From the sequence record PQ850622.1: a stretch of DNA of 64,000 nt. One strand, 5' to 3'. This DNA comes from Escherichia phage OliverMaurmann_Bas86. Below are positions 1 to 64,000 of this stretch, piece by piece (position 1 is the first letter of the stretch; every line of letters begins with the position of its first letter). The translations under genes were made by a program, and so were the position numbers. The notes below the pieces were generated by a model, which did no database searches, was not told where the DNA came from, and worked only from the letters and a program-made list of their open reading frames with translations.

Positions 1-1619
1 TTGGTGTAACTCGTACTGGTATCAACTCTGATATCAAACAGTTTACGCAGAAGGTAACTTTCCAGCAACCTGTTACTGTTCCTGATGCTGTAGGTGATTA
101 TGATGCAGTTACACTGAGACAGCTTCGTAACAGTAGTGGAGGTTCTGGTGGTCCTACCATGAGCGGTATCTCCAACTTTGGTATTGGCGATTTCCATCTT
201 CGTGATAGTCGTGCTTTTATCCCAGCTTTTGAAGTTTTGTCTGACGGGCAGCTTCTGAATCGTGCTGACTACCCAGATCTGTGGGCTTATGCACAATTAT
301 TGTCACCTATAGAGGATTCAGAGTGGGTAGATGACATTTACCAACGAGGTAAATACTCTAAAGGAGATGGCTCCACTACTTTCCGTGTTCCAGACCGAAA
401 TGGTATTCAGCTTAACTCCCTTCCGGCGCTTTATGGACGAGGTGATGGTGGAGCTTCGGCTGCTAATGGTCTAATATTTGATGCTGCTGCTCCTAATATT
501 TATGGGGATATTGGTGGTGTTGTTGCTTATGGTCAGACTGGAGCTATCGCCAGAGGGCAGGAAGAAACGGCTCTCGCCCCTCAACCTAGCACTGGTAATG
601 GTGTCTTGAGGGTTAGTTTAAATGCCTCACTAGTCAGTCCTGTTTATGGTCGTTCCACTGATGAAATCCTAACCCGTAACTTTGTAGGCGTTTGGACTAT
701 TCGTGCGCATGGTGGTTTTACTGCTGCTAATACTTCTTGGTCAGTTATTAATAGTGATGCAAACCGTCCTGCTGGTGGAACTCGAGCAACTAGTGGTTCT
801 ATTATTGCTGAATATAAAATTGGTTCAGAAGTAGAGGCTTCTACTACGCTCCAAACTGATGCTTATATCGACGGAGCTTACTATGGGGTTATCAATGTTT
901 ATAATAAAACCAAAGGAGTTACCAAGCAACTATCTTTTGACGATTCTGGAACCCTGAACTCTGATAGATATGCTGCTCGGTTTGGGACATTGATGACTTG
1001 GAGCGAAACAGGAAGTCGCAGAGGTACTTTTTCTATAGACAACCAAGGGATAGGGACTAACTTCTCCTTCAACTCCATACTAAGTGCCTCTCAAGCAACT
1101 AGTGGGGGGTACAAAACTACCACCCATGTTGGCATGATTCACAACGATACTGGATCTTTTGCTGATTCCTGCTGGCATGTTGCAGGGGATGAAGACAACA
1201 AATACGGTTGTCGTTTAACCCTTAGACCAAGCAGGAATGAGATTTATTACTACACTTGGCAGCCCGGCTCCACTGGAACTTACACTCTTGCTATGAATCC
1301 TGTGTCAGATGAAAGGTTGAAACACAACATTCAAGACCTCTCGCCTGATGAAGCAATTCGTGCGATTAAAGGTTTGGACTTCAAATCGTTTGTGTACAAC
1401 AATGATAATCAAGGAAGAACTCGTCGTGGTATCATTGCACAGCAGGCAGAGAAAGTTGAACCTCTTTATGTTAAAACTCGTAAATTCCATGACAACGATG
1501 GGGTAGAGCAGGAACAGAAAGAGTTGGATGCAACTCCAATGCTTTTAGATACCATGCAGGTTGTTCAAGATCTGCTGAAGCGTATTGAAGTTCTAGAAGC
1601 GAAGTTAGCAGAGAAGTGA
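1..1619 (+). CDS. tail fibre / tailspike protein, C-terminal portion (5' end cut by window edge) with C-terminal intramolecular chaperone domain
   Basis: Frame of the 159..1619 ORF stays open back to position 1; C-terminus ERLKHNIQDLSPDEAIRAIKGLDFKSFVY...GIIAQQAEKVEPLYV matches the autocleaving chaperone (peptidase S74-like) module of phage tail fibres. Confidence 0.55.
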   Translation, partial: GVTRTGINSDIKQFTQKVTFQQPVTVPDAVGDYDAVTLRQLRNSSGGSGGPTMSGISNFGIGDFHLRDSRAFIPAFEVLSDGQLLNRADYPDLWAYAQLLSPIEDSEWVDDIYQRGKYSKGDGSTTFRVPDRNGIQLNSLPALYGRGDGGASAANGLIFDAAAPNIYGDIGGVVAYGQTGAIARGQEETALAPQPSTGNGVLRVSLNASLVSPVYGRSTDEILTRNFVGVWTIRAHGGFTAANTSWSVINSDANRPAGGTRATSGSIIAEYKIGSEVEASTTLQTDAYIDGAYYGVINVYNKTKGVTKQLSFDDSGTLNSDRYAARFGTLMTWSETGSRRGTFSIDNQGIGTNFSFNSILSASQATSGGYKTTTHVGMIHNDTGSFADSCWHVAGDEDNKYGCRLTLRPSRNEIYYYTWQPGSTGTYTLAMNPVSDERLKHNIQDLSPDEAIRAIKGLDFKSFVYNNDNQGRTRRGIIAQQAEKVEPLYVKTRKFHDNDGVEQEQKELDATPMLLDTMQVVQDLLKRIEVLEAKLAEK

Positions 1620-1622
1620 GAT

Positions 1623-1642
1623 AAGCCCCTTCGGGGGCTTTT
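1623..1642 (+). terminator. rho-independent terminator after tail fibre gene
   Basis: Hairpin AAGCCCC-TTCG-GGGGCTT followed by TT, immediately after stop at 1619. Confidence 0.5.
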
Positions 1643-1708
1643 AGGAGTGAAACTGGTGAATAAGTAATGAAACTACTATATCCAAAAGGAAAATGAAAGG
1701 AGAAGAAA

Positions 1709-1927
1709 ATGAAAATGATGAAACAGGTAACTTATGGTCTAGCTTGCTTAGGGACAGGTTTTGTGATTTCCACAGCAGTACCTGTAAATGCAGTAGGCTC
1801 TCATTCTATTATAGAAGCTCCTGTAGAGAAGCTTAGTTCTCAATGTAAACAAAGGACCATTCAAAATAATTTGGTTGTTATTTGCCCAGACGCTCAATCT
1901 TCAGCTCTGAGAAAAATTCTTCCTTAA
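1709..1927 (+). CDS. small membrane/secreted protein next to lysozyme (holin or spanin candidate)
   Basis: 72 aa, N-terminal hydrophobic segment VTYGLACLGTGFVISTAVPV, RBS AAAGGAGAAG upstream. Confidence 0.35.
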   Translation: MKMMKQVTYGLACLGTGFVISTAVPVNAVGSHSIIEAPVEKLSSQCKQRTIQNNLVVICPDAQSSALRKILP

Positions 1928-1960
1928 TTGACCTAAAATAACAACAAAAGGAGGTCAAAG

Positions 1961-2452
1961 ATGGACGCTATCGCATTGCCGCCTGTACAGATGAGCCTAA
2001 GTCCGGCTGGTATGGAGTTTATCATGAAGCATGAAGGCATGAGAACTAAAGCCTATAAAGACTCCGCTGGAATCTGGACTATATGTGTAGGGGCTACGCG
2101 CGATATGAATGGGTATCCAGTAAGACAAGGATTAACGTATTCTATAGAGGATTGTCTAGCTCTGCTAGATAGAGACACACAAGACTCTGTTCGTGCTACT
2201 CAGAAAAACATAAGAGTTCCTATGCTAGCTCATGAATTTGATGCTGTCACTTCTTTCAACTTTAATGTTGGTGGTGGTGCTTTGTCAGCTTCAAAACTTA
2301 GGAAAGTGATCAACGGAGATGTGAAGGGTGATGTTTACTCAGAGTTCTTACGTTGGGATAAGATAACTGTTAAAGGTGTAAAGCAGCGGAGTCCGGGACT
2401 TCACAATCGCAGGGTTGCAGAAGCAAATCTATACACTACAGGAAAATATTAA
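1961..2452 (+). CDS. lysozyme, glycoside hydrolase family 24 (T4-lysozyme-like)
   Basis: MKHEGMRTKAYKDSAGIWTICVGA gives the Glu..Asp..Thr catalytic spacing of T4 lysozyme; RBS AAAGGAGG. Confidence 0.8.
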   Translation: MDAIALPPVQMSLSPAGMEFIMKHEGMRTKAYKDSAGIWTICVGATRDMNGYPVRQGLTYSIEDCLALLDRDTQDSVRATQKNIRVPMLAHEFDAVTSFNFNVGGGALSASKLRKVINGDVKGDVYSEFLRWDKITVKGVKQRSPGLHNRRVAEANLYTTGKY

Positions 2453-2464
2453 TGGAGGTGCCTT

Positions 2465-3268
2465 TTGGCTATCGAAACAACTGCGGTAGTTACTACCGAT
2501 TTAAACCCCCTATACCCACGGGACAGGGACTACCTTTATGAAGGGGCTGCCCAGATACGACTGGTCAAACAAGTCTTAATTAACACTTTCCCTAACATCA
2601 CAGAGCCGGTTCAACTTGACTCAGATTCTTTCAACATCCTAGCAAACAAGGTCTCTTTTACTGGAGACTCTATGGACGTTGGTGGTTTGATGATTAAGAA
2701 CCTAACTCCGGGAACTGGTGATAAAGATGCTGTAACCAAAGGTCAGATGGAAGCTTTCATGTTGAATTGGATGCAAAATAAACTATACCGTATTGGTTCT
2801 TATTACATCACTGAGGAAGATATTAATCCGGGAGACTCCAGCTCTCTTGGCTTCGGTTCTTGGGCTAAAGTAACTGGTGTTGTTATGGGTACTGGTGTTG
2901 TTAACCCTGACGGTTCTGTTCCTAACGCCCAGCGTGTGGAATTCCAAGCAGGTGGTACAGGAGGTCGTGTATTCAACACAATCCGTGCTGATAATATGCC
3001 TCTTACTACAATCAATGGTTCTAGTTTCCAAGTCAGTTCTTATTCCCACTCGCACAACATCACGATGGGTCGAGGTGATGCTAGTGGTCACAATAGCAGC
3101 CCTAATTGGTATAGTCCGGGTGGTGGTTACACTCAGGTAACTGACACCAACACTCACTCCCACTCAATCACAGGTTCTGTTAGTTTTGGGCGTGATGATG
3201 TATCAAGACAACCTATCAACACTTTGCCGCCTTTCAGAGCAGCGCATATTTGGAGACGTATTAGCTAA
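2465..3268 (+). CDS. tail fibre-like protein with His-rich C-terminal repeats (TTG start)
   Basis: SD GGAGGTG 5 nt upstream of TTG; HSHSHNITMG...HSHSITG motifs resemble metal-binding HxH repeats of tail fibre tips. Confidence 0.4.
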   Translation: MAIETTAVVTTDLNPLYPRDRDYLYEGAAQIRLVKQVLINTFPNITEPVQLDSDSFNILANKVSFTGDSMDVGGLMIKNLTPGTGDKDAVTKGQMEAFMLNWMQNKLYRIGSYYITEEDINPGDSSSLGFGSWAKVTGVVMGTGVVNPDGSVPNAQRVEFQAGGTGGRVFNTIRADNMPLTTINGSSFQVSSYSHSHNITMGRGDASGHNSSPNWYSPGGGYTQVTDTNTHSHSITGSVSFGRDDVSRQPINTLPPFRAAHIWRRIS

Positions 3269-3277
3269 GGAGGAATC

Positions 3278-6200
3278 ATGGCGCTTTATCCAATAAAATC
3301 TTTAGGGGCTGTAGGGGTTATTGCTGACCAAGCTCCAACTGATTTAGCACCTAATGCTTTCACTAATGCTATCAATGCCCGCTTTGTAGAGCAAAGAGTT
3401 TTTAAGACGGGGGGCAATGCCCCTCTTTCTTATGTAGAAGAAGATAAAGAGATTACACCACTCTCTTTTATCTCAATGCCTTTTGACTACTACAGTGCAG
3501 GTAATAGCTTTCTGGTTGTTGGTACAGACAAAAAGCTATATAAGTTGACAGATGAAAGCTTGACAGATATCAGCCGTAAGGTTGCCACTGTCACAAAAAG
3601 AGCTTCTGCTTCTATTAAGATTTATCCGGTTGTTTCTCAGATTGTTCCTAAAGAGACTTCCATTTCAATGAATTTCAACCAAACTAAAACTTTGGAAGTT
3701 TCTGTTCTTCCGGAAGATGCTAATAATACATCTCTGGTTTGGGAAGTCAGTAATTCCTCTTATGGTAAGGTAGAGGTTGATCCTAGTAATCCTAAAATTG
3801 CAACTCTAACTTCTTATGAAAGAGAGGGGAATTTAGTAGTCACTGTATCAACAGCCGATGAATCTATCAGCGCTCAGATTGCAGTAAACATTATAGATGG
3901 TGATTCTGGTATCTTCTTAAGCCAAGACACAATAACCGTTCGTAAAGGTGGTAACACTACAATAACTGCTGTTACTGGAAAAACCCCTGTAACTTGGACT
4001 TCTAGTAACAATTCAATCCTCTCCATCACACCGAACACTAACACACTAACGGCATCCTTATTTGCAAATGGAGAAGGCAGTGTTACTGTAACAGCGGATA
4101 ATGGCGTGAAGAGTGCTTCGTGCCAAGTTAATGTTATACCACAGATTGACAGCATCACTCTAAGTCAGACTGATGTCCAAATGAGCAGAGGTACTCAGTA
4201 CGTCCTGACTGCTACAGTTAATCCTTCAGATGCTCCTAATAAGACGATAACTTGGACTTCCTCTAACCCTAATATTGCTACAGTTTCCGGAAACAGTACA
4301 GAAGCAGTAATCACTGGACTACTTGCTGGGTTTACTGAAATCACAGCTGTTACCCAAGAAGGAAATAGAGCAGCAACTTGTACGGTAAGGGTAGACCTAG
4401 GTGGAAGAATGATGCGAACTTCTGCAATGTCTTTTTCGGAACCTATGGTTAAGGAGGTACAGTCAGAGGTTGACAATACCTATGCCCCTGCTGAAACAGA
4501 AGAGGTTTTGTATTTTGTAAGTGAGCCTTCTGGTATAGACACTTCAGGTATGTACGAAGGGAACAACTTCTACGACTACTCAAACGTCAATGACATGGAA
4601 GGTTTTGCACGGGCTGCACTTTTGGCTAACGATGCTCCTTTACAGTCGCTCTCTTTAGATATTATTAATGCATCCCTTGATGTTGGAGAAGACATTGTAA
4701 TCACAGCTAATGCTTTACCTGAGGGAGAGTATTTCTACCAGTGGACAGTAGACAAAGCAGGTTATGTTTCAACTACATCTACTACTGGAAAATCTCTAAA
4801 ACTGACAGCTATTCGTAAAGGTGAGATCAAAGTTACTTGTACTGCTAGTCAAATGACTCAGAAAGATTATGATGCTTTTGACGACTATCCTTGGTATCAC
4901 ACCATAATCTCTAACTGTGCAGTGGCTACCACTCATTATGAAACACCACAGGTCAAAGAGTTTGAATCTGAGTATTTCGTAGATCTTCCGGGATGGGGTG
5001 AGCAAACAGTCGTTGATAATGATGGCAATCCTTCTGTTAAGAAATTTAACTGGAAGTGTGAGCGTATTCGTGCATTCAACAACAGACTTTTTGCTCTGAA
5101 TATGAGGGAATCTAATGCATCTGGTGTAACTACTCACTACCCTCTAAGACTTCGGTGGTCGAATTTCGCTAACGAAAACAAAGCTCCATCTCTTTGGGAT
5201 GATTATGCTTATGATCGTTTAACAACTTCAGACCTATCAGCAAACATTGTTGGTCAAACTGAGGCTTTGGAAAATGGGTACGCTGGGTATATAGATTTAG
5301 CAGATTCTAACGGAAGTTTGATTGATGTACTTCCTCTGAAAGATTACCTTTTTGTTTACACGGAGTTCGAAACCTACATTGGTTCTCCAACCAATAACAC
5401 ATATCAGCCCCTTATGTTTAAGAAGCTGTTTAATGACTCTGGCATACTTGCTCCTGAGTGTGCAGTTGAAGTCGAAGGTGGACACTTCGTAGTAACTCAA
5501 AATGATGTGATCTTACATAATGGTGCATCTAAAAAATCTATAGCATCTAACCGAGTCAAGAATCTTCTCATTAATGAGATCTGTCTAGTAAACCCTCTAG
5601 CTACTAGAGTTCACCTACACCAAGACAAGAAAGAGGTTTGGGTTTTATATGTAGGTCCGGGAGAGCCTAAAGAGAGTTTTGCTTGTAATAAAGCCGCTGT
5701 TTGGAATTATGAGTTTGACACTTGGTCTTTCCGTACAATACCATATGCTCAGTGTATTGGGTTAGTCGATCCACCAGTTCTTGAGAGAGGTCCAATCTGG
5801 GCAGATTTTCAAGAGATCACTTGGGATGATCCCTCTATTAACCAATTAGTCTGGAGAAAGGATGCTAATAACTTCCGTCAAAGGATTACAATAGTTGGCT
5901 CTTTCCTGAAGGGATTCTATCAAGTGGATGTTGGTGCTCTGGACTACATCTATGATAGAACCAATGATAGGATTATAGAAAAACCTTTAGAAATGAGGCT
6001 AGAAAGAACTGGTATTGATTTTGATAATGTCACTAATGAGTGGAATCAAAAACATATTAATAGATTTAGACCTCAAGTTACTGGTACAGGTACTTATACT
6101 TTTGAAGTCGGTGGAAGTCAATTCTCAAACGAGTATGGACACAATCACTCAACTAAAGAGTTTAGGGTAGGCTCAGATCGTCATGTATCCGTGAGACTGA

Positions 6201-6301
6201 ACCATCCATACCTATTCTATAATGTTATAGATAATGATGTTAACAGTAATGCTTCTATGAATGGTTTAACCATAGAGTTTAGTGTTGGCGGTCGAAGATA
6301 A
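3278..6301 (+). CDS. large virion structural protein with bacterial Ig-like (Big_2-type) domains
   Basis: 1007 aa; repeats such as LTATVNPSDAPNKTITWTSSNPNIATVSGNSTEAVITGLLAGFTEITAVTQEGNRAATCTVRV match the Big_2 signature; SD AAGGAGG. Confidence 0.55.
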   Translation: MALYPIKSLGAVGVIADQAPTDLAPNAFTNAINARFVEQRVFKTGGNAPLSYVEEDKEITPLSFISMPFDYYSAGNSFLVVGTDKKLYKLTDESLTDISRKVATVTKRASASIKIYPVVSQIVPKETSISMNFNQTKTLEVSVLPEDANNTSLVWEVSNSSYGKVEVDPSNPKIATLTSYEREGNLVVTVSTADESISAQIAVNIIDGDSGIFLSQDTITVRKGGNTTITAVTGKTPVTWTSSNNSILSITPNTNTLTASLFANGEGSVTVTADNGVKSASCQVNVIPQIDSITLSQTDVQMSRGTQYVLTATVNPSDAPNKTITWTSSNPNIATVSGNSTEAVITGLLAGFTEITAVTQEGNRAATCTVRVDLGGRMMRTSAMSFSEPMVKEVQSEVDNTYAPAETEEVLYFVSEPSGIDTSGMYEGNNFYDYSNVNDMEGFARAALLANDAPLQSLSLDIINASLDVGEDIVITANALPEGEYFYQWTVDKAGYVSTTSTTGKSLKLTAIRKGEIKVTCTASQMTQKDYDAFDDYPWYHTIISNCAVATTHYETPQVKEFESEYFVDLPGWGEQTVVDNDGNPSVKKFNWKCERIRAFNNRLFALNMRESNASGVTTHYPLRLRWSNFANENKAPSLWDDYAYDRLTTSDLSANIVGQTEALENGYAGYIDLADSNGSLIDVLPLKDYLFVYTEFETYIGSPTNNTYQPLMFKKLFNDSGILAPECAVEVEGGHFVVTQNDVILHNGASKKSIASNRVKNLLINEICLVNPLATRVHLHQDKKEVWVLYVGPGEPKESFACNKAAVWNYEFDTWSFRTIPYAQCIGLVDPPVLERGPIWADFQEITWDDPSINQLVWRKDANNFRQRITIVGSFLKGFYQVDVGALDYIYDRTNDRIIEKPLEMRLERTGIDFDNVTNEWNQKHINRFRPQVTGTGTYTFEVGGSQFSNEYGHNHSTKEFRVGSDRHVSVRLNHPYLFYNVIDNDVNSNASMNGLTIEFSVGGRR

Positions 6302-6307
6302 CAAATA

Positions 6308-6334
6308 GGGGCTTCGGCCCCTTTTATTGTTTTT
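6308..6334 (+). terminator. rho-independent terminator
   Basis: GGGGC-TTCG-GCCCC followed by TTTTATTGTTTTT. Confidence 0.7.
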
Positions 6335-6348
6335 AATTGGAGGTACTT

Positions 6349-7317
6349 ATGGGTGCTGGAGGTTTTCGAAAGAATACTGGTAGAAACAACACCACACTTC
6401 CGTACAATGTTGGTTTTCTAAACAATGTGCAGGATACAGAAACTTACAACGTTGCCGTCTATGATGAACTACAAAAAGTTAGTACAGCAACTAATCAGAT
6501 GTTTCAAGCCATTGATGAAATACATGAAGAAATTGATGTTAGGATTAAAGCTCTTAATGCAATGAATCTTCAATTTGATGAACTTGAAAACAGAATTACT
6601 ACAGAGATCGAAACAGCTATTGCTGACATTCAAACACAGATGGGCAATCTGTCCACTGAAGATATTTGGGATAATTCAGTACAACCGCCAGTTAAGCTAG
6701 AAAGTTCTATGGCAGGGTTTAAAACTTCTATAGAAGGTAATGAGGTTAAGATACAGTCTGTTGAGGGAATCGTAAACCAGCAGGGAGAGGAAATTGGCTT
6801 AGTTCAAACAGAGATCTCCAACATTAACAGCAGTCTATCTTCTTATATGAAGCTATCTGACTACGAAGCTACGTGGGGAATTAACTCAAACGTCAACGGC
6901 AGGTATGCTGGTGTCAAACTAACTAACAACGGCACGAATAGTCAGTTCCAAGTTACAGCTGATAAGTTTGTTGTAGGTGATGGTAACTCGGGTAATACAC
7001 CTTTTGTGTTTGAAGGAGGTCGAGCTAAGATAGAGTTTGCTGATATTAAGAACGTCAATATCACAACTGCTCAAATTGCTAATGCTCGTATTCAGTTTGC
7101 TCAAATAGATAACGTGTGGATTACTGATGGTCAGATTGCCAATCTTACAGCTAACAAGATCACTGCTGGCTCTATGAGTGGTTCAAACTGGAGACTTACT
7201 GTTGGTGGGGATTTTGTGATGGGTGGCACAGGTGGGGCACAGCTCTGGATGAATGGTAATAGAATTGATTTCTATGATGGGAGCGGTGCACTGAGAATCA
7301 GAATAGGGAGTTGGTAA
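6349..7317 (+). CDS. tail fibre-like structural protein with coiled-coil region
   Basis: ATG at 6349 preceded by GGAGGT (ORF track begins at TTG 6337); coiled-coil N-terminus then Gly/Asn-rich beta-like region. Confidence 0.45.
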   Translation: MGAGGFRKNTGRNNTTLPYNVGFLNNVQDTETYNVAVYDELQKVSTATNQMFQAIDEIHEEIDVRIKALNAMNLQFDELENRITTEIETAIADIQTQMGNLSTEDIWDNSVQPPVKLESSMAGFKTSIEGNEVKIQSVEGIVNQQGEEIGLVQTEISNINSSLSSYMKLSDYEATWGINSNVNGRYAGVKLTNNGTNSQFQVTADKFVVGDGNSGNTPFVFEGGRAKIEFADIKNVNITTAQIANARIQFAQIDNVWITDGQIANLTANKITAGSMSGSNWRLTVGGDFVMGGTGGAQLWMNGNRIDFYDGSGALRIRIGSW

Positions 7318-7318
7318 T

Positions 7319-8350
7319 ATGGCTTATGGAATATGGTGTCAACCTGTAGGACCGGGACCAGCTTCCCCAGCTCCTCTCTTTATTGATAGCGGAAGCACTT
7401 TTCCTCAAATAAAAAATTCAATAAGTGGGAGTTTCAACTTTAACGGGGCTGGTAGATCTTTTCCTATTAGTGGGTGGGATGGGAGTGGTCAAATAGTGAT
7501 TGTACCAACAGGCTCTCTTTGTTGGCAATGGGAGGTTCCTCCTAATTTAGTTCCTGATGTATATTGTGTCAACAATATCTATGTAGAGAATAACACATCA
7601 TTCAGGGTTACATTAAACCAAAACCCGGGAAGCAACCCTTTGTTTGACTGTGGTTTCAATGTATATCAAATCTACCCAAGAGCTGATAGGAACTATGGAA
7701 TAACCTTCTCTAATACAGCTGATTATTTCTCTATCTCAGATGCTGGGATTGTGGGTCAATGCATCTGGGCTTGGCAAGGAACTATAAACAACGCTCTACA
7801 GATACCTGATATTGGTGGTTTCTATATGCCTAATGCTGTAGTTTTTGCTAACTGGTCTGATGGTGGTGTTGGTTTATCTTATACATCAGGAGATAGGGTG
7901 ATTCGAGTTTATCAAAACAGGTCTTATAACAATGGCAACACTAATGAAGGTGGTTCTGTGTTTGCTAGGGTTGCTGTATTTTGTAATGGTGCTGGGGTTC
8001 CTGAACACAACGGCGGTTTAAATATATACTCTCCCGGAACTACTCAGTGCGTATTCTCTACTTATAGGTCTCCTTTTACAGTAGACACTTTCGTAGGCTC
8101 AGCAGGTGGAAATACTGGCTTAGCTTATCCTATGATTCCTCTGTCTTCTGGAGTTGGAGCTATCAGAGGAAGTGGGAGTGGTTGGTATTATCAACAAATG
8201 CGTTCTCATACCATGTCAGGGTCTTCAATAGGAACTGGATATGGTAGATATATGTTCCAATGGTCTAATAGTTATGACTTAGGTTCTAATGCTGCTGTTA
8301 ATATCTCCATCCCTGTAATCAACGCTGCTAAGATTTTTGCAGGTTTATGA
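7319..8350 (+). CDS. virion structural protein (unknown function)
   Basis: 343 aa ORF tightly packed in the structural operon; Gly/Ser/Asn-rich. Confidence 0.4.
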   Translation: MAYGIWCQPVGPGPASPAPLFIDSGSTFPQIKNSISGSFNFNGAGRSFPISGWDGSGQIVIVPTGSLCWQWEVPPNLVPDVYCVNNIYVENNTSFRVTLNQNPGSNPLFDCGFNVYQIYPRADRNYGITFSNTADYFSISDAGIVGQCIWAWQGTINNALQIPDIGGFYMPNAVVFANWSDGGVGLSYTSGDRVIRVYQNRSYNNGNTNEGGSVFARVAVFCNGAGVPEHNGGLNIYSPGTTQCVFSTYRSPFTVDTFVGSAGGNTGLAYPMIPLSSGVGAIRGSGSGWYYQQMRSHTMSGSSIGTGYGRYMFQWSNSYDLGSNAAVNISIPVINAAKIFAGL

Positions 8351-8362
8351 TAAGGAGTTTTT

Positions 8363-9160
8363 ATGACAAAAATAATGGGAGTGTCAGAGCTTGACCCTTT
8401 GGTCCAACAAGCTTCTAAGAAATATGGCATTCCTGCTGCTCTTATACATGCAGTGATTCAGAGAGAGTCTAATGGAAGACCTTCTGTTGAATCTGGTACA
8501 GGACCAGTAGGTTTAATGCAAATCAGTAAGGGGTTGGCTAAAGATTATGGATATAAACTTGAAGATAGGTTAGACCCTGCAAAGAATATTGACATGGGTG
8601 CTAGATATTTAAGAGATAACCTGAAAGCTTTTGATGGTGATGTGAGGAAGGCTTTGGTGGGGTATTCAGAAGGAACTGGTGGTGCTAAGCAAATGTTTGC
8701 TGGTAAGAGAGGGTTTACACCTCAAGCTTTAGATTCAATGAATAATAAGCTGTTCCTACCATTCTTTGATAAGAACACAGCAGCGGCACAAGTGGCTAAT
8801 CCTGTAGGTGCTTTGAAAGCAGTTCAGCCTGTGGACCAGTTTGATTCTAATACGCTGACTAGAGAAGGTGCTGCAAACGCTCCTACTCAAGCAGAGATAG
8901 CTGCAAGCAAGGCTGGAGCTTTAGGTGGTCGTCCTGTAGAGTTTTACTCTGATGAACAATCTACTGGGGAAAATCAAAAACCTCAACAGAACTTTGGAAA
9001 TGCTGTATTGGCAGCTGCTTCTATGCTTGCAGGAAAACAGCCTAACTCTCAAACCGTACAGAGAGCACATGCCCCTACTCAAGCAGGTTCTCGATACAGT
9101 CCACAAACACAAGCCGTGCTGAGACGTTTGTCTAGCATAGGTACTGATATTTACAGATAA
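8363..9160 (+). CDS. lytic transglycosylase (SLT domain), probably virion-associated
   Basis: ALIHAVIQRESNGRPSVESGTGPVGLMQI contains the SLT catalytic Glu-Ser and GLMQ motifs; RBS AAGGAG. Confidence 0.7.
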   Translation: MTKIMGVSELDPLVQQASKKYGIPAALIHAVIQRESNGRPSVESGTGPVGLMQISKGLAKDYGYKLEDRLDPAKNIDMGARYLRDNLKAFDGDVRKALVGYSEGTGGAKQMFAGKRGFTPQALDSMNNKLFLPFFDKNTAAAQVANPVGALKAVQPVDQFDSNTLTREGAANAPTQAEIAASKAGALGGRPVEFYSDEQSTGENQKPQQNFGNAVLAAASMLAGKQPNSQTVQRAHAPTQAGSRYSPQTQAVLRRLSSIGTDIYR

Positions 9161-9169
9161 GGAGGACGT

Positions 9170-10222
9170 ATGTCTCTTTTCGGTTCTGCTCCTAAATCTA
9201 AGACTACGGTAGCTCCGTCTTCTCAGGTTGATGCTCTTCTGAAACAGATTGTAGCAAATGCTCAGGCTATGAATCAAAACGATCAAGGTTTTATTGGTCG
9301 TAACGTAGCGGGTTTTAATGAAAACCAAACAGCAGCTCTTTCTAATTTAGCAAATTCTAACACACTCAACCAACTCAGTCAGATGTACACCCCTAGAACT
9401 CAACAAGGGTTGGACCAGATGAATGAGTTGGCTCAGAAATATCAAAACCTAGTTAATAAAGGTGGTATCACTGCTCAGGATGTTAATAATTTTAGCTCTG
9501 GATTGAATAGCTCTGCTTTAGCTAAGTCTACAGGTAAAGCTGCTGCTAATGTATCTCTTGGTAATGGTTCTGATTCAGGTTCTCTTAGACGTGCTGCTGC
9601 TCAAGGTGCTGCTCTTTCTTCAGCGAACACTAATCTCTCTCGCTCTATTCAGGGTAAAAATATGGGTGTTAACACTCTTCTGAATAACAACTCTTATCAG
9701 CAAGGTTTGCTAAACGCTCAATCTGGTTTAGCAGGTCAGAACTTGAATCTAGGTGCTGCTGGAGTACAAGCTGGTCAACAGGCAATACAGAATCAGCTTA
9801 CTGCTGGTAATCTTCAACAACAGCAAGATCAACTCCAAGCTAACAACAATTGGGAGAATGCTATTGGCAATCAACAGTACGGTTGGAATCAGCTTAACAA
9901 TCAGCTTAATGTATTAAACTCAGTAAGCCCTATGGCTGGATACACTATTACTAATAAAGGTGCTGCCCCTAGTGCTTCGCAACAAATCCTTGGTGCTGGC
10001 GTTACAGGTCTTGGTATTGCTGGTCGTTTAGGTGCTTTTACCCCTAACCAGCAAACTACTAATGCTTGGAACTCATACAATGCTTCTGGAGGTCAAGCCG
10101 GATTGGCTGGTCCTATGATTGGTGGCTCAAACCTGTCTCAACAGAATGGTCAGAGCAACTGGTTATCTACCGCAGGAAGTAATATCTTAGGTGGTGTTCT
10201 AGGAGCCTTTGGAGCAAATTAA
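9170..10222 (+). CDS. Q/N-rich low-complexity virion protein (paralog A)
   Basis: 350 aa; N-terminus MSLFGSAPKSKTT...GFIGRNVAGFNENQTAALSNL parallels the next gene; Gly-rich C-terminus. Confidence 0.45.
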   Translation: MSLFGSAPKSKTTVAPSSQVDALLKQIVANAQAMNQNDQGFIGRNVAGFNENQTAALSNLANSNTLNQLSQMYTPRTQQGLDQMNELAQKYQNLVNKGGITAQDVNNFSSGLNSSALAKSTGKAAANVSLGNGSDSGSLRRAAAQGAALSSANTNLSRSIQGKNMGVNTLLNNNSYQQGLLNAQSGLAGQNLNLGAAGVQAGQQAIQNQLTAGNLQQQQDQLQANNNWENAIGNQQYGWNQLNNQLNVLNSVSPMAGYTITNKGAAPSASQQILGAGVTGLGIAGRLGAFTPNQQTTNAWNSYNASGGQAGLAGPMIGGSNLSQQNGQSNWLSTAGSNILGGVLGAFGAN

Positions 10223-10231
10223 GGAGGAGCT

Positions 10232-11200
10232 ATGGCTTTATTCGGTGGTGGGAGTAGCAAGACTACTTCTAAAATGACAAGACCTGACTACATTCAGTCC
10301 TATATTGATCAGTTGGTCAATCAGGTTAATAACACTAGTTCAGGCGATTATGTGTATCGAGAAAATGTTGGACTTAATCAAAACCAGCAAGAAGCTCTGA
10401 ACAATCTATCACAATCTGGTGCATTAGGTGCACTTTCTTCTCAGTATATGGATGCTGCTCAATCTGGCTTAGGTTATCTAGATAATGCATACTCTGGATA
10501 TAACAACCTGTCTAACTCTGGTCAAATCACTGGGGAACAGATTGGTGCTCTTGCAGGCCAGCTCTATGACGATGAGGCTGTGCAAGCAGCTATTGCAGCG
10601 AATAATGAACAAACCCAACAGAGTTTGGCTAGGAATGCACTTCCTCAAATCTCTCAGCAGTTTGCTGGTCAGCAAGGTTCTGGTGCACGTATGGCTAAAT
10701 CTTTTGCTCAAGGTGATGCTCTGAACCAGATGCAGAACACAGCAACCAATATTACTAATAGTGCTTATGACTCCGCTCTAACTCAAGCACAGAACATTCT
10801 TTCTGGTAATAGACAAACACAAGCATCTGCTTTGGGTGGTTTATCTAACATTGGCTCCAATCTTGCTAATCTAGGAAACCAAGCTGGTCAGTTATCACAA
10901 CAGCAAATGATGAATCAGTGGAATGCAGGACTGCAACAGCAGCAACAACAGCAGTCTGATTTGAACAATGCTTATGAGAATGCTCAGAATGCCGCTAATT
11001 GGGGTTGGCAGGATATTAACAATCAACTAGGTGCTGCTGGGGTTCTTAATGGAGCTTTAGGGACAACCACAACTACTAAAACATCTGGTGGTAGTGGAGG
11101 CTTCCTAGGTGGTGCTGCTAGCGGTGCTGCTGCTGGCTCAGCTTTTGGCCCTTGGGGTGCTTTAGCTGGCGGTGTTATCGGTGGCTTAGCTAGCTCTTAA
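10232..11200 (+). CDS. Q/N-rich low-complexity virion protein (paralog B)
   Basis: 322 aa; N-terminus MALFGGGSSKTT...YRENVGLNQNQQEALNNL and Gly-rich C-terminus parallel 9170..10222. Confidence 0.45.
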   Translation: MALFGGGSSKTTSKMTRPDYIQSYIDQLVNQVNNTSSGDYVYRENVGLNQNQQEALNNLSQSGALGALSSQYMDAAQSGLGYLDNAYSGYNNLSNSGQITGEQIGALAGQLYDDEAVQAAIAANNEQTQQSLARNALPQISQQFAGQQGSGARMAKSFAQGDALNQMQNTATNITNSAYDSALTQAQNILSGNRQTQASALGGLSNIGSNLANLGNQAGQLSQQQMMNQWNAGLQQQQQQQSDLNNAYENAQNAANWGWQDINNQLGAAGVLNGALGTTTTTKTSGGSGGFLGGAASGAAAGSAFGPWGALAGGVIGGLASS

Positions 11201-11214
11201 TTAGGAGAATAATT

Positions 11215-12882
11215 ATGCAACAAACTTCTTATGCGTATCTTCGCAGTCAAGACCCAAGAAATCAGATTTATGGTGTTAAACAAGGGGCCGCTTCGGCCTC
11301 TCCATACATGGCAAGACCTGCTTACCCAGCTGCTGATGTTTCAATGTATAGTCAGAGACCTCCTGCCTCTCCTGTAGGTTTATCCTCTCTTGTTGCTACT
11401 GCTCAAGAAGACCAAGAAGCTATGTTAAATCCGGGATTTAGGCAGCGCCTTATGGAAGCAGAGAATCAAGGGACTCCTACAAGCCTTCAGGGTATTGATA
11501 TTGGCGAACCAGCTCCTGCTATGAATAACCCAGATCTATCCTCTGATGAGGGTCTACAAGCTGCTGGGTTGATGCCTAGTGACCCACTTCCTGTTACTCC
11601 TCCTCGTAAACCTCTGGAAGAAACAGATAAAGAGTTCTCTCCAGTTCAGGTGGAACAGGCTCAGAATGTTATTAACACTTTAGCTAATAGTAATCCAGCT
11701 CCTGAAGGTATGGCTGGTGCAACTCGTGCTAAAGACCAAGAACGTATTAATAATGATATTATGGAAGTAGCTAAAGCTAAAGATCCAGCACAAGCTTGGA
11801 ATGAGCTTCAGAAGCAACCGTTCTACCAGAAGTCTAGTTTCTATACTGGCTTAATGGGTGTTGGTCTTTCTATCATGTCAGGTAAATCCCCTATTGAAGC
11901 TTTCCAGATTGGTTCTGGCTTAGCTGCTCAGGATGAAACTAAACAACAACTAGAAGCCAACCGTGATGCTCTGTTAGAACAAGGCTATTCTCAAGATTCA
12001 GTTGCTGCTGCAATTGCTTCGGGAGATCCCTCCCTTCTCAAAATGCGTCAGATTAGTCCTCAGGAGAAGATGGCTCTTGCTGCTCAGGATGAAGAACGTG
12101 CTAATCGTGAGTGGGATAGACGTCAACAGATTCAAGAGAATTCGATGCGGGAACGTGCTGCTGAAACTCGTCGTGCTGCTGAAGAACGTGCTAATGCTCA
12201 GTTCGAGAAACAGAAAGAACTTATTGGATATCGTGATCAAGTTAAAGCAGAGCGTGCAGAGAAGGCTGCTCAGAGCTTTACTTTCAACCCTAAAGAAGTT
12301 CGTCTGGCTCAGAACACAGCAGAAGGTACAGTTGCTAAGCAGTGGGCAGAGAAAGCAGGTCTGTTCAACCAGTCTCATAAGGACTTGGATTTAGCAGACA
12401 AAGCTGTTAAGGATAAGGATTACCAAACTGCTCGTTCTGCTTACATGCAGGCTATTATGAACTCCGCAAGGGCAGAAATTGGTGCTAACCGTTCTCTCCA
12501 AGCTGATGACTTGGCTCACTTTGCAGAAGACCCGTCAATCTTCGTTAAGGTTGGTAATACTTGGTCCCTTAAAGCAGGCTATCGTCCTTCTGATGCTGCT
12601 CTGTCATATGCTCGTAAGCAGGCAACTGTTGGTGCTACTTCCGCTGAGAAAGGTGTGAAGGATGCTAAGAAAGCAACAATTGAGGCATATATCGGTTCTG
12701 GTATGGATAAGAAAAGAGCTACAGCTCTTGTCAACCGTGCTATCCCATCTGCTGGTTTCTATGACCCATTCGGTACGTTTGAGAGTGAAGCTGAAGCAGC
12801 TGTTGGTGGAGATACTACAAATCCTCGCTTAACAGGTGCTCTTTCTTCTTCAGCGGCAGATACGAGTTGGATGTTCCAGTAA
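11215..12882 (+). CDS. virion internal/structural protein
   Basis: 555 aa ORF with RBS, between structural genes; coiled-coil-rich. Confidence 0.4.
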   Translation: MQQTSYAYLRSQDPRNQIYGVKQGAASASPYMARPAYPAADVSMYSQRPPASPVGLSSLVATAQEDQEAMLNPGFRQRLMEAENQGTPTSLQGIDIGEPAPAMNNPDLSSDEGLQAAGLMPSDPLPVTPPRKPLEETDKEFSPVQVEQAQNVINTLANSNPAPEGMAGATRAKDQERINNDIMEVAKAKDPAQAWNELQKQPFYQKSSFYTGLMGVGLSIMSGKSPIEAFQIGSGLAAQDETKQQLEANRDALLEQGYSQDSVAAAIASGDPSLLKMRQISPQEKMALAAQDEERANREWDRRQQIQENSMRERAAETRRAAEERANAQFEKQKELIGYRDQVKAERAEKAAQSFTFNPKEVRLAQNTAEGTVAKQWAEKAGLFNQSHKDLDLADKAVKDKDYQTARSAYMQAIMNSARAEIGANRSLQADDLAHFAEDPSIFVKVGNTWSLKAGYRPSDAALSYARKQATVGATSAEKGVKDAKKATIEAYIGSGMDKKRATALVNRAIPSAGFYDPFGTFESEAEAAVGGDTTNPRLTGALSSSAADTSWMFQ

Positions 12883-12907
12883 TCTAAGACCTAAGTCCTA
12901 TCTCTTA

Positions 12908-12916
12908 TAATGTATA
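12908..12916 (+). promoter_or_regulatory. candidate phage-specific promoter element TAATGTATA (overlaps a TATAAT hexamer)
   Basis: Intergenic TATAATGTATATAGG about 40 nt upstream of the 12953 ATG; the same 9-mer recurs at 22828 and 22899. Confidence 0.45.
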
Positions 12917-12952
12917 TAGGAGGTAGGACATTTTTATTTATAAGGAGACGTT

Positions 12953-15900
12953 ATGGCTAATTTAAAATCGTGGGAAGAAGCTTCCAAAGCTCCTGCGTAT
13001 CTGAATGCCTCTCCAGAGCAACAGGCTCAAATGAGAGAACAATACAAGGCAGCAGGGGGCACTATTCCTGAGACTCAACCACAAGAGCAACCACAACAAG
13101 AAGAACGAGGTGTTATTGGGGAGTTTGCTCAAGGTGTGTCTAACGCTCTTCAATCAGGTGGTGCTAACATTGCAGCTAGTGCTGCTAAAGGTTTAGGTGG
13201 GCTGGTAGAGATTGGTGAAAACCTAACTGGTTCGGAAACAAGCTATGGTAAGCGCATTCAAGAGAACTCTAAGCAATTGCTGGAAGAACGCTTATCCAAG
13301 ATAGAAGATGGTTTTGGTAAAACAGCTGGTCAGTATGCTGGTGTTGCTGCTGATATTGGTTTGACAGTTGCAAACCCTGCTGTTGCTGCTGCTGTTATCG
13401 CAGCTCGTGAAACAGGTCGTGCTTATGCTGATCAAACTCCTAAAGAAGATGAAGATAAGTCAATCTTAGATGCTGCTCTTGTTGGTGGTGCTAACTACGC
13501 TGCTCAGAAGATACTTCCGGGCATGACTGGTACAGCTTCTACTACTCTAGGTCGTGTAGGACAAAGCGTAGCCTCTAACGCGGTTGCTGGTGCTAAGGGT
13601 GGTGCTATTGTTGGTGCTGCTGAAGCTCAGAACAAATATGGAGATGATACTACTCTAGCTAATGTCTTAGAAGGGGCTATTGAAGAAGGTGCACTCGGTG
13701 CCGCTTATGGTGGGGCGATTGGTGGGGTTCATGGGTTAATAAGTCGTCCTAGTCCTCAAGTGTTTGATCGTACTCCTGAGCATGTTAAGACTGACATTGC
13801 TGCTGAAGATGAGGCTATTCGTAAAGCTGCTAACGCTGATGAACTTCGTGAAGCCTATGCTAAAGCTGAGAATGCTAATGCTGCCTCTGCTTTAAACCTT
13901 CTGGATGAAAATGGTTTCCGAATCACAGATGCAGTTGCTATGGACTCTCCTGCTGTTCAACGTATATTAAATACAGATCAAAATCGTGCAGAGAAGGCTG
14001 CTACGGTTCAGAAAGATAGTTCTAACGTTCCCGGTCTTAATCCTTTAGCTTCTCCTAAGAAGACTCAAGGTAAAGCTTTTGCTGACAATGAGTACAACCA
14101 GAAACAAGCTGTGGCAATGAAAGATGCAATGGCTGACTACACTAAAGATAACACCAAAGCCCTTACTGATGTTCTAGACAATCTAGACCGAGAGTTAGTA
14201 GCTCTGAGAGCAAGTGGTGATTTTACTGGTAGTGCTATTGACATTAAAAACCGTACTCAAGCTGATCGTGATTTTATTGATGCTTATAAAACTTTTTACA
14301 GTGAAGCTAATCGTTTCAAAGCTCGTGATGGTGAAGACCTAAACAACTTCATTGATAAAGCTACTCAGTTGCAGAAGCTCTCTGAAAATGTTTCTCCAGA
14401 AATGAAGAAGGCCATTGGTGGATTAAAGAAACTAAAAGGTATGCCTGAAGGTTTTAACCCTATCCAAGATGCTTTCACTCTGAATAATACAGCTAAGTTC
14501 ATGAGTAACCAAGACCGTGGTTGGACCTCTCTGACTGATGACGGTTTTCGTGAAGCTCCGGCTCCTGTGTTAGTTAAGAATCCTCTCGGTGCAGCCAAGT
14601 ATGTACTTAACCGCTTTACTTCCGATCGTGCTCGTGCTCAACGTGAGAAGCAACAGTCAGCTAATAGCGAAGCTATCCGCTCTTTGGCTAGGGCTGATTT
14701 AGAAGTACAACGAGCTAGGACTCAGGCTGAAGAAGCAAGAGCAAAAATGGAAGAAGAACCAACCACAGAAGACATCAAATTCCGTACTCAAAATGATGCA
14801 CCTTCCGAACCGGTTCGTGAGGAGCCTTCTGCTACTACTGTGACAGAAGAAATTCCTTCCTCTCCAGCTCCAACTGAAACACCTCTTACTGCGAGGGATC
14901 TAGTTGCTCAAAGACGTGCTCTCCAACAAGCAGAGCTTAGACGTCAAGAAACTGAAGCTGCTCAGGCTCAAGAAAGTGCTACACCAGAACCTGAACCACA
15001 GCAAGAAGCTCTTACAGCTAGAGAATTAGTAGCTCAGCGTAGGGCTGTAGCAGAGGCTAAGAAACGTCAAGAGGCAGAGGAAGCAGAACGTGCTAAAGAA
15101 GCTCCTGAGGAGGCCGTAGAAGAGCCTAAAGAGAAACCTGAGCCATTACCTGCTCGTGCTCCTAAAGCTCCTGAGAAGGCTCCTGAGCCTGTTAAACCAT
15201 CACTCGGTGTAGAGCGTCTGGCTTCTATGTCAACTGCTGCCCGTCAGGCAACAAAAGATCGTGCTGACCGATTTGCTCGTTCTTTGTATTCGGCTGCTGC
15301 TAAAGCTAAAGCTACTGCGGAAAACTTCCTTTCTTATAAAGGAGACCCTAAAGAGCTTATGCGTCGTATCCGTCAGGAAGACCAAGCAAACAACACACAG
15401 CGTCATGAAGAGATGGCTAGAAATCAACTGGCTTCCCAGCAAGGCATTGCTTCTGCTAAATCTCAACATGTTCGTGCCTCTTTTGCTGATTGGGTAAAAG
15501 AACGTGGGTTGCCTTCTGATATCGCTACTAAAGCCTTACGGGCTGAAGAGAAAGGTTTAGGTGGGAACGTCACAAGCCTAGATTCACTGAAACGAAGAGC
15601 TGAACGTTTATATCAGAAACAGAGAGATGATGAATTTGACCGTCTCTATCGAGAGGCTCTGGAAGAGAATAAAGCGTTTGACAAGAAAGATGCTCCTAAA
15701 CTGGTAGATCAGAAGAAAGAACTTCAGGATGAAATTGGTACACTGCTTGATGCAGAACCTTTACGTCCTGCTCAGAAAGATGCTATGCGTAAGATCATGG
15801 AAGACTTTGTGGAGAGTAAGTTTAAATCTTCAGAGAAAGCTGGAAGGGTTGAGGCTTTGGAAGTTGGTCAAATGAAGGATGTGTGGGATGGGTTTATTAA

Positions 15901-17398
15901 TACCTATAACCGAGAAGTTAACATGTTCAACAAGGCTAACAAGAACTCTCAATACGAAGCAGCGGCTAAACACTTGCAAGCACGTCAAGAACGTCTTGAG
16001 ACGCTCCGTAACAGAGCTAAGGCTCGTAATGATGCCAAGGCAGCTATGGAAGCTGAAAAGCAGTCATTGGAAGCTATAGCGGCTCAGAAATCCGAGATGG
16101 AGAAGATGTTCAAAGAGTTGCCTGAAAGTGTCAGAGAAGCTCAGGAAGGTCGTACTTTGAAACAGCTTGCTGCTCACCACGATAAAAACTCTCCAGTACC
16201 ACCAGAGCGTTTCCGTAGTATTATTGAACGTATTCACAACGCTGAGAGTGATTACCTCGATCGCAAACGTCGTTTGACCGAAGCAGAGGAAGATGCTCGT
16301 GAGGCTAAGTGGAATAGGATGTATGAACAGGCTGAGGAAATGAACCGTAGGTTTGATATTGATTCTAGAGTGAAGAGAGACAAGGCTCTGAAAGAAGCTC
16401 AGGAACGAGAGAATGACCTAATGGCAGTTCAACGTCAACGTGATGACATTCATAAACGTTTAGTCAACACTCTGGAAGAGAAGGGGGTTTCTAGAGAGGA
16501 TGCTGAAGCGTATGCTGGTTCTTATATGGACAATCGGTATGCTTTGTTAGAGAAACCTATGACTCCAGTGGAACATCAGAATGCTCGTGCTCGTATCGAA
16601 TCTGACGTAGAGAAGTTTGTTAAGAAGTATGAAACAGCTACTCCAATCGAAAGAGAGATTGCTAAGGCAACTGGTGATGCAGATGGGAAAGCTTCTGACC
16701 TTGATGCAGAAACAGCAAAAGCTATCGAAGATGCTCGTAAAGTTGATTCTGATTTTAAGAAACTTTTAGATGAAGAGAAAGAAATGGAGAAGATTCGTTC
16801 GGCTCTACCTGAGGATGAAAGATCTCAGGCTAACTCTGATATTCTTGAAAGTATTAAGAAGCAGGAAGATGACTTTGCTAACAAAGCAGAGAAAGCTTTT
16901 ATTGAAGGGAAAGACTTGCAGGAGTTGGCGAGTGTTGCAGAGGTTCTAGATAGGGTTCATGGTGCAGATAAGGCTGGTAACAACCGTCGATTTGTACGTG
17001 CTCTACAGACTGCTGCTGAGAACAAGAAACGTTATGGAGATAATCCAGTGGCTTGGTTTAGTGCTGATGATTATTCTGCTATTGCGAAACTTGGTGCTGC
17101 TTCGGCAGGTGGTAACAAATCTCGAGCACTTGAGAAAATCTTTGGTTCTACAGCAGAACAAGCTAAAGGGAAACTTTTAGGGAGGGATGATGTAGCTAAG
17201 ATTAGACGTGTGATTGAAGCGAATCCTAATGCTAAGATTCCTTCTTACAAGACAACTACTCGACAAGAGTATTTACAGTTCTTGGAGAAGTATAATGATG
17301 AGGGAGAGTTGAAAGTCAAACGTGGTTCTCTGTCTGACAAGTTAGAAAGGGGTAAGCGTCAAGCTAAACTTCGTGTTAGAGTTCGAGCTAAGGAGTAA
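12953..17398 (+). CDS. large internal virion / DNA-ejection protein
   Basis: 1481 aa, Ala/Gly-rich N-terminus then long E/K/R/A-rich coiled-coil; last gene of the structural operon; RBS AAGGAG. Confidence 0.5.
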   Translation: MANLKSWEEASKAPAYLNASPEQQAQMREQYKAAGGTIPETQPQEQPQQEERGVIGEFAQGVSNALQSGGANIAASAAKGLGGLVEIGENLTGSETSYGKRIQENSKQLLEERLSKIEDGFGKTAGQYAGVAADIGLTVANPAVAAAVIAARETGRAYADQTPKEDEDKSILDAALVGGANYAAQKILPGMTGTASTTLGRVGQSVASNAVAGAKGGAIVGAAEAQNKYGDDTTLANVLEGAIEEGALGAAYGGAIGGVHGLISRPSPQVFDRTPEHVKTDIAAEDEAIRKAANADELREAYAKAENANAASALNLLDENGFRITDAVAMDSPAVQRILNTDQNRAEKAATVQKDSSNVPGLNPLASPKKTQGKAFADNEYNQKQAVAMKDAMADYTKDNTKALTDVLDNLDRELVALRASGDFTGSAIDIKNRTQADRDFIDAYKTFYSEANRFKARDGEDLNNFIDKATQLQKLSENVSPEMKKAIGGLKKLKGMPEGFNPIQDAFTLNNTAKFMSNQDRGWTSLTDDGFREAPAPVLVKNPLGAAKYVLNRFTSDRARAQREKQQSANSEAIRSLARADLEVQRARTQAEEARAKMEEEPTTEDIKFRTQNDAPSEPVREEPSATTVTEEIPSSPAPTETPLTARDLVAQRRALQQAELRRQETEAAQAQESATPEPEPQQEALTARELVAQRRAVAEAKKRQEAEEAERAKEAPEEAVEEPKEKPEPLPARAPKAPEKAPEPVKPSLGVERLASMSTAARQATKDRADRFARSLYSAAAKAKATAENFLSYKGDPKELMRRIRQEDQANNTQRHEEMARNQLASQQGIASAKSQHVRASFADWVKERGLPSDIATKALRAEEKGLGGNVTSLDSLKRRAERLYQKQRDDEFDRLYREALEENKAFDKKDAPKLVDQKKELQDEIGTLLDAEPLRPAQKDAMRKIMEDFVESKFKSSEKAGRVEALEVGQMKDVWDGFINTYNREVNMFNKANKNSQYEAAAKHLQARQERLETLRNRAKARNDAKAAMEAEKQSLEAIAAQKSEMEKMFKELPESVREAQEGRTLKQLAAHHDKNSPVPPERFRSIIERIHNAESDYLDRKRRLTEAEEDAREAKWNRMYEQAEEMNRRFDIDSRVKRDKALKEAQERENDLMAVQRQRDDIHKRLVNTLEEKGVSREDAEAYAGSYMDNRYALLEKPMTPVEHQNARARIESDVEKFVKKYETATPIEREIAKATGDADGKASDLDAETAKAIEDARKVDSDFKKLLDEEKEMEKIRSALPEDERSQANSDILESIKKQEDDFANKAEKAFIEGKDLQELASVAEVLDRVHGADKAGNNRRFVRALQTAAENKKRYGDNPVAWFSADDYSAIAKLGAASAGGNKSRALEKIFGSTAEQAKGKLLGRDDVAKIRRVIEANPNAKIPSYKTTTRQEYLQFLEKYNDEGELKVKRGSLSDKLERGKRQAKLRVRVRAKE

Positions 17399-17407
17399 AC
17401 AAGAAAA

Positions 17408-17444
17408 GCCCCCAACCTGAAAAGGAAGGGGGCTTCTTTATTTC
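17408..17444. terminator. bidirectional terminator between convergent operons
   Basis: GCCCCC-(14 nt loop)-GGGGGC flanked by A-run upstream and TTCTTTATTTC downstream; sits between the + gene ending 17398 and the - gene ending 17496. Confidence 0.55.
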
Positions 17445-17495
17445 TAGATGTTAGAATCCATCGAATTCATCATACATCCCAATTTTCTTCTTCAA

Positions 17496-17762
17496 TCACA
17501 AGACCTCCCAATCATCTGCAAACAAATCACCCTGAGATGGAACCCATCCGGGTTGCATAATACCCTGAGCATTCTTTAAGTCTAAATGAGGGGCGATGAC
17601 GAATCGACCAGTGATGCCAGCTTTTTCATAATCAGAACCCGGTCGAGCTTCTTCTACTTCATATCCACCTTCTTTGATGATGAACTGATTTGCACCATTC
17701 CAACCAGAGCGAGCAATCCTCTTCCCTTCTTTTACTTTAATAAGCGCTGAACTGAAATCCAT
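17496..17762 (-). CDS. DUF2829-like protein (family that includes the Thoeris anti-defence protein Tad2)
   Basis: MDFSSALIKVKEGKRIARSGWNG ... HLDLKNAQGIMQPGWVPSQGDLFADDWEVL matches the DUF2829 pattern. Confidence 0.5.
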   Translation of the reverse strand: MDFSSALIKVKEGKRIARSGWNGANQFIIKEGGYEVEEARPGSDYEKAGITGRFVIAPHLDLKNAQGIMQPGWVPSQGDLFADDWEVL

Positions 17763-17770
17763 TTGTTCTC

Positions 17771-18073
17771 CTAGATTAAATCGTAATACTTAATAATATC
17801 AGAGAGCTTAAACTCTCGAATGTCATTCTTATCATTGTCCCAAGCGGTCATTATCCAACAAGGTTTGCCCCCATTATGATAACGGGAAGAAGCAACTGAG
17901 GTTCGTAAAGGAATAACGGAGCGGTCTGCAATCTCGCCTCTCCAATTACGATAGCTAAAGCGAAGAACTTGTTTCGTAGATACTTGATCATGTGTGTTTT
18001 CCTTGTTCATAGATTCAAAGATTTCCCTTTCTTCAGGAGTCTCTAGATTTTTTAAATTCGCGTCTTGCATCAT
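17771..18073 (-). CDS. hypothetical protein
   Basis: 100 aa ORF; start may be internal given overlap with the next gene. Confidence 0.3.
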   Translation of the reverse strand: MMQDANLKNLETPEEREIFESMNKENTHDQVSTKQVLRFSYRNWRGEIADRSVIPLRTSVASSRYHNGGKPCWIMTAWDNDKNDIREFKLSDIIKYYDLI

Positions 18074-18437
18074 TCTCTTCCTTAGTTTTTATCTTATGGC
18101 AAGGCTCTTTGCATAAGACTTGAAAACCATCTTTCTCAACTAAAGCCCTCTCGATGATTTCATCCCAAGTAGCTTCATGGTCCACTGGGACAATAGGCTC
18201 TATATGGTCTACTGCTACGTCTTTAAGAGGAGAATCATTACCACACATAGCACACTTATAGTGCATTGCCAGTTTGCCAGTTTTAGGGTTGATTTTACGT
18301 TCTGTCTGAGCCTCTTTGAGAGAATCAAACATAGGTTTCCATTTCCTAGTCAGAGAACGAATCCCTGACTTAATGAAGGAGTTATAACGTGCTTCAGTCC
18401 ACTGACCAGAGCATCTTGTCTTCTCAGCTTTCGCCAT
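18033..18437 (-). CDS. HNH endonuclease
   Basis: CAMCG...VDHIEPI...LCKEPCH zinc-binding HNH motif. Confidence 0.55.
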   Translation of the reverse strand: MAKAEKTRCSGQWTEARYNSFIKSGIRSLTRKWKPMFDSLKEAQTERKINPKTGKLAMHYKCAMCGNDSPLKDVAVDHIEPIVPVDHEATWDEIIERALVEKDGFQVLCKEPCHKIKTKEENDARREFKKSRDS

Positions 18438-18615
18438 AACCTACATCCATATCAGCGTCTTCCCAAATGCGTTTATTGACTCGGTGTGATTCTTTATCAG
18501 CACGAGGGATACGACCTGTGCGACGATCAAATGCTTGGTGCTTAATCTTTTGATCTTTACGAGATTCACGAGTAGAGGAGTTTTCATCATACGAACGATA
18601 GTCAAATTTACCCAT
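18424..18615 (-). CDS. hypothetical basic protein
   Basis: 63 aa ORF. Confidence 0.25.
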   Translation of the reverse strand: MGKFDYRSYDENSSTRESRKDQKIKHQAFDRRTGRIPRADKESHRVNKRIWEDADMDVGYGES

Positions 18616-18628
18616 TATAATATCCTTA

Positions 18629-19471
18629 TTACCAAGTTTTATCTAACCATGACCAATCAAAGAGGTCACCTTCAGCTTGTCCAACGAAGAGCAATCGAGC
18701 ATTTTCTAACATCTTAGCTTCTGCTTCTTCCTCGAACCTTTTATAGTATTCCATTCGTATAATATGATAAAGAGTCCACTTATCGAATACCTTCTCAATA
18801 AGTTTGATTGCAGCCTTACTACCAATGCCTTTACGACGCATTACTAGATTGCCACCCCACATCATTTCAACCTTCTCACCGCATCCGGGAATGTTATCTG
18901 TGCTATCCCCGATCAGCATCTGGTAGAAGAAGTTCTGCCATGCTACTTCTTCTGATACATAGTGAGGAGGTACTTCTTTCTGTCTCTCCCCGCAAGCCCA
19001 ACGGTAATGCCATCCGGGAGTGATTAACAAGTCTTTATCACGGGTGCAAATGATAGTGTTCTTATCACGTCTCTGTCTTTCAGCTAGGGCATCATCCGCC
19101 TCTCTCCCAAAAACTTCTACGTATTCGTAATTCTCTTTAATGTAATCACTGACATTTTGCCAGTGGTGAGGTCTTTCTCCCGGTGGTCGATTAGCTTTAT
19201 AACCTTGCTGCTTAGCAATATCAAACCGAAAATTACCACCTTCGCTGAAGTAAAAGATTGTTTTCTCACAACCAGACCTTGCAATGATTACATCTATTTT
19301 ATGTTGAAGTCGTTCAATCAAGAATCCATAATCAACTGGAACACGACCTGTGTCTAGAAAAGGATGCTCTTGTGTAAGAGCACCGACTTCATATCGCAGA
19401 ACATCTGCATCCACAATTGCTACTTCAGGATAGATTACATCAGACATAGAGATCTCTCCGTGTCTCTTCAA
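18629..19471 (-). CDS. 5'-3' exonuclease / flap endonuclease (FEN, RNase H-like)
   Basis: GDSTDNIPGCGEKV...GIGSKAAIKLI matches the helix-3-turn-helix region of Pol I-type 5' nucleases; true start may be ATG at 19447. Confidence 0.65.
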   Translation of the reverse strand: MKRHGEISMSDVIYPEVAIVDADVLRYEVGALTQEHPFLDTGRVPVDYGFLIERLQHKIDVIIARSGCEKTIFYFSEGGNFRFDIAKQQGYKANRPPGERPHHWQNVSDYIKENYEYVEVFGREADDALAERQRRDKNTIICTRDKDLLITPGWHYRWACGERQKEVPPHYVSEEVAWQNFFYQMLIGDSTDNIPGCGEKVEMMWGGNLVMRRKGIGSKAAIKLIEKVFDKWTLYHIIRMEYYKRFEEEAEAKMLENARLLFVGQAEGDLFDWSWLDKTW

Positions 19472-20036
19472 TAATCCACTCTAAATCATCAACTGCCTCT
19501 TCTACAGAACGGTCATTAAAGAGGAGGTAGGTTGGTAGGTTTGTTCCTTCAATATAAGAACGGGAGTCCCCTTCAAAGGAGCAGCCATCTCGGAGAATCT
19601 GAACTACTCGAACATAGAAGTGTTTCTCTAGTTCTTCAACTTCAGCTTTGAACCCACCATCAGAGAAGACGATAACATCATTCTGTGATGGGATACGTTG
19701 TTGAATACTGCTAACAGCAAGTTTACCCATGCAGGTCTCACCAAACATAGGTTTCAGATAATCCTCACTAGTTGCAATCATCAAGTCTCGAACTGACTTA
19801 CCGCCCCATTCAGGACGGATATGTTCTTTCCACTCACGGTCGTTGTACAGCTCCATGAACTTATAAAGAGGGAGACCTAATGCAGCAGCAGCCACCCGAT
19901 ACATAGGCTCCTTAAAAGCCTTTACATGCGGTCTAAACTCAGTGTTACCAGCGGTCTTCTCTAACCAAGCATTAGCGATTGTATCTTTACCACAACCCGG
20001 AGGTCCATTTAGAATTACTACTAATGGTTTACTCAT
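19440..20036 (-). CDS. P-loop nucleotide kinase (dNMP kinase-like)
   Basis: Walker A VVILNGPPGCGKDT; overall layout resembles T4 gene-1-type dNMP kinases. Confidence 0.5.
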   Translation of the reverse strand: MSKPLVVILNGPPGCGKDTIANAWLEKTAGNTEFRPHVKAFKEPMYRVAAAALGLPLYKFMELYNDREWKEHIRPEWGGKSVRDLMIATSEDYLKPMFGETCMGKLAVSSIQQRIPSQNDVIVFSDGGFKAEVEELEKHFYVRVVQILRDGCSFEGDSRSYIEGTNLPTYLLFNDRSVEEAVDDLEWIIEETRRDLYV

Positions 20037-20686
20037 TATTGAATCATCCCTTGAAGATCTTCTTTATCAAAGTGCTTCTCTACTACCGCTTCATACAGAT
20101 CACGATTCTCCGAATAACGGCGATAGAAGGTTCCGTGTGAAATTCCCAGCTCTTGTTGGATGTGATCATGAGGAATACCGAGGAAGAGCATTGAGAACAT
20201 ACTTGCCATCTTGCGGTTTTCCATAATATCACTTAGGTCTTGGAAGAAGAAAAAGATTCTAGATTCCAAGAATGGGTCTCCAGTAGAATCATGCTTATCC
20301 ATAGCAATCTCTAAAGGACTTTCCCATGAATTCATCTCGGGAGGTCTAAACATATCAGCCTCTGGAATAGAATAGATACGTCTGTCTCCAACTGTCTGAC
20401 GATTAGAACGAATCGACCAGATGATATTCTTCACACGATAAGTCATGTGTTCAATATCTTTTTCATCGGTAAGCAGTAGTTCTTCTTGCTTTGCAAATAC
20501 AAAACGCCAAGAGTTCAGTAACACTTCCTGAGCAACATCCTCTGCTTCGTGATAATCTTTAATGTCGTACATAAAATACTTATGCACAACTTTCCAATTC
20601 TCTCGATAGAATTCATCGAAGGTTGGGTAGTACTTAATAGGTATGCCATGAATACGATAGCGTGTGGGTGTTGTCTTTTTCTTCAT
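20036..20686 (-). CDS. phage-encoded sigma factor (ECF-like sigma-70 family)
   Basis: Region-2-like [13 protein letters not shown] and C-terminal region-4-like [18 protein letters not shown]. Confidence 0.6.
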
Positions 20687-20710
20687 AAGTCATCCTTAAC
20701 TTACTTTACA

Positions 20711-20935
20711 TTAAACTACACAGAATAAATACATTGCTGTTTCAGGGGAAGGTATGTGGTCACTAGGATATCTAACCCTAATCCACTCATCATCTTCTGC
20801 TACATAATAAGCCCAATAAGACCCATTTTCATTAATAAAGAACTTGAAGGTACAACCAAAGATTTGGTTATTGTGTTCCCATACTGCATGAAACTGAGTA
20901 ACACCTTCTGGTATTGTAAGTTCCGCTCTGATCAT
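20711..20935 (-). CDS. hypothetical protein
   Basis: 74 aa ORF. Confidence 0.3.
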   Translation of the reverse strand: MIRAELTIPEGVTQFHAVWEHNNQIFGCTFKFFINENGSYWAYYVAEDDEWIRVRYPSDHIPSPETAMYLFCVV

Positions 20936-21198
20936 TGTATTCCTCTCTCCTTTAGAGCTTTAAGCAAACCGTTGTGGTTAGCGGCACAGGTTGTATAATT
21001 GTCCTGATACCACTCGAGTGTTGTTGCAAGTGCTACTCCCTGTCCACTCTGAAGTAAAGGGAGGTCTACATCACATTCAGCTTTTAGGTTTGTTGGTAAG
21101 GGCATTAGCTGCCTGCTGTTGTCGCTCGTTGAACAAGCCATCAAACTAGAAGCGAGCAAAATCACCAAACAACTCTTTTGCTTTTTCTTTGTAAGCAT
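20932..21198 (-). CDS. lipoprotein (o-spanin-like candidate)
   Basis: From internal Met: MLTKKKQKSCLVILLASSLMAC with lipobox-like SLMAC, then Pro/Cys-containing mature part. Confidence 0.4.
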   Translation of the reverse strand: MLTKKKQKSCLVILLASSLMACSTSDNSRQLMPLPTNLKAECDVDLPLLQSGQGVALATTLEWYQDNYTTCAANHNGLLKALKERGIQ

Positions 21199-21496
21199 TT
21201 TCTGCACCTTCTTGAGTGCTATGATAACCAAGCCAAATTACTTTGTTTTGATATCCGATACGAGCACTCCATTTATTAATATCTGACCTGTATCCTACAC
21301 CTTTTATTCCAGTTAAAGAGTTCTTTTGAACTATTTTATTGGCATTGTTGAGGACAGGTGTTGCTTTTCTTAGATTGCTCCAAGAGTTATTAGACTTATC
21401 TAAATCTTTATGGTCTATTTGGAAATCGGGAATTTCTCCAGTTTTTATATACCAAGCAACTCGGTGAGCTTTGTATGTCTTTCTCTGAAAATTCAA
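21146..21496 (-). CDS. HNH homing endonuclease with AP2-type DNA-binding domain
   Basis: HRVAWYIKTGEIPDFQIDHKDLDKSNNSWSNLR (HNH) and GYRSDINKWSARIGYQNKVIWLGYHSTQEGAENAY (AP2-like). Confidence 0.6.
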   Translation of the reverse strand: MNFQRKTYKAHRVAWYIKTGEIPDFQIDHKDLDKSNNSWSNLRKATPVLNNANKIVQKNSLTGIKGVGYRSDINKWSARIGYQNKVIWLGYHSTQEGAENAYKEKAKELFGDFARF

Positions 21497-21627
21497 TGTT
21501 ACATAACCAGCTTTTGTTTTACACCCTGCAACCTTTCCTGCGAGTCTTGAGTTCCACTGAGCGCTCTTATCTTTAGAATGTTTCCAGTACAGAAGACCGG
21601 AAGCCTCGTCATAAGACAGATATTTAA

Positions 21628-21969
21628 TTAATTCTTTAATTTCAGTGCCTCCGCTGCTTGTTGTTGTCGTTCATTGAAAAGTCCTACATACTCATCACTA
21701 GCACACACATTGTAAAAAACTGGCTTAGTCTTTTCATAATGCATCTCTTTGTAAATAGTTTCCGTGTTCTTCTTCCAGTTAGATAAACCAGTCAGAACTT
21801 TCTGAGCCACTTCATCAGCAGCCTTAGCTCTCTCAACCTCAATCTCTTGCTGTTTCTTCTCTTGGTCAAGAGCATTACTATCACTTCTGTATTGCTCAAA
21901 CTTGACACCACCAAAGAAAACCAGAGCTGTGAAGATTAAAAAACCTATATTGTTTTGAAGCTTTTCCAT
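21628..21969 (-). CDS. membrane-anchored coiled-coil protein (i-spanin-like candidate)
   Basis: Start taken at ATG 21969 (MEKLQNN); TM IGFLIFTALVFFGGV then Glu/Lys/Gln-rich helix. Confidence 0.4.
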   Translation of the reverse strand: MEKLQNNIGFLIFTALVFFGGVKFEQYRSDSNALDQEKKQQEIEVERAKAADEVAQKVLTGLSNWKKNTETIYKEMHYEKTKPVFYNVCASDEYVGLFNERQQQAAEALKLKN

Positions 21970-21980
21970 TTTAACTCCAA

Positions 21981-22004
21981 CGAAAAAAGCCACCCGAAGG
22001 TGGC
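21981..22004 (-). terminator. rho-independent terminator (reverse strand)
   Basis: On - strand AGCCACC-TTCG-GGTGGCT followed by TTTTTT. Confidence 0.6.
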
Positions 22005-22027
22005 TAAGCTATTACAAGGAGAGATTC

Positions 22028-22768
22028 TTAGAATGGGCTATCATCTTCTTCAAAGGTTGATTGCGGCTCTTCGTTAATGGTAGGAATACTTGGAGTAGCA
22101 TCTTTCTGTTCAGTGTCAGAAGCTTTAGTAACTTCACGACCAGCCAGAGGGATATTCTTAGCATCGTTAGCTTGAGTCAAGAGGTTACGTTGGAATGGGA
22201 AGATTGCTTGATAAGCAGCTAAGTTAGCGTCAGTCTCAGCATACGGTTCGAAGAAGATCAACTCACTACGAGGAGCACCTACCGCGTCACGATATTTAGT
22301 CGGGATTGGAGTGATGCTTTTAATGGAGTTTTTCTTCTCACCAGCTTTATTGGTGTAAGAGTTAACCAGAATGTTAACAGGCTGACCTAACAGCATATCT
22401 TTAAACCAACCCAAATCACCTTTCAGTGCTTGAACACTTGGGTCGATCATTTTAATCAGATTTAGAATACCAGAGTTCTTAGCTCGTGGGTTTACATCAA
22501 AAGATTTAAACTGGCAAGCAGGACGAGGGTCCAGAGGTTTGCCTTCATTATCAGTCCCTGTTGCATCTACGCCAATCAGCTCAAAAGCTAAGTCCATACG
22601 GAAAGCTGGGTTCTTAGGAGTAACTGCTTTGGTTTTAGGGTCAATCCAAGGGTCACGATTGTGAACACCCAAACCTACAACACGAACAATACGTGCTTCG
22701 TACTCACCATCAGGGATTACATCGTAGTTGGATTTACGGGATACAGACAGTTCAGGGATCATAGACAT
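22028..22768 (-). CDS. single-stranded DNA-binding protein-like (acidic C-terminal tail)
   Basis: 246 aa ending ...STFEEDDSPF, resembling the acidic tail ending in Phe of SSBs; has its own promoter-like element. Confidence 0.45.
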   Translation of the reverse strand: MSMIPELSVSRKSNYDVIPDGEYEARIVRVVGLGVHNRDPWIDPKTKAVTPKNPAFRMDLAFELIGVDATGTDNEGKPLDPRPACQFKSFDVNPRAKNSGILNLIKMIDPSVQALKGDLGWFKDMLLGQPVNILVNSYTNKAGEKKNSIKSITPIPTKYRDAVGAPRSELIFFEPYAETDANLAAYQAIFPFQRNLLTQANDAKNIPLAGREVTKASDTEQKDATPSIPTINEEPQSTFEEDDSPF

Positions 22769-22827
22769 ATTAATATTTCCTTATATAGATTTAAGATTGT
22801 TGCTCTCTTTGAGCGGTTTGTATACTA

Positions 22828-22836
22828 TATACATTA
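22828..22836 (-). promoter_or_regulatory. candidate phage-specific promoter element TAATGTATA (reverse strand)
   Basis: - strand reads TAATGTATATAGTATAC about 60 nt upstream of ATG 22768. Confidence 0.45.
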
Positions 22837-22898
22837 CACTTATACAGATAAGGTTCTATTATACTATAACCTTTTTGGTAGTAGATAATGACAAGTAG

Positions 22899-22907
22899 TA
22901 ATGTATA
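22899..22907 (+). promoter_or_regulatory. candidate promoter element TAATGTATATA (forward strand, divergent from 22828)
   Basis: GTAGTAATGTATATATGG on + strand; no + strand ORF downstream. Confidence 0.35.
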
Positions 22908-23103
22908 TATGGTATAGCTAGTAAAGCTATTGCAGGCTTGTATATTGGGCAATCATTGTAACCCTTGCAAGTACCGAAGGGCAGGAGACACCTGCGAGAT
23001 AAAAATAGAGAATTAAGGAATCCTTGATTTAGGTTGTGGGGACTCCTAGGGACTTTGATTCTCTATTAAAATCAAAAGAAAACTTAACTTAAAACAATAA
23101 CTT

Positions 23104-23742
23104 CTACCATTCTAAAAGACCTTTAAAACTAGTTTGTTCTACTGTTCTCTGATAAGGTAAGTTAGATTCTGCTTGTTTGCTTAGCATCTCTTGTACTTTA
23201 TCAGTAATTGGATAATCTTTTTGTAATAAAGAAGCTACCCACTCTTTCCTACTTTCCAGCTCTTTTCTAATTTCTTGCAGAGACACAGCTCTGTAATCAA
23301 TTTGTTCCATAGAGGTACAAAAATATCTCCAATCTTTGATAGTAGAATTATGAGTATGAGCATAGATATTATACTTTCCTCTCATTTCATCAGAGTGAAT
23401 AGGGATATGAGTTACCCAAAATTCTTTGTATTTATAATCACCACTGATGTGTCTAAAGACTTTCATCATATCAGGTAGAAGTTCTAATCTATCATGGTTC
23501 CCTAAGACAAGATGTTTCTCTCCCTTTATTTCAGCGATAATATCAAGTGCATACTTCTCAAACACCCAGTCACCTGTAAAGAAAGTTTTATCACGTTTAG
23601 TAACATGATCAAACGCTGCTAAGATAGCTTTATCATGTTCTTCAATACTACTAAACTTCTTCCTAAAGTTACAGATATTACGATGGCCTAGGTGACCATC
23701 ACCTGCAAAATAAACTTCAGCCACTTTCGTATGTGTCCTCAT
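23104..23742 (-). CDS. metallophosphoesterase (calcineurin-like phosphatase)
   Basis: Motifs AGDGHLGH, FTGDWV, LGNHD, AHTHN. Confidence 0.65.
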   Translation of the reverse strand: MRTHTKVAEVYFAGDGHLGHRNICNFRKKFSSIEEHDKAILAAFDHVTKRDKTFFTGDWVFEKYALDIIAEIKGEKHLVLGNHDRLELLPDMMKVFRHISGDYKYKEFWVTHIPIHSDEMRGKYNIYAHTHNSTIKDWRYFCTSMEQIDYRAVSLQEIRKELESRKEWVASLLQKDYPITDKVQEMLSKQAESNLPYQRTVEQTSFKGLLEW

Positions 23743-23974
23743 AATATGAGTAGTTGAAGGATTCAGCTTTCGTTTCAGCCTCCTCCATATCGTCTGTTTC
23801 CAGAATCACTCTCCAGCCAGAGCCGTTAGGGTATTCAGCTCCCTCATCTAGCCAGACTTTGTATCGTTTAGATTGTGCAACCATCGCAGATGTAATCTCC
23901 ACTGAGAGACTCTTGTAGGAGTCGAGATTGCTCATCGGCATACAGAGCATCAATTTCTTCCTTGAGCTTTGCAA
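23717..23974 (-). CDS. hypothetical protein
   Basis: 85 aa ORF; start uncertain. Confidence 0.25.
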   Translation of the reverse strand: MQSSRKKLMLCMPMSNLDSYKSLSVEITSAMVAQSKRYKVWLDEGAEYPNGSGWRVILETDDMEEAETKAESFNYSYYEDTYESG

Positions 23975-24071
23975 GTTCTACGAAGTTTATCAATTGACCA
24001 TAATCCGTCGCATCAGTGACGAATTGAAACAAACCTTTACCTTCAGCTTTAATAATATACTCTTTAGACAT
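23868..24071 (-). CDS. hypothetical protein
   Basis: 67 aa ORF. Confidence 0.3.
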   Translation of the reverse strand: MSKEYIIKAEGKGLFQFVTDATDYGQLINFVELAKLKEEIDALYADEQSRLLQESLSGDYICDGCTI

Positions 24072-24295
24072 TATAAGATCTCCCTTTGTTTGCTGTTAAT
24101 GACTGTCATCGCTGTGACTGGATTGTTTGTTCCAAGATATTCTAGAACAGGGACACCCTTAGTCGGTTTATCAGCCTCTATGTAATTCTTAACCTTGCCA
24201 CCAAGAACCGCTAGAGAAGCCTGAGCTTCCGCTTCATCATAATGAATTCGGTCAACTGTTTTCTTTCCAATCTTATAAGTGTGAACGTAAATCAT
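24071..24295 (-). CDS. hypothetical protein
   Basis: Start taken at internal ATG 24295 preceded by AAGGA; ORF track gives 24071..24331. Confidence 0.3.
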   Translation of the reverse strand: MIYVHTYKIGKKTVDRIHYDEAEAQASLAVLGGKVKNYIEADKPTKGVPVLEYLGTNNPVTAMTVINSKQREIL

Positions 24296-24306
24296 TTTAA
24301 TCCTTA

Positions 24307-24486
24307 TTAACGAGTTGTAGTACGACTCCAACCTTCAACATAGCAATGACCGCCTACAAACTTAGTAGGTGCATTAAATTCTTTTGATATTCGTGTCTCA
24401 CAATCTTCTTTGCTGAAGTCTCCAAAAATATCTATTACCCAAAGAAACAAAGCAAAAGCGACAGCCCAGCATATAAACTTCTTCAT
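24307..24486 (-). CDS. small membrane protein (59 aa, below ORF-track cutoff)
   Basis: Hand-translated MKKFICWAVAFALFLWVIDIFGDFSKEDCETR...; ATG overlaps upstream stop as ATGA. Confidence 0.35.
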   Translation of the reverse strand: MKKFICWAVAFALFLWVIDIFGDFSKEDCETRISKEFNAPTKFVGGHCYVEGWSRTTTR

Positions 24487-24875
24487 CGTATCACCAGAGG
24501 CTCTTCAGAGTACACAGGAGAGGCTATTTCTACCGGAGGTGCTGCTCTAAGGTCATTAAGCCTTACGCCCTTCAGCATACCATCTAGGTGGTCCATTTTA
24601 GGGATACCGACAGGGAAGTCATCAATCCAAACATCCACAAAGAAACCCAAGCTCTGAGTGACAGAATCCTTCTGAACACCGTTGCAAAAGATAACAGGAA
24701 TATCTAGACTTGCTGCATCTGCTAGAAGCTCTTCATTTGAATACCCATTGGGCTGAGCAAAACGATAAGTGACAATACGAACATCGTGTCCACGAGATTT
24801 CATAAGACCTACAATGTGGGTCCACATCTCCTTGTCCACTGTAAAAGTGTCATCATAATCTAAACCAATATTCAT
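24483..24875 (-). CDS. HAD-superfamily phosphatase
   Basis: N-terminal MNIGLDYDDTFT (DxDxT motif) and later WIDDF. Confidence 0.45.
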   Translation of the reverse strand: MNIGLDYDDTFTVDKEMWTHIVGLMKSRGHDVRIVTYRFAQPNGYSNEELLADAASLDIPVIFCNGVQKDSVTQSLGFFVDVWIDDFPVGIPKMDHLDGMLKGVRLNDLRAAPPVEIASPVYSEEPLVIR

Positions 24876-24891
24876 ACTAGCCTCTTAGACA

Positions 24892-24914
24892 AGAAAAGCC
24901 ACCCGAAGGTAGCT
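24892..24914 (-). terminator. rho-independent terminator (reverse strand)
   Basis: On - strand AGCUACC-UUCG-GGUGGCU (one G-U pair) followed by U-rich run. Confidence 0.5.
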
Positions 24915-25156
24915 TATTTATTCTGTGTTTCCAGTTCACTGATACGAACTTTCAAACCATTAATTTCAGCCTGAGCGGCTTCTAGCTTAATTAGGGCTTC
25001 TTCAGCGTCAGCTTCTGTTTGAAGAACCACAGTAGTTAGTTCATACAAAGCCTGACGTAGTGAATCTTTGCCCATAGAATGAATCTGTGCAACAAAGAAT
25101 TGCTTACCTTCAGTTGTTTCTAGAGTCTCTTTCAATTCTTTAGATGTTAAAGTCAT
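24914..25156 (-). CDS. hypothetical coiled-coil protein
   Basis: 80 aa, heptad-like. Confidence 0.3.
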   Translation of the reverse strand: MTLTSKELKETLETTEGKQFFVAQIHSMGKDSLRQALYELTTVVLQTEADAEEALIKLEAAQAEINGLKVRISELETQNK

Positions 25157-25514
25157 TATTACTCCCTTTCATAAATTTTGAGAACTGTACCACCATCCGC
25201 TTTAATCTGAGCAGCGACTTCATCGCGTTCTTCATTAGAATAAACCAGTTGGTTGTGAAATTTTCCTGTAGCATCTTGGAAATATACATTCCATTTTGGA
25301 GCAGGTTTACGAATCAAATCCATCATTGATCTTTCTCCTCTCGTTCAACCCATGTATGAAAAAGCTCCCCATACACTTTGGCATCATCAAAACGTCCTTC
25401 TTCCTGTGCGAGTTTTTGTTGCTTCAAGCACCATTCAGAACTTTTTACTTCTTCCACTTCCTTGTCTCCTTAAAAAGAACTAATCAATAAGACTAGTTCA
25501 TTTCGTAATACGAT

Positions 25515-25706
25515 TCAGCTCTTCCACGGGAGGTTGATGGTTAAATTCTTAATAGAGAAATCTTTATCAGGAAACTCTTCCATTAACTCAGCCGCTTCTT
25601 GAATAGCTTTTCTTTCTGTGTTATAGATGCAGAAATGTCCATTACAGCAAACAATTGCATCTTTTGCTCCCGTAATGGCCCATGTTTCATGTACATGTCT
25701 AGTCAT
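25515..25706 (-). CDS. hypothetical protein
   Basis: 63 aa ORF. Confidence 0.3.
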   Translation of the reverse strand: MTRHVHETWAITGAKDAIVCCNGHFCIYNTERKAIQEAAELMEEFPDKDFSIKNLTINLPWKS

Positions 25707-25723
25707 TATTCCTCCACTACAAA

Positions 25724-27571
25724 TTAGTGAGTGTGATTCCAGTTTAACCCAATCTTACAATCAGATGCAAGAGGACATTCCATTTTGAGGTATTCACCTG
25801 CTTTACGAACACACTCTTCAGTGAGGGTACGAAGTTTGTTAACATCGTCACGATGTACAGTGAACTGGCCTTCATCATGCATGTCAATAACCTTCGCACA
25901 ACGAACACCATCACGCTCAATCCATTTATTAAGGAATAGCATTGCATACTTCATAACAATCGCCCCAGCGCTCTGTAAGAGAGTGTTTAAGGCTTTATGA
26001 ACCATAACCTTTCCAGTTGCATCTCTTCTCATTGTAATACGACGTCCATCCACACCGTAGATGTATCCACTTTGTGCTTTCTCTGTCATACGTTCAATAA
26101 GAATTGCAATACAAGGATTCTCTGCTAAGAATCTTGCCCTCATGACAGCCCCTTCATCAGAGCCACCACCTACGATGCTTCCTAACTTAGCGTCACCAGC
26201 TCCGTAGTTGAATGCATAGATAAACGTTTTAGCATTATCACGAGTAGGAAGGCCAGCAAGTTTTTGGTTATGTGAGTGAATATCTCCTTCTAAAAGAATA
26301 TCTCTGTACATAACAGCAGAAGCTAGACCGCGTTCAGCTTCTCGTTTCTTAGCTGGGTTGTTTTCCTGCTCTGCTTCAGCGAGCATCTCACGACATTCTT
26401 TGATAAGGTAATGAGCAAGCATCCTCAGCTCAAGACCAGAGCCATCGTAACCTAAGAAGATTTCACGACCAGCAGGTACATAAAATTTATAAGCACCTAT
26501 TGGTTTGTCTTTCTTGCCCGGTTTTCCCATTTCGTAGATAATGTTAGTACCCTTTCGTACGTAACACCCATCAGGGATATGGTTGGTAATGATGAAAGGA
26601 TGGTTATGACTATCGTCTGAGGAATAGTCAGATTGAAAAAGACTGCGGCACTCGTGACCAAACAAACCGCGAGAAGGAATATTAACAACAATGCGATGTT
26701 TAAAACGAAATGTCGGAGTAGCGCAGCTATTAGCTTCGGCGGACAACTTACCATCTTTACGTTCCTTGTCGATAAGCCCGCTAATCAAACCTAGCCTGTG
26801 AGCCGCTACAACGCGTCTCTTAAGCAAACTTCCTACACCCCCTAGCTCACCCCCAAGCCCCTCTTCAAGAGTCTCCTCAAGGTTTGTAGGGGCTGTAGGC
26901 CACTTGTTTGATGTAGCCAAAGCTTTTTTGATTTCATCAAAGGTTACAGGCTTCTTCCTATTAGGGTTGAGACCTAAACCGCTGACATAGGCTTTCATAT
27001 AATTGACAGTGTGATAACGGAAGTGCTTATCCAAAAACCTTCGGATATCAGCATCTATCATCTCTGCTGTCTGTTTCTCTTTAGCGTTACCTCGAATCCA
27101 AGCAGAATACCATGCAGAGTATGTACCATACTTCTTCATAGCTTTACGAATTTCAAAAGTATTCCAAGGTTTCTTAGAATAATTCCACTCTGGAGGTATA
27201 AAACCTTCATCCATCAAGGCTTCTTTGATACGTGCATCTTTTGATGGGTCAAAGTCTACATACTCAACGCAAGTAAACGCCCCACCGATATCTTCTCTTT
27301 TAAGACCAACCCTATCACAATAGAGTTGAGGCCACTTCTGCAAAGCACCGGACTTCTTAAAAGGTTTAGAATAAGTTGAACCATCCACCCGCATTTTGGG
27401 GAGGAGAGGAATCAGTTCTTTATCAATATTGACAATAATCTCTTTGAGAAGATGAACAAACCACCGAGCGTTTCTTCTGTTGAAGTTGACTCCATGCTTC
27501 GCCTGTTTTGAGATTATATCAGCGACTGTCATCTCCGTTATGAAAGGTAACTTATCAGGGTTATCCATCAC
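25724..27571 (-). CDS. DNA polymerase, family A, polymerase domain only
   Basis: Motif A YDGSGLELRMLAH, motif B RDNAKTFIYAFNYGAG, motif C VIDMHDEGQ; no exonuclease motifs in this ORF. Confidence 0.8.
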   Translation of the reverse strand: MMDNPDKLPFITEMTVADIISKQAKHGVNFNRRNARWFVHLLKEIIVNIDKELIPLLPKMRVDGSTYSKPFKKSGALQKWPQLYCDRVGLKREDIGGAFTCVEYVDFDPSKDARIKEALMDEGFIPPEWNYSKKPWNTFEIRKAMKKYGTYSAWYSAWIRGNAKEKQTAEMIDADIRRFLDKHFRYHTVNYMKAYVSGLGLNPNRKKPVTFDEIKKALATSNKWPTAPTNLEETLEEGLGGELGGVGSLLKRRVVAAHRLGLISGLIDKERKDGKLSAEANSCATPTFRFKHRIVVNIPSRGLFGHECRSLFQSDYSSDDSHNHPFIITNHIPDGCYVRKGTNIIYEMGKPGKKDKPIGAYKFYVPAGREIFLGYDGSGLELRMLAHYLIKECREMLAEAEQENNPAKKREAERGLASAVMYRDILLEGDIHSHNQKLAGLPTRDNAKTFIYAFNYGAGDAKLGSIVGGGSDEGAVMRARFLAENPCIAILIERMTEKAQSGYIYGVDGRRITMRRDATGKVMVHKALNTLLQSAGAIVMKYAMLFLNKWIERDGVRCAKVIDMHDEGQFTVHRDDVNKLRTLTEECVRKAGEYLKMECPLASDCKIGLNWNHTH

Positions 27572-27584
27572 CCACTCCTTATAG

Positions 27585-27938
27585 TTATTGGTATATTAAA
27601 TCTGTGAATGCTTGGTTGTCTTCAACAATATCTAAAGCTTCATATGAATCAGCCAATTCATCCACATAAAAGACTGCTGGAACATCTTCTGCTCGCTGTC
27701 TACGAGCTTCTCTCTGTTCATTACTATCCCTCTGAACCTGTGCTAGTTTCATCCCCCACACCTGCTCATACAGCTCTGGATACTTATCGCTAACCACCAC
27801 AAAGTTTCGAGCTGGTTGGTTTCGGTTAATCTTCGCTGTCAATTCGATAAACTGACGAAACTCTTGAATAGAGAGGTTATCATGGATATTGTCCCACTTG
27901 AGAACGCAGTGTCGTTCTAGGCGTTGAGGTACTGGCAT
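27585..27938 (-). CDS. hypothetical protein
   Basis: 117 aa ORF. Confidence 0.3.
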   Translation of the reverse strand: MPVPQRLERHCVLKWDNIHDNLSIQEFRQFIELTAKINRNQPARNFVVVSDKYPELYEQVWGMKLAQVQRDSNEQREARRQRAEDVPAVFYVDELADSYEALDIVEDNQAFTDLIYQ

Positions 27939-27941
27939 AAC

Positions 27942-28211
27942 TTACTCCACTGTCGGGAAAGGTTTCAAATTATTCATAGCTGTACGAACAATAGCACAGA
28001 TTTCAGGGTCACGATAAGAGAGGAATTTTCCATCCTTGCCACGAATCATTACATTAGTTCGCGCTGTTTTGTTAGGTAATAAAGAGATCCCTCCAAGCAG
28101 GTGGTTGGTAGGATGTTGTCCTTGATTAACTTTGTAATCATGAGTGTGAGCCTCACCATTAAAGAGATGATCACGGATTTGAATTAAACTGATTTTCATA
28201 TTATGCACCAA
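27942..28211 (-). CDS. hypothetical protein (tandem paralog)
   Basis: Shares TARTNV..RG..GKF.S.RD...NLKPFP with 28201..28452. Confidence 0.35.
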   Translation of the reverse strand: MVHNMKISLIQIRDHLFNGEAHTHDYKVNQGQHPTNHLLGGISLLPNKTARTNVMIRGKDGKFLSYRDPEICAIVRTAMNNLKPFPTVE

Positions 28212-28452
28212 AGTTAGGGAAAGGTTTCAGGTTTTCAATGGACTTAGCGATACGCTTAGGGACACTCTTATCGCGGAAGGAGATGAATTTGCCATTAGCA
28301 CCACGAAGGGCTACGTTAGTACGAGCTGTTGTTGGATTAAACTGAATCATCTCAACAGAGCCTGTAATGTTTTCTACAGGGAAAGTGTAGCTCTCAGTTG
28401 CATTCATAGAAGGAAGGAAATCAGTTACAGTGATATAAGTTACTTTAGACAT
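28201..28452 (-). CDS. hypothetical protein (tandem paralog)
   Basis: Shares TARTNV..RG..GKF.S.RD...NLKPFP with 27942..28211. Confidence 0.35.
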   Translation of the reverse strand: MSKVTYITVTDFLPSMNATESYTFPVENITGSVEMIQFNPTTARTNVALRGANGKFISFRDKSVPKRIAKSIENLKPFPNFGA

Positions 28453-28474
28453 ATTTATTACCTTAGATTATATA

Positions 28475-28503
28475 AAAGAAAAGGCCACCCGAAATGGGTA
28501 GCC
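28475..28503 (-). terminator. rho-independent terminator (reverse strand)
   Basis: On - strand GGCUACCC-AUUUC-GGGUGGCC followed by UUUUCUUUU. Confidence 0.55.
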
Positions 28504-28519
28504 TTATATTAACTAGAGC

Positions 28520-28798
28520 TTAAAGCTCCTTTGCGACCGCCTGCTGATTTTCCAGCACGATCTCCACTTTTGCCGCCGTTCGAGCGATTTCGAGAGACTG
28601 ATTCAACACGTAAGTTACTTGACGCATTAGAACCTCCCGACTTGATTGATCGTTTATGTCCAACGTCTTTACCTCGGACAGCAGCTTTTCCATCGCGCTT
28701 TTCAACGATGCGACGTGCACGGTGGCGCTGAGCATCTCCGCTCTTGCTACCAACACCTGTCTCCCCACGTTTGATTGCGGTACGTCTTTCTTGCTCAT
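28520..28798 (-). CDS. hypothetical helical protein (alternative overlapping frame 28509..28823 also open)
   Basis: 92 aa helical-looking product; the other frame gives a basic low-complexity product. Confidence 0.3.
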   Translation of the reverse strand: MSKKDVPQSNVGRQVLVARAEMLSATVHVASLKSAMEKLLSEVKTLDINDQSSREVLMRQVTYVLNQSLEIARTAAKVEIVLENQQAVAKEL

Positions 28799-28812
28799 AA
28801 TCTCTTTTCGCC

Positions 28813-29193
28813 TTATCCGTCATTGTTAGTTATCCTCTGATTGAAAGTGTGAATTGCGTGGCAGTTAGCGCAGAGGATTCTGCACTTCTTCATCTCTGCC
28901 TTCACTTGAGAAATTGATCTCGTGTGACCTTGAGATAGCTCAAAGGATTTTTCAGAGGGGTTAATATGGTCAAACTGGAGAGCAGAAGCGTGTTCTTTAT
29001 AGCCACACAGAGAGCATCCGTAAAAGGTTTTAACTCTTCTGATGAATACTAATTGTCGATTTCTTCTCTCTTCATTGTAAAGCCTACGCTTCTCCCTATT
29101 AGCTGGGTCCGCGTACCTGCACCTGTCTGAACAGTATTTTTGAAATACAAACCTCTTCTCAAATACTTCTTGACAAGTAGGACAAACATCCAT
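28813..29193 (-). CDS. HNH endonuclease
   Basis: Cys-rich N-terminus, FDHINP...CANCH. Confidence 0.5.
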   Translation of the reverse strand: MDVCPTCQEVFEKRFVFQKYCSDRCRYADPANREKRRLYNEERRNRQLVFIRRVKTFYGCSLCGYKEHASALQFDHINPSEKSFELSQGHTRSISQVKAEMKKCRILCANCHAIHTFNQRITNNDG

Positions 29194-29268
29194 GTTACTA
29201 ACTCCTCCTTAAAATCCTTATAGGTAAGTACATTACATAGCATCAAGCACAGCTATCATATGCTACTT

Positions 29269-30006
29269 TCATGATTTTTCAGATTCCATTGCTTTAACAA
29301 TAGCTTTACAGAAACCTGAACGAACAATATCGTCTGATTCACCATCTACTAGAGCGGCAAATTCAAATAAATTGTGACGGTATATGAAATCAGTAGCCCA
29401 ATCTAGACCACTCTCACCACGCATGTCGTGCTGATTAGTGTCCCCCATACAGAACATCTGAGAGGTTTCACCAAGACGTGTCATGATTGAATATGCTTCA
29501 TCAGGAGTAGTATTCTGGAACTCATCAACAATTACAATAGAATCGTTGAATGAGCGACCACGGAGATATTCCAGAGGTACGAACTCAATGTTACCGTTGC
29601 CAATTTGACACTCATAGAAGCCTTTACCATAACGCTGAGTGATAACATCAACAATAGGCATTAAGTATGGTTCAAACTTCTCACGAAGCCCACCGGGAAG
29701 TAATCCAAGACTGTTACCCATACCAACAGCAGGTCGGCTTAGGATAATCTTCTCAATCTTCCCACTTTTCAGAGCATCAATAACAGTTGTTGTGATAACA
29801 TAAGTCTTACCACAGCCAGCAGGAGCATCTGTGAATACAACCTGTTTGGTTTTAATTGCATCAAGCAGCTCACTCTGGAATTGGTTCTGAGGTACTACCG
29901 GCTTAGCAAGAACTACTTCTTCAAATTCCCGCTTTCCTTTCTTGGTGACGAGAGCTTCACGACGTAATTCTCTCCGTGATGCTTTCCGAGATTCTCTACG
30001 ACTCAT
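29269..30006 (-). CDS. phoH: PhoH-like ATPase
   Basis: Walker A DAPAGCGKTY, ILSRPAVGMGNSLGLLPG, IVIVDEFQN. Confidence 0.75.
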   Translation of the reverse strand: MSRRESRKASRRELRREALVTKKGKREFEEVVLAKPVVPQNQFQSELLDAIKTKQVVFTDAPAGCGKTYVITTTVIDALKSGKIEKIILSRPAVGMGNSLGLLPGGLREKFEPYLMPIVDVITQRYGKGFYECQIGNGNIEFVPLEYLRGRSFNDSIVIVDEFQNTTPDEAYSIMTRLGETSQMFCMGDTNQHDMRGESGLDWATDFIYRHNLFEFAALVDGESDDIVRSGFCKAIVKAMESEKS

Positions 30007-30184
30007 TTCCTACCTCCGTGTTCTTCATATAAGAAGCTACAGGATTTACACTCTGAGCAATGGATACCTATAACCTTAATTTCGACAAACTTCTTATTCT
30101 TCCCTTTAGTCGGGGAGCCTTTGGCAAGCTCCCGTATTACTTTCGAGTCCAAATGGAGAAGAGTTGATTCACATTTAAAACATT

Positions 30185-30505
30185 TCAGATTGATTTGTCC
30201 TTATGTAAACGGTATACTTCAGTAGTCATACAAGCTATACGCTCGTCATGTGGGAGATGCATACCAGTAGAGCCGTTCCATCCTTCGAACTCTGAATCAA
30301 AGAATCCAATAGGCTCGGGATACATCTCTTGCAAGGTGGTTAAGTCATCAGCCACTTGTTGCCACTTATCGTCAGACCAGATTGGGTCATCCAACCAATA
30401 ATACAAATAGGAGTGGATAAGCATCTGTGTTCTGTGTCGTTTAATCACTTCAGCAGGACTGATTTCATTTCCGTTACCAGTCCTAAATGTACTATCGTTG
30501 ATCAT
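30185..30505 (-). CDS. hypothetical protein with NAD-ligase domain-Ia-like motif
   Basis: HSYLYYWLDDPIWSDDKWQQVADDLTTLQEMYPE resembles the N-terminal NMN-binding helix region of NAD-dependent ligases; too short to be a ligase. Confidence 0.3.
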   Translation of the reverse strand: MINDSTFRTGNGNEISPAEVIKRHRTQMLIHSYLYYWLDDPIWSDDKWQQVADDLTTLQEMYPEPIGFFDSEFEGWNGSTGMHLPHDERIACMTTEVYRLHKDKSI

Positions 30506-30691
30506 TTAGATAACCTTGTGCTCGTAGATGCTGGGGTTGAAATAATGCAACCAGTTTATATATTGTTTCTGTTCAAGGTAGTGTCTGCAATCATGACAAA
30601 AAGCATGACCCAAACCTGTTTCCTCGTTCAGCTTGAAGTTGATAAGAAGCTTCTGCTTTTGACAGAAGCTACATGTTTTGTATAAGTCCAC
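30506..30691 (-). CDS. small Cys-rich (zinc-ribbon-like) protein
   Basis: CSFC...CHDC pairs. Confidence 0.3.
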   Translation of the reverse strand: MDLYKTCSFCQKQKLLINFKLNEETGLGHAFCHDCRHYLEQKQYINWLHYFNPSIYEHKVI

Positions 30692-30836
30692 AGTTTTACC
30701 TATTCATCTGAATTGTGACTACAACAATACTCACAAACTCCGCAGCAAGGACAAATCTCTACTGTAGGGTCGTAAGCATCATCAACTGTCATACCGCACC
30801 GTGTACAGAAAACATCATCATCGTTTTCTTCCAAAA

Positions 30837-31484
30837 TTAACTCTCCAAAGTTTTCTTCAAAGCTGCCCATGAGATTGGATAGAGTTTAGCCATCTCTTCA
30901 TCTAATGACTGAGCAAATAGTCGAACTTCATATTGAGCATGGGATGATAGTCGTTGACGACACAATTCAAACCAGCCATACAAGCTACCAGTCCAGTACC
31001 AAGTAGTTACCATACCTTGAGGTAAAACAAATCTAGCTTGTTCAGGAGCTACGAACTTAATCAATTCGTCATAACTAGCAAGAGATGCCTCGTACGCAGA
31101 GTTAAACAAAGCTAAAGCTTTTGCCTCTTCCTCCCCTTCAAGAAGTATTCCAGAACCAGAATGTAGATCATCTGGACGGGAGAAGATTTCTTTAGGTATG
31201 AAAATATCCACTGCTCCATCTTTATATCTACGACTCATCTCGTTCCAAGAAAAACCAACTTGATGCTTCTGTAACTGTCGTGCAATTGCTATAGGAGCTT
31301 CGCATCTGAAGCTCGCTTGTGGGTGACGAAAAGGACTTACGTGTCGTTCCCGAGCTAGAAAATTTATTAGACGAGTGTCACTTTCTTTTAATTCTTCCCT
31401 TTCTACCCCCATAGTTACACGAGCAGCATTGACTACTGTAAGATCTGAACCGAAGTTATCAATTAATGAAGCTTTGATTGTCAT
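30837..31484 (-). CDS. thyX: flavin-dependent thymidylate synthase (ThyX-like)
   Basis: RHPQASFRCEAPIAIARQLQKHQVGFSWNEMSRRY matches the ThyX RHR...S...SxRY signature. Confidence 0.7.
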   Translation of the reverse strand: MTIKASLIDNFGSDLTVVNAARVTMGVEREELKESDTRLINFLARERHVSPFRHPQASFRCEAPIAIARQLQKHQVGFSWNEMSRRYKDGAVDIFIPKEIFSRPDDLHSGSGILLEGEEEAKALALFNSAYEASLASYDELIKFVAPEQARFVLPQGMVTTWYWTGSLYGWFELCRQRLSSHAQYEVRLFAQSLDEEMAKLYPISWAALKKTLES

Positions 31485-31950
31485 TTATGTAAGTCTCCTT
31501 GACTTTATTATATTCCCTAGAGGCTTCTTCTATGGTTGAGAAGAGTCCTATGTGCTTAGATTTAAATACCGCCCGGTAAGCAATAGAGCCACTTTTCCTT
31601 CTATGGACAGTCACTCCAATCACTCCGGTTGATAAATTATTACTCTGAGCTACTTTGTTTAGGCCATTTCCTGATCTAGTAGTCCCCCTAAGATTCTCTC
31701 TTTTGTTGTTTATCCTGTTGCGGTCTATGTGATCTACTTCTTCAGGAAGCAATCCAGTGTCCCACCAGTAAGCAAGTCGATGAGCGTAGTATCTAGCACC
31801 TTTATAAACGATTCTCAAATACCCATTGGTATTTACAGAACCAGCTATAGACCCTTTGTGTCCTTTTCCATAAGTTTTAACCCATCGGAAATCTCCAGTC
31901 AAAGGGTCGTAATCAAGAGCTTCTTTTATTGACGGGTCAATATCATTCAT
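31459..31950 (-). CDS. HNH homing endonuclease with AP2-type domain
   Basis: YAHRLAYWWDTGLLPEEVDHIDRNRINNKRENLR plus VIGVTVHRRKSGSIAYRAVFKSKHIGLFSTIEEASREY. Confidence 0.6.
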   Translation of the reverse strand: MNDIDPSIKEALDYDPLTGDFRWVKTYGKGHKGSIAGSVNTNGYLRIVYKGARYYAHRLAYWWDTGLLPEEVDHIDRNRINNKRENLRGTTRSGNGLNKVAQSNNLSTGVIGVTVHRRKSGSIAYRAVFKSKHIGLFSTIEEASREYNKVKETYINDNQSFIN

Positions 31951-31965
31951 CCGTGAATACCCTTA

Positions 31966-32295
31966 TTATTTATTGCCTAGAGCTGTATCCAAAAATGCTT
32001 TCAGGTTTGCTTCAGTCTGCATACCGGAGAGGCTGTAGTGTGCACCACTGTTACGGTCAGGCACAACGAAAGCAGGGATACTTCGTACACCATACTTAAC
32101 AGCTTGTTCACGACCATCACCTTCAAGGATGTTAATCTCTTCCACTTCTACATCAAACTCCTTAACAACCTTCTCAAAGGTAGGAGCCATTGCTTTACAT
32201 GGAGCACATGAATTACTATAAAATTTAATTACTTTACTCATTCTATTCCTTGTTAATAAACAGATTGATATGGCGCTGAGTAGCAGGGACAACAA
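31966..32295 (-). CDS. thioredoxin-like protein
   Basis: KFYSNSCAPCKAMAP CxxC active site; true start probably the internal MSKVIKF. Confidence 0.6.
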   Translation of the reverse strand: MLSLLLSAISICLLTRNRMSKVIKFYSNSCAPCKAMAPTFEKVVKEFDVEVEEINILEGDGREQAVKYGVRSIPAFVVPDRNSGAHYSLSGMQTEANLKAFLDTALGNK

Positions 32296-32431
32296 TAAAA
32301 GATTTATACTGCCCTTTTGCTAAATCATGAGCAATCTTCTTTGTCTGACCAAGACCCATTACACAGCCACTAACAATAATGGCATGTGCTTGTAATTCTT
32401 CAGGGAGGTTTAATTTCACTCTTTGGATTCC

Positions 32432-32617
32432 TTACAGCATAACAAGAACGATAATAAGAGGTAGTGTTATAGCAAAATGTACCAGAACAACACTACCTAG
32501 CTTGATAGCTTTAACATCCTCTTCTGCTGGGTTTTCTTTAATTGCTAAATTTCGAGCTTTATAGATAATAGTACCAACTATTAACGACCACACGGCCCAC
32601 ACAACCAATGAAATCAT
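32432..32617 (-). CDS. small two-TM membrane protein (paralog 1)
   Basis: MISLVVWAVWSLIVGTIIYK...VVLVHFAITLPLIIVLVML. Confidence 0.4.
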   Translation of the reverse strand: MISLVVWAVWSLIVGTIIYKARNLAIKENPAEEDVKAIKLGSVVLVHFAITLPLIIVLVML

Positions 32618-32626
32618 ATCAAACCC

Positions 32627-32806
32627 TTATGCAGTCAGAAGGTGAAGCAGGAATGGGATAACAACAGCTACGACAACCATGATGGTTGATGCTGTTTGAA
32701 TCTCACCTTTCTTGTCAGGGGTTTCTTCAATAAGCTTACCAGAAGCCCAATAGATACCACCGCCAATAAAGATAGCCCAAATACCCCATACGATTGCTGA
32801 TAACAT
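32627..32806 (-). CDS. small two-TM membrane protein (paralog 2, 59 aa, below ORF-track cutoff)
   Basis: Hand-translated MLSAIVWGIWAIFIGGGIYWASGK...MVVVAVVIPFLLHLLTA, clearly related to 32432..32617. Confidence 0.35.
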   Translation of the reverse strand: MLSAIVWGIWAIFIGGGIYWASGKLIEETPDKKGEIQTASTIMVVVAVVIPFLLHLLTA

Positions 32807-32867
32807 ATATCTATATCCTTATAAATGAGTTCGCCCCACCTCGGGTTAGGAGACAGGGCGGAGGTTT

Positions 32868-33443
32868 TTAGTAAGACACATCACCACTTGAGTGGGACAT
32901 GTTGCTCTTGACGAAGTAACAGAACTTGCCAAGACCTTCATTAATTTCTTGAAGCATACTCTGGTCCACTGGATAGGTGCACAAGTCTGAATCAAACTCA
33001 TCCATCTTCTCAATGATACACATAAGAGTCATGCACATGTCGGAAAGCATACCGTCCATGTCGAGATCAGCGTTACCTTCTCGGAACCAAGCATGGCCTA
33101 AATAATTACTAGCAGTAGCATCCACTTTAACACAATGAAAGCGCATACGCTCTGCTATTCGGTCGCCTGCCTCACGAGCATAATCTTCTAGTTCATCGAA
33201 CATACCATGAACACCTTGGAAACCAGCTCCAGAGACGTTCCAGTGGTAGTTCTTTGCTTTGATGTGTAGAAGTTCAAGGTTAGCTTGCACACCACACAAG
33301 ATGTGTTCTAAGCTGTTACCGCTAATCAGTTTATTCATTCCCTCAAGACGAGAGATAGAAGAGTCAGTAGTAGAGAATGGGTTGCTAGAACCCACTCGTG
33401 TTAGTTCTGGTAAGTCGAAGACATTATTATGCATTAGGTGCAT
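32868..33443 (-). CDS. Dps/ferritin-like protein
   Basis: LELLHIKAKNYHWNVSGAGFQGVHGMFDELEDYAREAGDRIAERMR resembles the Dps ferroxidase-site helices. Confidence 0.45.
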   Translation of the reverse strand: MHLMHNNVFDLPELTRVGSSNPFSTTDSSISRLEGMNKLISGNSLEHILCGVQANLELLHIKAKNYHWNVSGAGFQGVHGMFDELEDYAREAGDRIAERMRFHCVKVDATASNYLGHAWFREGNADLDMDGMLSDMCMTLMCIIEKMDEFDSDLCTYPVDQSMLQEINEGLGKFCYFVKSNMSHSSGDVSY

Positions 33444-33774
33444 CCCCTTCTAAGTTAGTTGAATTAGCTACATTACGAGCAATGTTATCCATGACCTGCT
33501 GGGTAATAACAATGCAATTCTGTGGGTCTACAGACTTAGAACGCCCCATTTCAGGGTCATAAACCTTAACACGCTTGGCTGTTGAGCCAGTAACTTGCAA
33601 CACTTTGAGAAGATAACCTTGGTTTCCAATAGACCATGCAACAACATCACGATTCTTGATATAACGACCAAGCATATCACGATGATAGAACTGCTGCATA
33701 ACTTTAGCTTTGCTAATCTCTTCAGATGGCGGGGCCACTTTACTCAAATCTAACATAACTCTCTCCTGTTTCAT
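33427..33774 (-). CDS. hypothetical protein
   Basis: 115 aa ORF. Confidence 0.3.
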   Translation of the reverse strand: MKQERVMLDLSKVAPPSEEISKAKVMQQFYHRDMLGRYIKNRDVVAWSIGNQGYLLKVLQVTGSTAKRVKVYDPEMGRSKSVDPQNCIVITQQVMDNIARNVANSTNLEGDAPNA

Positions 33775-33826
33775 ACAATATTCTTATACTGTATATACAT
33801 TTGAGAGTTATCATATCTACTACCAA

Positions 33827-34033
33827 CTAGTAGTGGACCTTGCTAGTCAAGGACCCAGCACTGTTATTATCATTTTGAAACCAGCGATGAATCTCCACTT
33901 TTTCAGCGAGTCCTAAAGCTTTTGTAGCTTTCTTAGCAAGACGAGCTTCTTGTCGTGTGTCGAATAATTTAAGACAGTCACCACCGAGATCTTTGTTAGC
34001 CCATTTAACACGAACTGCCCATAATTTAACCAT
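33827..34033 (-). CDS. hypothetical protein (tandem paralog)
   Basis: Shares W.VRV.W....TRQEAR and C-terminal KVHY with 34033..34248. Confidence 0.35.
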   Translation of the reverse strand: MVKLWAVRVKWANKDLGGDCLKLFDTRQEARLAKKATKALGLAEKVEIHRWFQNDNNSAGSLTSKVHY

Positions 34034-34248
34034 TAGTAATGTACCTTTCCGCTGATATAGAAACGACCTGATTTAAAGTCCTGAGCTTTGTGGATAGTGA
34101 TCTTGTCAATAGTACTTTCGCAGCTTAATAAGAACTTCTTATGAGCGCGAGCTTCTTGACGAGTGTTTCTGATACCCATTGACTCTGTACCACTGCTCCA
34201 GTGAACGCGGACTACCCAACGTCTTTTCATTGTTCCAAACTCCATCAA
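34033..34248 (-). CDS. hypothetical protein (tandem paralog)
   Basis: Shares W.VRV.W....TRQEAR and C-terminal KVHY with 33827..34033. Confidence 0.35.
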   Translation of the reverse strand: MMEFGTMKRRWVVRVHWSSGTESMGIRNTRQEARAHKKFLLSCESTIDKITIHKAQDFKSGRFYISGKVHY

Positions 34249-34782
34249 TTATACGCCTTTAGAAGCAACAACCCCATCAGAGTTATTGTAACGACCCTTC
34301 ACTGCATAGGAATCATCACCAGCGTGAGAGTGTTCAAACATAACCATTTGACCAACACGCATCCCAGCACGAACTCGTAAGCTGTGATTGTGGGTAACGT
34401 TATGGAACTCAAAGGTTAGCTTACTGCTGTTAAACCCTGCATCAGCCCACCCAGCATGTAAGTGGTTCAAACCACAACGAGCCATTGAGGAGCGAAGTAC
34501 AAACAGACTTGAGATGTTATCTGGAAGGTTAAACTCTTCCATTGAGTGCGCTAAGAAGAATTGTCCCGGAGTGATGACAATACCATCTTCAGGGATTTTC
34601 ACCTCTTTCCACTTGAGGTTTTCTTTAGCATCAATGTCAACAATGCCGTCAGCCTGTTCTTCAACAAGGATAGTATCACCAATACGGATATCCACACTAG
34701 CAGCGTTAACATATTTATGCTCCGCATCTAAAAAGCCATTATCAATAACACTGTGTAATTCTTGAGAACCTAAAAGACTCAT
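34249..34782 (-). CDS. dCTP deaminase / dUTPase-family enzyme
   Basis: ASVDIRIGDTI, LRSSMARCGL, AGWADAGFN, GMRVGQMVMF. Confidence 0.6.
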   Translation of the reverse strand: MSLLGSQELHSVIDNGFLDAEHKYVNAASVDIRIGDTILVEEQADGIVDIDAKENLKWKEVKIPEDGIVITPGQFFLAHSMEEFNLPDNISSLFVLRSSMARCGLNHLHAGWADAGFNSSKLTFEFHNVTHNHSLRVRAGMRVGQMVMFEHSHAGDDSYAVKGRYNNSDGVVASKGV

Positions 34783-36227
34783 GAGTTTCTGTTTCCTTGT
34801 ACAGATGATGCCAAATTGTTAATCATGTTACGAGCTGTTTCACGAGTCAGCGTAACACCTGCTAAGTTACTATCAAGTTCACCAACTAATTCACGAGCTG
34901 TTGCTCGGAGTTCTGCACCAAGTGTAGTGTTAGAATGAGCCAGACCATTACGACGACCGACAGGTCGAGGAGTATTGTTAGCATCATTAGCTAAAGATGC
35001 AAAACCAATACGAGCAGCTTCACGAGCGGCTATAGCTGCTACCCGATCTTCCGTAGGGGTTGGCAAATCACCAACTTCTACACGTTCTATATCACTAGAA
35101 CGTAGACCCTGAACAACAGAGCTAACTGTTTCCCATGAACGACGGGAGCGCTGCAAATCACCCATAGATGGAGAAGAAGCAGGTCGAACAGTTACTCCAC
35201 CTGTATCATGAGTGACGTGCCATGTACGAGTACCCATTCCAGAAGAACGGGCACTACCAAAACTACCAGTGAAAGTATCACGAGGTGCCTCTGTAGCAGG
35301 TGCTGCGAATCTTGTCTGTTGCCAAGAGTCACGTCTGTCAGTTCCCGGAGTCCAAGGCTGCGTAATTGCTTCAGCACCTATAGTGGTTAATCCGCTAGAC
35401 CATTCTGTCTGTAGATTAACTTCCTCGTCCAGATAACTACGACCCCTTTCCTGAGGAATGTTTAATATAGTTTCCATCATCTTCAGGGTATAATGATGAC
35501 GCTGATTCTGATATAAATTTACACCAGCCATAGGTCCAACTAAATCACTAATCAGGTGAACTTCTGGCTCACCGAAAGCTCCCATTGCAAGGTGCATGTA
35601 TTCAGTAGAACTGCTATAAACTGCAACAGTTGCTTCAGGCCACTTCTTGTGAACATACTTCATTTCACGACTAGATACCACAGGAATGTCACGAGTGTAT
35701 GACATTGCAAACAAACCTTCGTTTGACACATACAGATTACCAAGAGTCATAAACCCTTGACAGATCATAGGAAAGCGACGGCTTAAAGTATCCATATCCA
35801 AAGGTAGATTAATCATCATCTGGATTTTAACTTGATCAATCTCAATTTCCAGAATCTCTTGGAAAGTGAAAAGCGCTTCAGCATAGGTTGTCCCGTTAAC
35901 AGGCTGAATTAGTCGAGATGTAACCTGAAGCCCCTTACTTTCTGTCCAAGATAAGAAGTTGTCAAGGAATAGTGCAGCATTACCTACGTTAGCAGGGCTG
36001 TTTTCTTGACGAGTGTTCCAACGAAGCCCTCCTTGAACTAGGAAGATATCAACATCATTCGGAGTTCTATTTTGAAAGAACGTATCACGGATAGCACCAC
36101 CTGCAATAACAGGATAGATGCCATCAGGGACTACGTTATCTCTGATCAAATTACGAATCAGGTCAAGCCCTACACTGAGGGCTTCTCCTTCTTGAAGGTT
36201 CAATTCAGATAGTGGAATCTTAATCAT
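34779..36227 (-). CDS. Pol-beta-superfamily nucleotidyltransferase (CCA-adding-enzyme-like head domain) with low-complexity C-terminal half
   Basis: PVIAGGAIRDTFF...NDVDIFL resembles the GGxVRD...DxD head motif; C-terminal ~200 aa Ser/Thr/Arg/Gly-rich. Confidence 0.4.
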   Translation of the reverse strand: MIKIPLSELNLQEGEALSVGLDLIRNLIRDNVVPDGIYPVIAGGAIRDTFFQNRTPNDVDIFLVQGGLRWNTRQENSPANVGNAALFLDNFLSWTESKGLQVTSRLIQPVNGTTYAEALFTFQEILEIEIDQVKIQMMINLPLDMDTLSRRFPMICQGFMTLGNLYVSNEGLFAMSYTRDIPVVSSREMKYVHKKWPEATVAVYSSSTEYMHLAMGAFGEPEVHLISDLVGPMAGVNLYQNQRHHYTLKMMETILNIPQERGRSYLDEEVNLQTEWSSGLTTIGAEAITQPWTPGTDRRDSWQQTRFAAPATEAPRDTFTGSFGSARSSGMGTRTWHVTHDTGGVTVRPASSPSMGDLQRSRRSWETVSSVVQGLRSSDIERVEVGDLPTPTEDRVAAIAAREAARIGFASLANDANNTPRPVGRRNGLAHSNTTLGAELRATARELVGELDSNLAGVTLTRETARNMINNLASSVQGNRNS

Positions 36228-36229
36228 TT

Positions 36230-36778
36230 CTACATTTTCCAGTTGAGAGATGGGGGATTCTTATAATCAAATCCAGCCATTTGGCAAAGACACATGTAAA
36301 CCTTAACTGTCAAGTTAACGTCTTGTTCACAATACGTGAACATGTCTTCAGTGAAAGCATCCCATGCTTCTTCCTGTTCACCATAGTCACCCTTCAGCTC
36401 TCCCAGAAATTCGCCCCATTGCTTGAGGCCATGACCGCGAGGTCCGTGTCTAGGGTCGCCTTTGGGATATTCTGGACTGTCACCAATACGGTCAGGCTTG
36501 AGGTATCGACTCAGGCACAGGGTATCAAAGACATTAAAACGAAAAGGTATCACATGAGAGTAGAATTTAAACAAAGCAGGAAGGTCAAAATCAATAATAT
36601 TGTGACCTATTACTACATCAGCTTCTTTCAGTTTGTGTAGTGCTTCTTCAATTTGGTGAGGGCGATACCCCCACCGTTCTCCAGACAGTACATCAAATAT
36701 CCATATACACCAGACATTCTGAATACCATCATAGAGGTTATCACCTTCAATATCAAACGCATACAGTTTCTTTACCAC
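36230..36778 (-). CDS. 3'-5' exonuclease (DnaQ-like DEDDy), separate from the polymerase gene
   Basis: Exo I FDIEGDNL, Exo [14 protein letters not shown], Exo III YCEQDV. Confidence 0.65.
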
Positions 36779-38562
36779 GGACGTGCCTCCCCTTCTTGTG
36801 AAAGTAAGGAAGCTGCATCTTCTCCGTTGGTGACTGTAAACGGATTATCTTCATCAACTTCATGATCTTCTCGTTCCACAAGACGACCTGTTTCGTTAAT
36901 GTATTTGGTATAGCAAACCCCTGTCTGTCCATAGTTACGCTCTTTGAGCAGACGTATGATTGACAAGTTTTTACCTAACCCATCCGCTTGTTTATTACGT
37001 TCGAAACCGATAATACATTGACACCAGCGCATTAATGAACGTGAGCCAGTAAACTGTACTTCTTTAACCTGACCACCTTCTTCGTGAGGGGCACCGCCCG
37101 CCGGAGCATTCAAGTGAGATAACACAAAAGCAGTGAAGTCTAATTCCTTACACATACCAGCAAGCTCTGAAGCAATCTTACTGATTTCTGTATTCACTTC
37201 GGATGGAGTTAAGTGAGATACCAATGCAGTGATGTTATCAAGAATGATAAATTTACACTGATTCTCAACTACCCAAAAGCGAATACACTGCTTAATGTCT
37301 TCCCATTCGTTCTGCCCAAAGTTGTCATACAAGAAAAACTTATCAGCGTATCGAAGTGCTTCATCTCGTAGCTGGCTTTCTTCGTACTCAACATCTGGTC
37401 GGTGGAAAGGTACAGATGCTGACTTACCTGCAATGTTCTTAACAGACATGCCTACCTTCTCTTCCAAGAAGAAGCCACCACCATTAAAACCATGCTCAAG
37501 GCAAAGCCATGCTACCAGTTCGTGTGCGATTAAGGTTTTACCTGAACCAACACCACCGCCGATTGCAACCATCTCTCCCCAACGAATACCGAAAGTCATG
37601 TCGTTAAGAGTTTTCCACGGATAAGGGATACCCCACTCCGCTTTCTTCAGAGCATCTTCAAGGCAATCAAAAACTGTAACAGCGCCGGCAGGAGATTCCC
37701 GCTTAGCTGAATATTTCAGATTGTTGAAAAGCTCTTGACCTCTCCCTGCAAGTAACATGTCGTTTGCATCTTTGATTTCCTTTTCTTGTCCGTTATAAGT
37801 GAACGTACCTTTTGGAATTCTTGCAAACTTGACATGTGGGTACAGAGAACGACCTTTAGTCAATGCAATCTCTCCTGCATCATCATTGTCCATGCAGAGT
37901 ACAATCTCCTCGAAACCATTAATAAAATCACGATTTCTTGACAACACAGAAGAGATTGAACCTGCACCGAACGGAAGAGAGACACAAGCAGGTTTGATAT
38001 TAGTTGCGTTTGTGAACGCAGTAAGTACGTGGAATCCAGACATACAAGAGAGTGGGTCTTCGAAGATGAAGAGCTTCTTATTGTAAACATCGCCACGTTG
38101 TGCTTGAGCCATACCAAATAAGTCGGCTTCTTTCACATTACCTACATAATAGAACTTCTTGCTGTCTAGAAGTTTTACTTCATATCCAACAATATTCCCA
38201 TCACGTTCACGAGGGAAGAAGTAGCTGTCAGGAGTTTGACCGTCTGTTTGACTTAAACCAATACGGCATCCATAACGTTCAGATACAGCTTTAGGAATTA
38301 AGCGACGAGTCAATTCTCCCTGAGGAAGCTCTAAGCAATCGTCTAAGACTTCTCGGAGTTCTTCAGGGGACAGCTCTTTCTTTTCATTAGGGGTGGGCGT
38401 CGTTCCTTTCTCGAAGATTTCATACGCACCACATCTGTTACATGAACCCCACTCCTCACCGGACTCTTCATTTCGGAAGAGAATCATGTGATTGCGGGTC
38501 TTATCACGACCATGAGAGATACACTCTTTACAGCCCGTGTCTCCCAAAATGATCTTTGACAT
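36772..38562 (-). CDS. DNA primase-helicase (T7 gp4-like)
   Basis: N-terminal zinc ribbon [10 protein letters not shown]...CNRCG; helicase Walker [10 protein letters not shown]. Confidence 0.8.
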
Positions 38563-38597
38563 GCTCTATCCTCCTTGGAATTCCTTGAGCAATCTTC

Positions 38598-38804
38598 TTA
38601 GTAAAACGATCGTATTTCTTCCCACACATCATCTTGCAAGTTTCTAAAACCCTGCAAGGTTTGCTTTGTTCTGTGAATAAATTCTTCAGAGTGCTTATCA
38701 GGTGTGAGCATACTGACAAACTTTTCATAGCGATTAATCTTCCACCGCATCTTCAAGTAGTCAGATTCCAGCTTTCTTAACTTCTGCCTGTCAGTTACTG
38801 TCAT
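38598..38804 (-). CDS. hypothetical protein
   Basis: Internal Met of ORF 38598..38900 chosen to limit overlap with 38791..39222. Confidence 0.25.
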   Translation of the reverse strand: MTVTDRQKLRKLESDYLKMRWKINRYEKFVSMLTPDKHSEEFIHRTKQTLQGFRNLQDDVWEEIRSFY

Positions 38805-39222
38805 CCTTCTCACCTGCCAGATATGCTGTCCAGTCACCAGATTCAACCAGAACATCTTGTTCTTCGTCGATGTGATAAATCCACGCTTCCACAGTTTCAC
38901 CGCTGTCCAATAATACTGGAATCAGCGTACGCTTATAAAAGGTGTATGGGTTATCATTGCCACGGTGACCTTCCAGACCGTCATATGGGCCTTCCAGACC
39001 AGCTTGGGTTGTTTCAAAGACTTCTACACGAACAGGCTTACCATTGCTGTCATGCTCCAAAGATACACTTGGGAAGTATGCTGTGCAATACTGATACAGG
39101 TTACAGTTGTTTACTGTCCACCCTTCACCAATAGACACACCACCTGCACGAGCATTGATAGCATGGTTGTGTTGACCTTTTCTCAAGCTTCCGTAAGTTG
39201 CAACTAGTACTTTATCAGACAT
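38791..39222 (-). CDS. gamma-glutamyl cyclotransferase-like (AIG2/GGCT fold) protein
   Basis: N-terminal VATYGSLRKGQHNH matches the YGSL signature of the GGCT/AIG2 family. Confidence 0.5.
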   Translation of the reverse strand: MSDKVLVATYGSLRKGQHNHAINARAGGVSIGEGWTVNNCNLYQYCTAYFPSVSLEHDSNGKPVRVEVFETTQAGLEGPYDGLEGHRGNDNPYTFYKRTLIPVLLDSGETVEAWIYHIDEEQDVLVESGDWTAYLAGEKDDSN

Positions 39223-39288
39223 TATATTACCTTTTAGTGTTTCAGTTAAATTCGAACTAGCCTCCTCTTTCGAAGAGGCTAAAGCAAA

Positions 39289-39474
39289 TTATTCTACTTC
39301 GAAGTGTTTGATCACACCAGTCAACACATCAGATTGGAATGTACCCACTAGCTCTGTACCTCGGAAGAAGTTAACACTTGTTCCAAGTGATTCAAAGCGA
39401 TCTGCTTGAATGTCCAGAGATTGAATATTTCCTTCTGCTGACATTGTACGAAACATGATTGTGTATTTATTCAC
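39289..39474 (-). CDS. hypothetical protein
   Basis: 61 aa ORF. Confidence 0.3.
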   Translation of the reverse strand: MNKYTIMFRTMSAEGNIQSLDIQADRFESLGTSVNFFRGTELVGTFQSDVLTGVIKHFEVE

Positions 39475-39713
39475 AGACTTGTTACTCCCTTATCTGCTTG
39501 TGCAATTGCGATGATACGCTCAGCACATTCCATTGAATATTTATCACCTCGTTTGAGGAAGGTGATGATTGCAGAGAACTGATTACCAATCATTCTCTTA
39601 TTTGTGATACCGAACTCTTCACAGAGTTGGTTGATAGCTTTACGAGAGCCTACAATCAGAGGCTCTTTTTCTTCGGTCATTCCACGGCTGATCAAATCTT
39701 CGATAGACAACAT
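39471..39713 (-). CDS. hypothetical protein
   Basis: 80 aa ORF. Confidence 0.3.
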   Translation of the reverse strand: MLSIEDLISRGMTEEKEPLIVGSRKAINQLCEEFGITNKRMIGNQFSAIITFLKRGDKYSMECAERIIAIAQADKGVTSL

Positions 39714-39739
39714 TACAAATTCCTTTTTGTTTAATTTAA

Positions 39740-40975
39740 TTACAGAGTTACTGCTACTTCGCTACCTTCAACATTGACAGACTCTAACTTGCGAGGGTTA
39801 TGAATCTGTACCGGATTAACCGGAACGTTCCAACCACTACGGTAGAAGTTACGACCATCACAGAACAAAATGACATTGGCAGACATTGCATTCGGTTGCA
39901 GGTTGTTATGGACATGACGGATATCTGCAATCCAATAACCACGAGACAAAGTGTAACCAGTAGGTGCATTACGAATAGTTTGAGTATTCATCTGACCTTC
40001 CAGTTGCATCTCTTCAGGAACTACATCTACCGAATCAACTGGCTGTGCTACCTGATCTTCCAGTGCAAAGTTTTCATCATTAGCGCTTTCGCTGTCATCT
40101 ACCAACTCACCGTCTCCATCTTCAATCGGAGTCTGGTAAACCACTTTATACTGAGGAGTATAGAGAGGGTTCTGAGCTTTAACAAACTCAAGGATGTTAT
40201 GGCGGTAGGTATCCAGAGTTGTACCAGTCAGGCCCGGTGCTGTATTAACTTCCAGTACCCACGCTTCTTGACCTTTGGTGATAATATCAACTGCACCGAA
40301 ATCCAGACCCATTGATTCAACAGCTTTCACCGCATTGATCAGAGAGGCGTCATTCGGAGCATCTGTGAAGGAGCTTGAGTAAACCCAGCCAGTGTGGTGA
40401 TTACGAATATCTTCACGATAGTTAGGGTCTTCGCGATAACCATTGCGACGAATCTTCTTCTGAACATAGGTGATTACACCTTTGAACACATGAACACGCC
40501 ACTCACGACGTGGGCCTTGAATGCCTTTAGTGTACAGTTCAGCTCGACCAAGACCATCACCCGGTTCTACAACAACAATACCCGAACCAGAGTGACCAGT
40601 CAGCTCATGGCGCTCATACACAATATTACCAGTGTTTGACCACTCCTGAGCAGTCTCTTGAACATCTGTGTATTCCACAGTTTTAACACCTGCTTGGTCC
40701 ATCACACTGAAAGCACGACGTTTGTTCGCTGCCATATATAAGGCTGCGGTACGGTTAAGGACGGTTGCAGAACCAAAGAATGATTCAGGATAGCGACGGT
40801 TCCCGTAGTTAACAACCACATCACCTTCACGAGAACGCCAGCGGCTATTCTCTGAAAGAAGACCCATCACGTTAGCATTGATGCGTTCATCACGGATAGT
40901 ATCACTGATAGCAGATACTAGAGCGTTAACAGAATCAGACGGGCCATACGGAAGAACACGGATACGAGTAGTCAT
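39740..40975 (-). CDS. ATP-grasp family ligase
   Basis: GHSGSGIVVV, EWRVHVF, and C-terminal AWVLEVNTAPGL typical of ATP-grasp folds. Confidence 0.55.
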   Translation of the reverse strand: MTTRIRVLPYGPSDSVNALVSAISDTIRDERINANVMGLLSENSRWRSREGDVVVNYGNRRYPESFFGSATVLNRTAALYMAANKRRAFSVMDQAGVKTVEYTDVQETAQEWSNTGNIVYERHELTGHSGSGIVVVEPGDGLGRAELYTKGIQGPRREWRVHVFKGVITYVQKKIRRNGYREDPNYREDIRNHHTGWVYSSSFTDAPNDASLINAVKAVESMGLDFGAVDIITKGQEAWVLEVNTAPGLTGTTLDTYRHNILEFVKAQNPLYTPQYKVVYQTPIEDGDGELVDDSESANDENFALEDQVAQPVDSVDVVPEEMQLEGQMNTQTIRNAPTGYTLSRGYWIADIRHVHNNLQPNAMSANVILFCDGRNFYRSGWNVPVNPVQIHNPRKLESVNVEGSEVAVTL

Positions 40976-40977
40976 TT

Positions 40978-41208
40978 TTAGATACCTTTTAGTTTAAGAA
41001 TTTCGTTACGACAGGATTGAATTTTAGCTTCGATTGCCCAATACTCAGCGAACATTTCGTCTTCTTGGGCATCGCTTGGAGAGTCAATTAAGTTAAAAGC
41101 AAACGGATACAGCTTTCGCTGCTCCGTTACCAGTTGTTGAAGTCGGAGTTGTTGATACTCCAGCATTGTCAGGTGAGGCTTAGCTCCCTTGCTTGACATG
41201 AGGCTCAA
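40978..41208 (-). CDS. hypothetical protein
   Basis: 76 aa ORF. Confidence 0.3.
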   Translation of the reverse strand: MSLMSSKGAKPHLTMLEYQQLRLQQLVTEQRKLYPFAFNLIDSPSDAQEDEMFAEYWAIEAKIQSCRNEILKLKGI

Positions 41209-41413
41209 CTTTAATCCCCTTCATTTTAACATAGTCAGCCAACACGTTATTGATAACGGTTGGAAAAGGGATTTCTACTGGAGAGTCAACCAGCTTCCCA
41301 ATACCTTCTTGCATCCACTTCTGGATTGCTCGGAGGTTATCACATCCTGTGCTTGTCATCGGAATACGGCGGGTAGTTACCACGTTATCCAACATCAGTT
41401 TACGAACTTCCAT
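41180..41413 (-). CDS. hypothetical protein
   Basis: 77 aa ORF. Confidence 0.3.
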   Translation of the reverse strand: MEVRKLMLDNVVTTRRIPMTSTGCDNLRAIQKWMQEGIGKLVDSPVEIPFPTVINNVLADYVKMKGIKVEPHVKQGS

Positions 41414-41424
41414 AACTATACCTC

Positions 41425-43458
41425 TTAGTGTTTACCTTTACAGTAATCTGAATTACAGATCACCCTGTTTTCTTTGTTCAGTGAGCAAGTTTCTGCATCA
41501 CGCCACGGAATTTGTTTATAACAGACTGCACAAAACCCAATTGAAGTCCAGAGGGCTTTTGTAAACTCAGCTGTTCGTTGTCCATCGTAACTGACAACTG
41601 TTTTTCGGAGAGAGGTTGACTTTTCTGGAAATGTCTCCGCTTTCTCAGCGGGTACCTCCTTTGGGGCATTCTTTGGACCATAAACAGAGATGGCATAAGT
41701 ATCACCACCACGTTTTTCCAAATACGAATTAGGAACATCTGCAAGTGTGATGTCCCCTGAACGTTTTGCTGAGCTGACCATTACAATCATACGGCTAAGC
41801 ATACGTTCATCAACACGAACAGCTACTTCAGGACGACGTGGGTTGGTTGTGTCTACTGCTTTAGTCCAAATATAACCTTCAGATAGAGTAACATTCTTTA
41901 CTTTATCTTTGATTTCTTTGGAGCAGATATAACAAACGTCTTCACCACGAAGTTTACTCATTTCGTTGTCAAACTCGAAATCAGTCTTGACTTCACCACA
42001 GATAGCACATACACCCAAAGGCACATCTTCTTCCTCTTCAGAGGTTTTAGATAACGCTTCGAAGCATTCTGGATGCCAGTATGCCTGATAAGCAAACACA
42101 GCCTTACGAGCATCTTTCCAGTCAATGTGCTTATCACAACCACCACAGTCACCATGAGAGTGAGATTCCCAGAACTTACGAGTGACTTCTACACCATTCT
42201 TAGTGATGAAGGAGTCCTCTGCATCAAAAGGGATATCATCATCAAAATCAGCAGTAGTGCTTTGAGGCTCCTTATCTGTAGCATCAACAAACAGCCCTGA
42301 AGTTAGTACGAGGCGAATCATACTGTCCACTTCGGAGATACAAGCGATTGTCCCGCGATATACTACCTTTGGGTTTTCAAGAGCCTTAAGATATTCATCT
42401 TTGGCTACGTTGTGAACATCCCCTTCGACATACTCTTGGGCTTTATCATCGTAGATGTAACCAACCATCTTACCACGATCTGTGTTGTTATAAGCATGGA
42501 ACTCGTGAGGAGTAATATCCACACGACCATCACGACGATAAGGAAGACCACGATCGGCAGCCAGTTTGTTCTGGTCTTCAATCGCTTTACGACGACGAAT
42601 GTCTCCGCTTGTCACGCCGGGCTTGTCGTCTTTGTTTCCGTAAATGTCGCTTGTGCTGCTGCTTGGTTTGTTTGTCTGTTGGTTCTGATAAAGAGAGGAG
42701 TTCGAGTAATAGCCGCCCCAGCGACTCGTTACCGTAAAAACCGGAAGCTTGTGCTCCACCTCTTGAACCAGAGTCATACGACTGTTAGACACATCAAAGA
42801 TATACTCAGTTCCCACTTTACACTCGAAGTGGTCATTGATACGGTTCTTGTGGGATTTAGAACGCTCTAAAATCCACATAAGCATAGCTTCTTCAGAAGC
42901 CCCAAACCAATCCAAACCACAGCGGGCTAGGTGGAAAGGACGCTCATCATTACGGATAATGTGAAGCGTGTTGTCTTTAGCATCATGCCAAATCAAAGTG
43001 AATGCACCATCCAGTTTTTGGATAGTCTCTGCTGCTCCAATGGTGTTAATTGAGTGGCAGATGTTTTCACTATCAACTTCGAAACGCTTACTGTCAGGAA
43101 GGAGATCTTGATCTAACAGGGTTCCATTATGAACCAGAGTAATATCCCCGTGAGTAAATGGGTGAGCATTTCGAGCATTGACAGCCCCACGAGTGGCATG
43201 TCGGCTGTGACCAACAATCCACGAAGGAGGAACTACGTAGTTCGTAAGCCCTTTGGTAATATTTGTATATTCTGTCTGGAGCATAAAAGCATAAGAAGGA
43301 AGAGCTTCTTTATAAGAGAAGACTTGCTTTTCACCTTTACGCTGACCAAACACACCAGTTGAGTGCTGTCCACGGAAAACACCAGCATACAGAAGTTGGT
43401 TGAAAATGTCCAAATCTGCTGAGGTCATGTTGCCGCCAGCTAATACGATACCACAAAT
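41425..43458 (-). CDS. class-II (Ntn) glutamine amidotransferase with Cys-rich C-terminal domain; probable ATT start
   Basis: In-frame extension upstream of the first ATG reads stop-K-I-CGIVLAGGN-M...FRGQHSTG, i.e. the Cys1 nucleophile and RGxxxxG motif of Ntn amidotransferases; AGGTGG lies 8 nt upstream of the ATT. Confidence 0.55.
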   Translation of the reverse strand: MCGIVLAGGNMTSADLDIFNQLLYAGVFRGQHSTGVFGQRKGEKQVFSYKEALPSYAFMLQTEYTNITKGLTNYVVPPSWIVGHSRHATRGAVNARNAHPFTHGDITLVHNGTLLDQDLLPDSKRFEVDSENICHSINTIGAAETIQKLDGAFTLIWHDAKDNTLHIIRNDERPFHLARCGLDWFGASEEAMLMWILERSKSHKNRINDHFECKVGTEYIFDVSNSRMTLVQEVEHKLPVFTVTSRWGGYYSNSSLYQNQQTNKPSSSTSDIYGNKDDKPGVTSGDIRRRKAIEDQNKLAADRGLPYRRDGRVDITPHEFHAYNNTDRGKMVGYIYDDKAQEYVEGDVHNVAKDEYLKALENPKVVYRGTIACISEVDSMIRLVLTSGLFVDATDKEPQSTTADFDDDIPFDAEDSFITKNGVEVTRKFWESHSHGDCGGCDKHIDWKDARKAVFAYQAYWHPECFEALSKTSEEEEDVPLGVCAICGEVKTDFEFDNEMSKLRGEDVCYICSKEIKDKVKNVTLSEGYIWTKAVDTTNPRRPEVAVRVDERMLSRMIVMVSSAKRSGDITLADVPNSYLEKRGGDTYAISVYGPKNAPKEVPAEKAETFPEKSTSLRKTVVSYDGQRTAEFTKALWTSIGFCAVCYKQIPWRDAETCSLNKENRVICNSDYCKGKH

Positions 43459-43535
43459 TTTCTAATCCACCTGAAGGGTAAACCCTTTCATCTAATTAAC
43501 CTTTAAATGCGCCCTGTATAAGAGCGCCCGTTGTG

Positions 43536-44636
43536 TTACAGCAGTCGTTCTAATTGCATTTCCAGAAGGTCTGGAATATAACCAGTGACGTTATCATCAC
43601 TGCTACCTGATTCACGCATCAATGCAAACATGTGACGAATTTCACGAACCGTTGCGATTCGAGTGCTTTCAATCTGAGGGGTGTAGTAGGTCATGATCTC
43701 TTCGTAGACACTGTTGGCATTACCGCGCACATATCCCAAGAAACCATAGAAGTCATTCATATCACGTAAGTTGATAAGGACTTCACCATCAGGGCCAGTC
43801 TGTTGCACACGAACACGACCAACCAAAGTCACAGATTGCTCACGACAGAAGAGAATATCACGAGCAAGACGATACCCTTCAGTGAGATCACTGTCTCTTG
43901 GAGTATAGTCTAGGGGTAGATGTTGAATCATAGGAGCGAAGCGCAGCTCATTCAACTTCTCAACATAAGCTTCATTGTCTAAATCTGCATATTCAACAGC
44001 CAGTTTCTTGAGAACCAAGAAGCGGTTGACCAGATTCAGAAGTTGGCTCTTTTTCCACTTCGGCTCTGAGATACGGAACTCAACAGAACCAAATTGAGAT
44101 AGAGGCAAAAGATTAAGGGAGGTATATTTATCCCAGCTATTAACAAGAGAGTGGAAGAAAGCTTCCCCGTCTCGGTTGAACGCTGACGAAGCATTCATAA
44201 CTTGTGCTTGAACGACAGCAAAAGCTGGACAGAAGTTGCTACGATAGCGATGGTATCCAGAACATTTGAACATCATCTTTTCATAGAACGTCCATCCAAG
44301 AATAACTTTCTTAAGGATGTTACTATCAGCGTCACGCATATCCATATGAACATGAGTGGAGCAGCGCCAAGTTCCCTCGGCTCCAGAATCCTGTACTGCT
44401 TCACTCAGATTGTTAATAGCACGAAGTAATTCTTCACCGTTGTAAGGTCGTGCACATACTAATTCACAACCATCACGAAGAGAGCCATCTTCAGTACAAA
44501 CCCACATATCAGCGTCAATGTCAGTTGTACCTTCGACTTCTAACTCAATACCAACACCACACTGAAAAGCAATACTTGGATGCGGTTCAGATAAGCGAGG
44601 GTTACGGTATCCAAAAACTTGTGCTACGGTTGTCAT
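43536..44636 (-). CDS. glutamine-synthetase-fold carboxylate-amine ligase (amidoligase)-like protein
   Basis: GVGIELEVEG and STHVHMD resemble the GxExE and HVH motifs of YbdK-type ligases. Confidence 0.45.
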   Translation of the reverse strand: MTTVAQVFGYRNPRLSEPHPSIAFQCGVGIELEVEGTTDIDADMWVCTEDGSLRDGCELVCARPYNGEELLRAINNLSEAVQDSGAEGTWRCSTHVHMDMRDADSNILKKVILGWTFYEKMMFKCSGYHRYRSNFCPAFAVVQAQVMNASSAFNRDGEAFFHSLVNSWDKYTSLNLLPLSQFGSVEFRISEPKWKKSQLLNLVNRFLVLKKLAVEYADLDNEAYVEKLNELRFAPMIQHLPLDYTPRDSDLTEGYRLARDILFCREQSVTLVGRVRVQQTGPDGEVLINLRDMNDFYGFLGYVRGNANSVYEEIMTYYTPQIESTRIATVREIRHMFALMRESGSSDDNVTGYIPDLLEMQLERLL

Positions 44637-45259
44637 AATGATTCCACCAACTCTACATTATATGATGACAGGTCTGAAGAAATATGCTTGAACTTCTCCA
44701 GAAGGTTTAAAGATTGACGACCATTGTCGCCATAACCAGCTTCAAGAAGCACGTTTCCAACGTAAGCCCCTTTGTAATAAACTTTTCCATCGACAGGATT
44801 GATATAGATGAAACGAGTAACCAACCCTTCAAACTCTGGATTAAACAGGTTGTACACCAATTCACCCGGAATCGAACGACCGAGAGAAGGAGGTGCACCG
44901 CGAAGTTTGTTTCCCATCAAACCTTTAGCTCTCTGACGAACAGGGTTGATATGGGTCCAGCTCACCATGTTATTGCCATGCTGAAGGTATCCTACATCTG
45001 GAGATTCCAGAATAAGGCTGTGATCAAACACTGGTATATTGCTAACAATCTGACGTTCAAACTGACCTTCAGAGTTTTTAGTCCAACGTTCTGCCTCAAA
45101 CACTAAAGACATTTCAGCGTCGTGTGAGTAGTCGTCGATATCAAAGTTACCTTGCTGACGAACATCAAGCACATATAGAGGGAGGTTTTTACCATCAGGT
45201 GATCGCTGAGCAATCCATGTTCCACAATAATAGTGTTGAAAATCTCTTAACAAGCTCAC
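44633..45259 (-). CDS. hypothetical protein in amidoligase module
   Basis: 208 aa ORF, overlaps neighbours. Confidence 0.35.
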   Translation of the reverse strand: MSLLRDFQHYYCGTWIAQRSPDGKNLPLYVLDVRQQGNFDIDDYSHDAEMSLVFEAERWTKNSEGQFERQIVSNIPVFDHSLILESPDVGYLQHGNNMVSWTHINPVRQRAKGLMGNKLRGAPPSLGRSIPGELVYNLFNPEFEGLVTRFIYINPVDGKVYYKGAYVGNVLLEAGYGDNGRQSLNLLEKFKHISSDLSSYNVELVESL

Positions 45260-45268
45260 AATATCACC

Positions 45269-46078
45269 TTATACAATCTGGAGTTTAGAGGAGAATTTAT
45301 CCGCTTCTTTAACATCGTTGCTGTTGATGATGTTATGAAGCTTTTCGATTGGAAGACGAGAGTGAAGTGACATCAACACTTCCATATCACAGCCTTGAAC
45401 AACCTTATCCACTTGCTCATAAACAAACTTGCGGGTTGACTTCTCACCAATCCAGAAGTTAGAAAGAGAACGATATTCAATACCGTAGTCCTTGTAACGA
45501 ATAGCAGAAGCCTTTCCGTACAACTCTTTACGACGAGTGTCTTTATCCATGATTACAGCTGGCAAGGACAGGAAGTAATCACACAGCACACCCAACATCA
45601 TTTGAGTTTGTCGATTGATCTCCAAAGTTCCAGAGACACCGAGGTGCACATGGCCCCCAGCAGTACGCAAACCTTTATCGGTTGCGACTGGTGAAGGGTT
45701 CTTTTGTCCAGTGAAGGCGTTGAAATCAGGAGTACAGCCAAATACAAAAGCTGACGGATGGAATGATTCAAGCTCTTCTGAAGTGAACACATGAGAGCTA
45801 ATCCCAAGCGCTGCTTCCAGACCACGATCATTCAGGATTTTGTTAGTCAGATCAATACCGCGCTGAATATTATCATCAAACGCTTCAAACCCTTTCTGTG
45901 GGTTAATATCAAACTCAGCCAGAACGTTGTCTTCTTGAAGACGAACATCAGGAGCCAGATCAATTTTGTTATCTTTAGAACATCCCAGCTTACCAGCCAC
46001 AGAGGTGATAATACCGGAAGCAGTACGAACAAACATTTCCGGATCCGACCCTATTAAGAATTTACGTTTAGTAGTCAT
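45269..46078 (-). CDS. second amidoligase-like protein (weaker match)
   Basis: FLIGSDPEMF and GGHVHLGV echo the same GxExE / HVH pattern. Confidence 0.35.
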   Translation of the reverse strand: MTTKRKFLIGSDPEMFVRTASGIITSVAGKLGCSKDNKIDLAPDVRLQEDNVLAEFDINPQKGFEAFDDNIQRGIDLTNKILNDRGLEAALGISSHVFTSEELESFHPSAFVFGCTPDFNAFTGQKNPSPVATDKGLRTAGGHVHLGVSGTLEINRQTQMMLGVLCDYFLSLPAVIMDKDTRRKELYGKASAIRYKDYGIEYRSLSNFWIGEKSTRKFVYEQVDKVVQGCDMEVLMSLHSRLPIEKLHNIINSNDVKEADKFSSKLQIV

Positions 46079-46545
46079 GCTTTAGTCCAACCTTTATGAG
46101 ATAGATAGTTTTTAAATCTGCCACTGTGCACAGCGCCCATGTGGCCTTGATGTAAGTCGTTGCTTCTACAGAAGTCTCTAAGATTGTATATTGTTACAAC
46201 CTCGCCATCTGGAGATCTAAACTTCCAAAATCTAGCATTCCCTTTCACAGCGTTTTCTTCACTGGTCAGAAGTTGGAAATTACTTGGGTGGTTATTAAGT
46301 TTATCGCCATCGATGTGATCAACAGTCATACCATCCGGAATAGGCCCAATAAACAATTCATACATAAGTCTATGTAATAAAAAGTTCCTTGTTATCTTTT
46401 CAGGAGCCTGAACTGTTGTAAACTTAAGATAACCATCTTTATCAGGAAACAGTTTCCTCTGTTTCCCTGTTCTTGCATGGAATATACTACCGTCTTCGAA
46501 CACCAAGAAGGTAGCAACTCCGACTACTAACTCCCTAAATTCCAT
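46075..46545 (-). CDS. HNH homing endonuclease
   Basis: VDHIDGDKLNNHPSNFQLLTSEEN. Confidence 0.55.
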   Translation of the reverse strand: MEFRELVVGVATFLVFEDGSIFHARTGKQRKLFPDKDGYLKFTTVQAPEKITRNFLLHRLMYELFIGPIPDGMTVDHIDGDKLNNHPSNFQLLTSEENAVKGNARFWKFRSPDGEVVTIYNLRDFCRSNDLHQGHMGAVHSGRFKNYLSHKGWTKA

Positions 46546-46569
46546 AGAGAGCCAATAAGGAAAGCACGC

Positions 46570-47520
46570 TTAGTCATTGTAATACTCCACGAGTTCATCA
46601 AAAAGGGAAACAACACGAGCACCAGCTTCTTCTGGTGTCATTGAGGAAGGTACTGCTTGCATCAGTCGTTCGATAAAACTGCGAACAGTGATTCTGTCCA
46701 TACGCTGATCTAATACTTCTCGCTTGTGACCTGCACAAGTTGACCAGAGACGCAACCACTCACTCATACTTTCATAATGGTCAGGGTCTTGGTCACGACG
46801 GCGTGCCATACGACGGAGAACTCCATCATTATGGTTTCGTACATAACCATCTCGGTTATCATCAACACCGAACACATTCTGAACCCATACGTTTTCAGAA
46901 AATTCATCAGTGGTGCAAATTAGTGGCAGAAATGCAATTGCACTCATGTCACCATCAAAATAAGTCGCTGCTGACTCATCGGTTGAGTCTACGTCATTAC
47001 TATAACACCAGCGACCAAAGAAGTTACGACTTAAACCAGCTAAGCGTAGAGCTAAACCGATTCGTTGTCGCTTAAGCAACTCTTCCTTGTCTTGTACGCC
47101 TTCCTGAAGGAACTCCATTCCATTAAAATCACCATCCAAATAGCTACGGATGGTCATTAGTCCAGTAAACACCTTGTCTGCTGGATGGTTTCGAAGGTTC
47201 ACGGCAATGGAGTTCACCGAAGTGACAGAGAACATATCTTTATAGCAAGACATTGAGTTAAAAATGTCTGTTGCTTCAACTAAAGCTCTTTCGATATCTT
47301 TAGCCGGCACGCCATAAAAATTGTGAGGCCAGAAGTTAATAACTTCAATTTCTGAAGTTCTGTCACGAAGGCTTGTTCGGTTACGACTTTCACCGTTAAT
47401 GTCTGTAACAGAATACATGTGCATACAGTTAAAAGTACCAAAGCAAGCTCTTCCTTTGAACACTGACTCACCGAAATCCTCTGCCGGTGTTACCGGAGCA
47501 ATCGATGCGGAGATTGACAT
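46570..47520 (-). CDS. hypothetical protein in amidoligase module
   Basis: 316 aa ORF. Confidence 0.35.
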   Translation of the reverse strand: MSISASIAPVTPAEDFGESVFKGRACFGTFNCMHMYSVTDINGESRNRTSLRDRTSEIEVINFWPHNFYGVPAKDIERALVEATDIFNSMSCYKDMFSVTSVNSIAVNLRNHPADKVFTGLMTIRSYLDGDFNGMEFLQEGVQDKEELLKRQRIGLALRLAGLSRNFFGRWCYSNDVDSTDESAATYFDGDMSAIAFLPLICTTDEFSENVWVQNVFGVDDNRDGYVRNHNDGVLRRMARRRDQDPDHYESMSEWLRLWSTCAGHKREVLDQRMDRITVRSFIERLMQAVPSSMTPEEAGARVVSLFDELVEYYND

Positions 47521-47528
47521 ATTCGCCT

Positions 47529-48746
47529 CTATTTATTAAAGAATAATTTTTCCATAATGGTTTCCCACTCTTCTGAGGGGAGGGTTGAGAACCCGTTTCC
47601 GTGAAGCCTGTTTGTCATGCAACTAATAATATTGTACATGTTGTAGCTTCGGGTGGATTCTGTTCCATTGTTCCAGTTATAACCGAAAACAATTTTATCG
47701 AAGGAGGTTTTATCCGTAGTTACTTCTCGGATGAACTCAACCAAGAGCGATTTCTCTGTGATGACCGCACGTTCACCATCTGGCAGATTACAATACTGAG
47801 GAAGAAGGATTGGTAAGAACATCGAATTGTTCACTCGACAATCGCGCACACCTTCACTGCGATAGATTAGGCTTGAGAAGTCTTCATCACGCAGGTGTCC
47901 TTCACCTTCAGTGTATTCACACTGTCGCCATTTGGTCTGGCGAGGTTCAACCATTGTACTACCAACGCCTACTGTATACAGAGACGCTTGGAAGATACAT
48001 GAATCGTAATCATTCCCTGTTAAAGCAACTTGCTCATTGCCGAACACATCCACTGAAGAGTTGATCAGTCGGCTGAATGCAAGAGAGGCTAAAGGGGACC
48101 AACCTTTCTTATACATCTTGTTCAACATTTCATACACAGCAGATTTTTCATCATCTGTATAGAATGTACGATTCAGCATCAGATAGAACAGAGCGCGATC
48201 AGCAGGACAACCATCAGTACAAACACCCATGAATCCTACTTCATGCCATACCAGACATGAGTCAGAATCCTTATCCATGAATGCTTCAAAGGCTTCCATT
48301 ACAGCCCTGTCAGTAACATCAGGACGGTTGTTTTCTTCTGCCCATGTTTCTACATGAGAAGGAGGACGAGGGTCTCCATTCTCCACCCCTTCGCGGAAAT
48401 ATTGAGTGGTAATAGGCTTTTTATCACCATAACGTTTTACACCATAAGCGGGAAGGTGTGTACCAGAGTTCCAGATGTACTTAATTTCGGACATAGGCAT
48501 CATGTTTTCAAGAACGTTCTCTTCAGCAGTGCCTTGACGAACCATCATATTTTCACTCCACACCTTAATGCGGATATTCCAGCCGTAGTTGCTGTCATAC
48601 GTGTTATAATAATCAGGATCACCATCTTCATCTTCATCATAATCACCACCCTGATAGTAACCTGCTTTCAGGAAACCATAACAAGGAGGCCAGATGGTTA
48701 CAACATCATCTGATTCTTTCCAGCTTTGAAGTGTTACAGGGAACAT
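47529..48746 (-). CDS. hypothetical protein with acidic N-terminal region
   Basis: 405 aa ORF. Confidence 0.35.
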   Translation of the reverse strand: MFPVTLQSWKESDDVVTIWPPCYGFLKAGYYQGGDYDEDEDGDPDYYNTYDSNYGWNIRIKVWSENMMVRQGTAEENVLENMMPMSEIKYIWNSGTHLPAYGVKRYGDKKPITTQYFREGVENGDPRPPSHVETWAEENNRPDVTDRAVMEAFEAFMDKDSDSCLVWHEVGFMGVCTDGCPADRALFYLMLNRTFYTDDEKSAVYEMLNKMYKKGWSPLASLAFSRLINSSVDVFGNEQVALTGNDYDSCIFQASLYTVGVGSTMVEPRQTKWRQCEYTEGEGHLRDEDFSSLIYRSEGVRDCRVNNSMFLPILLPQYCNLPDGERAVITEKSLLVEFIREVTTDKTSFDKIVFGYNWNNGTESTRSYNMYNIISCMTNRLHGNGFSTLPSEEWETIMEKLFFNK

Positions 48747-48757
48747 CTTTTACCTCT

Positions 48758-56927: not shown

Positions 56928-57839
56928 TTATGCTGCCAGTTGGCGTGCCGCCATAATCTCGGCAGCTTTGCGTAACACTTCCTCTTCTTCCTGCGCAGCT
57001 TTCTCATTAGCTTTGACAGTTGAAGCGTTTGAGATACGACCGCGAAGGTTAGACAATTTTTCAGTCATTTCATTGATCACCTTTTCCATTTCATCGGCGT
57101 ACGAGTCCAGAGATTCAAGCTCTTTAGTTGAGGCATTAATCAGGTAGTCATCGCTGATAGAAACAGTTGAAGCGGTTACTTTCTTAAGGAGTGAATCGAA
57201 AGTTTTCTTAACTTTGCCTACTTCTTCACTCAATGCGATAGTATTGTCAGAAGATGCGCCGTTGCGTTCATCTGCCAGTAGTGCCGCTTCAATACGGATT
57301 GCAGCCAGACGGTCAACCAGTGCATAAATATCCTGATTAAAGTTTTCGTTAACCTTCTGGTTGATCTGGTTTGCTACCGGAACATTGTCGTTGCAACCTT
57401 TGTAGAATGCTGGGTTATCAACCTGCACGTCTTCACCTTTAGCAAAGCGTTCAAAGGAATTAGACCAGCGGGCGCGGTTTTGTTCCATTTTGGCCTTAAC
57501 TTGTTCCGGTTTAGCATCCTCTTTCGCTTTCGCTTCACCTTCCAGATTAATCCATTTCTTTTTACCGTTCGCCCCGTCGCTGTTGTACTTGATCGGGGTT
57601 AAGAAAGAGATGGCAACCGCAATCACGTCTAAGTCACGATAACGCTCAGTTAACAAGAAATCAACCGCCGCCTGCAATACATCCAGTTTCTTACCGTTGG
57701 TGCGGAAGTGCTGCAAATGGCCTAACAGGAAGTTAGAAACATCTTGTTTGATTGCCGCGTTGTTGCTACGAATGTTGTTAGCCAGTGCATTAAAGCCGGA
57801 TTCGTTAACCAGATTAAAAACTTTAGCCATGATATTCAC
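56928..57839 (-). CDS. hypothetical protein (first gene downstream of the non-coding repeat region)
   Basis: 303 aa; sequence looks more GC-rich than the surrounding phage DNA by eye. Confidence 0.4.
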   Translation of the reverse strand: MNIMAKVFNLVNESGFNALANNIRSNNAAIKQDVSNFLLGHLQHFRTNGKKLDVLQAAVDFLLTERYRDLDVIAVAISFLTPIKYNSDGANGKKKWINLEGEAKAKEDAKPEQVKAKMEQNRARWSNSFERFAKGEDVQVDNPAFYKGCNDNVPVANQINQKVNENFNQDIYALVDRLAAIRIEAALLADERNGASSDNTIALSEEVGKVKKTFDSLLKKVTASTVSISDDYLINASTKELESLDSYADEMEKVINEMTEKLSNLRGRISNASTVKANEKAAQEEEEVLRKAAEIMAARQLAA

Positions 57840-57898
57840 CTTTCAATTGTAAGGGCACTATGCCCCCGCTCTCTATGAGCTTTTTAAGTCACTATTGA

Positions 57899-57938
57899 CT
57901 TATCAATAATCACTCAATATCAAGTAATTATTGATAAG
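57899..57938. promoter_or_regulatory. perfect 12-bp inverted repeat CTTATCAATAAT / ATTATTGATAAG separated by 16 nt
   Basis: Read directly; lies in a non-coding region. Confidence 0.4.
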
Positions 57939-58644
57939 CGAGGCGGTCTTATCAGGAGTTAACCTTGCCGCCTCCTTATCCGTGATGTTTCATCTGGTAT
58001 CTTTAATTAGTCGCTATAAATAAAGCCGACCTGATAGCGATGATCAATCATCACAATAAGGCAGTGCGTCCGACTCTATTTAATTACTTTATCGTAACCG
58101 TCGGCAATATCGTCTACTTTGCTTTCGCTCCCGCCTATCCTTTTGTACTAACTCTCAATCGCTAACCATCGCCCACTACGGGAGGTTATTGCGAAAGAGT
58201 CATTAGCCGTCTAATGCATTGACGTTTTATATCTTTCAGCAGGTTTACTACATAAACTGATTATGTACGCCATCAATAGTGGCCTCAAATCATTCACATC
58301 GTAAACGTTCACACTAAACCTTATTGTTAAATAGCAATTTGCCACTTTTTAACCATTCACCGCCGCCCCCAATTGGGCGTTAATTCGTCGGATTTGCCTA
58401 CCCTGATAAACTTCTTTCACTGTAGCACCTTGTTAGCGATGGCCGCCGCTACCCTTTAACCGTGGGCGATTAGTTTAGGCCGTTGCGTGTACTCAATGAA
58501 TCCGTTTTATCAGTGGTGACGTTTCCAGTTAAGGGATTGTAAAAACTGTTTACCCTGATAATTTAGGGAGTCTTACGCCGTTTTATCTGGTATGTTTTCC
58601 GATGGTTATTATCATCCAACATATTCAACCGATATAGGAGAATG

Positions 58645-59440
58645 TTTAAATTGTTAAAGAGCGGTAAATCTATCAGTGTGCTTTCTCACACTATGCAACT
58701 GTTAGCCGTTGTTACGCTTTTCTTAAGCGGTGAATTGCTTAAGTGTGCTCATTATGAATCATGCTGTTTTAGCTGTCAACCGCTTTTTTAATCTTTTTCG
58801 TCGTTCCCTTTATTGGGAGGATATATCAATCAGCTATATTTGATTGAAGATTAAGCGGTAAGGCTTAACTCACGATTCATATTTTTAAAGAGCGGTGTTT
58901 CTTACTGCTTGGTGAACATTCTATCAGAGTGTTCACCTTGTCAACTCTTTTTATCATCTTCTTTTATTCTATTCCCTTATCTCGCTTGAATCTATGCGAA
59001 AGGGCAAGATGATAAATTGTTAAAGAGCGGGGCACTAAGTGCCGGATGTTTCAAGTCATCGCTGACCGTGTGAACATCTTATCATAGTGATTCGATGTGT
59101 CAACAACTATTTTTCGATTAATGCATCTTGATAAACTAGCGACCGTTAAGGCCGCTAACCTTACCTTAGTTCATACGTTTAAAGGTTAAATCTTTATCCG
59201 TACTTACCAGCGATAACACCGCAATAGCTTTGCCTTTATCGGCATCGGCTACCATCTCTTTTGCCTGCTGTAATGTACTACCGACTATTCTCATAATCAT
59301 GTTAGTAACGTTAATGCTAGTGCAAGTGATTTGCGTGTCTTTGCTTGAGAAGGTGTAGATGTTCATTGATAAATCCTCGTTATGGCATGGTTGAGAGTTT
59401 ATCAAGATACACTAATCGAATTATTAAAGAGCAAGGCTAA
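58645..59440 (-). repeat. dispersed direct repeats carrying TTAAAGAGCGG (+ strand) with adjacent sigma70-like -35/-10 hexamers on the - strand
   Basis: TTAAAGAGCGG at 58654, 58885, 59020 and a degenerate copy at 59424; - strand TTGACA-15nt-TAGAAT (58918-58944) and TTGACA-16nt-TAAGAT (59076-59103). Confidence 0.5.
59166..59405 (-). CDS. hypothetical protein
   Basis: 79 aa ORF inside the repeat region; may not be real. Confidence 0.2.
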   Translation of the reverse strand: MINSQPCHNEDLSMNIYTFSSKDTQITCTSINVTNMIMRIVGSTLQQAKEMVADADKGKAIAVLSLVSTDKDLTFKRMN

Positions 59441-59681
59441 ACATCTAGCCTATCAGGAGGTAACTTACTGCATCGCGTCCTGACAAGATTCAATATACAC
59501 TATCCTAAAACCGTTGCAAGCCTTTTTCTAAAATAATTTCACTTTCTTTTAGGTATAGAGGAACACGCGCACGAATAACATCAAGGGAGGAAGAAAACAA
59601 GCATTATAATCAAAAGCTAGGCATGTAGGAGGCGTTCTAACGAGATAAACAGGGGCAAGATGTGCAATCACCTTAGAAATG

Positions 59682-59705
59682 AAAAAAGCGCCTCAAAAGG
59701 GCGCT
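59682..59705 (-). terminator. rho-independent terminator (reverse strand)
   Basis: On - strand AGCGCC-CUUUUGA-GGCGCU followed by UUUUUU. Confidence 0.55.
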
Positions 59706-59725
59706 TAGAGAGTCTTACGGGTTGG

Positions 59726-60052
59726 TTACGGATTGGTGCAAGTGCCGTTACCTGATGCTATTTCGTTCATCGACTCATCGAACAACGTCATGCTAGACCG
59801 CATCATGTGATCAATGGTGATTTGCTTGCCTGTTGTCTGATTGACCAGCATTGCAGACTTACTATCAACTATCTTGCTGTCGTAGTCGTTCAGGTCAATC
59901 AATATTGCCTTGCTGGACTTCTTGCCAGTGTCGTAGTTTTCCATTAGATAGGTGCATTGCAGACCATCTAAACTGGCCTCGTTGAATACGGCAGCATGTG
60001 ACACGGAAGAAACAGCGAACAAGGCAGCACATACAGCTAATTTAATTTTCAT
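59726..60052 (-). CDS. secreted/periplasmic protein with signal peptide
   Basis: MKIKLAVCAALFAVSSVSHA then A; SD GAGGT. Confidence 0.4.
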   Translation of the reverse strand: MKIKLAVCAALFAVSSVSHAAVFNEASLDGLQCTYLMENYDTGKKSSKAILIDLNDYDSKIVDSKSAMLVNQTTGKQITIDHMMRSSMTLFDESMNEIASGNGTCTNP

Positions 60053-60145
60053 GATTCAACCTCAAGAAGAACGTGCAACAAAGAAAAACAAGTCATAGAT
60101 AAATGCTATGATACAGAGAACTAACAGACAATGCAAAAAAAATAC

Positions 60146-60421
60146 TTATGTAACATTACTCACCACTTTATCTAGATGATCATCGAACGTTTCACAAATG
60201 GATTGCACTTCGTCAATATCTAGTAACAGACCGTGACGGGCAAAGAATTGAGCTAACTCAAGATAATCCGCACCAATAAGCATGACACCATTGAAAGGGG
60301 CGATCTTAACATCTTGAGATGTTACCAATAATAAATTACCAATATCAGCAATAGCATCATAATTCAGTGTAACGCCTACGCCGTAATTATGTGTTTCAAT
60401 AATGGCGATAGTTTCCATCAT
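60146..60421 (-). CDS. hypothetical protein (possible tandem paralog)
   Basis: N-terminus METIAIIETHNYGVGV parallels the next gene. Confidence 0.3.
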   Translation of the reverse strand: MMETIAIIETHNYGVGVTLNYDAIADIGNLLLVTSQDVKIAPFNGVMLIGADYLELAQFFARHGLLLDIDEVQSICETFDDHLDKVVSNVT

Positions 60422-60669
60422 TAGTTATCCTCGATAGTCAATAACTCTTCCAGCGATAAGCCAGATTTAACCAGCAAATCACGATACTCGTTAGCATCCA
60501 TCGGATCGAGGCCGGACAATTGAGCGATGGTCATGCGTGCACGTAATGAAGGTAAGGAAACTAAAGCACGGATAGGGATCAATACAAGCCCATATTTACC
60601 ACTGATAACTAAATCACCGTGCTGGATGCACATATGAGCATTTACTACGATTGCAAATGATTCATTCAC
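60421..60669 (-). CDS. hypothetical protein (possible tandem paralog)
   Basis: N-terminus MNESFAIVVNAHMCIQHG; ATGA overlap with neighbour. Confidence 0.3.
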   Translation of the reverse strand: MNESFAIVVNAHMCIQHGDLVISGKYGLVLIPIRALVSLPSLRARMTIAQLSGLDPMDANEYRDLLVKSGLSLEELLTIEDN

Positions 60670-61166
60670 TGGATAGCCTCACAATTAGCAAAGTTAATAA
60701 AGGTTGTATAAACTGCTACACCGTCATTGTAAGCAGTGGTAGCGAGTACAGTTTCACTCACATCCCCATAACTAACGAGATTCGTTACGAACTGTAATTT
60801 CTCTTTCTCGACCTTCTGATATAGAGAGTAAGTCACCATATCTTGATCACTATCAGCACGTTTCAATTTAATGACTGACTGAGTGCCAGATTTCTCGCCC
60901 AATGGGGTAAGAGTGACACGCACATTAGCGGTAGTGACTTCATTGAAGTGTACACGCCAGAAGGCATCATTACCATCACTACCAACGTCACGGCAGACCA
61001 TATCAGGAGCATTCTTAAACGTGCTAACAAAGGATTGCAGACCTGTAGGAGCGGATAACGCTTTATCATCTTTAGCCTGAACATTGGTAGCGATAGCACT
61101 AACACCGATAGCTGCAACCAGTGCATAGGACGCTAGATTGATAGCCTGCATTGCTTTGATAGCCAT
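60666..61166 (-). CDS. secreted protein with signal peptide
   Basis: Start at internal ATG 61166 preceded by AGGAGT: MAIKAMQAINLASYALVAAIGVSAIATNVQA (ORF track extends to 61226). Confidence 0.35.
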   Translation of the reverse strand: MAIKAMQAINLASYALVAAIGVSAIATNVQAKDDKALSAPTGLQSFVSTFKNAPDMVCRDVGSDGNDAFWRVHFNEVTTANVRVTLTPLGEKSGTQSVIKLKRADSDQDMVTYSLYQKVEKEKLQFVTNLVSYGDVSETVLATTAYNDGVAVYTTFINFANCEAIQ

Positions 61167-61439
61167 TATTACTACTCCTGATAAATGAAAGATTGTTTGT
61201 CGTGTGTAGTTACTTAGGCTGATCAACCTTCACTACTCACTATCACCGCTAACTACTTTACATCACTGCTTCATTAACGATAATTCAAACTACGATTGCA
61301 ACTATATATTAAAGGAAAAACATGTCAACCACTTATTTTCAAACTATTTCATAAGTCACTGAATATAAAAGGAATTTAATTTACTAAACTTTCTTGTTCA
61401 GAGATACAGCTTACCAAATAGATGTTATTTTATAACACT

Positions 61440-62480
61440 TACAGAACGGGTAGCAGACCAACGGGATAGATAGATGGGTAAGACGTGCCGCATAGGTTAG
61501 CCAATGGGTAAGAAGCCTAACGAGGAAGGGGAAACGGGTAGGATATAATGTAAGTTAGTTACAGGTAACAGGTCAGACCATGCGGTGATAAATTACCAGT
61601 CAAATTCCCTACTCATCAAAAGAAAAAAGAAACGCTGAAAAAGAAAAGAATAAAAGAAAGAATAAAAATAATAACTAAAGTAAACAACTACCAGTCTAAA
61701 CATACATACATCAATAATCCACTCATGAATAATCACATAAGTTATTACATTCAAACTATGGGGGATGGTCATCAATGGTATAGTTTACATAGGTTATCAT
61801 TAATGTTCTTACTATTAATACCGGTTAGTTATAGTCTTCTATTAGTATGCCTGTACAGTGCTAGCCTTTCATCCCTTCTCAATATGAGTAAGAGAAATAC
61901 GGGTGGGAGAATACTGGTTAGATATACATGGGTATTAAATAGATGGCTTATATCAATGGGTAGGGTATTTATGGGTAGGCATACCTCTGATAGCAGGTAG
62001 GGCAAGGATTAGAGCTTAAAGGCTGATTGATTTCCTAAAGGCGATTGCATTCCCTATAACCCTTTTTTAAATGAGGACTCCCCCTTTTACCAAAACACGC
62101 TCGGAGGGGCTAGGTCCACTCGGTCAAATCAGAATTTTAAACTCTTATATATAACTATATGCCCCAACGTTAGTTGTGGATTTAAGAATAAGGAACTATT
62201 TTATGTGGAAGATTAAGTTACTACTTAAGCAATTCAAATGTAATCACGAGTACTATCCAATCCGGATATCAAGAGGTGATGAACGATTACACACTTATTA
62301 CAAGAGTACATGGAGATGTGCAGACTGTGGTAAGGTGAGGAATAGTAAATGGGTGGATAGGCCTTAATGTGAGGTGGACTTTATGGGTATGCCTTTATGA
62401 GATCCCCTTTACATCAGCGTACATGGGTTTATACATGGGTGGGCCTTTAGATGAGTACGCCTTTATGGGTTGATCACTCT
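61440..62480 (+). repeat. iteron-like array of ATGGGT(A/G) / GGGTA(A/G)G repeats flanking an A-rich tract
   Basis: At least ten same-orientation copies read by eye (e.g. near 61476, 61504, 61537, 61926, 61958, 61971, 62383, 62422, 62434, 62466); 61590-61720 is strongly A-rich. Confidence 0.5.
62203..62367 (+). CDS. small zinc-ribbon protein of the same family as the 52480-53018 cluster
   Basis: ATG at 62203 with AAGGAA upstream: MWKIKLLLKQFKCNHEYYP...YYKSTWRCADCGK. Confidence 0.35.
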   Translation: MWKIKLLLKQFKCNHEYYPIRISRGDERLHTYYKSTWRCADCGKVRNSKWVDRP

Positions 62481-62502
62481 CGTTTATCAGAGGAGAACAA
62501 AT

Positions 62503-62751
62503 ATGTTTCTAGACTTTTTATCAGAGGTACTTCCCTACTTCCGCACTGAGAAATGTGCATTTGTATTTGATGAAGGGGAGGAGTCAATGACTTGTTTGGG
62601 TAGATTAGTAGACCTAGACGATGATGAAGATTTTGATGCTACGATGGACATTAGTTCATTGGGCTGGTTGTACATGAGATGCTTTGTAAGTTACAAGGCT
62701 GAAACGTTTAAAGATTATCGCTATAGCGCTGAAGGAGAGAATGATGAATAA
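62503..62751 (+). CDS. hypothetical acidic protein
   Basis: ATG at 62503 preceded by AGGAGAA. Confidence 0.35.
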   Translation: MFLDFLSEVLPYFRTEKCAFVFDEGEESMTCLGRLVDLDDDEDFDATMDISSLGWLYMRCFVSYKAETFKDYRYSAEGENDE

Positions 62752-63400
62752 CAATATGACAGGAACTAATACACTGAATGCAATCTACGAGAACATGGGA
62801 TGTAAAGGCGAGGTTGTTTACAATGGTAATCTCCGTCCTTTATCAGAGGACACTTTCTATCTGAATCGTGTTCATGAAACTACTGGAGGTCAGTCCCGAG
62901 TTGAGATGGCAAAACAATTGGCTCATGGTTCTGTGTATGGTTATGCTCCTTCAACCCGTGAAATATGGGAAGGTTTGATTCCTTGTACAGAAGCTAAAGA
63001 TGTGAAAGATTATTTCACTGTAGCGAAAGAAGTTAAACGTAAGTGTCCGTCCAATTTAGAAGTTGTTCCGTATGTAGCTGACAAACATGCACACCTACCG
63101 GACTATGCCCGTGAGATGATTGAGATGATAGAAGAGGCTGAGTATGAAGCTCTGAATAATTATTTAAATTCAAAAGAGCAATGGTCTCGTAATGTAGTAA
63201 TTGACGAAGAAGGTAATGAAGTTGTAACGTGGGTGCATGTTAGTGAACAAGCTCTGGACCCCGAGCTTGAAGAATACAAAAAATTTTTGGCGTCCTCTTC
63301 TTTTGAGGTAGAGAATGACAAATCTATTCCAGTTAGCTGGGAAGGTGAAACTGTAGCTCTCCAGACTTTGTTCAACCTACACGTAGGTGATGTAGACTAA
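62741..63400 (+). CDS. hypothetical protein
   Basis: 219 aa ORF. Confidence 0.4.
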   Translation: MMNNNMTGTNTLNAIYENMGCKGEVVYNGNLRPLSEDTFYLNRVHETTGGQSRVEMAKQLAHGSVYGYAPSTREIWEGLIPCTEAKDVKDYFTVAKEVKRKCPSNLEVVPYVADKHAHLPDYAREMIEMIEEAEYEALNNYLNSKEQWSRNVVIDEEGNEVVTWVHVSEQALDPELEEYKKFLASSSFEVENDKSIPVSWEGETVALQTLFNLHVGDVD

Positions 63401-63411
63401 TAAAAGGTGTT

Positions 63412-63438
63412 GCCTCCTCTCGTGGGAGGCTTTTTGTT
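63412..63438 (+). terminator. rho-independent terminator
   Basis: GCCTCC-TCTCGTG-GGAGGC followed by TTTTTGTTG. Confidence 0.6.
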
Positions 63439-63465
63439 GTAACGATAATGTAGAAGGAGTATAAG

Positions 63466-63933
63466 ATGTTTGGAGAAAAAGGAGAACTCACGCCTGCACA
63501 GGTAGCTGAGATTACAGGAAGACTGCCCGGAGTAACGGAAGAACTTGAATCCAAGGGCATGGAACCAAGCACAGGGAAGTTCACTAAAGGTAATAAATTT
63601 GGACGTCCCAAAGGTAGTAGAGGTAAATTGACACAGCTCATGCTCGATCGTGTTGCTGCTAGTCACCTGTCTCCCGATGAAGTGTTGATTCAGATTTATG
63701 AAGATCCAAATATTCCACCTGATCTTAGATTCAAGGCTGCAAGTAAAGTCGCTGATCTGGTATATCCTAAGGCAGCTTCTGTTGAGGTTAAGATTGAGGA
63801 AGAGAATGTAATCAATGAAGAGTCACTGAACGCACAGATTCGAGACTTCTTGACTGGTGCACTGAAAGTGGATGTGCTACCTCCAGAGGACTCTGAGGAC
63901 GCTGAAAAGGAGGAGGAAGCGGACGAGAGTTAA
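63466..63933 (+). CDS. putative DNA-binding protein, possibly small terminase subunit
   Basis: 155 aa with KGNKFGRPKGSRGK basic motif and acidic C-terminus; starts a new operon after a terminator. Confidence 0.3.
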   Translation: MFGEKGELTPAQVAEITGRLPGVTEELESKGMEPSTGKFTKGNKFGRPKGSRGKLTQLMLDRVAASHLSPDEVLIQIYEDPNIPPDLRFKAASKVADLVYPKAASVEVKIEEENVINEESLNAQIRDFLTGALKVDVLPPEDSEDAEKEEEADES

Positions 63934-64000
63934 TAGGAATAAAGGGGAGGGTTCTTTTCGCGAGGGATCTCTCCCTTTTTTTATTTTATTGGAGGAATAT

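Follow-up and report, generated by a model that had tools for sequence, protein, structure and literature searches.

The 335-nt intergenic gap at 22769-23103 of the Escherichia phage OliverMaurmann_Bas86 sequence (PQ850622.1) is predicted to harbor an unreported seventh promoter for the phage sigma factor gp36, of the P68 type, and this plus-strand promoter probably yields a conserved, gp36-driven non-coding RNA of ~155-160 nt. The stretch we analyzed (64,000 nt, hereafter the window) is, judged by its closest matches, from a phiEco32-like podophage of the Gordonclarkvirinae. phiEco32 serves as a model for the takeover of host RNA polymerase by a phage sigma factor (gp36) and its co-factor (gp79), and gp36 has so far been taken to use six promoters, each before a gene. 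A seventh would add a non-coding output to this circuit and would offer, in clean and testable form, an example of a small RNA that a lytic phage places under its own sigma factor. The motif, gp36, and the minus-strand promoter P40 were already known; to judge from the papers examined, the plus-strand promoter and the conserved non-coding RNA it would make have not been described before. The plus-strand copy is absent from the gp36 promoter tables of PMC8948821 and PMC4281155, and none of the papers searched joined phiEco32 with antisense transcription, small RNAs, or a replication origin.

Genome setting and two inverted gp36 promoter motifs

Approximately 98 Escherichia/Shigella podophages of the Gordonclarkvirinae matched the 2-kb region around the gap at 83-96% identity, the relatives belonging to Kuravirus and Suseptimavirus (e.g. 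phiEco32, SU10, ECBP2, Paul, NC-B, and Bas87). All genes near the gap lie on the minus strand, including the two that flank it, an SSB-like gene (22028-22768; phi32_40 homolog, without a Pfam match) and a gene for a 212-aa phosphoesterase (23104-23742; Metallophos domain match). The DNA polymerase gene (25724-27571) is a neighbor in the replication module. The window also encodes the cognate sigma factor, as gp36-dependent promoters require: a minus-strand ORF (20036-20686) matched PDB 9m7y chain F over residues 1-215 (E = 2.8e-117), and this chain, named 'RNA polymerase ECF sigma factor', is the phiEco32 gp36 of the cryo-EM structure (PMC12276001). Between gp36 and the SSB-like gene, a minus-strand ORF (21146-21496) has, by eye, the look of an HNH/AP2-type homing endonuclease, and its presence seems variable among relatives.

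According to the literature, promoters for E. coli RNA polymerase carrying phiEco32 gp36 have a single consensus element, tAATGTAtA, and transcription starts 6-8 nt downstream of it. Six gp36 promoters are known in each of six phages, late (P6, P13, and P26) or middle (P40, P58, and P68), each named for the gene that follows (PMC8948821 Table S3). Exact copies of the 11-mer TAATGTATATA occurred three times in the 64 kb, compared with 0.02 expected, and none of 100 dinucleotide-preserving shuffles reached three. One copy (12908, plus strand) stands in front of a late gene and corresponds to a P26-type late promoter; the other two are inverted in the gap, at 22826-22836 (minus strand) and 22899-22909 (plus strand), with 62 nt between the 11-mers. 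With one mismatch allowed, the 9-mer was not enriched in the window (27 found vs 19.4 expected), and the signal is thus confined to exact copies. A first-pass annotation had described two divergent promoter-like elements ~60 nt apart; the pair is real, but its identity as the known gp36 promoter consensus had been missed. Neither element was called as a sigma70 promoter by a promoter scan. A near-consensus sigma70-type site (TTAACA-18-TATAAT, 11/12) occurs at 24070-24099 (minus strand), within the middle-gene cluster.

The minus-strand copy, which the first-pass annotation had correctly pointed at the SSB-like gene, is by position and motif the published gp36-dependent middle promoter P40. It occupies the same place upstream of the phi32_40 homolog, carries the same TAATGTATA element, and would drive the SSB-like gene from a predicted start at ~22821. 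In SU10, P40 is located 'between CDS37 and CDS38' (SU10 Table S2), and P40 or its equivalents are present in six phages (PMC8948821). The P40 9-mer was invariant in 17 relatives. P40 has no P68-type -35 element: position -37 is occupied by T in the window and by A in phiEco32, and only -34A is retained. Within the P40 5' UTR (22790-22815, minus strand), all relatives keep CCGCTCAAAGAGAGCAACAATC unchanged, and a small GCUC/GAGC hairpin can arise from it close to where the transcript begins.

The predicted plus-strand promoter and its conservation

On the plus strand, a 13-nt -35-type element, TTGGTAGTAGATA (22875-22887), is followed after 11 nt by the -10-type element TAATGTATATA (22899-22909), and both the 13-mer and the spacing are identical to those of P68. 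P68 is used by the gp36 holoenzyme and activated by gp79, and its open promoter complex has been solved by cryo-EM with AATG numbered -14 to -11 (Xu et al. 2025, PMC12276001). The C-terminal domain of gp36 touches -37G and -34A of P68, and mutating these contacts abolishes activity (PMC12276001). The corresponding bases of the plus-strand copy (G22877 and A22880) lie in register with its -11G (22903), and the predicted +1 is A22914 (range 22913-22915). The plus-strand copy has the published consensus and every one of the contacts -37G/-34A/-14A..-11G, and its predicted +1 agrees with the start-site rule; by these determinants it is a better match than P40. This set of determinants, together with a promoter-like pattern of conservation, supports the earlier assignment of the element as a promoter, whose activity is predicted here on comparative evidence.

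Beyond the individual contacts, the identity to P68 is specific. The P68-type 13-nt -35 element was found at the same spacing in the P68 of SU10 (given as ttggtagtagata-N11-aaatgtatata in SU10 Table S2), and 14 P68 loci from metagenomes have it at this spacing too. For the exact 12-mer TTGGTAGTAGAT the window has just two occurrences, once in the plus-strand promoter and once at 33815-33826 (minus strand), in the window's own P68, and the same two sites account for both matches to GGTA-N19-AATGTAT (0.04 expected). P68 and the plus-strand promoter thus share the 13-nt TTGGTAGTAGATA, the 11-nt spacer length, the AATGTATATA core, -37G, -34A, and -14A..-11G. They differ in that P68 begins aAATG and drives gene 68 ~35 nt downstream, whereas the plus-strand promoter begins with the consensus TAATG and is directed against all genes, with no ORF to follow. 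This is also where it departs from P40, which drives a protein-coding operon, and from the published gp36 promoters in general, which precede a middle or late gene. The upstream region of P68 is palindromic (ACTACTA..TAGTAGT), unlike that of the plus-strand promoter. In the window, the P68 homolog (33794-33826, minus strand) reads GGTAGTAGAT-N13-AATGTATATA, with the gene start ~35 nt downstream and an upstream palindrome, tACTACTAgttggTAGTAGat, that has an operator-like look.

We aligned the gap across 25 distinct sequences from GenBank, IMG/VR, and metagenomes. Both -10 elements were invariant, the -35 element was invariant save in one lineage, and the spacers varied freely; the putative plus-strand promoter is kept in every Gordonclarkvirinae genome examined. 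In comparisons of the window with four phiEco32-type phages, identity was 80.7% in the SSB-like coding sequence and 60.5% in the spacer between the two promoters, rose to 92% in the plus-strand -35 element, fell to 41% between -35 and -10, and reached 100% in the -10 element. Conserved -35 and -10 islands around a freely changing spacer form the pattern of a working promoter. In three phages, an insertion of ~120 nt separates the two promoters, both of which are intact. The insertion (ES17-type loci L005, L016, and L046) contains a basic, ATG-started minus-strand ORF of 40-47 aa, annotated as ES17_37, and another GGTAGTAGG motif. When metagenomes were scanned for the promoter pattern, most of the matches were P68 loci, and just two additional homologs of the plus-strand promoter locus came to light. 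In the distant relatives 7-11, J3S, LAh_8, and Vp_R1, the gaps before the SSB-like gene measure 54-243 nt, and nhmmer found no match in the 3.6-kb loci searched; in 7-11, the gap before the SSB-like homolog holds its own P48 promoter motif.

Coding potential and predicted RNA structure downstream of the predicted start

As the first-pass annotation had stated, no plus-strand ORF follows the promoter, and no conserved ORF was found on either strand of the gap when relatives were compared. The short ORFs that some GenBank records annotate in the gap start with TTG or GTG, and frameshifts or truncations affect them in relatives, which led us to reject a small protein gene. Downstream of position 22975 begins a near-invariant 96-nt block (22976-23071, hereafter block c), in which stops in all frames and indels of 1-2 nt among relatives exclude a coding function. 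A tRNA or known RNA family was likewise rejected: ARAGORN found no match in the gap, and neither did Rfam 15 at its gathering thresholds, where the best sub-threshold match was 6A RNA (18.4 bits vs gathering 41.2, E = 1.1). The only tRNA in the window, which is also its only Rfam match, is a tRNA-Arg (anticodon TCT) at 52393-52470 (minus strand). A host-derived sequence or mimic was dismissed as well: neither 5,426 E. coli genomes nor the GTDB genomes contained a match.

Two observations support the small plus-strand RNA proposed earlier, with a start near 22914: the hairpin located at the predicted +1 covaries, and strongly conserved non-coding sequence extends to ~23071. The hairpin, H1 (ATAGCT-AGTAA-AGCTAT, 22914-22930), begins at the predicted +1 and was found in six haplotypes. 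Pair 2 changes from UA to GC and pair 5 from CG to UA or AU, the loop varies in length, and in the commonest (phiEco32) haplotype pair 4 changes from GC to G·U. Two of the five pairs therefore show compensatory changes, in addition to the one G·U change. All six haplotypes fold on the plus strand (-1.6 to -6.0 kcal/mol). On the minus strand, where the G·U turns into an A·C mismatch, the commonest haplotype does not fold (0.0 kcal/mol). The covariation score of the whole predicted plus-strand structure was 0.038, compared with 0.015 ± 0.003 in shuffles (none of 500 reached the observed value) and at most 0.007 with slid partners. This signal comes from H1 alone; the other 42 predicted pairs never vary and thus speak neither for nor against the structure.

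H1 is followed by a variable middle module (22931-22975 on the plus strand), which in alignments takes two unrelated forms: form A, present here as a cassette at 22937-22975, and form B, ~25 nt longer. In form A, the predicted loop that GCAA and UUGC enclose contains all of the substitutions. In form B (loci L003, L005, L015, L016, and L022), a CUCUCA...UGAGAG hairpin occurs together with a direct repeat, GACGAC. The two forms are incongruent with their flanks, as loci L014 and L015 have the same flanks and different forms and ECBP2 combines form B with flanks of the window type; this points to recombination within the predicted RNA gene.

Block c was 97.4% identical between the window and the four phiEco32-type phages. 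It is more conserved than the neighboring, essential-looking gene, an unusually strong constraint, and could serve as a family marker that phage engineers should leave intact. It includes a hairpin, GCAGG-AGACA-CCTGC (22981-22995), and a long hairpin (23004-23067) that is a candidate bidirectional terminator. On the plus strand, the long hairpin has a 15-bp stem (23004-23018 with 23053-23067) that encloses smaller stems; the minus-strand version has a stem of 10 bp and, after it, TTTATCTCGC, the U-tract context being ATTCTCTATT and then TTTATC. The plus-strand form is the more stable (-23 to -25 vs -17 to -18.6 kcal/mol), and an A-to-G change in the long stem yields G·U on the plus strand. Both arms of the 15-bp stem are almost wholly invariant, which is uncommon for an RNA element that is purely structural; a constraint at the DNA level or on both strands may be the cause.

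Conservation stops a few nt beyond the long hairpin, which is likely, on the predicted folds, to form the 3' boundary of the ~155-160-nt RNA. Its plus-strand tail is only UAUU(U/A)AAA, and with so poor a U-tract, termination on this strand is doubtful. Scans found no conserved canonical plus-strand terminator at the gap, and phiEco32 has none within 1.1 kb downstream; the only canonical plus-strand terminator-like site nearby (23275-23296) is at chance level (1 found vs 1.0 expected). The minus-strand hairpin has an AU-rich stem ending in UAUU, a 43-nt interior, and then UUUAUC, and it was not called by a simple terminator scan. In the window it lies 33 nt past the stop codon of the phosphoesterase gene; in phiEco32-type phages, it lies 15 nt past that of gene 41 (phi32_41). 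The TTTATC tail together with this nearness to a stop codon makes it a plausible terminator of the upstream middle operon.

Shuffled sequences folded less well than either strand, in both forms of the middle module (z = -2.6 and -2.7 on the plus strand, -3.0 and -3.4 on the minus strand), and the case for a plus-strand RNA consequently rests on other grounds, namely how the promoter is oriented, where H1 sits together with its G·U, the G·U in the long stem, and the more stable plus-strand form of the long hairpin. It is conceivable, though unlikely, that the functional elements are instead those of the minus strand, with block c acting as the terminator and 3' UTR of the upstream middle operon and the plus-strand motif as a silent or incidental gp36 site that, for example, raises the local holoenzyme concentration for P40. 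The slightly better minus-strand z-scores and the good U-tract at 33 or 15 nt from a stop codon would be consistent with such an arrangement. It leaves unexplained, however, why a P68-type -35 element is invariant at the exact spacing and why H1 sits at the predicted +1 with a G·U that pairs on the plus strand only. The terminator would moreover be an AU-rich element of 64 nt that is 97% invariant, although this phage group has ordinary GC-rich terminators elsewhere, and in some phages the ~120-nt insertion parts the plus-strand element from P40 with neither being lost.

Candidate roles of the predicted RNA and the convergent operon

We favor a model in which gp36 redirects E. coli RNA polymerase to tAATGTAtA promoters, two of which would stand back to back between the SSB-like gene and the upstream middle genes. 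The plus-strand promoter would fire in the middle and late phases from ~A22914, against all neighboring genes, and its RNA would consist of the small stem-loop H1, the exchangeable middle module, and the conserved block with the long hairpin as its 3' boundary. On the minus strand, the long hairpin and its U-tract would probably stop the upstream operon, such that the convergent transcripts would share one terminator. The one infection RNA-seq data set found had been mapped to the host genome only. To our knowledge, neither a replication origin nor post-transcriptional control has been described for the phiEco32-like group, and an RNA that primes replication or controls the convergent operon would fill this gap.

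Our best guess, drawn by analogy, is that the RNA may act in cis as an OOP-like antisense RNA or insulator, pairing either with read-through transcripts of the upstream operon or with its 3' end, at the terminator the two would share; a role in trans is about as plausible. The OOP RNA of lambda is a short non-coding RNA that is transcribed from its own promoter against the operon flow beside the replication genes. Like OOP, the predicted RNA has its own promoter, is non-coding, and converges on the 3' end of the upstream gene. Unlike OOP, which is sigma70-dependent and overlaps the coding end of cII, it has a phage-sigma promoter and a conserved part limited to the 3' UTR and terminator; the two have no sequence similarity. 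As for targets in trans, the duplex energy against 201 translation-start regions, calculated with a crude method, was no better than for shuffled RNA (-46.8 vs a mean of -43.8 ± 2.7). No second copy of the RNA was found in the window, BLAST-short returning chance 9-12-mers only.

The idea of a transcript dedicated to antisense control of the phosphoesterase gene is not supported. Conservation ends ~33 nt before this gene, and most relatives carry other genes at this place, so antisense to the phosphoesterase cannot be the conserved function; read-through antisense to its 3' end is possible. Whereas the window runs from block c into the phosphoesterase, most relatives carry phi32_41, phi32_42, and a different phosphatase allele. 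A mosaic junction directly follows block c (23068-23103; loci L001, L002, L044, 709-816). Bas87, ECBP2, Paul, and XT32 resemble the window in passing from block c straight into the 212-aa phosphoesterase, and the phosphatase of phiEco32-type phages has 167 aa.

Promoter-dependent replication origins occur in phages and plasmids, among them the primary origin of T7 (phi1.1A/B), ori(uvsY) and ori(34) of T4, and RNA II of ColE1. By analogy, the orphan gp36 promoter could open or prime the DNA at a transcription-activated origin, with the RNA as a persistent hybrid or primer, although we consider this quite unlikely. As in those systems, a phage-specific promoter without a coding target lies within the replication module, with AT-rich sequence downstream: G clusters on the non-template strand (GGGGAC and GGGAC) are followed by a stretch of ~20% G+C (23068-23103), and the extreme conservation of block c would suit a structure- or hybrid-dependent primer. 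The AT-rich stretch is not conserved, however, and corresponds to an annotated small gene in phiEco32-type phages. GC and AT skew track gene orientation only, without an inflection at 22.9 kb, and thus lend no support; no repeated protein-binding sites (iterons) were found; and leading-strand synthesis would meet ~38 kb of minus-strand genes head-on. If such an origin did exist, the start of replication would be coupled to the gp36/gp79 transcription switch, and only in that case would a new principle be involved.

The mosaic junctions on both sides of the block, with alternative genes after 23071 and the form A/B cassettes before 22976, are reminiscent of the PeSL cassettes of T4-type phages, which have been proposed as homologous crossover points between mosaic modules. 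A promoter-terminator cassette conserved chiefly as such a recombination linker, with the RNA being secondary, would also account for the incongruent combinations of forms and flanks (L014/L015 and ECBP2). We regard this as improbable as the main explanation: it would account for homogenization at a crossover point while leaving unexplained both the compensatory changes in H1 and the promoter-like islands, and it can hold alongside a functional promoter and RNA without competing with them.

In the par locus of pAD1, RNA II shares a terminator with the Fst toxin mRNA. The phiEco32-type relatives have a comparable geometry, in which the plus-strand RNA would converge on phi32_41, a gene for a 35-aa hydrophobic peptide (MVTYILYFLAFLGIIFLSILIEFGLSKLVNYLGSK, a single hydrophobic helix) whose stop codon is 15 nt from the shared hairpin, the candidate bidirectional terminator; a type I antitoxin-like RNA is nonetheless very improbable, as no complementary direct repeats were found at the 5' ends and gene 41 is absent from Bas87, ECBP2, Paul, XT32, and the window, where the RNA module is fully conserved, so that the antitoxin reading does not apply here.

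Returning to the predicted gp36-driven RNA, we observed a direct repeat within block c, GGGACT-CCTA-GGGACT (23039-23054), that changes jointly to AGGACT-CCT-AGGACT in Bas87, TH34, XT32, Paul, and ECBP2. Form B of the middle module brings a third GGGACT. The predicted pairing leaves the repeat unexplained, and it may be a protein-binding motif.

Follow-up and report, generated by a model that had tools for sequence, protein, structure and literature searches.

The 64,000-nucleotide stretch analysed here (the window) comes from Escherichia phage OliverMaurmann_Bas86 (PQ850622.1) and, judged from its sequence, carries the replication genes of a phiEco32-like (Gordonclarkvirinae, Kuravirus-like) coliphage. 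Megablast puts the window at 96% DNA identity with Escherichia phages PAS59 and Bas87 and at 90% with SU7. Across the phiEco32/Kuravirus group the gene set and its order are shared at 80–96% DNA identity, with strain-level differences only, such as an HNH gene that is extra relative to Bas87. Two open reading frames (ORFs), one for a family A DNA polymerase and one for a 3′–5′ exonuclease, are present on the minus strand, each with a start codon and a Shine-Dalgarno sequence of its own, and are separated by 8,658 nt (27572–36229) in which about 20 independent genes, all on the same strand, fill the break. The exonuclease start overlaps the primase/helicase stop in the sequence GTGGTAA, with AGGGGAGG upstream, and the two genes are translationally coupled throughout the clade. 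These data bear out an earlier note on this DNA, which had placed a separately encoded exonuclease about 8.7 kb upstream of the polymerase gene, beside the primase-helicase, and had listed two HNH endonucleases, ThyX and PhoH in the interval; all of these were matched by family searches, and the E-values of the ORF family matches are far beyond chance. The third Pol I-type activity, a 5′–3′ exonuclease, is assigned by its family match to another separate gene, in line with the published listing of the group as having such a gene (PMC9965538).

Table 1 Genes of the replication module discussed in the text
Gene product	Position	Strand	Description or supporting match
Primase/helicase, T7 gp4-like bifunctional	36772–38562	−	phrog_239, E 3.9e-175; DnaB_C; Toprim
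Exonuclease	36230–36778	−	182 aa; predicted stand-alone DEDDy 3′–5′ exonuclease
Nucleotidyltransferase	34779–36227	−	family searches
dCTP deaminase	34249–34782	−	family searches
Ferritin-like DNA-binding protein	32868–33443	−	family searches
Thioredoxin with CAPC motif	31966–32241	−	phrog_22, E 7e-13
HNH endonuclease	31459–31950	−	PF13392, E 2.9e-10; phrog_99, E 3.6e-44
ThyX	30837–31484	−	family searches
Ligase-like ORF	30185–30505	−	family searches
PhoH	29269–30006	−	family searches
HNH endonuclease, free-standing	28813–29193	−	phrog_2255, E 1.4e-28
Polymerase	25724–27571	−	615 aa from GTG; exonuclease-less family A
5′–3′ exonuclease, FEN-type	18629–19471	−	phrog_107 'exonuclease', E 1.1e-61

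The polymerase gene encodes an exonuclease-less T7 gp5-type family A enzyme comprised of thumb, palm and fingers. Residues 363–612 match Pfam DNA_pol_A (PF00476; E 2.9e-24, 86 bits, cut-off 34.3) and the protein matches the phrog_17 'DNA polymerase' profile with an E-value of 8.8e-83. Membership of family A was tested with motifs A (DxSxxE), B (RxxxKxxxFxxxYG) and C (HDE), which are located at D376–E381 (YDGSGLELR), R444–G457 (RDNAKTFIYAFNYG) and H565-D566-E567, respectively, and are invariant across 27 homologues. In the PDB sequence search T7 gp5 ranks first (E 3.7e-33). When the AF2 model (pLDDT 87.8) was compared with the PDB by Foldseek, the top 27 structures were all T7 DNA polymerase (E 2.6e-24 to 1.5e-18, TMq 0.46–0.59), with Pol I fragments ranking next at about E 1e-15. 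Pfam detects no exonuclease domain in the polymerase, and a profile–profile comparison of the exonuclease family with residues 1–362 gave a probability of 0.3%. The earlier note had claimed that the polymerase has motifs A to C and none of the exonuclease motifs; the cryptic exonuclease domain that it had raised against this claim is thus absent by both searches. The gene probably starts slightly further in than the frame tabulated above: 3 nt separate the Shine-Dalgarno sequence AAGGAG from the GTG and 6 nt from the ATG that follows, and this spacing makes the ATG at 27568 (614 aa), with which the Bas87 annotation agrees, the likelier start.

Sequence and structural model together identify the second protein as a stand-alone DEDDy proofreading-type 3′–5′ exonuclease, homologous to the N-terminal domain of T7 gp5. 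The motifs that define this class, Exo I (DxE), Exo II (Nx2-3[FY]D) and Exo III (Yx3D), are found as D9/E11, N60/D65 and Y149/D153 (YCEQD); as the earlier note had claimed, a DnaQ-like enzyme with Exo I–III is encoded on its own, and its six motif residues are invariant in 18 homologues with identities down to 35%. The match to Pfam DNA_pol_A_exo1 (PF01612) is marginal (E 3.2e-5, 24.2 bits, cut-off 23.6), and those to phrog_38876 (E 2.6e-67) and phrog_403 (E 3.1e-37), two families that carry the name 'DNA polymerase exonuclease subunit', are strong. The phiEco32 gene annotated with the same name encodes a protein 80% identical to that of the window. The only PDB sequence family matching at E<=1 is T7 gp5 (E 4e-8), and Foldseek with the AF2 model (pLDDT 91.9) again places T7 DNA polymerase in all of the top 27 positions (E 1e-10 to 7e-8, TM ~0.7), the next structure following at E 4e-5. 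The ORF closes with a conserved C-terminal FDxxNPP motif followed by a stop codon. In some records this small ORF is named 'hypothetical protein' or simply an exonuclease.

Among solved structures T7 gp5 is the closest to both proteins in sequence as well as in fold, and the two products fit it jointly. The exonuclease aligns to gp5 residues 4–142 (phmmer) or 5–178 (BLASTP) and the polymerase to residues 283–704; the concatenated proteins are colinear with gp5 in a MAFFT alignment, which is the outcome that the earlier note had predicted for this comparison. Likewise, on the full-length polymerase profile phrog_17 the exonuclease covers positions 670–826 and the polymerase the adjacent stretch, 837–1233. 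The phage and T7 enzymes have in common the DEDDy residues, motifs A, B and C, and a gp4-like primase/helicase encoded upstream. Homology extends to the segment after the thumb tip, where polymerase residues 54–135 correspond to gp5 residues 283–362, a stretch that we take to cover the C-terminal portion of the insert to which thioredoxin binds. The differences are that gp5 is one chain of 704 residues whereas the window enzyme is made as two, that the window polymerase carries extra insertions at about residues 140–250, 328–372 and 392–421, and that this phage encodes a thioredoxin of its own and so does not depend solely on the host protein, the E. coli thioredoxin with which gp5 pairs.

The arrangement is real and was correctly read from the sequence, but it is already described and annotated for the whole phage group. 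Separate polymerase and exonuclease genes are on record for the LUZ24 and phiEco32/Kuravirus groups (PMC3517423, published in 2012, and PMC9965538, published in 2023), and the 2012 paper cites a 2008 phiEco32 paper for them (Savalia et al. 2008). In the LUZ24-like Pseudomonas phages (Bruynoghevirus) the genes are annotated 'DNA polymerase part I' and 'part II'; as in the window, a separate exonuclease directly follows the primase/helicase and an exonuclease-less polymerase, 40–44% identical to that of the window, lies downstream on the same strand. In LUZ24 itself the polymerase gene also contains a group I intron that is spliced. SU7 and Bas87 show this order too, and it recurs, as primase/helicase, exonuclease, spacer and polymerase, in Aeromonas phage APT65 and in Lyrsu01, a phage whose annotation draws on similarity to Pseudomonas phage Bjorn. 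The one-strand order continues to the 5′–3′ exonuclease in ZCPS1 (a Bruynoghevirus) and Lyrsu01, while APT65 follows it up to the polymerase. The adjacency of helicase and exonuclease is kept in ZCPS1, APT65, SU7 and Lyrsu01. Spacer size varies: ZCPS1 has 1.4 kb, occupied by four small ORFs, Lyrsu01 has 2.1 kb and APT65 9.6 kb, against 8.7 kb in the window.

About 100 sequenced relatives carry the same split. The 36 exonuclease homologues found (105–208 aa) are all stand-alone, and the best 120 polymerase homologues, LUZ24-type 'DNA polymerase part II' proteins among them, are at most 618 aa long and all without an exonuclease domain. Contigs of 81,643, 88,363, 100,903, 112,127 and 20,510 nt occur in the match lists of both proteins and are probably the same contigs. 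An exhaustive profile search with the exonuclease family returned 4,475 relatives; of the 150 that rank highest, 77 are at least 550 aa and 45 at most 250 aa long, and in every row examined the match in the long proteins is N-terminal. The motif residues of both window proteins are invariant across homologues down to 35–41% identity, a pattern that fits purifying selection on both activities. Since Bruynoghevirus, the Bjorn-like phage and the Aeromonas phages share the gene order, we favour a split that is old and was inherited by a large phage clade from a distant ancestor. Colinearity with gp5 and the dominance of fused forms would point to fission of a fused gene as the direction of change, as opposed to a primitively separate exonuclease.

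The earlier note had left two origins side by side, an ancestral split and invasion by mobile elements; the shared order in distant genera speaks for the former, and the spacer itself argues against the latter. Two HNH genes lie in the spacer, and relatives do have mobile introns within the polymerase gene (in L006 a group I intron, RF00028, at 102 bits, and in SU7 an insert that contains an HNH gene), which lends some colour to a split that is recent or only apparent, brought about by HNH or other mobile elements, an intron, an intein, trans-splicing, or an assembly or annotation artefact. We regard this as very improbable. Window positions 28824–29267 have no counterpart in the 96%-identical Bas87, where PhoH directly follows a 104-aa ORF; the free-standing HNH gene is thus an indel, and as Bas87 is split although it lacks this gene, the gene did not cause the split. 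The second HNH gene, which in transcription order immediately precedes ThyX and overlaps its start, is also found in SU7, L006 and, as a divergent copy, Bas87. Spacer content varies among close relatives, the split is not the work of the spacer's present HNH genes, and the distant genera are split with spacers that contain no annotated HNH gene. The window polymerase gene is free of the introns seen in SU7 and L006-type relatives: an Rfam scan of the whole window at gathering thresholds gave one tRNA and nothing else, and Pfam detected no intein/Hint domain in either protein. With no intron RNA or Hint domain, and with that many genes in the break, an intron- or intein-interrupted polymerase gene does not fit the window. 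The separate translation signals of the two ORFs and the exonuclease stop after FDxxNPP point the same way, and no spliced transcript, ligated protein or close relative with a fused gene was seen.

Two further readings concern what the exonuclease does. The earlier note had named an RNase T/oligoribonuclease-type enzyme with a separate role as the finding that would count against it. The protein has a DnaQ fold, NrnC and diDNase score weakly in Foldseek (E about 5e-5 to 2e-4) and Pfam gives a sub-threshold match to RNase_H_2, but there is next to no probability that it is an unrelated, RNA-directed member of the DnaQ superfamily of RNase T, oligoribonuclease or NrnC type. Its Exo III is the Y-x3-D of DEDDy enzymes and not the H-x4-D that typifies RNase T, Orn and epsilon (DEDDh), the T7 polymerase fold matches five orders of magnitude better, and tblastn of the phage collection matches DNA polymerase genes in 1,973 records. 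The PDB sequence search yielded no RNase T, oligoribonuclease or epsilon chain at E<=1 and NCBIfam no match; Exo III (YCEQD), the PDB search and the fold ranking together effectively refute such an identity. It is also unlikely, though less so, that the exonuclease has ceased to be a partner of the polymerase and acts alone or with the primase/helicase, trimming primers or flaps, for instance, or serving recombination or the breakdown of host DNA, leaving the polymerase without dedicated proofreading. The gene overlaps the primase/helicase stop and always adjoins the helicase gene, never that of the polymerase, and the paper on phage Privateer counts the protein simply among 'two exonucleases' (PMC7881722). 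Against this stand its closest relatives, which by sequence and fold are exclusively polymerase-attached T7-type proofreading domains, and the finding that every long contig with an exonuclease-less polymerase seems to carry the exonuclease too. T7 itself has the helicase followed by the exonuclease-polymerase, so that the helicase adjacency is simply the ancestral order.

A replicative polymerase of T7 gp5 type made from two gene products is thus the reading to which we give a high probability, and because the proteins are homologous to a single-chain enzyme we infer that the two products form one holoenzyme. Most likely the exonuclease would dock non-covalently on the polymerase at the site of the gp5 exonuclease domain and, once docked, would proofread the primer terminus in trans, giving in effect a two-subunit gp5. 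The phage thioredoxin may serve as processivity factor, and a third gene supplies the 5′–3′ exonuclease. The E. coli Pol III core, with its alpha polymerase and epsilon DnaQ proofreader as separate polypeptides, is likewise two-part; the likeness is one of analogy and not of membership, as alpha belongs to family C, unrelated to family A, and epsilon is DEDDh whereas the window exonuclease is DEDDy. In evolutionary terms, an old fission would have been followed by growth of the spacer through accretion of nucleotide-metabolism and mobile HNH genes. The L006 homologue of the thioredoxin carries PF00085, and the protein is a candidate for the role of processivity factor to this T7-like enzyme, a hypothesis already published for phage Privateer (PMC7881722).

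Since the exonuclease gene is coupled across the clade to the primase/helicase gene and not to the polymerase gene, the protein could just as well travel with the helicase or work by itself. There is a slim chance that it reaches the replisome via the helicase, is shared by leading- and lagging-strand polymerases or is titratable. Were this so, the level of proofreading, and hence the mutation rate, would be set by subunit stoichiometry and not be fixed by a fused enzyme. For the two-product polymerase that we favour, the small ORF beside the primase/helicase deserves its name as the proofreading subunit of the polymerase, which has little import beyond annotation. This well-sampled phage group would also provide a convenient natural two-piece T7 gp5 in which the role of the exonuclease–polymerase interface in fidelity may be tested.

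Judged by every sequence and model comparison run here, the two products that the earlier note had described as one divided enzyme correspond together to a single polymerase of the type of gp5, the single-chain T7 DNA polymerase. That the larger gene encodes a family-A polymerase is borne out by matches to Pfam DNA_pol_A (residues 363-612, E 2.9e-24) and to phrog_17, a full-length phage polymerase family (E 8.8e-83), and by motifs A (YDGSGLELR, D376/E381), B (RDNAKTFIYAFNYG, residues 444-457) and C (HDE, residues 565-567), which are invariant across 27 homologues with identity down to 41%. An NCBIfam search returned Pol I matches only, far sub-threshold. The start is probably ATG 27568, the codon that follows the GTG, because of the AAGGAG spacing and the annotation of phage AnnaHegner_Bas87 (Bas87). 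As the note had also held, the protein lacks exonuclease motifs: Pfam gave no exonuclease match, and a cryptic domain in the N-terminus was rejected when the profile of the exonuclease family, compared by hhalign with residues 1-362, returned a probability of 0.3%.

The smaller gene is indeed a separate 3'-5' exonuclease. Its match to Pfam DNA_pol_A_exo1 is barely over the cut-off (24.2 bits against 23.6); much stronger are phrog_38876 (E 2.6e-67) and phrog_403 (E 3.1e-37), two families that PHROGs calls 'DNA polymerase exonuclease subunit'. NCBIfam gave no match. Exo I (D9, E11), Exo II (N60, D65) and Exo III (Y149, D153) show no variation among 18 homologues of at least 35% identity. The possibility that the protein is instead an RNase T or oligoribonuclease was ruled out by the PDB sequence search, the Exo motifs and Foldseek.

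Against all PDB sequences the sole match of the exonuclease was T7 gp5 (residues 4-142, E 4e-8), no further family appearing at E<=1, and the best match of the polymerase was likewise gp5 (E 3.7e-33), far before Klenow (8e-10). On phrog_17 the two proteins occupy adjacent, non-overlapping positions, 670-826 for the exonuclease and 837-1233 for the polymerase. Their concatenate is colinear with gp5 by both BLASTP and MAFFT, with exonuclease residues 9-157 aligned to gp5 5-178 and polymerase residues 54-135 and 193-615 aligned to gp5 283-362 and 318-704, respectively; the alignment to gp5 thus favours the reading that the two products correspond to one full enzyme. AF2 gave confident models of the exonuclease (pLDDT 91.9) and of the polymerase (87.8), and for each protein the top 27 Foldseek matches in the PDB were T7 DNA polymerase chains, the next family being five orders of magnitude weaker for the exonuclease. 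Three sizeable insertions, all modelled at fairly high pLDDT, set the polymerase apart from gp5: one helical after the thumb (residues ~140-250), one beta-rich just before motif A (~328-372) and one helical just after it (~392-421).

Coordinates of the genes and features discussed in the text
Feature	Coordinates	Strand	Remarks
5'-3' exonuclease	18629-19471		phrog_107
Block downstream of polymerase	18629-20686	-	5'-3' exonuclease, kinase and sigma factor
Polymerase	25724-27571	-	615 aa
Spacer	27572-36229		8,658 nt
HNH endonuclease	28813-29193	-	within 444-nt segment 28824-29267
Ligase-like ORF	30185-30505	-	106 aa; phrog_6466 'DNA ligase'
Phage thioredoxin	31966-32241	-	intact CAPC motif; between exonuclease and polymerase genes
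Nucleotidyltransferase	34779-36227	-	482 aa; phrog_12715 'nucleotidyltransferase', E 7e-169
3'-5' exonuclease	36230-36778	-	182 aa
Primase/helicase	36772-38562	-	
tRNA	52396-52470	-	Rfam RF00005, 67.5 bits

The split is old and common to a large clade. In a word-indexed search all 36 exonuclease homologues were short (105-208 aa, identity down to 32%), and the best 120 polymerase homologues were all <=618 aa and without an exonuclease domain (identity down to 36%), including 'DNA polymerase part II' proteins of LUZ24-like Pseudomonas phages, phage tf, Aeromonas APT65 and Vibrio Vp_R1. When the profile of the exonuclease family was searched exhaustively, 4,475 relatives came up, of which the six best stand alone; beyond them, stand-alone and fused forms occur side by side. 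Of the 150 best, 77 are >=550 aa, with the match N-terminal in every row read, and 45 are <=250 aa, an upper bound for stand-alone proteins because many of the short ones break off within the domain and probably represent fragments at contig ends. The annotated genomes of relatives share the gene order on one strand and differ in the spacer. In Bruynoghevirus ZCPS1 the primase/helicase and exonuclease genes are followed by a spacer of 1.4 kb containing four small ORFs, then by polymerase and 5'-3' exonuclease; in Pseudomonas phage Lyrsu01, whose annotation draws on similarity to phage Bjorn, the spacer is 2.1 kb, and in Aeromonas APT65 it is 9.6 kb and holds dCTP deaminase, a DNA-binding protein, anaerobic ribonucleotide reductase and ThyX. 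Upstream, Lyrsu01 has a block of glutamine amidotransferase, ATP-grasp and gamma-glutamyl cyclotransferase, and vB_EcoP_SU7 (SU7) and Bas87 likewise annotate ATP-grasp and gamma-glutamyl cyclotransferase upstream of their own primase/helicase genes. In a Zobellviridae Vibrio phage, by contrast, the helicase is followed by a fused protein of 651 aa.

The earlier note had left the origin between an ancestral split and invasion by mobile elements. The same order in distant relatives supports the former, and the two HNH genes, which do lie in the spacer as claimed, together with ThyX and PhoH, are not its cause. One of them, that at 28813-29193, falls in a segment that Bas87 lacks: there PhoH comes immediately after the 104-aa ORF, and Bas87 is itself split in the same way. 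This gene, a free-standing homing endonuclease, separates the 104-aa ORF from PhoH in the window as a recent indel. The short spacers of the Bruynoghevirus and the Bjorn-like phage, moreover, have no annotated HNH gene. Nor are the two ORFs joined by an intron or an intein: the Rfam scan of the whole window returned a single tRNA, which is the lone tRNA gene of the early region, and nothing else, and no Hint domain was found. As the simplest history we infer that a gp5-like gene underwent a single ancient fission where its two domains meet, and that the spacer would have grown afterwards. The polarity is read from gene order: as in T7, the helicase is followed directly by the exonuclease, and the polymerase comes after it on that strand, with the domains in N-to-C order.

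In relatives, mobile elements do invade the polymerase gene itself, as introns. Three metagenomic relatives (L006-L008), whose DNA is ~80% identical to the window across this gene, carry a 305-nt ORF-less insert (L006 7365-7669; homologous window site 26204/26205) exactly between motif B codons N455 and Y456 (KTFIYAFN/YGAGD), which matches the Rfam group I intron RF00028 at 102 bits (E 2e-27); gene callers report the polymerase there as two fragments, of 454 and 139 aa. In SU7 an insert with HNH gp50 just after motif C (HDE; L001 1657-2239, ~ window 25876/25877) cuts the polymerase into gp51 (570 aa) and gp49 (51 aa). RF00028 scores either side of the HNH ORF, 26 and 14 bits, are both sub-threshold, and the insert probably represents a group I intron that carries the HNH ORF in a loop. 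In the window the gene runs without interruption and has no insert like those of L006-L008 or SU7. The LUZ24 polymerase intron splices in vivo (PMC10914365).

The region lies inside a series of minus-strand genes. Megablast of 25724-38562 against GenBank phages gave 98 records, almost all of them from Escherichia phages, the closest being vB_EcoP_PAS59 and Bas87 (~96% identical), with SU7 at 90%; the window is thus a member of a well-sampled phage group, SU7 being classified in Gordonclarkvirinae among the phiEco32/Kuravirus-like prolate podophages. The genes downstream of the polymerase include those for a 5'-3' exonuclease, for a deoxynucleoside monophosphate kinase (phrog_139) and for a phage sigma factor (phrog_1740); phiEco32 has a characterised sigma factor. 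The 5'-3' exonuclease, encoded by a third separate gene, is a further likeness to T7. The spacer also holds dCTP deaminase, a ferritin-like DNA-binding protein, a nucleotidyltransferase, thioredoxin and a ligase-like ORF. The nucleotidyltransferase, directly after the exonuclease gene, is conserved in the phage group and has no Pfam or NCBIfam match; by eye, its C-terminal ~200 residues appear Ser/Thr/Arg/Gly-rich. SU7 labels the ligase-like ORF 'NAD-dependent DNA ligase'; at its length, far below that of a ligase, it is perhaps just an N-terminal ligase-like domain.

The split arrangement is real, was correctly interpreted and is already known. GenBank records of close relatives label the small gene 'DNA polymerase' or 'DNA polymerase exonuclease subunit', phage YF01 has a DNA polymerase with separately encoded 5'-3' and 3'-5' exonuclease subunits (PMC9965538, 2023), and separate polymerase and exonuclease genes were published for phiEco32 in 2008, as cited in PMC3517423.

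The main alternative to a joint enzyme is that the exonuclease acts alone or with the primase/helicase. The note had placed the two genes side by side, ~8.7 kb from the polymerase, and the exonuclease GTG start in fact overlaps the primase/helicase TAA stop (GTGGTAA, 36772-36778), with AGGGGAGG 7 nt upstream; this adjacency is kept as far as Bruynoghevirus. The overlap suggests translational coupling, so that the exonuclease would be co-produced with the replisome. Docking on the polymerase is suggested by homology to a single-chain enzyme and is favoured because every catalytic residue is kept in both proteins over deep divergence and because the two apparently co-occur, their matches listing contigs of identical size. 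The phage thioredoxin may serve as processivity factor, which is consistent with polymerase segment ~54-135 (window ~27167-27412) aligning to gp5 283-362, which we take to lie at and after the thioredoxin-binding insert. Such a role has already been proposed for phage Privateer (PMC7881722). For the protein-protein steps, all of which we infer, the exonuclease would dock on the polymerase at the place of the gp5 exonuclease domain and, once docked, would edit the primer terminus in trans.

What the first reader, a model, noticed from the sequence alone, without database searches (positions are those of the whole stretch)
32432..32806. Tandem pair of ~60-aa two-TM membrane proteins, one missed by the ORF track
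32432-32617 (61 aa) and the hand-found 32627-32806 (59 aa) are clear paralogs, each with two hydrophobic helices and a short charged loop. This size and topology is typical of class II holin/antiholin pairs or small membrane effectors. They are far from the GH24 lysozyme, so a lysis role is not certain.
Basis: partly seen in the sequence, partly recalled or inferred. Interest (0 to 1): 0.45.

Follow-up and report, generated by a model that had tools for sequence, protein, structure and literature searches.

The report
Paralogous phage membrane-hairpin genes, not holins
Two small neighbouring genes of a phiEco32-like E. coli phage encode related two-helix membrane proteins of unknown function; they are real, already catalogued as hypothetical proteins, and almost certainly not the phage's lysis genes.

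Summary
32432-32617 (61 aa, "A") and 32627-32806 (59 aa, "B") are real minus-strand genes. They are clear paralogues (31% identity, E 3e-10; 0 of 20000 architecture-preserving shuffles reach the score). Both are confidently predicted helical hairpins with two hydrophobic helices.

The window is a Kuravirus-type (phiEco32-like) coliphage. B is the orthologue of phiEco32 gp66 / SU10 CDS66 (PHROG 9296, unknown function). It is annotated as hypothetical in about 97 GenBank phages. It was "missed" only because 59 aa is below a 60-aa cut-off.

The holin/antiholin reading is not supported:
- The phage has a holin-endolysin pair at 1709-2452 and spanins near 21 kb.
- A and B lie in a middle-class operon between a Dps-like gene and a thioredoxin gene.
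- They have no charged C-terminal tail and no dual start.
- They match no holin family.
- Only 44 of 97 relatives carry the second copy.

The family is confined to this phage lineage. The helical loop is the variable module. In this window, gene B alone has been swapped for the phiEco32-type allele in a Bas87-like genome.

Best guess: a non-lytic inner-membrane binder, possibly for superinfection immunity or modulation of a host membrane protein. The function is untested. Interest is low to moderate.

The parts
32627..32806 (-). Gene B, 59 aa. Two-helix membrane hairpin. Orthologue of phiEco32 gp66 / SU10 CDS66, carrying the 'B1' allele (loop EETPDKKGEIQTAS). Present in every relative examined.
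   Evidence: ORF. phrog_9296 match, E 4e-34. 97-100% identical over residues 22-59 (the part tblastn aligned) to phiEco32, NJ01 and SU10. AlphaFold hairpin, pLDDT 93.8. 8 synonymous to 1 non-synonymous differences vs phiEco32.
32432..32617 (-). Gene A, 61 aa. Accessory paralogue of B (loop KENPAEEDVKAIKLGS). Present in 44 of about 97 related phage records.
   Evidence: ORF. phrog_9296 match, E 1e-28. Paralogy shown. Distribution. AlphaFold hairpin, pLDDT 91.5. dN/dS 0.23-0.48 between A alleles.
32807..32867 (-). Intergenic leader between the Dps-like gene and gene B. It holds the B ribosome-binding site (AAGGA at 32816-32820) and is the 5' boundary of the swapped allele cassette.
   Evidence: Sequence. 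Identity switches here from Bas87-like to phiEco32-like. The predicted hairpin is not significant (dG -18.9, z -1.74).
32618..32629 (-). B stop codon (TAA, 32627-32629) and the 9-nt spacer, with AAGGG (32624-32628) acting as the RBS of gene A. The close coupling suggests co-translation of the two genes.
   Evidence: Sequence read directly.
33791..33826 (-). Conserved middle-class promoter, reported in SU10 as 'between CDS68 and CDS69'. It includes the AAATGTATA match to the phage sigma-factor motif. It is the nearest upstream promoter for the gp68-Dps-B-A-thioredoxin gene string.
   Evidence: The window sequence ttggtagtagatatgataactctcaaatgtatata is identical, up to the last few bases, to the SU10 middle promoter listed in Table S2 of PMC4281155. 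The motif hit is at 33794-33802, minus strand.

Best explanation
Shown:
- A and B are two co-oriented, tightly coupled paralogous genes.
- They belong to the lineage-specific phiEco32 gp66 family (PHROG 9296).
- Each encodes a protein of about 60 aa that is little more than a helical hairpin: two hydrophobic helices joined by a helical, charged tip of about 20 residues with an invariant E-x-P turn.

Inferred:
- They are transcribed with the middle-class Dps-like / thioredoxin / ThyX genes, well before the late genes.
- They insert into the inner membrane with both short, uncharged termini at the periplasmic face. The K/R-bearing loop would be in the cytoplasm (positive-inside rule). This is the topology of an ATP-synthase c subunit.
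- They are not part of the lysis machinery.
- They act by protein-protein contact in or at the inner membrane. The conserved helix faces (S3, W7, W10, G15, Y19, S42, P53) would serve packing or oligomerisation. The exchangeable loop would be the specificity module.

The role I think most likely is protective or competitive. I put about 0.25 on a T4 Imm-like superinfection immunity that blocks genome entry of competing phages. I put about 0.2 on modulation of a host inner-membrane protein or of a membrane-based defence. On this view, the accessory copy A adds a second loop type.
For: - Paralogy, hairpin fold and coding constraint.
- Middle-operon context. SU10 Table S1 lists CDS66 among the middle genes, and the promoter upstream of CDS68 is conserved in the window. 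The flanking products gp65 and gp67 were detected by mass spectrometry in SU10.
- Complete lysis gene set elsewhere. [quoted passage not shown]
- Lineage restriction. A profile search of 1.84 billion representatives finds only 4 genuine clusters, all of this family. In the phage collection the only matches outside kuravirus-type phages are insignificant (E about 2).
- The loop is the variable module. B1 vs B2 is 20% identical in the loop but 63-75% in the helices. The B2 loop resembles the A loop.
- B is present in all of about 97 relatives and A in 44. All four combinations of A presence and B allele occur.
- Isolated swap. The window is Bas87-like in 291 of 320 tiles, yet gene B alone is phiEco32-type. 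The allele therefore works without co-transferred virion or ejection genes.
- Precedent. T4 Imm is a small inner-membrane protein whose gene lies among the replication and nucleotide-metabolism genes. It binds the pore-forming tape-measure protein.
Against: - No homology to any characterised protein: Pfam, NCBIfam, PADLOC, PDB sequences, Foldseek against PDB and BFVD, and hhalign against T4 Imm.
- The topology is only inferred. No dedicated predictor or experiment was available. A cytoplasmic loop is not the obvious place for a determinant that blocks incoming phage.
- Allele diversity is small: three or four types in 15 billion proteins. No comparison gives dN/dS above 1. This is weaker than a typical arms-race signature.
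- Universal presence of B would also fit a housekeeping role in the infection cycle.
- The temporal class is by homology to phiEco32 and SU10. It was not measured for this phage.
Confidence: 0.45

Rival explanations
1. Lysis proteins: a class II-like holin/antiholin pair, or lysis-timing regulators that act with the GH24 endolysin.
For: - Size and two hydrophobic helices.
- Lysis genes are already scattered in this phage. The spanins sit in the minus-strand middle cluster near 21 kb, far from the endolysin.
- The annotated holin (1709-1927) has only one weakly hydrophobic, Gly/Ala/Ser/Thr-rich segment. I found no experimental validation of it.
Against: - A candidate holin with a dual-start-like MKMMK lies 34 nt upstream of the soluble endolysin in the late cluster.
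- A and B lie downstream of a middle promoter.
- There is no charged cytoplasmic C-terminal tail and no dual start. The loop is about 20 residues and helical rather than a short turn.
- There is no hit to any holin family in Pfam or PHROGs.
- More than half of the relatives have one copy only, so a holin/antiholin pair is not conserved.
Confidence: 0.1
2. A membrane organiser or tether for phage DNA replication or nucleotide metabolism, functionally like phi29 p16.7 or p1. The cytoplasmic loop would recruit a phage enzyme or DNA to the inner membrane.
For: - Fixed synteny between the Dps-like DNA-binding protein and thioredoxin / ThyX / PhoH in all relatives and in metagenomic contigs.
- B is universal in the lineage.
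- The loop is predicted to be cytoplasmic (inference).
- The phi29 precedent rests on my own knowledge. It was not checked here.
Against: - The flanking Dps, thioredoxin and ThyX genes are conserved in 7-11-like phages that lack any small membrane gene at this locus.
- The loop was swapped as an isolated cassette without any change in neighbouring or replication genes. That is unexpected for a co-adapted phage-phage interface.
Confidence: 0.1
3. Chance ORFs, or decaying remnants with no function.
For: The ORFs are very short, have a hydrophobic low-complexity composition, and have no characterised homologue.
Against: - Full-length conservation in about 97 genomes, with RBSs and the same strand and tight packing as the neighbours.
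- Strong excess of synonymous changes within alleles.
- Twelve invariant positions across paralogues that are only 31% identical.
- Confident hairpin models.
Confidence: 0.02

Closest known systems
phiEco32 gp66 (phi32_66) / SU10 CDS66 / PHROG 9296 (hypothetical protein family of Gordonclarkvirinae)
   Same: Gene B is 97-100% identical to these proteins over the aligned residues 22-59 and differs from phiEco32 gp66 at one residue over the full length. It occupies the same position between the Dps-like gene and thioredoxin. Gene A is a paralogue in the same PHROG.
   Different: phiEco32 and SU10 carry only one copy. This window carries the extra A copy. It also combines the B1 allele with a Bas87-type backbone. 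By allele counts, that haplotype is not seen among the 97 GenBank records. No function has been reported for any member.
T4 Imm (superinfection immunity protein)
   Same: Both are small inner-membrane helical proteins of a virulent coliphage. Both are encoded among the replication and nucleotide-metabolism genes rather than with the lysis genes. Imm acts by binding a pore-forming ejection protein in the membrane.
   Different: There is no sequence relationship (hhalign probability 1.4%). Imm has 83 aa, a multi-helix core and a charged C-terminal tail. Exclusion activity of A or B is untested.
Class II holins / pinholins (two-TMD holins such as S21 68)
   Same: Comparable size, and two transmembrane helices.
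   Different: Described class II holins are N-in/C-in with a short periplasmic turn and a charged cytoplasmic C-terminus. They often have dual starts, late expression and a position next to the endolysin (established knowledge, Young 2002, cited). Here there is no tail, no dual start, a long helical loop, a middle operon, a distance of 30 kb from the endolysin on the other strand, and no family hit.
F-type ATP synthase c subunit (structural analogue only)
   Same: It is the best Foldseek PDB match to the hairpin (TM-score 0.70, 24% identity). It has the same predicted N-out/C-out hairpin with a polar loop containing a conserved Pro.
   Different: The match is not significant (E 0.6). hhalign probability against E. 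coli AtpE (sequence entered from memory, not fetched) is 0.2%. There is no ion-binding carboxylate in helix 2. This is a generic helical-hairpin resemblance.

Membership tests
phiEco32 gp66 family (PHROG 9296) | Full-length match to the family profile | tested here: met
   A: E 1.3e-28, residues 1-61 on profile positions 1-59 of 59. B: E 3.7e-34, residues 1-59 on 1-59 of 59.
phiEco32 gp66 family (PHROG 9296) | Conserved position between the Dps-like DNA-binding gene and the thioredoxin gene of Gordonclarkvirinae phages | tested here: met
   Same synteny in PAS59, Bas87, E20-1, phiEco32, 4E8, EP335 and metagenomic contigs.
Class II holin / pinholin | Two transmembrane domains in a protein of about 60-95 aa | tested here: met
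   Hydropathy and AlphaFold hairpins.
Class II holin / pinholin | Hydrophilic, highly charged cytoplasmic C-terminal tail | tested here: not met
   A ends ...LPLIIVLVML and B ends ...PFLLHLLTA. There is no charged residue after position 39 in A or position 35 in B.
Class II holin / pinholin | Dual-start motif (Met-Lys/Arg-...-Met) giving a holin and an antiholin | tested here: not met
   The N-termini are MISLVVW and MLSAIVW, with no second in-frame start near the N-terminus. The annotated holin at 1709 does start MKMMK.
Class II holin / pinholin | Late expression, with the gene in a lysis cassette next to the endolysin | tested here: not met
   The genes are 30 kb from the endolysin on the opposite strand. 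They lie in the middle gene class by homology to SU10 and phiEco32, downstream of a conserved middle promoter. Timing was not measured in this phage.
Class II holin / pinholin | Sequence membership of a curated holin family | tested here: not met
   No Pfam hit at E<=1. The only PHROG hits are families of unknown function. No NCBIfam hit is above noise. In BFVD only the own family is significant.
Class II holin / pinholin | Lethal, timed membrane-hole formation that releases or activates the endolysin | not testable with these tools
   This needs inducible expression with and without endolysin, or complementation of a holin-defective phage.
T4 Imm-type superinfection immunity proteins | Sequence or profile homology to Imm | tested here: not met
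   hhalign of the family profile against genuine T4 Imm (NC_000866) gives probability 1.4%.
T4 Imm-type superinfection immunity proteins | Small inner-membrane protein made before the late phase, encoded away from the lysis genes | tested here: met
   Hairpin with two hydrophobic helices. Middle-operon context by homology. Membrane localisation itself is inferred.
T4 Imm-type superinfection immunity proteins | Blocks genome entry of superinfecting phage by binding its ejection or pore protein | not testable with these tools
   This needs EOP, adsorption and DNA-entry assays, and interaction tests with kuravirus ejection proteins.
F-ATPase c subunit | Essential carboxylate in helix 2 and profile homology | tested here: not met
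   There is no Asp or Glu in helix 2. hhalign probability against E. coli AtpE (sequence entered from memory, not fetched) is 0.2%. Foldseek E is 0.6.

The most novel reading that the evidence does not exclude
The gp66 family could be a previously unrecognised class of superinfection-immunity or competition protein of Gordonclarkvirinae podophages. The helical loop tip would come in two exchangeable specificity types: KENP...K.IK.GS and EETPDKKGEIQTAS. Phages would shuffle these by single-gene cassette replacement and by adding a second copy. This window would then carry one of each type, giving a double specificity.
Probability: 0.2. Interest if true: 0.55.

Novelty: new member of a known kind. 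Interest (0 to 1): 0.25.

Why it matters
Kuravirus-type phages are common and broad in host range. They are resistant to many defence systems and are often proposed for therapy, yet their molecular biology is poorly studied.

One small membrane protein, B, is kept by every member of the lineage and has a swappable loop. That makes it a tractable handle on how these phages deal with the host inner membrane or with competing phages.

In practice, the result prevents a mis-annotation. These genes should not be called holin or antiholin. The phage's holin-endolysin pair and spanins are elsewhere.

As it stands, this is an ordinary uncharacterised phage ORFan family, not a surprise.

Tried and rejected
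- **Homology searches that gave nothing beyond the own family.**
  - Pfam, NCBIfam and PADLOC.
  - PDB sequences with the family profile.
  - Word-indexed protein searches with A and with B.
  - Exhaustive profile search of 1.84 billion representatives. It gave only alleles of the family, one frameshifted copy and one spurious repeat protein.
  - IMG/VR scan: 5 loci, all kuraviruses.
- **Fold searches.** PDB gave only generic hairpins (ATP synthase c subunits, HtrII), none with E<0.001. BFVD gave only the own family as a significant hit.
- **c-subunit mimic idea.** Rejected: hhalign against E. coli AtpE (sequence entered from memory, not fetched) gives 0.2%, and there is no helix-2 carboxylate.
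- **T4 Imm homology.** Rejected: 1.4%. The genuine sequence was then fetched.
- **RNA element in the region.** No Rfam match in 31-35 kb. The intergenic hairpin upstream of B is not better than shuffles (z -1.74).
- **Consensus promoter and terminator scan.** Nothing above the shuffle expectation.
- **Positional analogue in distant relatives.** No small membrane ORF lies near the Dps gene of Salmonella phage SE131. The second locus, PKM.Lu.22.1, was fetched but not analysed because the script failed.
- **Literature.** No paper in the library mentions a function for phiEco32 gp66 or a kuravirus superinfection-exclusion gene.
- **Co-variation with ejection proteins.** Not pursued genome-wide because too few full genomes could be fetched. 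The tile map shows that the B1 allele moved without them.

Full report
**Identity of the window**

Bases 31000-35000 match 98 phage records. All are phiEco32-like E. coli or Shigella podophages (Gordonclarkvirinae: Kuravirus and relatives). The best match is vB_EcoP_PAS59, at 95% over the whole query.

The layout is typical of the group. Late structural genes lie on the plus strand up to about 17.4 kb. Middle and early genes lie on the minus strand from there to about 61 kb.

**Check of the observation**

Both ORFs are present at the stated coordinates on the minus strand. A is 32432-32617 (61 aa). B is 32627-32806 (59 aa).

They are paralogues:
- BLASTP gives 31% identity over the full length, E 3e-10.
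- Hydrophobic proteins can inflate such scores, so I shuffled B only within its three architectural segments. None of 20000 shuffles reached the observed score (94 vs 32.8 +/- 7.9).
- Both fit phrog_9296 end to end.

Each has two uncharged hydrophobic runs of 19-24 residues. AlphaFold2 predicts a helix-turn-helix hairpin for both, with pLDDT 91.5 and 93.8. The turn falls at the invariant E-x-P motif.

Both genes have Shine-Dalgarno sequences. The A start lies 9 nt after the B stop.

Within allele classes, substitutions are predominantly synonymous: 8:1, 12:2 and 5:0 for B, and dN/dS 0.23-0.48 for A. These are therefore real, constrained genes.

The "missed ORF" is a 60-aa threshold effect. The ORF is annotated as a CDS in GenBank relatives.

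**What the genes are**

B is the orthologue of phiEco32 gp66 (phi32_66) and SU10 CDS66. It differs from phiEco32 gp66 at one residue over the full length, and tblastn aligned residues 22-59 at 97-100% identity to relatives.

The family is extremely narrow:
- A profile search against 1.84 billion representative proteins returned only four genuine clusters, all alleles of this family.
- There is no Pfam, NCBIfam, PADLOC or PDB relative.
- Fold searches return only generic helical hairpins or the family itself.

No paper in the library assigns these genes a function. [quoted passage not shown]

**Context and timing**

The gene order is fixed in all relatives and in metagenomic contigs: gp68 homologue, Dps/ferritin-like protein, B, (A), a 58-aa ORF, thioredoxin, (HNH), ThyX, PhoH.

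The SU10 paper assigns CDS25-68, including CDS66, to the middle class by homology to the measured phiEco32 classes. It lists a middle promoter upstream of CDS68. That promoter sequence is conserved almost base for base in the window at 33791-33826, minus strand. It includes a one-mismatch match to the phage-sigma motif TAATGTATA.

The flanking products gp65 and gp67 were detected by mass spectrometry in SU10. Timing in this particular phage is inferred, not measured.

**Why the genes are not lysis genes**

The phage has a recognisable lysis set elsewhere:
- A 72-aa protein matching the holin PHROG and starting MKMMK lies at 1709-1927.
- It is followed 34 nt later by a soluble GH24 endolysin at 1961-2452.
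- An Rz-like i-spanin (21628-21993) and a lipobox-bearing o-spanin candidate (20932-21231) are also present.

A and B lack the features that describe class II holins:
- Both end inside helix 2, with no charged tail.
- They have no dual start.
- The connector is a helical tip of about 20 residues, not a short turn.
- They are in a middle operon.
- They match no holin family.

The "pair" is also not a unit. A is present in 44 of about 97 related records, and 53 have B alone.

One caveat remains. I found no experimental validation of the annotated holin, and it has only one weakly hydrophobic segment. I therefore keep about 10% for some lysis-related role.

**Variation**

Three main protein types exist: A, B1 (window, phiEco32, NJ01; EP335 is a 71-75% variant) and B2 (PAS59, Bas87, ECBP2, E20-1).

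Twelve positions are invariant across all of them: M1, S3, W7, W10, G15, Y19, E28, P30, I38, S42, P53 and L58.

The loop is the variable module. B1 vs B2 is 20% identical in residues 20-41 but 63-75% in the helices. The B2 loop resembles the A loop (KENP...K.IK.GS), whereas B1 has EETPDKKGEIQTAS.

Counted over GenBank records, the haplotypes are:

| Haplotype | Records |
|---|---|
| A + B1 | 26 |
| A + B2 | 18 |
| B2 only | about 6 |
| B1 or EP335-type only | about 47 |

**The window is a recombinant at this gene**

Against PAS59 and Bas87, identity is 87-100% through the Dps gene. It falls to 37-77% exactly over the leader and gene B (32870-32650), where identity to phiEco32 rises to 90-100%. 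It then returns to 80-100% (mostly 93-100%) over A.

Over the whole window, 291 of 320 200-bp tiles are Bas87-like. The only phiEco32-like tiles are gene B, the thioredoxin gene and three patches at 30.4-31.4 kb.

The number of records with a Bas87-type Dps (24) equals the number with B2 (24). The window's combination of Bas87-type Dps with B1 therefore appears unrepresented. I checked this by counts only, not record by record.

The swap did not bring virion or ejection genes with it. The B allele therefore functions independently of co-adapted structural proteins.

**Mechanism: committed view, with shown and inferred steps kept apart**

*Shown*
- Hairpin architecture.
- Conserved helix faces.
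- A variable helical loop.
- Tight coupling of the two genes.
- Lineage restriction.
- Purifying selection.
- Modular exchange.

*Inferred*
- All 3-5 Lys/Arg residues are in the loop and none are at the termini. By the positive-inside rule, this points to an N-out/C-out topology with a cytoplasmic loop, as in ATP-synthase c subunits.
- Almost nothing protrudes except the loop. The proteins therefore most plausibly act by binding a partner in or at the inner membrane, with the loop giving specificity.
- I rate a protective or competitive role as most likely, at 0.45 in total. About 0.25 of that is T4 Imm-like superinfection immunity, and about 0.2 is modulation of a host membrane protein or defence.

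Imm provides the closest functional precedent. It is a small inner-membrane protein whose gene lies among the replication and nucleotide-metabolism genes, and it binds the pore-forming tape-measure protein. There is no homology to it.

Three points count against this view:
- Allele diversity is low.
- No comparison gives dN/dS above 1.
- B is universal, which would also fit a core role such as anchoring replication or nucleotide metabolism at the membrane. However, 7-11-like phages keep the flanking genes without any such membrane gene.

**Verdict**

The holin/antiholin interpretation is not supported. What is present is a catalogued but uncharacterised, lineage-specific family of hairpin membrane proteins, with a tidy example of single-gene allele replacement.

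Interest is low to moderate (0.25). The most novel reading still open is a new, loop-typed superinfection-immunity family, at probability about 0.2.

Noticed in passing
window 20932-21993 (minus strand): The spanin locus is interrupted. The Rz-like i-spanin ORF (21628-21993) and the lipobox-bearing o-spanin candidate (20932-21231) are separated or overlapped by an HNH endonuclease ORF (21146-21496). In Bas87 the annotators joined 'Rz-like spanin' in two pieces across the HNH gene. In phiEco32 the two spanin genes overlap with no insert.
   Followed up: partly
window 1709-1927 (plus strand): The annotated holin (phrog_11161) starts MKMMK, which looks like a dual start. It has a single weakly hydrophobic, Gly/Ala/Ser/Thr-rich stretch resembling a SAR or signal-like segment, followed by a 37-aa Cys-containing tail. 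Its holin status rests on annotation only, and it could be an antiholin-like or class III-like protein.
   Followed up: partly
window 32868-33443 and 31966-32241; L001, L002: Mis-annotations in GenBank relatives. The Dps/ferritin-like DNA-binding protein is labelled 'integrase' in PAS59, E20-1, IME267 and others. The thioredoxin gene is labelled 'holin' in E20-1. The 'integrase' label could wrongly flag these virulent phages as temperate.
   Followed up: partly
window 30400-32870: This is the only part of the 64-kb window that is not Bas87-like. It is a mosaic hot spot containing small ORFs, ThyX, an HNH/AP2-type endonuclease (31459-31950), a phiEco32/PAS59-type thioredoxin allele and the swapped gene B. 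Homing-endonuclease-driven co-conversion may contribute.
   Followed up: partly
window 32243-32419 (minus strand): A 58-aa GTG-start ORF (phrog_19504, unknown function) lies directly after gene A. It is present in PAS59, Bas87, E20-1, EP335 and metagenomic contigs, but absent from phiEco32. It is another accessory gene of this locus.
   Followed up: no
window 32807-32875 (minus strand): A GC-rich hairpin (CGCCCUGUCUC...GAGGUGGGGCG) lies in the leader before gene B. dG is -18.9 kcal/mol, but z is only -1.74 against shuffles, and no T-run follows it. It is probably not a terminator.
   Followed up: yes
window 24307-24486, 49117-49284, 51428-51694, 51911-52237, 54443-54748 (minus strand): Several other small predicted membrane or lipoprotein ORFs lie in the middle and early regions. 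One is a second two-TM protein of 88 aa (51428-51694). Another is a lipobox-like 108-aa ORF (51911-52237). None was examined further.
   Followed up: no

Follow-up and report, generated by a model that had tools for sequence, protein, structure and literature searches.

In Dps proteins, the ferroxidase site lies between subunits, with two histidines (plus an aspartate) contributed by helices A and B of one subunit and an aspartate and a glutamate by helix B of its neighbor, and a short helix within the B-C loop sets the family apart. The Dps cage is hollow, is built from 12 subunits in 23 symmetry, oxidizes Fe(II) with H2O2 or O2, and keeps the iron as a ferric core. Maxi-ferritins and bacterioferritins have an intrasubunit di-iron site with conserved E-x-x-H motifs and assemble as 24-mers. 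In Listeria Dps, residues D121, D126, and D130 make up the acidic pore at the N-terminal 3-fold axis. DNA binding by most studied Dps proteins needs flexible basic tails (PMC13319912, PMC9103930). Among phages, a DPS-domain protein was described in 2014 for SU10 and was found in all C3 phages (PMC4281155), and a 2021 paper on Privateer again noted a Dps domain in this gene family (PMC7881722). We found no functional, biochemical, or genetic study of any phage Dps in the searchable literature. Because the SU10 paper had already described the orthologue as a DPS-domain protein, the Dps identity of the gene analyzed here is correct but known; a lead that is new, if modest, lies in the module that it forms with a small partner gene and, in distant phages, with NrdD, the anaerobic ribonucleotide reductase.

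The window, that is, the whole 64,000-nucleotide stretch of Escherichia phage OliverMaurmann_Bas86 (PQ850622.1) that was analyzed, belongs to a Gordonclarkvirinae (Kuravirus-like) podophage resembling phiEco32 and SU10. The 3 kb around the gene are 90 to 93% identical at the nucleotide level to Escherichia phages PAS59, AnnaHegner_Bas87, and SU7 and other Gordonclarkvirinae (Kuravirus, Suseptimavirus, Nieuwekanaalvirus), prolate “C3” podophages that are kin of phiEco32 and SU10. The open reading frame (ORF) list of the window gives a 191-codon ORF on the minus strand (32868..33443), and the peptide quoted in the earlier note, LELLHIKAKNYHWNVSGAGFQGVHGMFDELEDYAREAGDRIAERMR, corresponds to its residues 56 to 101. 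The Shine-Dalgarno-like GAAGGGG immediately abuts the first ATG, and its spacing to the second in-frame ATG, at codon 4, is 9 nt. Nearly all homologues, as well as the SU7 and KBNP1711 annotations, start at the codon 4 methionine, which is invariant in the family alignment. Since both the Shine-Dalgarno spacing and the homologue starts favor this codon, the second ATG is probably the real start, giving a predicted product of 188 residues and 21.1 kDa. Residue numbers below refer to the 191-residue ORF; 3 should be subtracted for the 188-residue protein. The coordinates of the locus are collected in the table.

Table. Features of the Dps locus and its upstream region in the window
Feature	Position	Strand	Basis or remark
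Dps-family (mini-ferritin) CDS	32868..33434	-	188 aa plus stop; ORF list, Pfam Ferritin, PHROG 3636, Shine-Dalgarno position, homologue starts
Alternative first ATG	33443	-	In frame, 9 nt upstream of the ATG at 33434; yields the 191-aa ORF
Shine-Dalgarno-like GAAGGGG	33444..33450	-	9 nt upstream of the ATG at 33434; seen in the sequence
N-terminal extension, ~43 residues	33306..33434	-	Kuravirus-type “long form” only; column counts, composition, pLDDT, dN/dS
Dps core, predicted four-helix bundle	32901..33311	-	AlphaFold2 core pLDDT 87 to 98; top Foldseek PDB matches all Dps
Codons of the putative ferroxidase center (H67, W68, H79, D83, D94, E98)	33150..33245	-	Alignments A1, A2, A5
Partner gene (109 aa, phrog_10984, SU10 CDS68)	33427..33756	-	Directly upstream of Dps
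Partner Shine-Dalgarno AGGAGAG	33761-33767	-	Precedes the partner gene
Promoter-like region	33775..33850	-	Intergenic, upstream of the partner gene; TTGACT at 33845-33850; AATGTATA at 33794-33801

The likeness to Dps goes well past what chance would give. The Pfam model PF00210 (Ferritin) scores the protein at 32.9 bits, above its gathering score of 24.5 (E value, 7e-8), and PHROG 3636 matches with an E value of 1e-52. A phmmer search against all PDB sequences returned almost only Dps proteins, headed by Mycobacterium smegmatis Dps2 (E value, 7e-10). A family profile built from 35 phage-clade sequences retrieved 8045 proteins at E values of ≤1e-3 from 1.84 billion representative proteins, with the alignment spanning the whole Dps core. 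The cutoffs of the NCBIfam Dps equivalogs are missed (34.7 versus 114 bits), and a score this far under them indicates a divergent branch whose chemistry could differ rather than an orthologue of one of the named subfamilies of bacterial Dps. For the multidomain Dps matches of the representative search (P0044 and others), Pfam finds Ferritin domains only; P0044, with 777 residues, has two ferritin-like stretches.

The AlphaFold2 model (mean pLDDT, 83) consists of four predicted helices (residues 45 to 69, 75 to 102, 129 to 150, and 158 to 181) and a short helix in the BC loop (residues 111 to 116). The top 50 Foldseek matches in the PDB are all Dps or Dps-like, with target-normalized TM scores of 0.8 to 0.9 and root mean square deviations (RMSDs) of 1.2 to 2.4 Å, and the structures superposed on the model include both crystal and cryo-EM structures of Dps. 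The protein does not show the pattern of a maxi-ferritin or bacterioferritin: the PDB matches by sequence and by fold are all of the Dps type save a few chance hits with E values of >0.3. The PDB entry 3kwo, labeled “putative bacterioferritin,” is a 152-residue chain whose match is limited to the helix A/B region. The sole E-x-x-H of the phage protein (E57..H60) is not conserved, position 60 being variable in the consensus, and the ligands are confined to helices A and B.

Three alignments were inspected for these ligands: A1, which includes the E. coli and Listeria Dps proteins; A2, with 35 phage-clade sequences; and A5, with nine divergent phage homologues. Residues H67, W68, H79, D83, D94, and E98 align with H51, W52, H63, D67, D78, and E82 of E. 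coli Dps and with H31, W32, H43, D47, D58, and E62 of Listeria Dps. H67, H79, D94, and E98 are invariant throughout the three alignments, and D83 is kept in 34 of the 35 sequences of A2; all five metal ligands are invariant in the nine divergent homologues, including metagenomic ones at 26 to 33% identity. W68 is invariant in A1 and A2 and is replaced by leucine only in two metagenomic contigs, L009 (3373-3813) and L010 (3350-3790), which read HLNV for HWNV. The conserved, interface-proximal W68 and the intersubunit ligand set are compatible with a 12-subunit cage. The acidic residues of the 3-fold pore have only partial counterparts: Listeria D121, D126, and D130 align in A1 with D153, P158, and S162 of the phage protein. 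Position 153 is aspartate in 14 of 35 sequences and the nearby position 160 in 22 of 35; some acidic character is present, but the pattern is not conserved. The earlier note had read the ORF as a Dps/ferritin-like protein with a resemblance to the di-iron ferroxidase helices of Dps, naming a ferritin-like profile search and an alignment of the metal ligands among its tests. These two were run and bear it out: PF00210 scores above its cutoff, a Dps fold is predicted, and the ligands are present and essentially invariant. At the level of sequence and predicted structure, the ORF product is thus confirmed as a genuine Dps-type mini-ferritin with an intact ferroxidase site.

The best-supported reading of the locus, to which we assign a probability of about 0.6, is a Dps-type dodecameric cage that would oxidize and store Fe(II) and consume H2O2. 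Dodecamer formation, ferroxidase activity, and a benefit to the phage are what we infer by analogy with characterized Dps proteins. Twelve subunits of a functional mini-ferritin would form a hollow cage with a site for two Fe(II) ions at every dimer interface, made up of H67, H79, and D83 from one chain together with D94 and E98 from its neighbor. H2O2 would be the preferred oxidant of the bound iron, which would then accumulate as a ferric core. This would leave less free Fe(II) and H2O2 in the infected cell during phage DNA and deoxynucleoside triphosphate (dNTP) synthesis, which may limit Fenton damage to replicating DNA and redox-sensitive enzymes. The Dps gene would be the second of its transcription unit, translationally coupled to the partner gene, and by homology to phiEco32 and SU10, both would be middle genes.

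The Dps gene belongs to a module for replication and nucleotide metabolism. In transcriptional order, it is preceded by genes for a DnaB-type primase-helicase, an exonuclease subunit, a 482-residue nucleotidyltransferase, a dCTP deaminase, two small paralogues, and the partner; it is followed by two small paralogous membrane proteins, a 58-residue ORF, thioredoxin, an HNH endonuclease, and ThyX, and farther on by PhoH and a family A DNA polymerase. The location of Dps between the dCTP deaminase and thioredoxin/ThyX is kept among relatives. The partner stop and the Dps start overlap by 8 nt (ATGCATAA). The partner is predicted to be an SH3-like small β-barrel with a C-terminal helix, and its family of 114 proteins matches no Pfam family. 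In at least nine phage lineages, the partner lies directly upstream of Dps, mostly overlapping it; apart from the window, its loci are L003 3139-3423, L005 3109-3462, L004 1882-2148, and those in L006 to L014.

Several of the surrounding genes deserve mention in their own right. Two adjacent paralogues encoding small basic proteins of 68 and 71 residues (33827..34033 and 34033..34248, minus strand) lie between the dCTP deaminase and partner genes; they are 33% identical, both belong to phrog_4939, and each ends in KVHY. Directly downstream of Dps are two adjacent hydrophobic paralogues of phrog_9296, with 59 and 61 residues (32627..32806 and 32432..32617, minus strand), each apparently with two membrane-spanning segments; SU10 has one small gene there. 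The HNH endonuclease gene (Pfam HNH_3; 31459..31950, minus strand) sits between thioredoxin and ThyX and overlaps the ThyX start. It is probably a mobile, homing-type insertion, because it occurs in Bas87 yet is absent from the SU10 counterpart. The SU7 record names its counterpart of this ORF “baseplate wedge subunit,” apparently a misannotation. The 482-residue “nucleotidyltransferase” (34779..36227, minus strand; phrog_12715) has no Pfam match, and its C-terminal ~200 residues look to be of low complexity, rich in Ser, Thr, Arg, and Gly. Farther away, at 39740..46078 (minus strand), lie genes for a glutamine amidotransferase, an ATP-grasp protein, an amidoligase, and a “phiEco32-like COOH-NH2 ligase,” a cluster typical of this phage group.

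In SU10, CDS25 to CDS68 were classed as middle genes, and a good sigma-70 promoter was placed upstream of CDS68 (PMC4281155); the SU7 record likewise has a promoter annotated at the equivalent place upstream of the partner. A strict sigma-70 consensus scan of the gene's strand returned no site, so that the promoter upstream of the partner rests on these annotations by others, and the promoter-like region of the window is a tentative candidate for the start of a transcription unit with the partner and Dps. Terminator-like sites occur at chance level only, one of them within the Dps gene (33153..33138). The SU10 paper also gives a promoter motif of the phage sigma factor, tAATGTAt (PMC4281155). 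TAATGTA is found at 20 sites in the window against 10.5 ± 2.9 expected, a count that none of 100 shuffles reached; one site lies inside the partner gene (33469..33475, minus strand), 32 nt upstream of the Dps start, and the AATGTATA upstream of the partner is a near-copy.

In distant phages, mostly metagenomic contigs, the pair is linked to the anaerobic ribonucleotide reductase. A recurrent order of DnaB helicase, exonuclease, dCTP deaminase, partner, Dps, and NrdD is found in L006/L007, L008, L009, L010, and L012, and the NrdD proteins of the distant contigs have ATP-cone, NRDD, and glycyl-radical domains. The stretch from deaminase to NrdD was located at ~3000 to 6800 in L006, L008, L009, L010, and L012; the loci considered in this connection also include L011 and L005 (1-2942). 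L011 carries an upstream NrdD with a Fer4_12 radical-SAM-like gene and two ATP-cone genes downstream, and in Aeromonas phage LAh_9, NrdD and NrdG adjoin the partner-Dps pair. Small stand-alone ATP-cone or ATP-cone-like genes come directly after Dps in Privateer, SE131, LAh_9, and L011, and in L013 and L014, the partner is followed directly by NrdD, without Dps. Within the window, tblastn searches with NrdD, NrdG-like, and ATP-cone queries from the related loci and Pfam searches of the large ORFs found none of these, and a ribonucleotide reductase inside the window was ruled out accordingly.

This synteny suggests a reading in which Dps is not a general DNA protectant but a dedicated helper of nucleotide synthesis that scavenges oxygen or peroxide for enzymes relying on iron or radicals or supplies them with iron, with NrdD and its Fe-S activase as ancestral clients and the SH3-like partner as an adaptor. 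It would account for the recurrence of the pair beside NrdD in L006 to L010 and L012, beside NrdD, an activase-like gene, and ATP-cone genes in L011, and beside NrdD and NrdG in LAh_9, and for the ATP-cone-like gene after Dps in the short-form phages. However, the window has the pair under strong purifying selection with no NrdD, NrdG, or ATP-cone gene, L013 and L014 have NrdD after the partner with no Dps, and shared synteny may merely mirror a common timing of expression; we regard this helper role as possible but doubtful. The ancestral role of the module could have been tied to oxygen- or iron-sensitive dNTP synthesis, the module surviving without NrdD. A broader proposal, which we put forward as speculation and consider rather unlikely, is that the SH3-like partner and Dps constitute a conserved two-protein module of phage deoxynucleotide supply. 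In it, the cage would take up oxygen or peroxide or act as a chaperone for iron, and the partner would link the cage to a client (anaerobic ribonucleotide reductase system, replisome, or nascent DNA). NrdD would have been lost from the Kuravirus-type phages, which would have retained the module and gained matching extensions at the N termini of both proteins for a new interaction.

Such extensions are present on both proteins (33306..33434 for Dps and 33700..33756 for the partner, minus strand) in the Kuravirus-type clade only. The Dps extension has two conserved motifs, MHNN(V/P)FDLP at the extreme N terminus and S-x-x-R-(L/M)-(E/D)-x-M in a predicted helix; AlphaFold2 models the extension with pLDDT values that are low to moderate and places a helix at residues 29 to 41. 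The tail probably mediates a specific interaction. Readings of MHNNVFDLP as a clamp-binding, capsid-targeting, or protease-site motif were considered, and none fits well. Dps starts with MHNNVFDLP and the partner with MLDLSKVAPP, and a scan of the window for [FLIVM]DL[PSAK] within the first 14 residues found only these two proteins and one internal methionine of another ORF. The similarity, noticed post hoc, is suggestive and may reflect a shared interaction or targeting signal or be a coincidence. Most long-form sequences contain 5 to 10 cysteines (3 in a few shorter ones), and the shorter forms aligned in A2 contain 0 to 3.

The composition of these tails bears on whether the protein is primarily a DNA-binding or DNA-compacting protein that coats phage or host DNA, with iron chemistry being secondary. 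Database entries are named “DNA binding protein,” the nearest relatives of solved structure, M. smegmatis Dps1 and Dps2, are DNA binders (PMC2779847), and the short-form homologues of SE131, Privateer, LAh_9, L009, and L011 have short K/R-rich N termini like those of DNA-binding Dps proteins. The window protein, however, is strongly acidic (pI 4.8; net charge of about -14 per subunit); its N-terminal tail has 3 K+R against 5 D+E with no lysine cluster, and its C-terminal tail, SNMSHSSGDVSY, has no basic residue and ends in tyrosine. By the composition of both tails, a basic DNA-binding tail of the E. coli Dps type is not present. Among phage homologues, the N-terminal tail is missing (L006, L008, L012), short and basic (SE131, Privateer, LAh_9, L009, L011), or long and nonbasic (Kuravirus type); because the tails vary while the ligands stay invariant, what the clade conserves is the ferroxidase site, not a tail for DNA binding. 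The DNA-binding label itself apparently derives from the family name rather than from an experiment. The long-tail form probably works without binding DNA directly, and a primary role in coating DNA is unlikely. Of the three roles offered by the earlier note (oxidative-stress protection, DNA compaction, and iron sequestration), compaction is therefore the least supported, given the acidic protein and its nonbasic N-terminal tail.

Against KBNP1711, dN/dS is 0.058 at a dS of 0.35, with values of 0.03 to 0.07 for the core and 0 to 0.18 for the N-terminal tail; against the closest relatives, 1 to 4 synonymous changes and no nonsynonymous changes were counted. The gene is thus under strong purifying selection, and the N-terminal tail is constrained too. 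Expression is documented by mass spectrometry for two relatives. The SU10 orthologue was detected with 35.8% coverage (PMC4281155), in a sample that had been only polyethylene glycol (PEG) precipitated and that also contained DNA polymerase, thioredoxin, PhoH, and sigma factor (PMC4281155); because this crude sample held replication enzymes, it demonstrates expression and not residence in the virion. The Privateer orthologue was detected in CsCl-purified virions, and that paper gives its function as unverified (PMC7881722).

Three uncultured-phage proteins in BFVD (A0A6J7XDU5, A0A6J7WPK9, A0A6J7WIS1) annotated as “prohead protease” carry a Dps-like domain, and a Dps fused to capsid-maturation proteins would recall the ferritin cargo of encapsulins. 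A protein packaged in the head or carried by the particle and acting at or before genome entry, for which the Privateer virions and the possible existence of such capsid-internal ferritin-like domains speak, is very improbable here, as the gene lies in the replication module and not in the structural module, the SU10 cryo-EM study names gp20 to gp24 as the head-internal ejection proteins with no mention of Dps (major gel bands alone were analyzed), and a 9-nm dodecamer would be too large to leave through the portal, and an iron-loaded cage would be dense enough to co-band with phage in CsCl. A defense or antidefense role was dropped after PADLOC defense models matched none of Dps, the partner, and five small neighbors.

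By tblastn, 133 of 50,697 phage records match the window protein, and every one of the 92 Escherichia records of the Kuravirus type is among them. Other phages with Dps-like folds include Bacillus phage G, Lactobacillus phages LP65 and Semele, and crAss-like and uncultured phages. The earlier description of Dps proteins as unusual in lytic phages thus fits the small fraction of matching records, but not the Kuravirus-type phages, where the gene is universal among the Escherichia records, nor the several other lineages with Dps-like folds. Deposited orthologues are labeled “DNA binding protein,” “hypothetical protein,” “ferric iron binding protein,” or “integrase”; the last of these, found in IME267, E20-1, PAS59, 101114UKE3, MLP3, EcoN5, DE5, and others, is backed by neither sequence nor fold. 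On ~100 deposited orthologues, the labels “DNA binding protein” and “integrase” are unsupported or wrong, and a defensible name would be “Dps-family ferroxidase / mini-ferritin.” The question posed is why a strictly lytic podophage lineage and its distant relatives keep an iron-oxidizing cage under strong selection, coupled to a small partner and, in many relatives, adjacent to an oxygen-sensitive ribonucleotide reductase. The answer would reveal how phages that replicate where oxygen varies, as in the gut and in wastewater, handle iron and oxidative chemistry meanwhile, and the phage Dps would offer a small self-assembling viral nanocage for study.

Compared with known systems, the nearest counterparts are other phage proteins. 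The Bas87 (Bas87_0063, XPK40323.1; deposited as “DNA binding protein”) and HC-25922 orthologues are 100% identical to the window protein. It shares 82 to 84% identity with the SU10 type (CDS67, the “DNA-binding protein with DPS domain” of the phiEco32 group), which occupies the equal place after CDS68 and is the same gene. The short-form Dps proteins of Proteus phage Privateer (gp068), Salmonella phage SE131 (gp090), and Aeromonas phage LAh_9 (gp087) (Grimontviridae, Lahexavirus) are 33 to 43% identical and have the same ligands, the shared upstream partner (displaced by 1.3 kb in SE131), and nucleotide-metabolism surroundings. Unlike the window protein, they have 144 to 156 residues, short basic N termini, and an ATP-cone-like gene after Dps, with NrdD and NrdG flanking the pair in LAh_9.

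Among bacterial proteins, the closest solved structures are M. smegmatis Dps2 (2Z90, 4M35) and Bacillus anthracis Dlp-2 (1JIG), which, like the phage protein, consist of a four-helix bundle plus a BC helix; they superpose on its model with RMSDs of 1.2 to 2.4 Å across 134 to 143 residues and target-normalized TM scores of 0.8 to 0.9 at 24 to 26% identity, and the motif HW-x10-H-x3-D-x10-D-x3-E matches residue for residue. The phage protein differs from both in its 43-residue nonbasic N-terminal extension with motifs of its own, its tyrosine-ended C-terminal tail, and the cysteine-rich composition of the long forms. E. coli Dps belongs to the same family and has the same ligand set at 17 to 19% identity, with phmmer E values of 0.04 to 0.09 for its chains. 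A recent origin by capture from the host was rejected on this low identity and because the best relatives are Dps proteins of actinobacteria and Bacillus; judging from sequence relationships, the phage Dps is a divergent, old viral branch of the family. Whereas E. coli Dps has a pI of 5.7, no cysteine, and an N-terminal tail with three lysines in its first 20 residues, the phage protein is more acidic and has no such tail.

What the first reader, a model, noticed from the sequence alone, without database searches (positions are those of the whole stretch)
34779..36227. Pol-beta-type nucleotidyltransferase with a long low-complexity tail
The N-terminus (PVIAGGAIRDTFF...NDVDIFL) looks like the head domain of CCA-adding or poly(A)-polymerase-type nucleotidyltransferases. 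The C-terminal ~200 residues are Ser/Thr/Arg/Gly-rich and probably disordered. It sits directly downstream of the 3'-5' exonuclease. Possible roles are tRNA 3'-end repair, template-independent nucleotide addition or signalling-nucleotide synthesis.
Basis: partly seen in the sequence, partly recalled or inferred. Interest (0 to 1): 0.5.

Follow-up and report, generated by a model that had tools for sequence, protein, structure and literature searches.

The report
Minimal CCA/poly(A)-type phage nucleotidyltransferase, lysine-free tail
This gene of a phiEco32-like E. coli phage encodes a stripped-down relative of the enzymes that add CCA or poly(A) to RNA ends, followed by a disordered lysine-free tail; public records already label it "nucleotidyltransferase", but its substrate and role have never been tested.

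Summary
Window 34779-36227 (minus strand) is a real 482-aa gene. It is 99.6% identical to the annotated "nucleotidyltransferase" of Escherichia phage AnnaHegner_Bas87 and is the orthologue of phiEco32 gp73 (PHROG 12715).

- **Tail (283-482):** predicted disordered and rich in Ala, Arg, Thr, Ser and Gly, but not repetitive. It is under purifying selection (dN/dS about 0.28, core about 0.1) and carries short conserved motifs. It has no lysine, as in every relative's tail.
- **Context:** the family is small (29 clusters) and phage-only. The gene always lies between the T7-type polymerase exonuclease subunit and a dCTP deaminase.

My best reading is an active, template-independent terminal nucleotidyltransferase. 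It is not a canonical CCA enzyme. The substrate is unknown. Interest is moderate and the annotation is already public.

The parts
34779..36227 (-). Whole gene, 482 aa plus stop. It is the orthologue of phiEco32 gp73, SU10 gp74 and Bas87_0069 'nucleotidyltransferase'.
   Evidence: ORF list. PHROG 12715 matches over the full length, E = 7e-169. 99.6% aa identity to Bas87. phiEco32 locus.
35796..36227 (-). Residues 1-144: Pol-beta-type catalytic head domain of the class II (CCA/poly(A) polymerase) kind.
36042..36107 (-). Motif A, residues 41-62 (IAGGAIRDTFFQNRTPNDVDIF): GG, RD and the two catalytic aspartates D58 and D60.
   Evidence: G43, G44, R47, D48, D58, D60 and F62 never vary in 25 non-redundant relatives. 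A profile of the family matches CCA-adding enzymes here only, E = 0.005.
35838..35864 (-). Residues 122-130 (FQEILEIEI): the beta-strand carrying the presumed third catalytic carboxylate, E124.
   Evidence: Position 124 is D in 16 and E in 9 of 25 relatives; I125 never varies. Strand E122-130 in the model. Assigning it as the third carboxylate is an inference from the Pol-beta fold.
35382..35795 (-). Residues 145-282: family-specific alpha/beta subdomain that replaces the neck, body and tail of CCA enzymes. It contains invariant P153, Y191 and K195 and an always-acidic position 188 (SREMKYVHKKWP, 35637-35672).
   Evidence: Confident model, pLDDT 80-93. No Pfam, NCBIfam or PADLOC match. Beyond motif A nothing aligns with Cca by hhalign. 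Conservation counts.
35388..35402 (-). WSSGL (residues 276-280): conserved [WY][ST]xG[LR] motif at the boundary between core and tail.
   Evidence: Present in most relatives, including short ones.
34782..35381 (-). Residues 283-482: predicted disordered tail with no lysine, rich in Arg, Ala, Thr, Ser and Gly.
   Evidence: pLDDT below 50. 0 Lys and 23 Arg. All relatives' tails have 0 Lys. The Lys-free run covers residues 250-482, P about 2e-6. dN/dS 0.12-0.47. No tandem repeats.
35130..35150 (-). RSRRSWE (residues 360-366): short linear motif R(R)xS[FW][EG] shared by otherwise unalignable tails.
   Evidence: Found in phiEco32 (RRTSFE), P0023, P0025, P0026, P0027, P0035 and P0041. The tails are otherwise unalignable by BLASTP, best E = 0.047.
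36230..36778 (-). Upstream neighbour: 182-aa 3'-5' exonuclease, the split-off proofreading domain of a T7-type DNA polymerase.
   Evidence: PF01612. PHROG 'DNA polymerase exonuclease subunit'. Best solved relative is T7 DNA polymerase residues 4-142, E = 4e-8.
34249..34782 (-). Downstream neighbour: dCTP deaminase, with a start codon overlapping the stop of the nucleotidyltransferase gene.
   Evidence: PF22769, E = 1.5e-34. The second- to fourth-best solved matches are entries 2qxx, 2qlp and 4a6a; that these are the M. tuberculosis dUMP-forming bifunctional enzyme is from my own knowledge. ATGA overlap.
36772..38562 (-). First gene of the conserved block: T7 gp4-like primase/helicase.
   Evidence: DnaB_C and Toprim hits. 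PHROG 239, E = 4e-175.
25724..27571 (-). 615-aa ORF matching in length and position the family A DNA polymerase that lacks exonuclease domains; partner of the split exonuclease, about 8 kb downstream.
   Evidence: ORF of 615 aa. Bas87_0045 and phi32_53 are 1845-nt genes at the equivalent position, annotated 'DNA polymerase; lacks 5'-3' and 3'-5' exonuclease domains'. The window ORF itself was not searched.

Best explanation
The gene encodes a catalytically competent, minimal nucleotidyltransferase of the class II (CCA-adding / poly(A) polymerase) lineage.

- **Catalysis.** The head domain (1-144) carries the metal-binding DxD, a third acidic residue and the GG/RD triphosphate-binding loop. A family-specific subdomain (145-282), with invariant Y191 and K195 and an always-acidic position 188, replaces the neck, body and tail domains that give CCA enzymes their nucleotide templating and tRNA grip.
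- **Most likely activity.** The enzyme transfers nucleoside monophosphates, without a template, from (d)NTPs to the 3'-OH of a nucleic acid. RNA is the default acceptor because every characterised member of this lineage works on RNA 3' ends. It would then be a tailing or end-repair enzyme, not a sequence-defined CCA synthase.
- **Expression.** It is made as part of the primase/helicase - exonuclease - NTase - dCTP deaminase operon, alongside replication and nucleotide supply.
- **Tail.** The lysine-free, Arg-rich tail is a disordered docking arm. Its short aromatic motifs (WSxGL, RRxS[W/F]E) would bind a partner protein or nucleic acid. It is dispensable for catalysis, because many relatives lack it.

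**Shown:** the fold, the conservation of catalytic residues, the synteny, and the constraint on and composition of the tail. **Inferred:** catalytic activity, the acceptor, the donor nucleotide and the role of the tail.
For: - **Sequence:** motif A of the family profile aligns to CCA enzymes (IaGGaVRD..PhDvDI, E = 0.005). PF01743 'PolyA_pol head' gives weak hits in 18 of 31 relatives.
- **Catalytic residues:** G43, G44, R47, D48, D58 and D60 never vary, and position 124 is always D or E, in relatives down to 21-25% identity. dN/dS of the core is 0.02-0.17. These argue for an active enzyme.
- **Synteny:** the primase/helicase - exo - NTase - DCD order is kept in distant metagenomic relatives and in phiEco32. 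Gene junctions are tight or overlapping, with no minus-strand terminator-like site from the dCTP deaminase to the primase/helicase gene.
- **Analogy:** structurally similar short 'PolyA_pol head' proteins occur in other podophages. The LKD16 ORF that I take to be one of them, on its length (199 aa) and motif A, lies between the helicase and ligase genes.
- **Expression:** the SU10 orthologue was detected by mass spectrometry (PMC4281155).
- **Tail:** pLDDT below 50, dN/dS about 0.28, conserved short motifs, 0 Lys in every lineage.
Against: - No activity has been measured for any family member.
- The window protein itself has no Pfam hit.
- Profile-profile comparison with an E. coli-type Cca profile aligns motif A only, with probability 11%.
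- Motifs B (RRD) and D (EDxxR) are absent at conserved positions. The sugar and base specificity, and therefore the choice of RNA over DNA, cannot be deduced.
- Placement in a DNA replication and dNTP-supply operon next to a DNA proofreading exonuclease fits a DNA- or dNTP-related role at least as well as an RNA role.
- The phage's only tRNA already encodes its CCA, and the 99.6%-identical Bas87 genome has no annotated RNA ligase or polynucleotide kinase.
Confidence: 0.4

Rival explanations
1. A true tRNA CCA-adding or CCA-repair enzyme. It would rebuild damaged tRNA 3' ends during infection, for instance to counter host toxins or nucleases that trim or block CCA ends.
For: The closest folds are CCA-, CC- and A-adding enzymes. 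Motif A matches them by sequence. [quoted passage not shown] The Arg-rich tail could supply RNA binding.
Against: Only the head domain is shared. No PF12627 RNA-binding (neck/body) domain is found, and no motif B or D at conserved positions. Many relatives are about 280 aa with no tail, so the tail cannot be the essential tRNA grip. From my own knowledge, the host has its own Cca. The phage tRNA-Arg encodes CCA. There are no companion RNA-repair genes. The neighbouring exonuclease is a DNA polymerase domain.
Confidence: 0.12
2. A DNA- or dNTP-directed enzyme working with the dCTP deaminase. Either it helps build a non-canonical base or nucleotide pool that protects the genome from restriction, or it acts as a terminal transferase on replication intermediates or genome ends.
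For: The strictly conserved, tightly packed position between the polymerase proofreading subunit and the dCTP deaminase. The BASEL authors report that Gordonclarkvirinae are remarkably resistant to restriction-modification systems without known modification or anti-restriction genes, and they name this NTase and the deaminase as candidates (PMC11990801). The window still holds 18 EcoRV, 9 EcoRI and 8 EcoKI sites. Motif B, which in class II enzymes selects ribose according to my own knowledge, is absent, so dNTPs are not excluded.
Confidence: 0.15
3. A nucleotidyltransferase whose acceptor is not a nucleic acid. It could make a free signalling or decoy oligonucleotide, or nucleotidylylate a host or phage protein or small molecule, as an anti-defence or takeover function.
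Against: There are no PADLOC or Pfam matches to CD-NTase, SMODS, MNT or RelA/SpoT families. The GGxxRD...DxD signature is the class II one. E. coli Cca is similarly acidic, so charge does not discriminate.
Confidence: 0.13
4. A catalytically irrelevant scaffold. It would be a replisome accessory protein that uses an old NTase fold and its disordered tail only to bridge the split exonuclease, the polymerase, the helicase or host factors.
For: It is always encoded next to the exonuclease subunit of a split polymerase. The tail bears short linear motifs typical of docking regions.
Against: Every catalytic-site residue is invariant across relatives at 21-25% identity, which is not expected of a dead enzyme. 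Many relatives have no tail.
Confidence: 0.05

Closest known systems
Class II tRNA nucleotidyltransferases and bacterial poly(A) polymerase I (Pfam PF01743 PolyA_pol head; E. coli PcnB 3aql, B. stearothermophilus CCA 1miv, Aquifex A-adding 4wby)
   Different: It has no recognisable motifs B-E and no neck, body or tail domains. Residues 145-282 form a family-specific subdomain. The window protein does not reach any Pfam threshold. The tail is lysine-free and much longer.
Short 'PolyA_pol head domain' / 'nucleotidyltransferase' proteins of T7- and phiKMV-like podophages (for example LKD16 ORF16, LIMEzero, phiAS7, Cd1, Providencia PS3)
   Same: Head-only architecture. The best viral structural matches reach a target TM-score of about 0.6. 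They share motif A. The one case checked is encoded in the DNA replication module, between the helicase and ligase genes of LKD16. I found no functional study of either group.
   Different: They are 140-250 aa, without the 145-282 subdomain or the tail. Sequence similarity is confined to about 40 residues (hhalign probability 33%).
phiEco32 gp73 / SU10 gp74 / PHROG 12715 (the same family)
   Same: Orthologous position and core. phiEco32 is 33% identical over residues 1-283. Both carry a lysine-free tail.
   Different: The tail of this Suseptimavirus-type clade (about 200 aa) cannot be aligned with the Kuravirus tail (about 150 aa) except at short motifs.
CD-NTases (CdnE/DncV/cGAS), OAS and MenT/AbiEii toxins
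   Different: Lower structural scores, a different active-site signature, and no PADLOC or Pfam match.

Membership tests
Pol-beta nucleotidyltransferase superfamily | alpha-beta-alpha-beta-alpha-beta core with hG[GS] followed by [DE]h[DE]h and a third carboxylate on a later strand | tested here: met
Class II CCA-adding / poly(A) polymerase family (PF01743 head) | Motif A, GGxVRD-x(n)-DxD | tested here: met
   IAGGAIRDTFFQNRTPNDVDIF. The family profile aligns to CCA enzymes here, E = 0.005. R47 and D48 never vary.
Class II CCA-adding / poly(A) polymerase family (PF01743 head) | Score above the Pfam PF01743 gathering threshold | tested here: not met
   The window protein has 0 Pfam hits at E up to 1. 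18 of 31 relatives give only weak hits, best E = 2.5e-4.
Class II CCA-adding enzymes (functional CCA synthesis) | Motif B (RRD, ribose selection) and motif D (EDxxR, base templating) in the head-neck | tested here: not met
   No conserved RRD or [ED]DxxR column in the family alignment; the only conserved later positions are Y115, Q136, P153, R187 (20 of 25), D/E188, Y191 and K195. hhalign against a Cca profile aligns motif A only. The motif definitions come from my own knowledge of the family.
Class II CCA-adding enzymes (functional CCA synthesis) | Neck, body and tail domains that bind the tRNA (PF12627 and others) | tested here: not met
Class II CCA-adding enzymes / PAP I | Template-independent NMP addition to an RNA 3'-OH | not testable with these tools
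   This needs an enzyme assay.
CD-NTase / SMODS signalling synthases | Match to CD-NTase or SMODS models, and an operon with an effector | tested here: not met
   No PADLOC or Pfam hit. The neighbours are replication and dNTP genes.
DNA polymerase X / TdT | Pol-beta palm plus helix-hairpin-helix fingers and 8-kDa domains and a thumb | tested here: not met
PHROG 12715 (phiEco32 gp73-like 'nucleotidyltransferase') | Full-length match to the family profile, and position between the exonuclease subunit and the dCTP deaminase | tested here: met
   E = 7e-169 over residues 1-475. Synteny.

The most novel reading that the evidence does not exclude
The nucleotidyltransferase, together with the co-translated dCTP deaminase, could be part of an undescribed pathway that alters phage DNA or its precursors. 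That pathway would explain why Gordonclarkvirinae resist type I, II and III restriction systems although sites such as EcoRV (18 in this window) are present. It would be the first class II (CCA/poly(A)-type) head enzyme recruited to DNA or dNTP chemistry.
Probability: 0.1. Interest if true: 0.8.

Novelty: new variant of a known kind. Interest (0 to 1): 0.35.

Why it matters
Head-only class II nucleotidyltransferases appear in the replication modules of several podophage groups, and I found no functional study of them. This one is a strictly conserved core gene of the phiEco32-like phages. That group is used in phage therapy work and is available in the BASEL collection on E. coli K-12, so it can be studied genetically. 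Its authors have flagged an unexplained resistance to restriction. Finding the substrate would do one of two things. It could add a new activity to a well-studied enzyme lineage, showing what a CCA/poly(A) polymerase head does without its templating and tRNA-binding domains. Or it could explain a phage counter-defence. The universal absence of lysine from otherwise fast-evolving tails is a clean, testable oddity. In annotation terms the finding is ordinary: public records already call this gene a nucleotidyltransferase.

Tried and rejected
- **Sequence searches of the whole protein.** Pfam, NCBIfam, PADLOC and PDB sequences gave nothing significant.
- **Homologue search in the 5.8-billion-protein database.** It returned only close relatives (86% identity or more), because only the top-ranked candidates are scored. 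The exhaustive representative search was needed to reach distant members.
- **A 3044-aa hit, P0045.** It has 15 matched stretches but is a repetitive surface-type protein matched through composition. I rejected it as spurious.
- **Tail-only search of the large database.** It returned no hit at all, not even the protein's own family, although BLASTP shows 84% identity to P0016. The null result is uninformative.
- **Profile-profile comparisons.** Against an E. coli-type Cca profile, which has low diversity, and against LKD16 ORF16, only motif A aligned.
- **Fold search against AFDB50.** The library was unavailable. All three fold-search jobs were then spent, so residues 145-282 could not be searched alone.
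- **Internal repeats in the tail.** Only weak similarity between two helix-like segments (z about 4) and no DNA tandem repeats. I rejected it as a repeat protein.
- **Charge as a discriminator of nucleic-acid binding.** Rejected, because E. coli Cca is similarly acidic.
- **phi32_gp36 promoter consensus (TAATGTATA).** The window total is near chance (27 matches at up to one mismatch against 19.4 expected) and no minus-strand match lies within or just upstream of the primase/helicase-to-deaminase block.
- **Rfam scan.** Only the tRNA was found.
- **A paper on a prophage sRNA restricting related phages (PMC12803456).** It does not mention this gene.
- **The idea that the adjacent exonuclease is an RNase D-like tRNA-end nuclease.** Rejected, because its best relative is the T7 DNA polymerase exonuclease domain.
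Full report
**1. What is there**

The window is a phiEco32-like podophage of the Gordonclarkvirinae. A 12-kb stretch around the finding is 94-98% identical to Escherichia phages PAS59, SU7, AnnaHegner_Bas87, ECBP2-type phages and others. The finding's coordinates are exact: an ATG-initiated ORF of 482 aa on the minus strand, 36227 down to 34779.

The protein is 99.6% identical to Bas87_0069, annotated "nucleotidyltransferase". It matches PHROG 12715 ("nucleotidyltransferase") end to end (E = 7e-169). phiEco32 gp73 (437 aa) is the orthologue, 33% identical over residues 1-283.

**2. Gene context**

The minus-strand gene order is:
- primase/helicase (36772-38562)
- a 182-aa 3'-5' exonuclease (36230-36778)
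- this gene
- dCTP deaminase (34249-34782)

The exonuclease stop and the NTase start are 2 nt apart. The NTase stop overlaps the deaminase start (ATGA). No minus-strand terminator-like site lies between these genes.

The exonuclease's best solved relative is the N-terminal proofreading domain of T7 DNA polymerase (E = 4e-8). The phage's family A polymerase lacks exonuclease domains and lies about 8 kb downstream (the 615-aa ORF at window 25724-27571, by length and position). The neighbour is therefore a split polymerase subunit, not an RNA-end nuclease.

The deaminase matches solved dCTP deaminases; entries 2qxx, 2qlp and 4a6a rank second to fourth, and from my own knowledge these are the M. 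tuberculosis dUMP-forming bifunctional enzyme. With the phage's ThyX and dNMP kinase it forms an ordinary dTTP supply route.

The same four-gene order is found in phiEco32. It is also found in metagenomic relatives whose NTase is only 22-30% identical.

**3. The family**

An exhaustive search of 1.84 billion representative proteins with residues 1-289 found only 29 clusters. All loci examined are phiEco32-like phage contigs. Lengths run from 274 to about 490 aa. The conserved core is residues 1-282, and tails are variable or absent.

In 25 non-redundant members the conserved positions are:
- invariant: G43, G44, R47, D48, D58, D60, F62, Y115, I125, Q136, P153, Y191, K195
- always acidic: position 124 (D in 16, E in 9) and position 188 (D in 21, E in 4)

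Core dN/dS among close relatives is 0.02-0.17. Invariant catalytic residues over this divergence argue for an active enzyme.

**4. Fold**

AlphaFold2 with a 31-sequence alignment models residues 1-282 confidently, with block pLDDT mostly 80-95. The tail is not modelled: pLDDT is below 50 for 283-432, 446-463 and 468-482.

| Search | Best matches |
|---|---|
| Foldseek vs PDB | the top 32 hits are class II CCA-, CC- and A-adding enzymes |

By sequence, a profile of the family matches CCA enzymes only across motif A (IaGGaVRDvlfknrePhDvDI against IVGGAVRDLLLGKTPHDVDV, E = 0.005). PF01743 is weakly hit by 18 of 31 relatives but not by the window protein. hhalign against an enterobacterial Cca profile aligns motif A only.

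The best viral structural matches outside the family are 140-250-aa "PolyA_pol head" proteins of T7- and phiKMV-like podophages (target TM-score about 0.6). In LKD16, the 199-aa ORF16 between the helicase and ligase genes has the length of the listed LKD16 protein and shares motif A.

**5. The tail (283-482)**

- **Composition:** Ala 12.1%, Arg 11.6%, Thr 11.1%, Ser 10.1%, Gly 9.0%. There are no DNA tandem repeats and only weak internal similarity.
- **Constraint:** it is real, constrained coding sequence. dN/dS is 0.12-0.47 (median about 0.28) across eight phages. GC3 is very low (0.10-0.27) despite high overall GC.
- **Mosaicism:** core and tail have discordant synonymous distances between phage pairs. 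Window against TH42 gives core dS 0.48 and tail dS 0.05; window against ECBP2 gives 0.12 and 0.30. This indicates recombination at the domain boundary.
- **Short motifs:** the Suseptimavirus-type and Kuravirus-type tails are unalignable overall (best BLASTP E = 0.047). They share ordered short motifs: [WY][ST]xG[LR] at the core boundary (WSSGL 276-280) and R(R)xS[FW][EG] (RSRRSWE 360-366).
- **No lysine:** the tail has 0 Lys against 23 Arg. Every relative's tail, from 20 to 208 residues, also has 0 Lys. The Lys-free run here is 233 residues, P about 2e-6 at the window's 5.4% Lys.

This is the signature of a functional disordered region with docking motifs. The reason for excluding lysine is unexplained.

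**6. Mechanism**

*Shown:* the Pol-beta class II head fold, an intact and invariant active site, co-expression with replication and dNTP genes, and a constrained disordered tail with short motifs.

*Inferred:* the enzyme transfers NMP or dNMP, without a template, to a 3'-OH. All characterised class II enzymes act on RNA 3' ends, so RNA tailing or repair is the default (confidence about 0.4 for a nucleic-acid 3'-end transferase that is not a canonical CCA enzyme).

The rivals are:
- **Canonical CCA repair (0.12).** The missing domains and motifs argue against it. So do the phage tRNA-Arg, which encodes its own CCA, and the lack of RNA-repair partner genes. From my own knowledge, the host also has its own Cca.
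- **A DNA or dNTP role with the deaminase (0.15).** The BASEL authors suggested this to explain the group's restriction resistance (PMC11990801). It fits the synteny and the 18 EcoRV, 9 EcoRI and 8 EcoKI sites still present. ThyX argues against dU-DNA. Strong restriction-site avoidance (CCWGG 0 observed against 72 expected; 10 six-base palindromes absent) implies that the DNA can be cut.
- **A non-nucleic-acid acceptor or a signalling product (0.13).**
- **An inactive scaffold (0.05).**

**7. Comparison and novelty**

The protein works like a class II nucleotidyltransferase head. It fails the membership tests for a functional CCA-adding enzyme: the Pfam threshold, motifs B and D, and the neck and body domains. 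It is a full member of PHROG 12715.

Relative to characterised systems it is a new architectural variant: head, unique subdomain and lysine-free disordered tail. As an annotation it is already in GenBank and RefSeq and has been mentioned in two papers. I found no functional study.

**8. Verdict**

The exonuclease-based hint toward tRNA repair does not hold, and the function remains open. Interest is moderate (0.35): an ordinary annotation, but a conserved, tractable and uncharacterised enzyme with an odd tail and a possible link to unexplained restriction resistance.

Noticed in passing
window 1-64000 (whole window): Extreme restriction-site avoidance. CCWGG (Dcm/EcoRII) occurs 0 times against 72 expected. 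Ten 6-bp palindromes (PstI, SacI, NcoI, SphI, MscI sites and others) are absent. In total there are 624 6-bp palindromes against 1077 expected. GATC is at 0.59 of expectation. EcoRV (18), EcoRI (9), EcoKI (8) and EcoP1 (101) sites remain, although the BASEL paper reports resistance to these systems.
   Followed up: partly
window 34782-35477 and the tails of all relatives (alignment A1): No lysine occurs in any family member's tail, whatever its length or sequence. In this protein the Lys-free run covers residues 250-482. All basic residues there are Arg. No explanation was found.
   Followed up: partly
window 7319-8350 (+) and 10232-11200 (+): Two virion or ejection-module proteins are also strongly lysine-poor. 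One has about 2 Lys in 343 aa (a 305-residue Lys-free run) and the other is 1.2% Lys over 322 aa. By length and position they correspond to Bas87 'membrane protein' and 'DNA ejection protein'.
   Followed up: no
window 36230-36778 (-) and 25724-27571 (-): The T7-type DNA polymerase is split. The exonuclease domain is a separate gene next to the primase/helicase. The polymerase domain is encoded about 8 kb downstream, and the NTase, deaminase, thioredoxin, ThyX, PhoH and other genes lie in between.
   Followed up: partly
window 34782-36227, compared with L006 and L014-L019: The gene is mosaic. Core and tail give discordant synonymous distances between the same phage pairs (for example TH42: core dS 0.48, tail 0.05), indicating recombination near the core-tail boundary. 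The tail also has indels: 461-490 aa variants, with an insertion in SU7 and PAS59 and a deletion in 4E8.
   Followed up: partly
window 39740-47520 (-): A conserved cluster lies upstream of the replication block: a RimK-like ATP-grasp ligase, a class II glutamine amidotransferase, an amidoligase and a COOH-NH2 ligase, with a gamma-glutamyl cyclotransferase gene at 38791-39222. Its product or target is unknown.
   Followed up: no
window 52393-52470 (-): A single tRNA-Arg (anticodon TCT) with its 3' CCA encoded in the gene.
   Followed up: yes
window 31459-31950 (-): A 163-aa ORF at the position of the Bas87 'HNH endonuclease' gene lies between the thioredoxin and ThyX genes. phiEco32 has no gene at this position, so it is probably a homing-endonuclease insertion.
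   Followed up: no
L020 9703-10302 (Pseudomonas phage LKD16 ORF16): A 199-aa head-only nucleotidyltransferase sharing motif A lies between the helicase and ligase genes of a phiKMV-like phage. BFVD lists many similar short proteins in other podophages. I found no functional study of them.
   Followed up: partly
tool behaviour: The tail-only query to the large protein database returned no hits, not even the protein's own 84-95% identical relatives. That null result should not be read as absence of homologues.
   Followed up: yes
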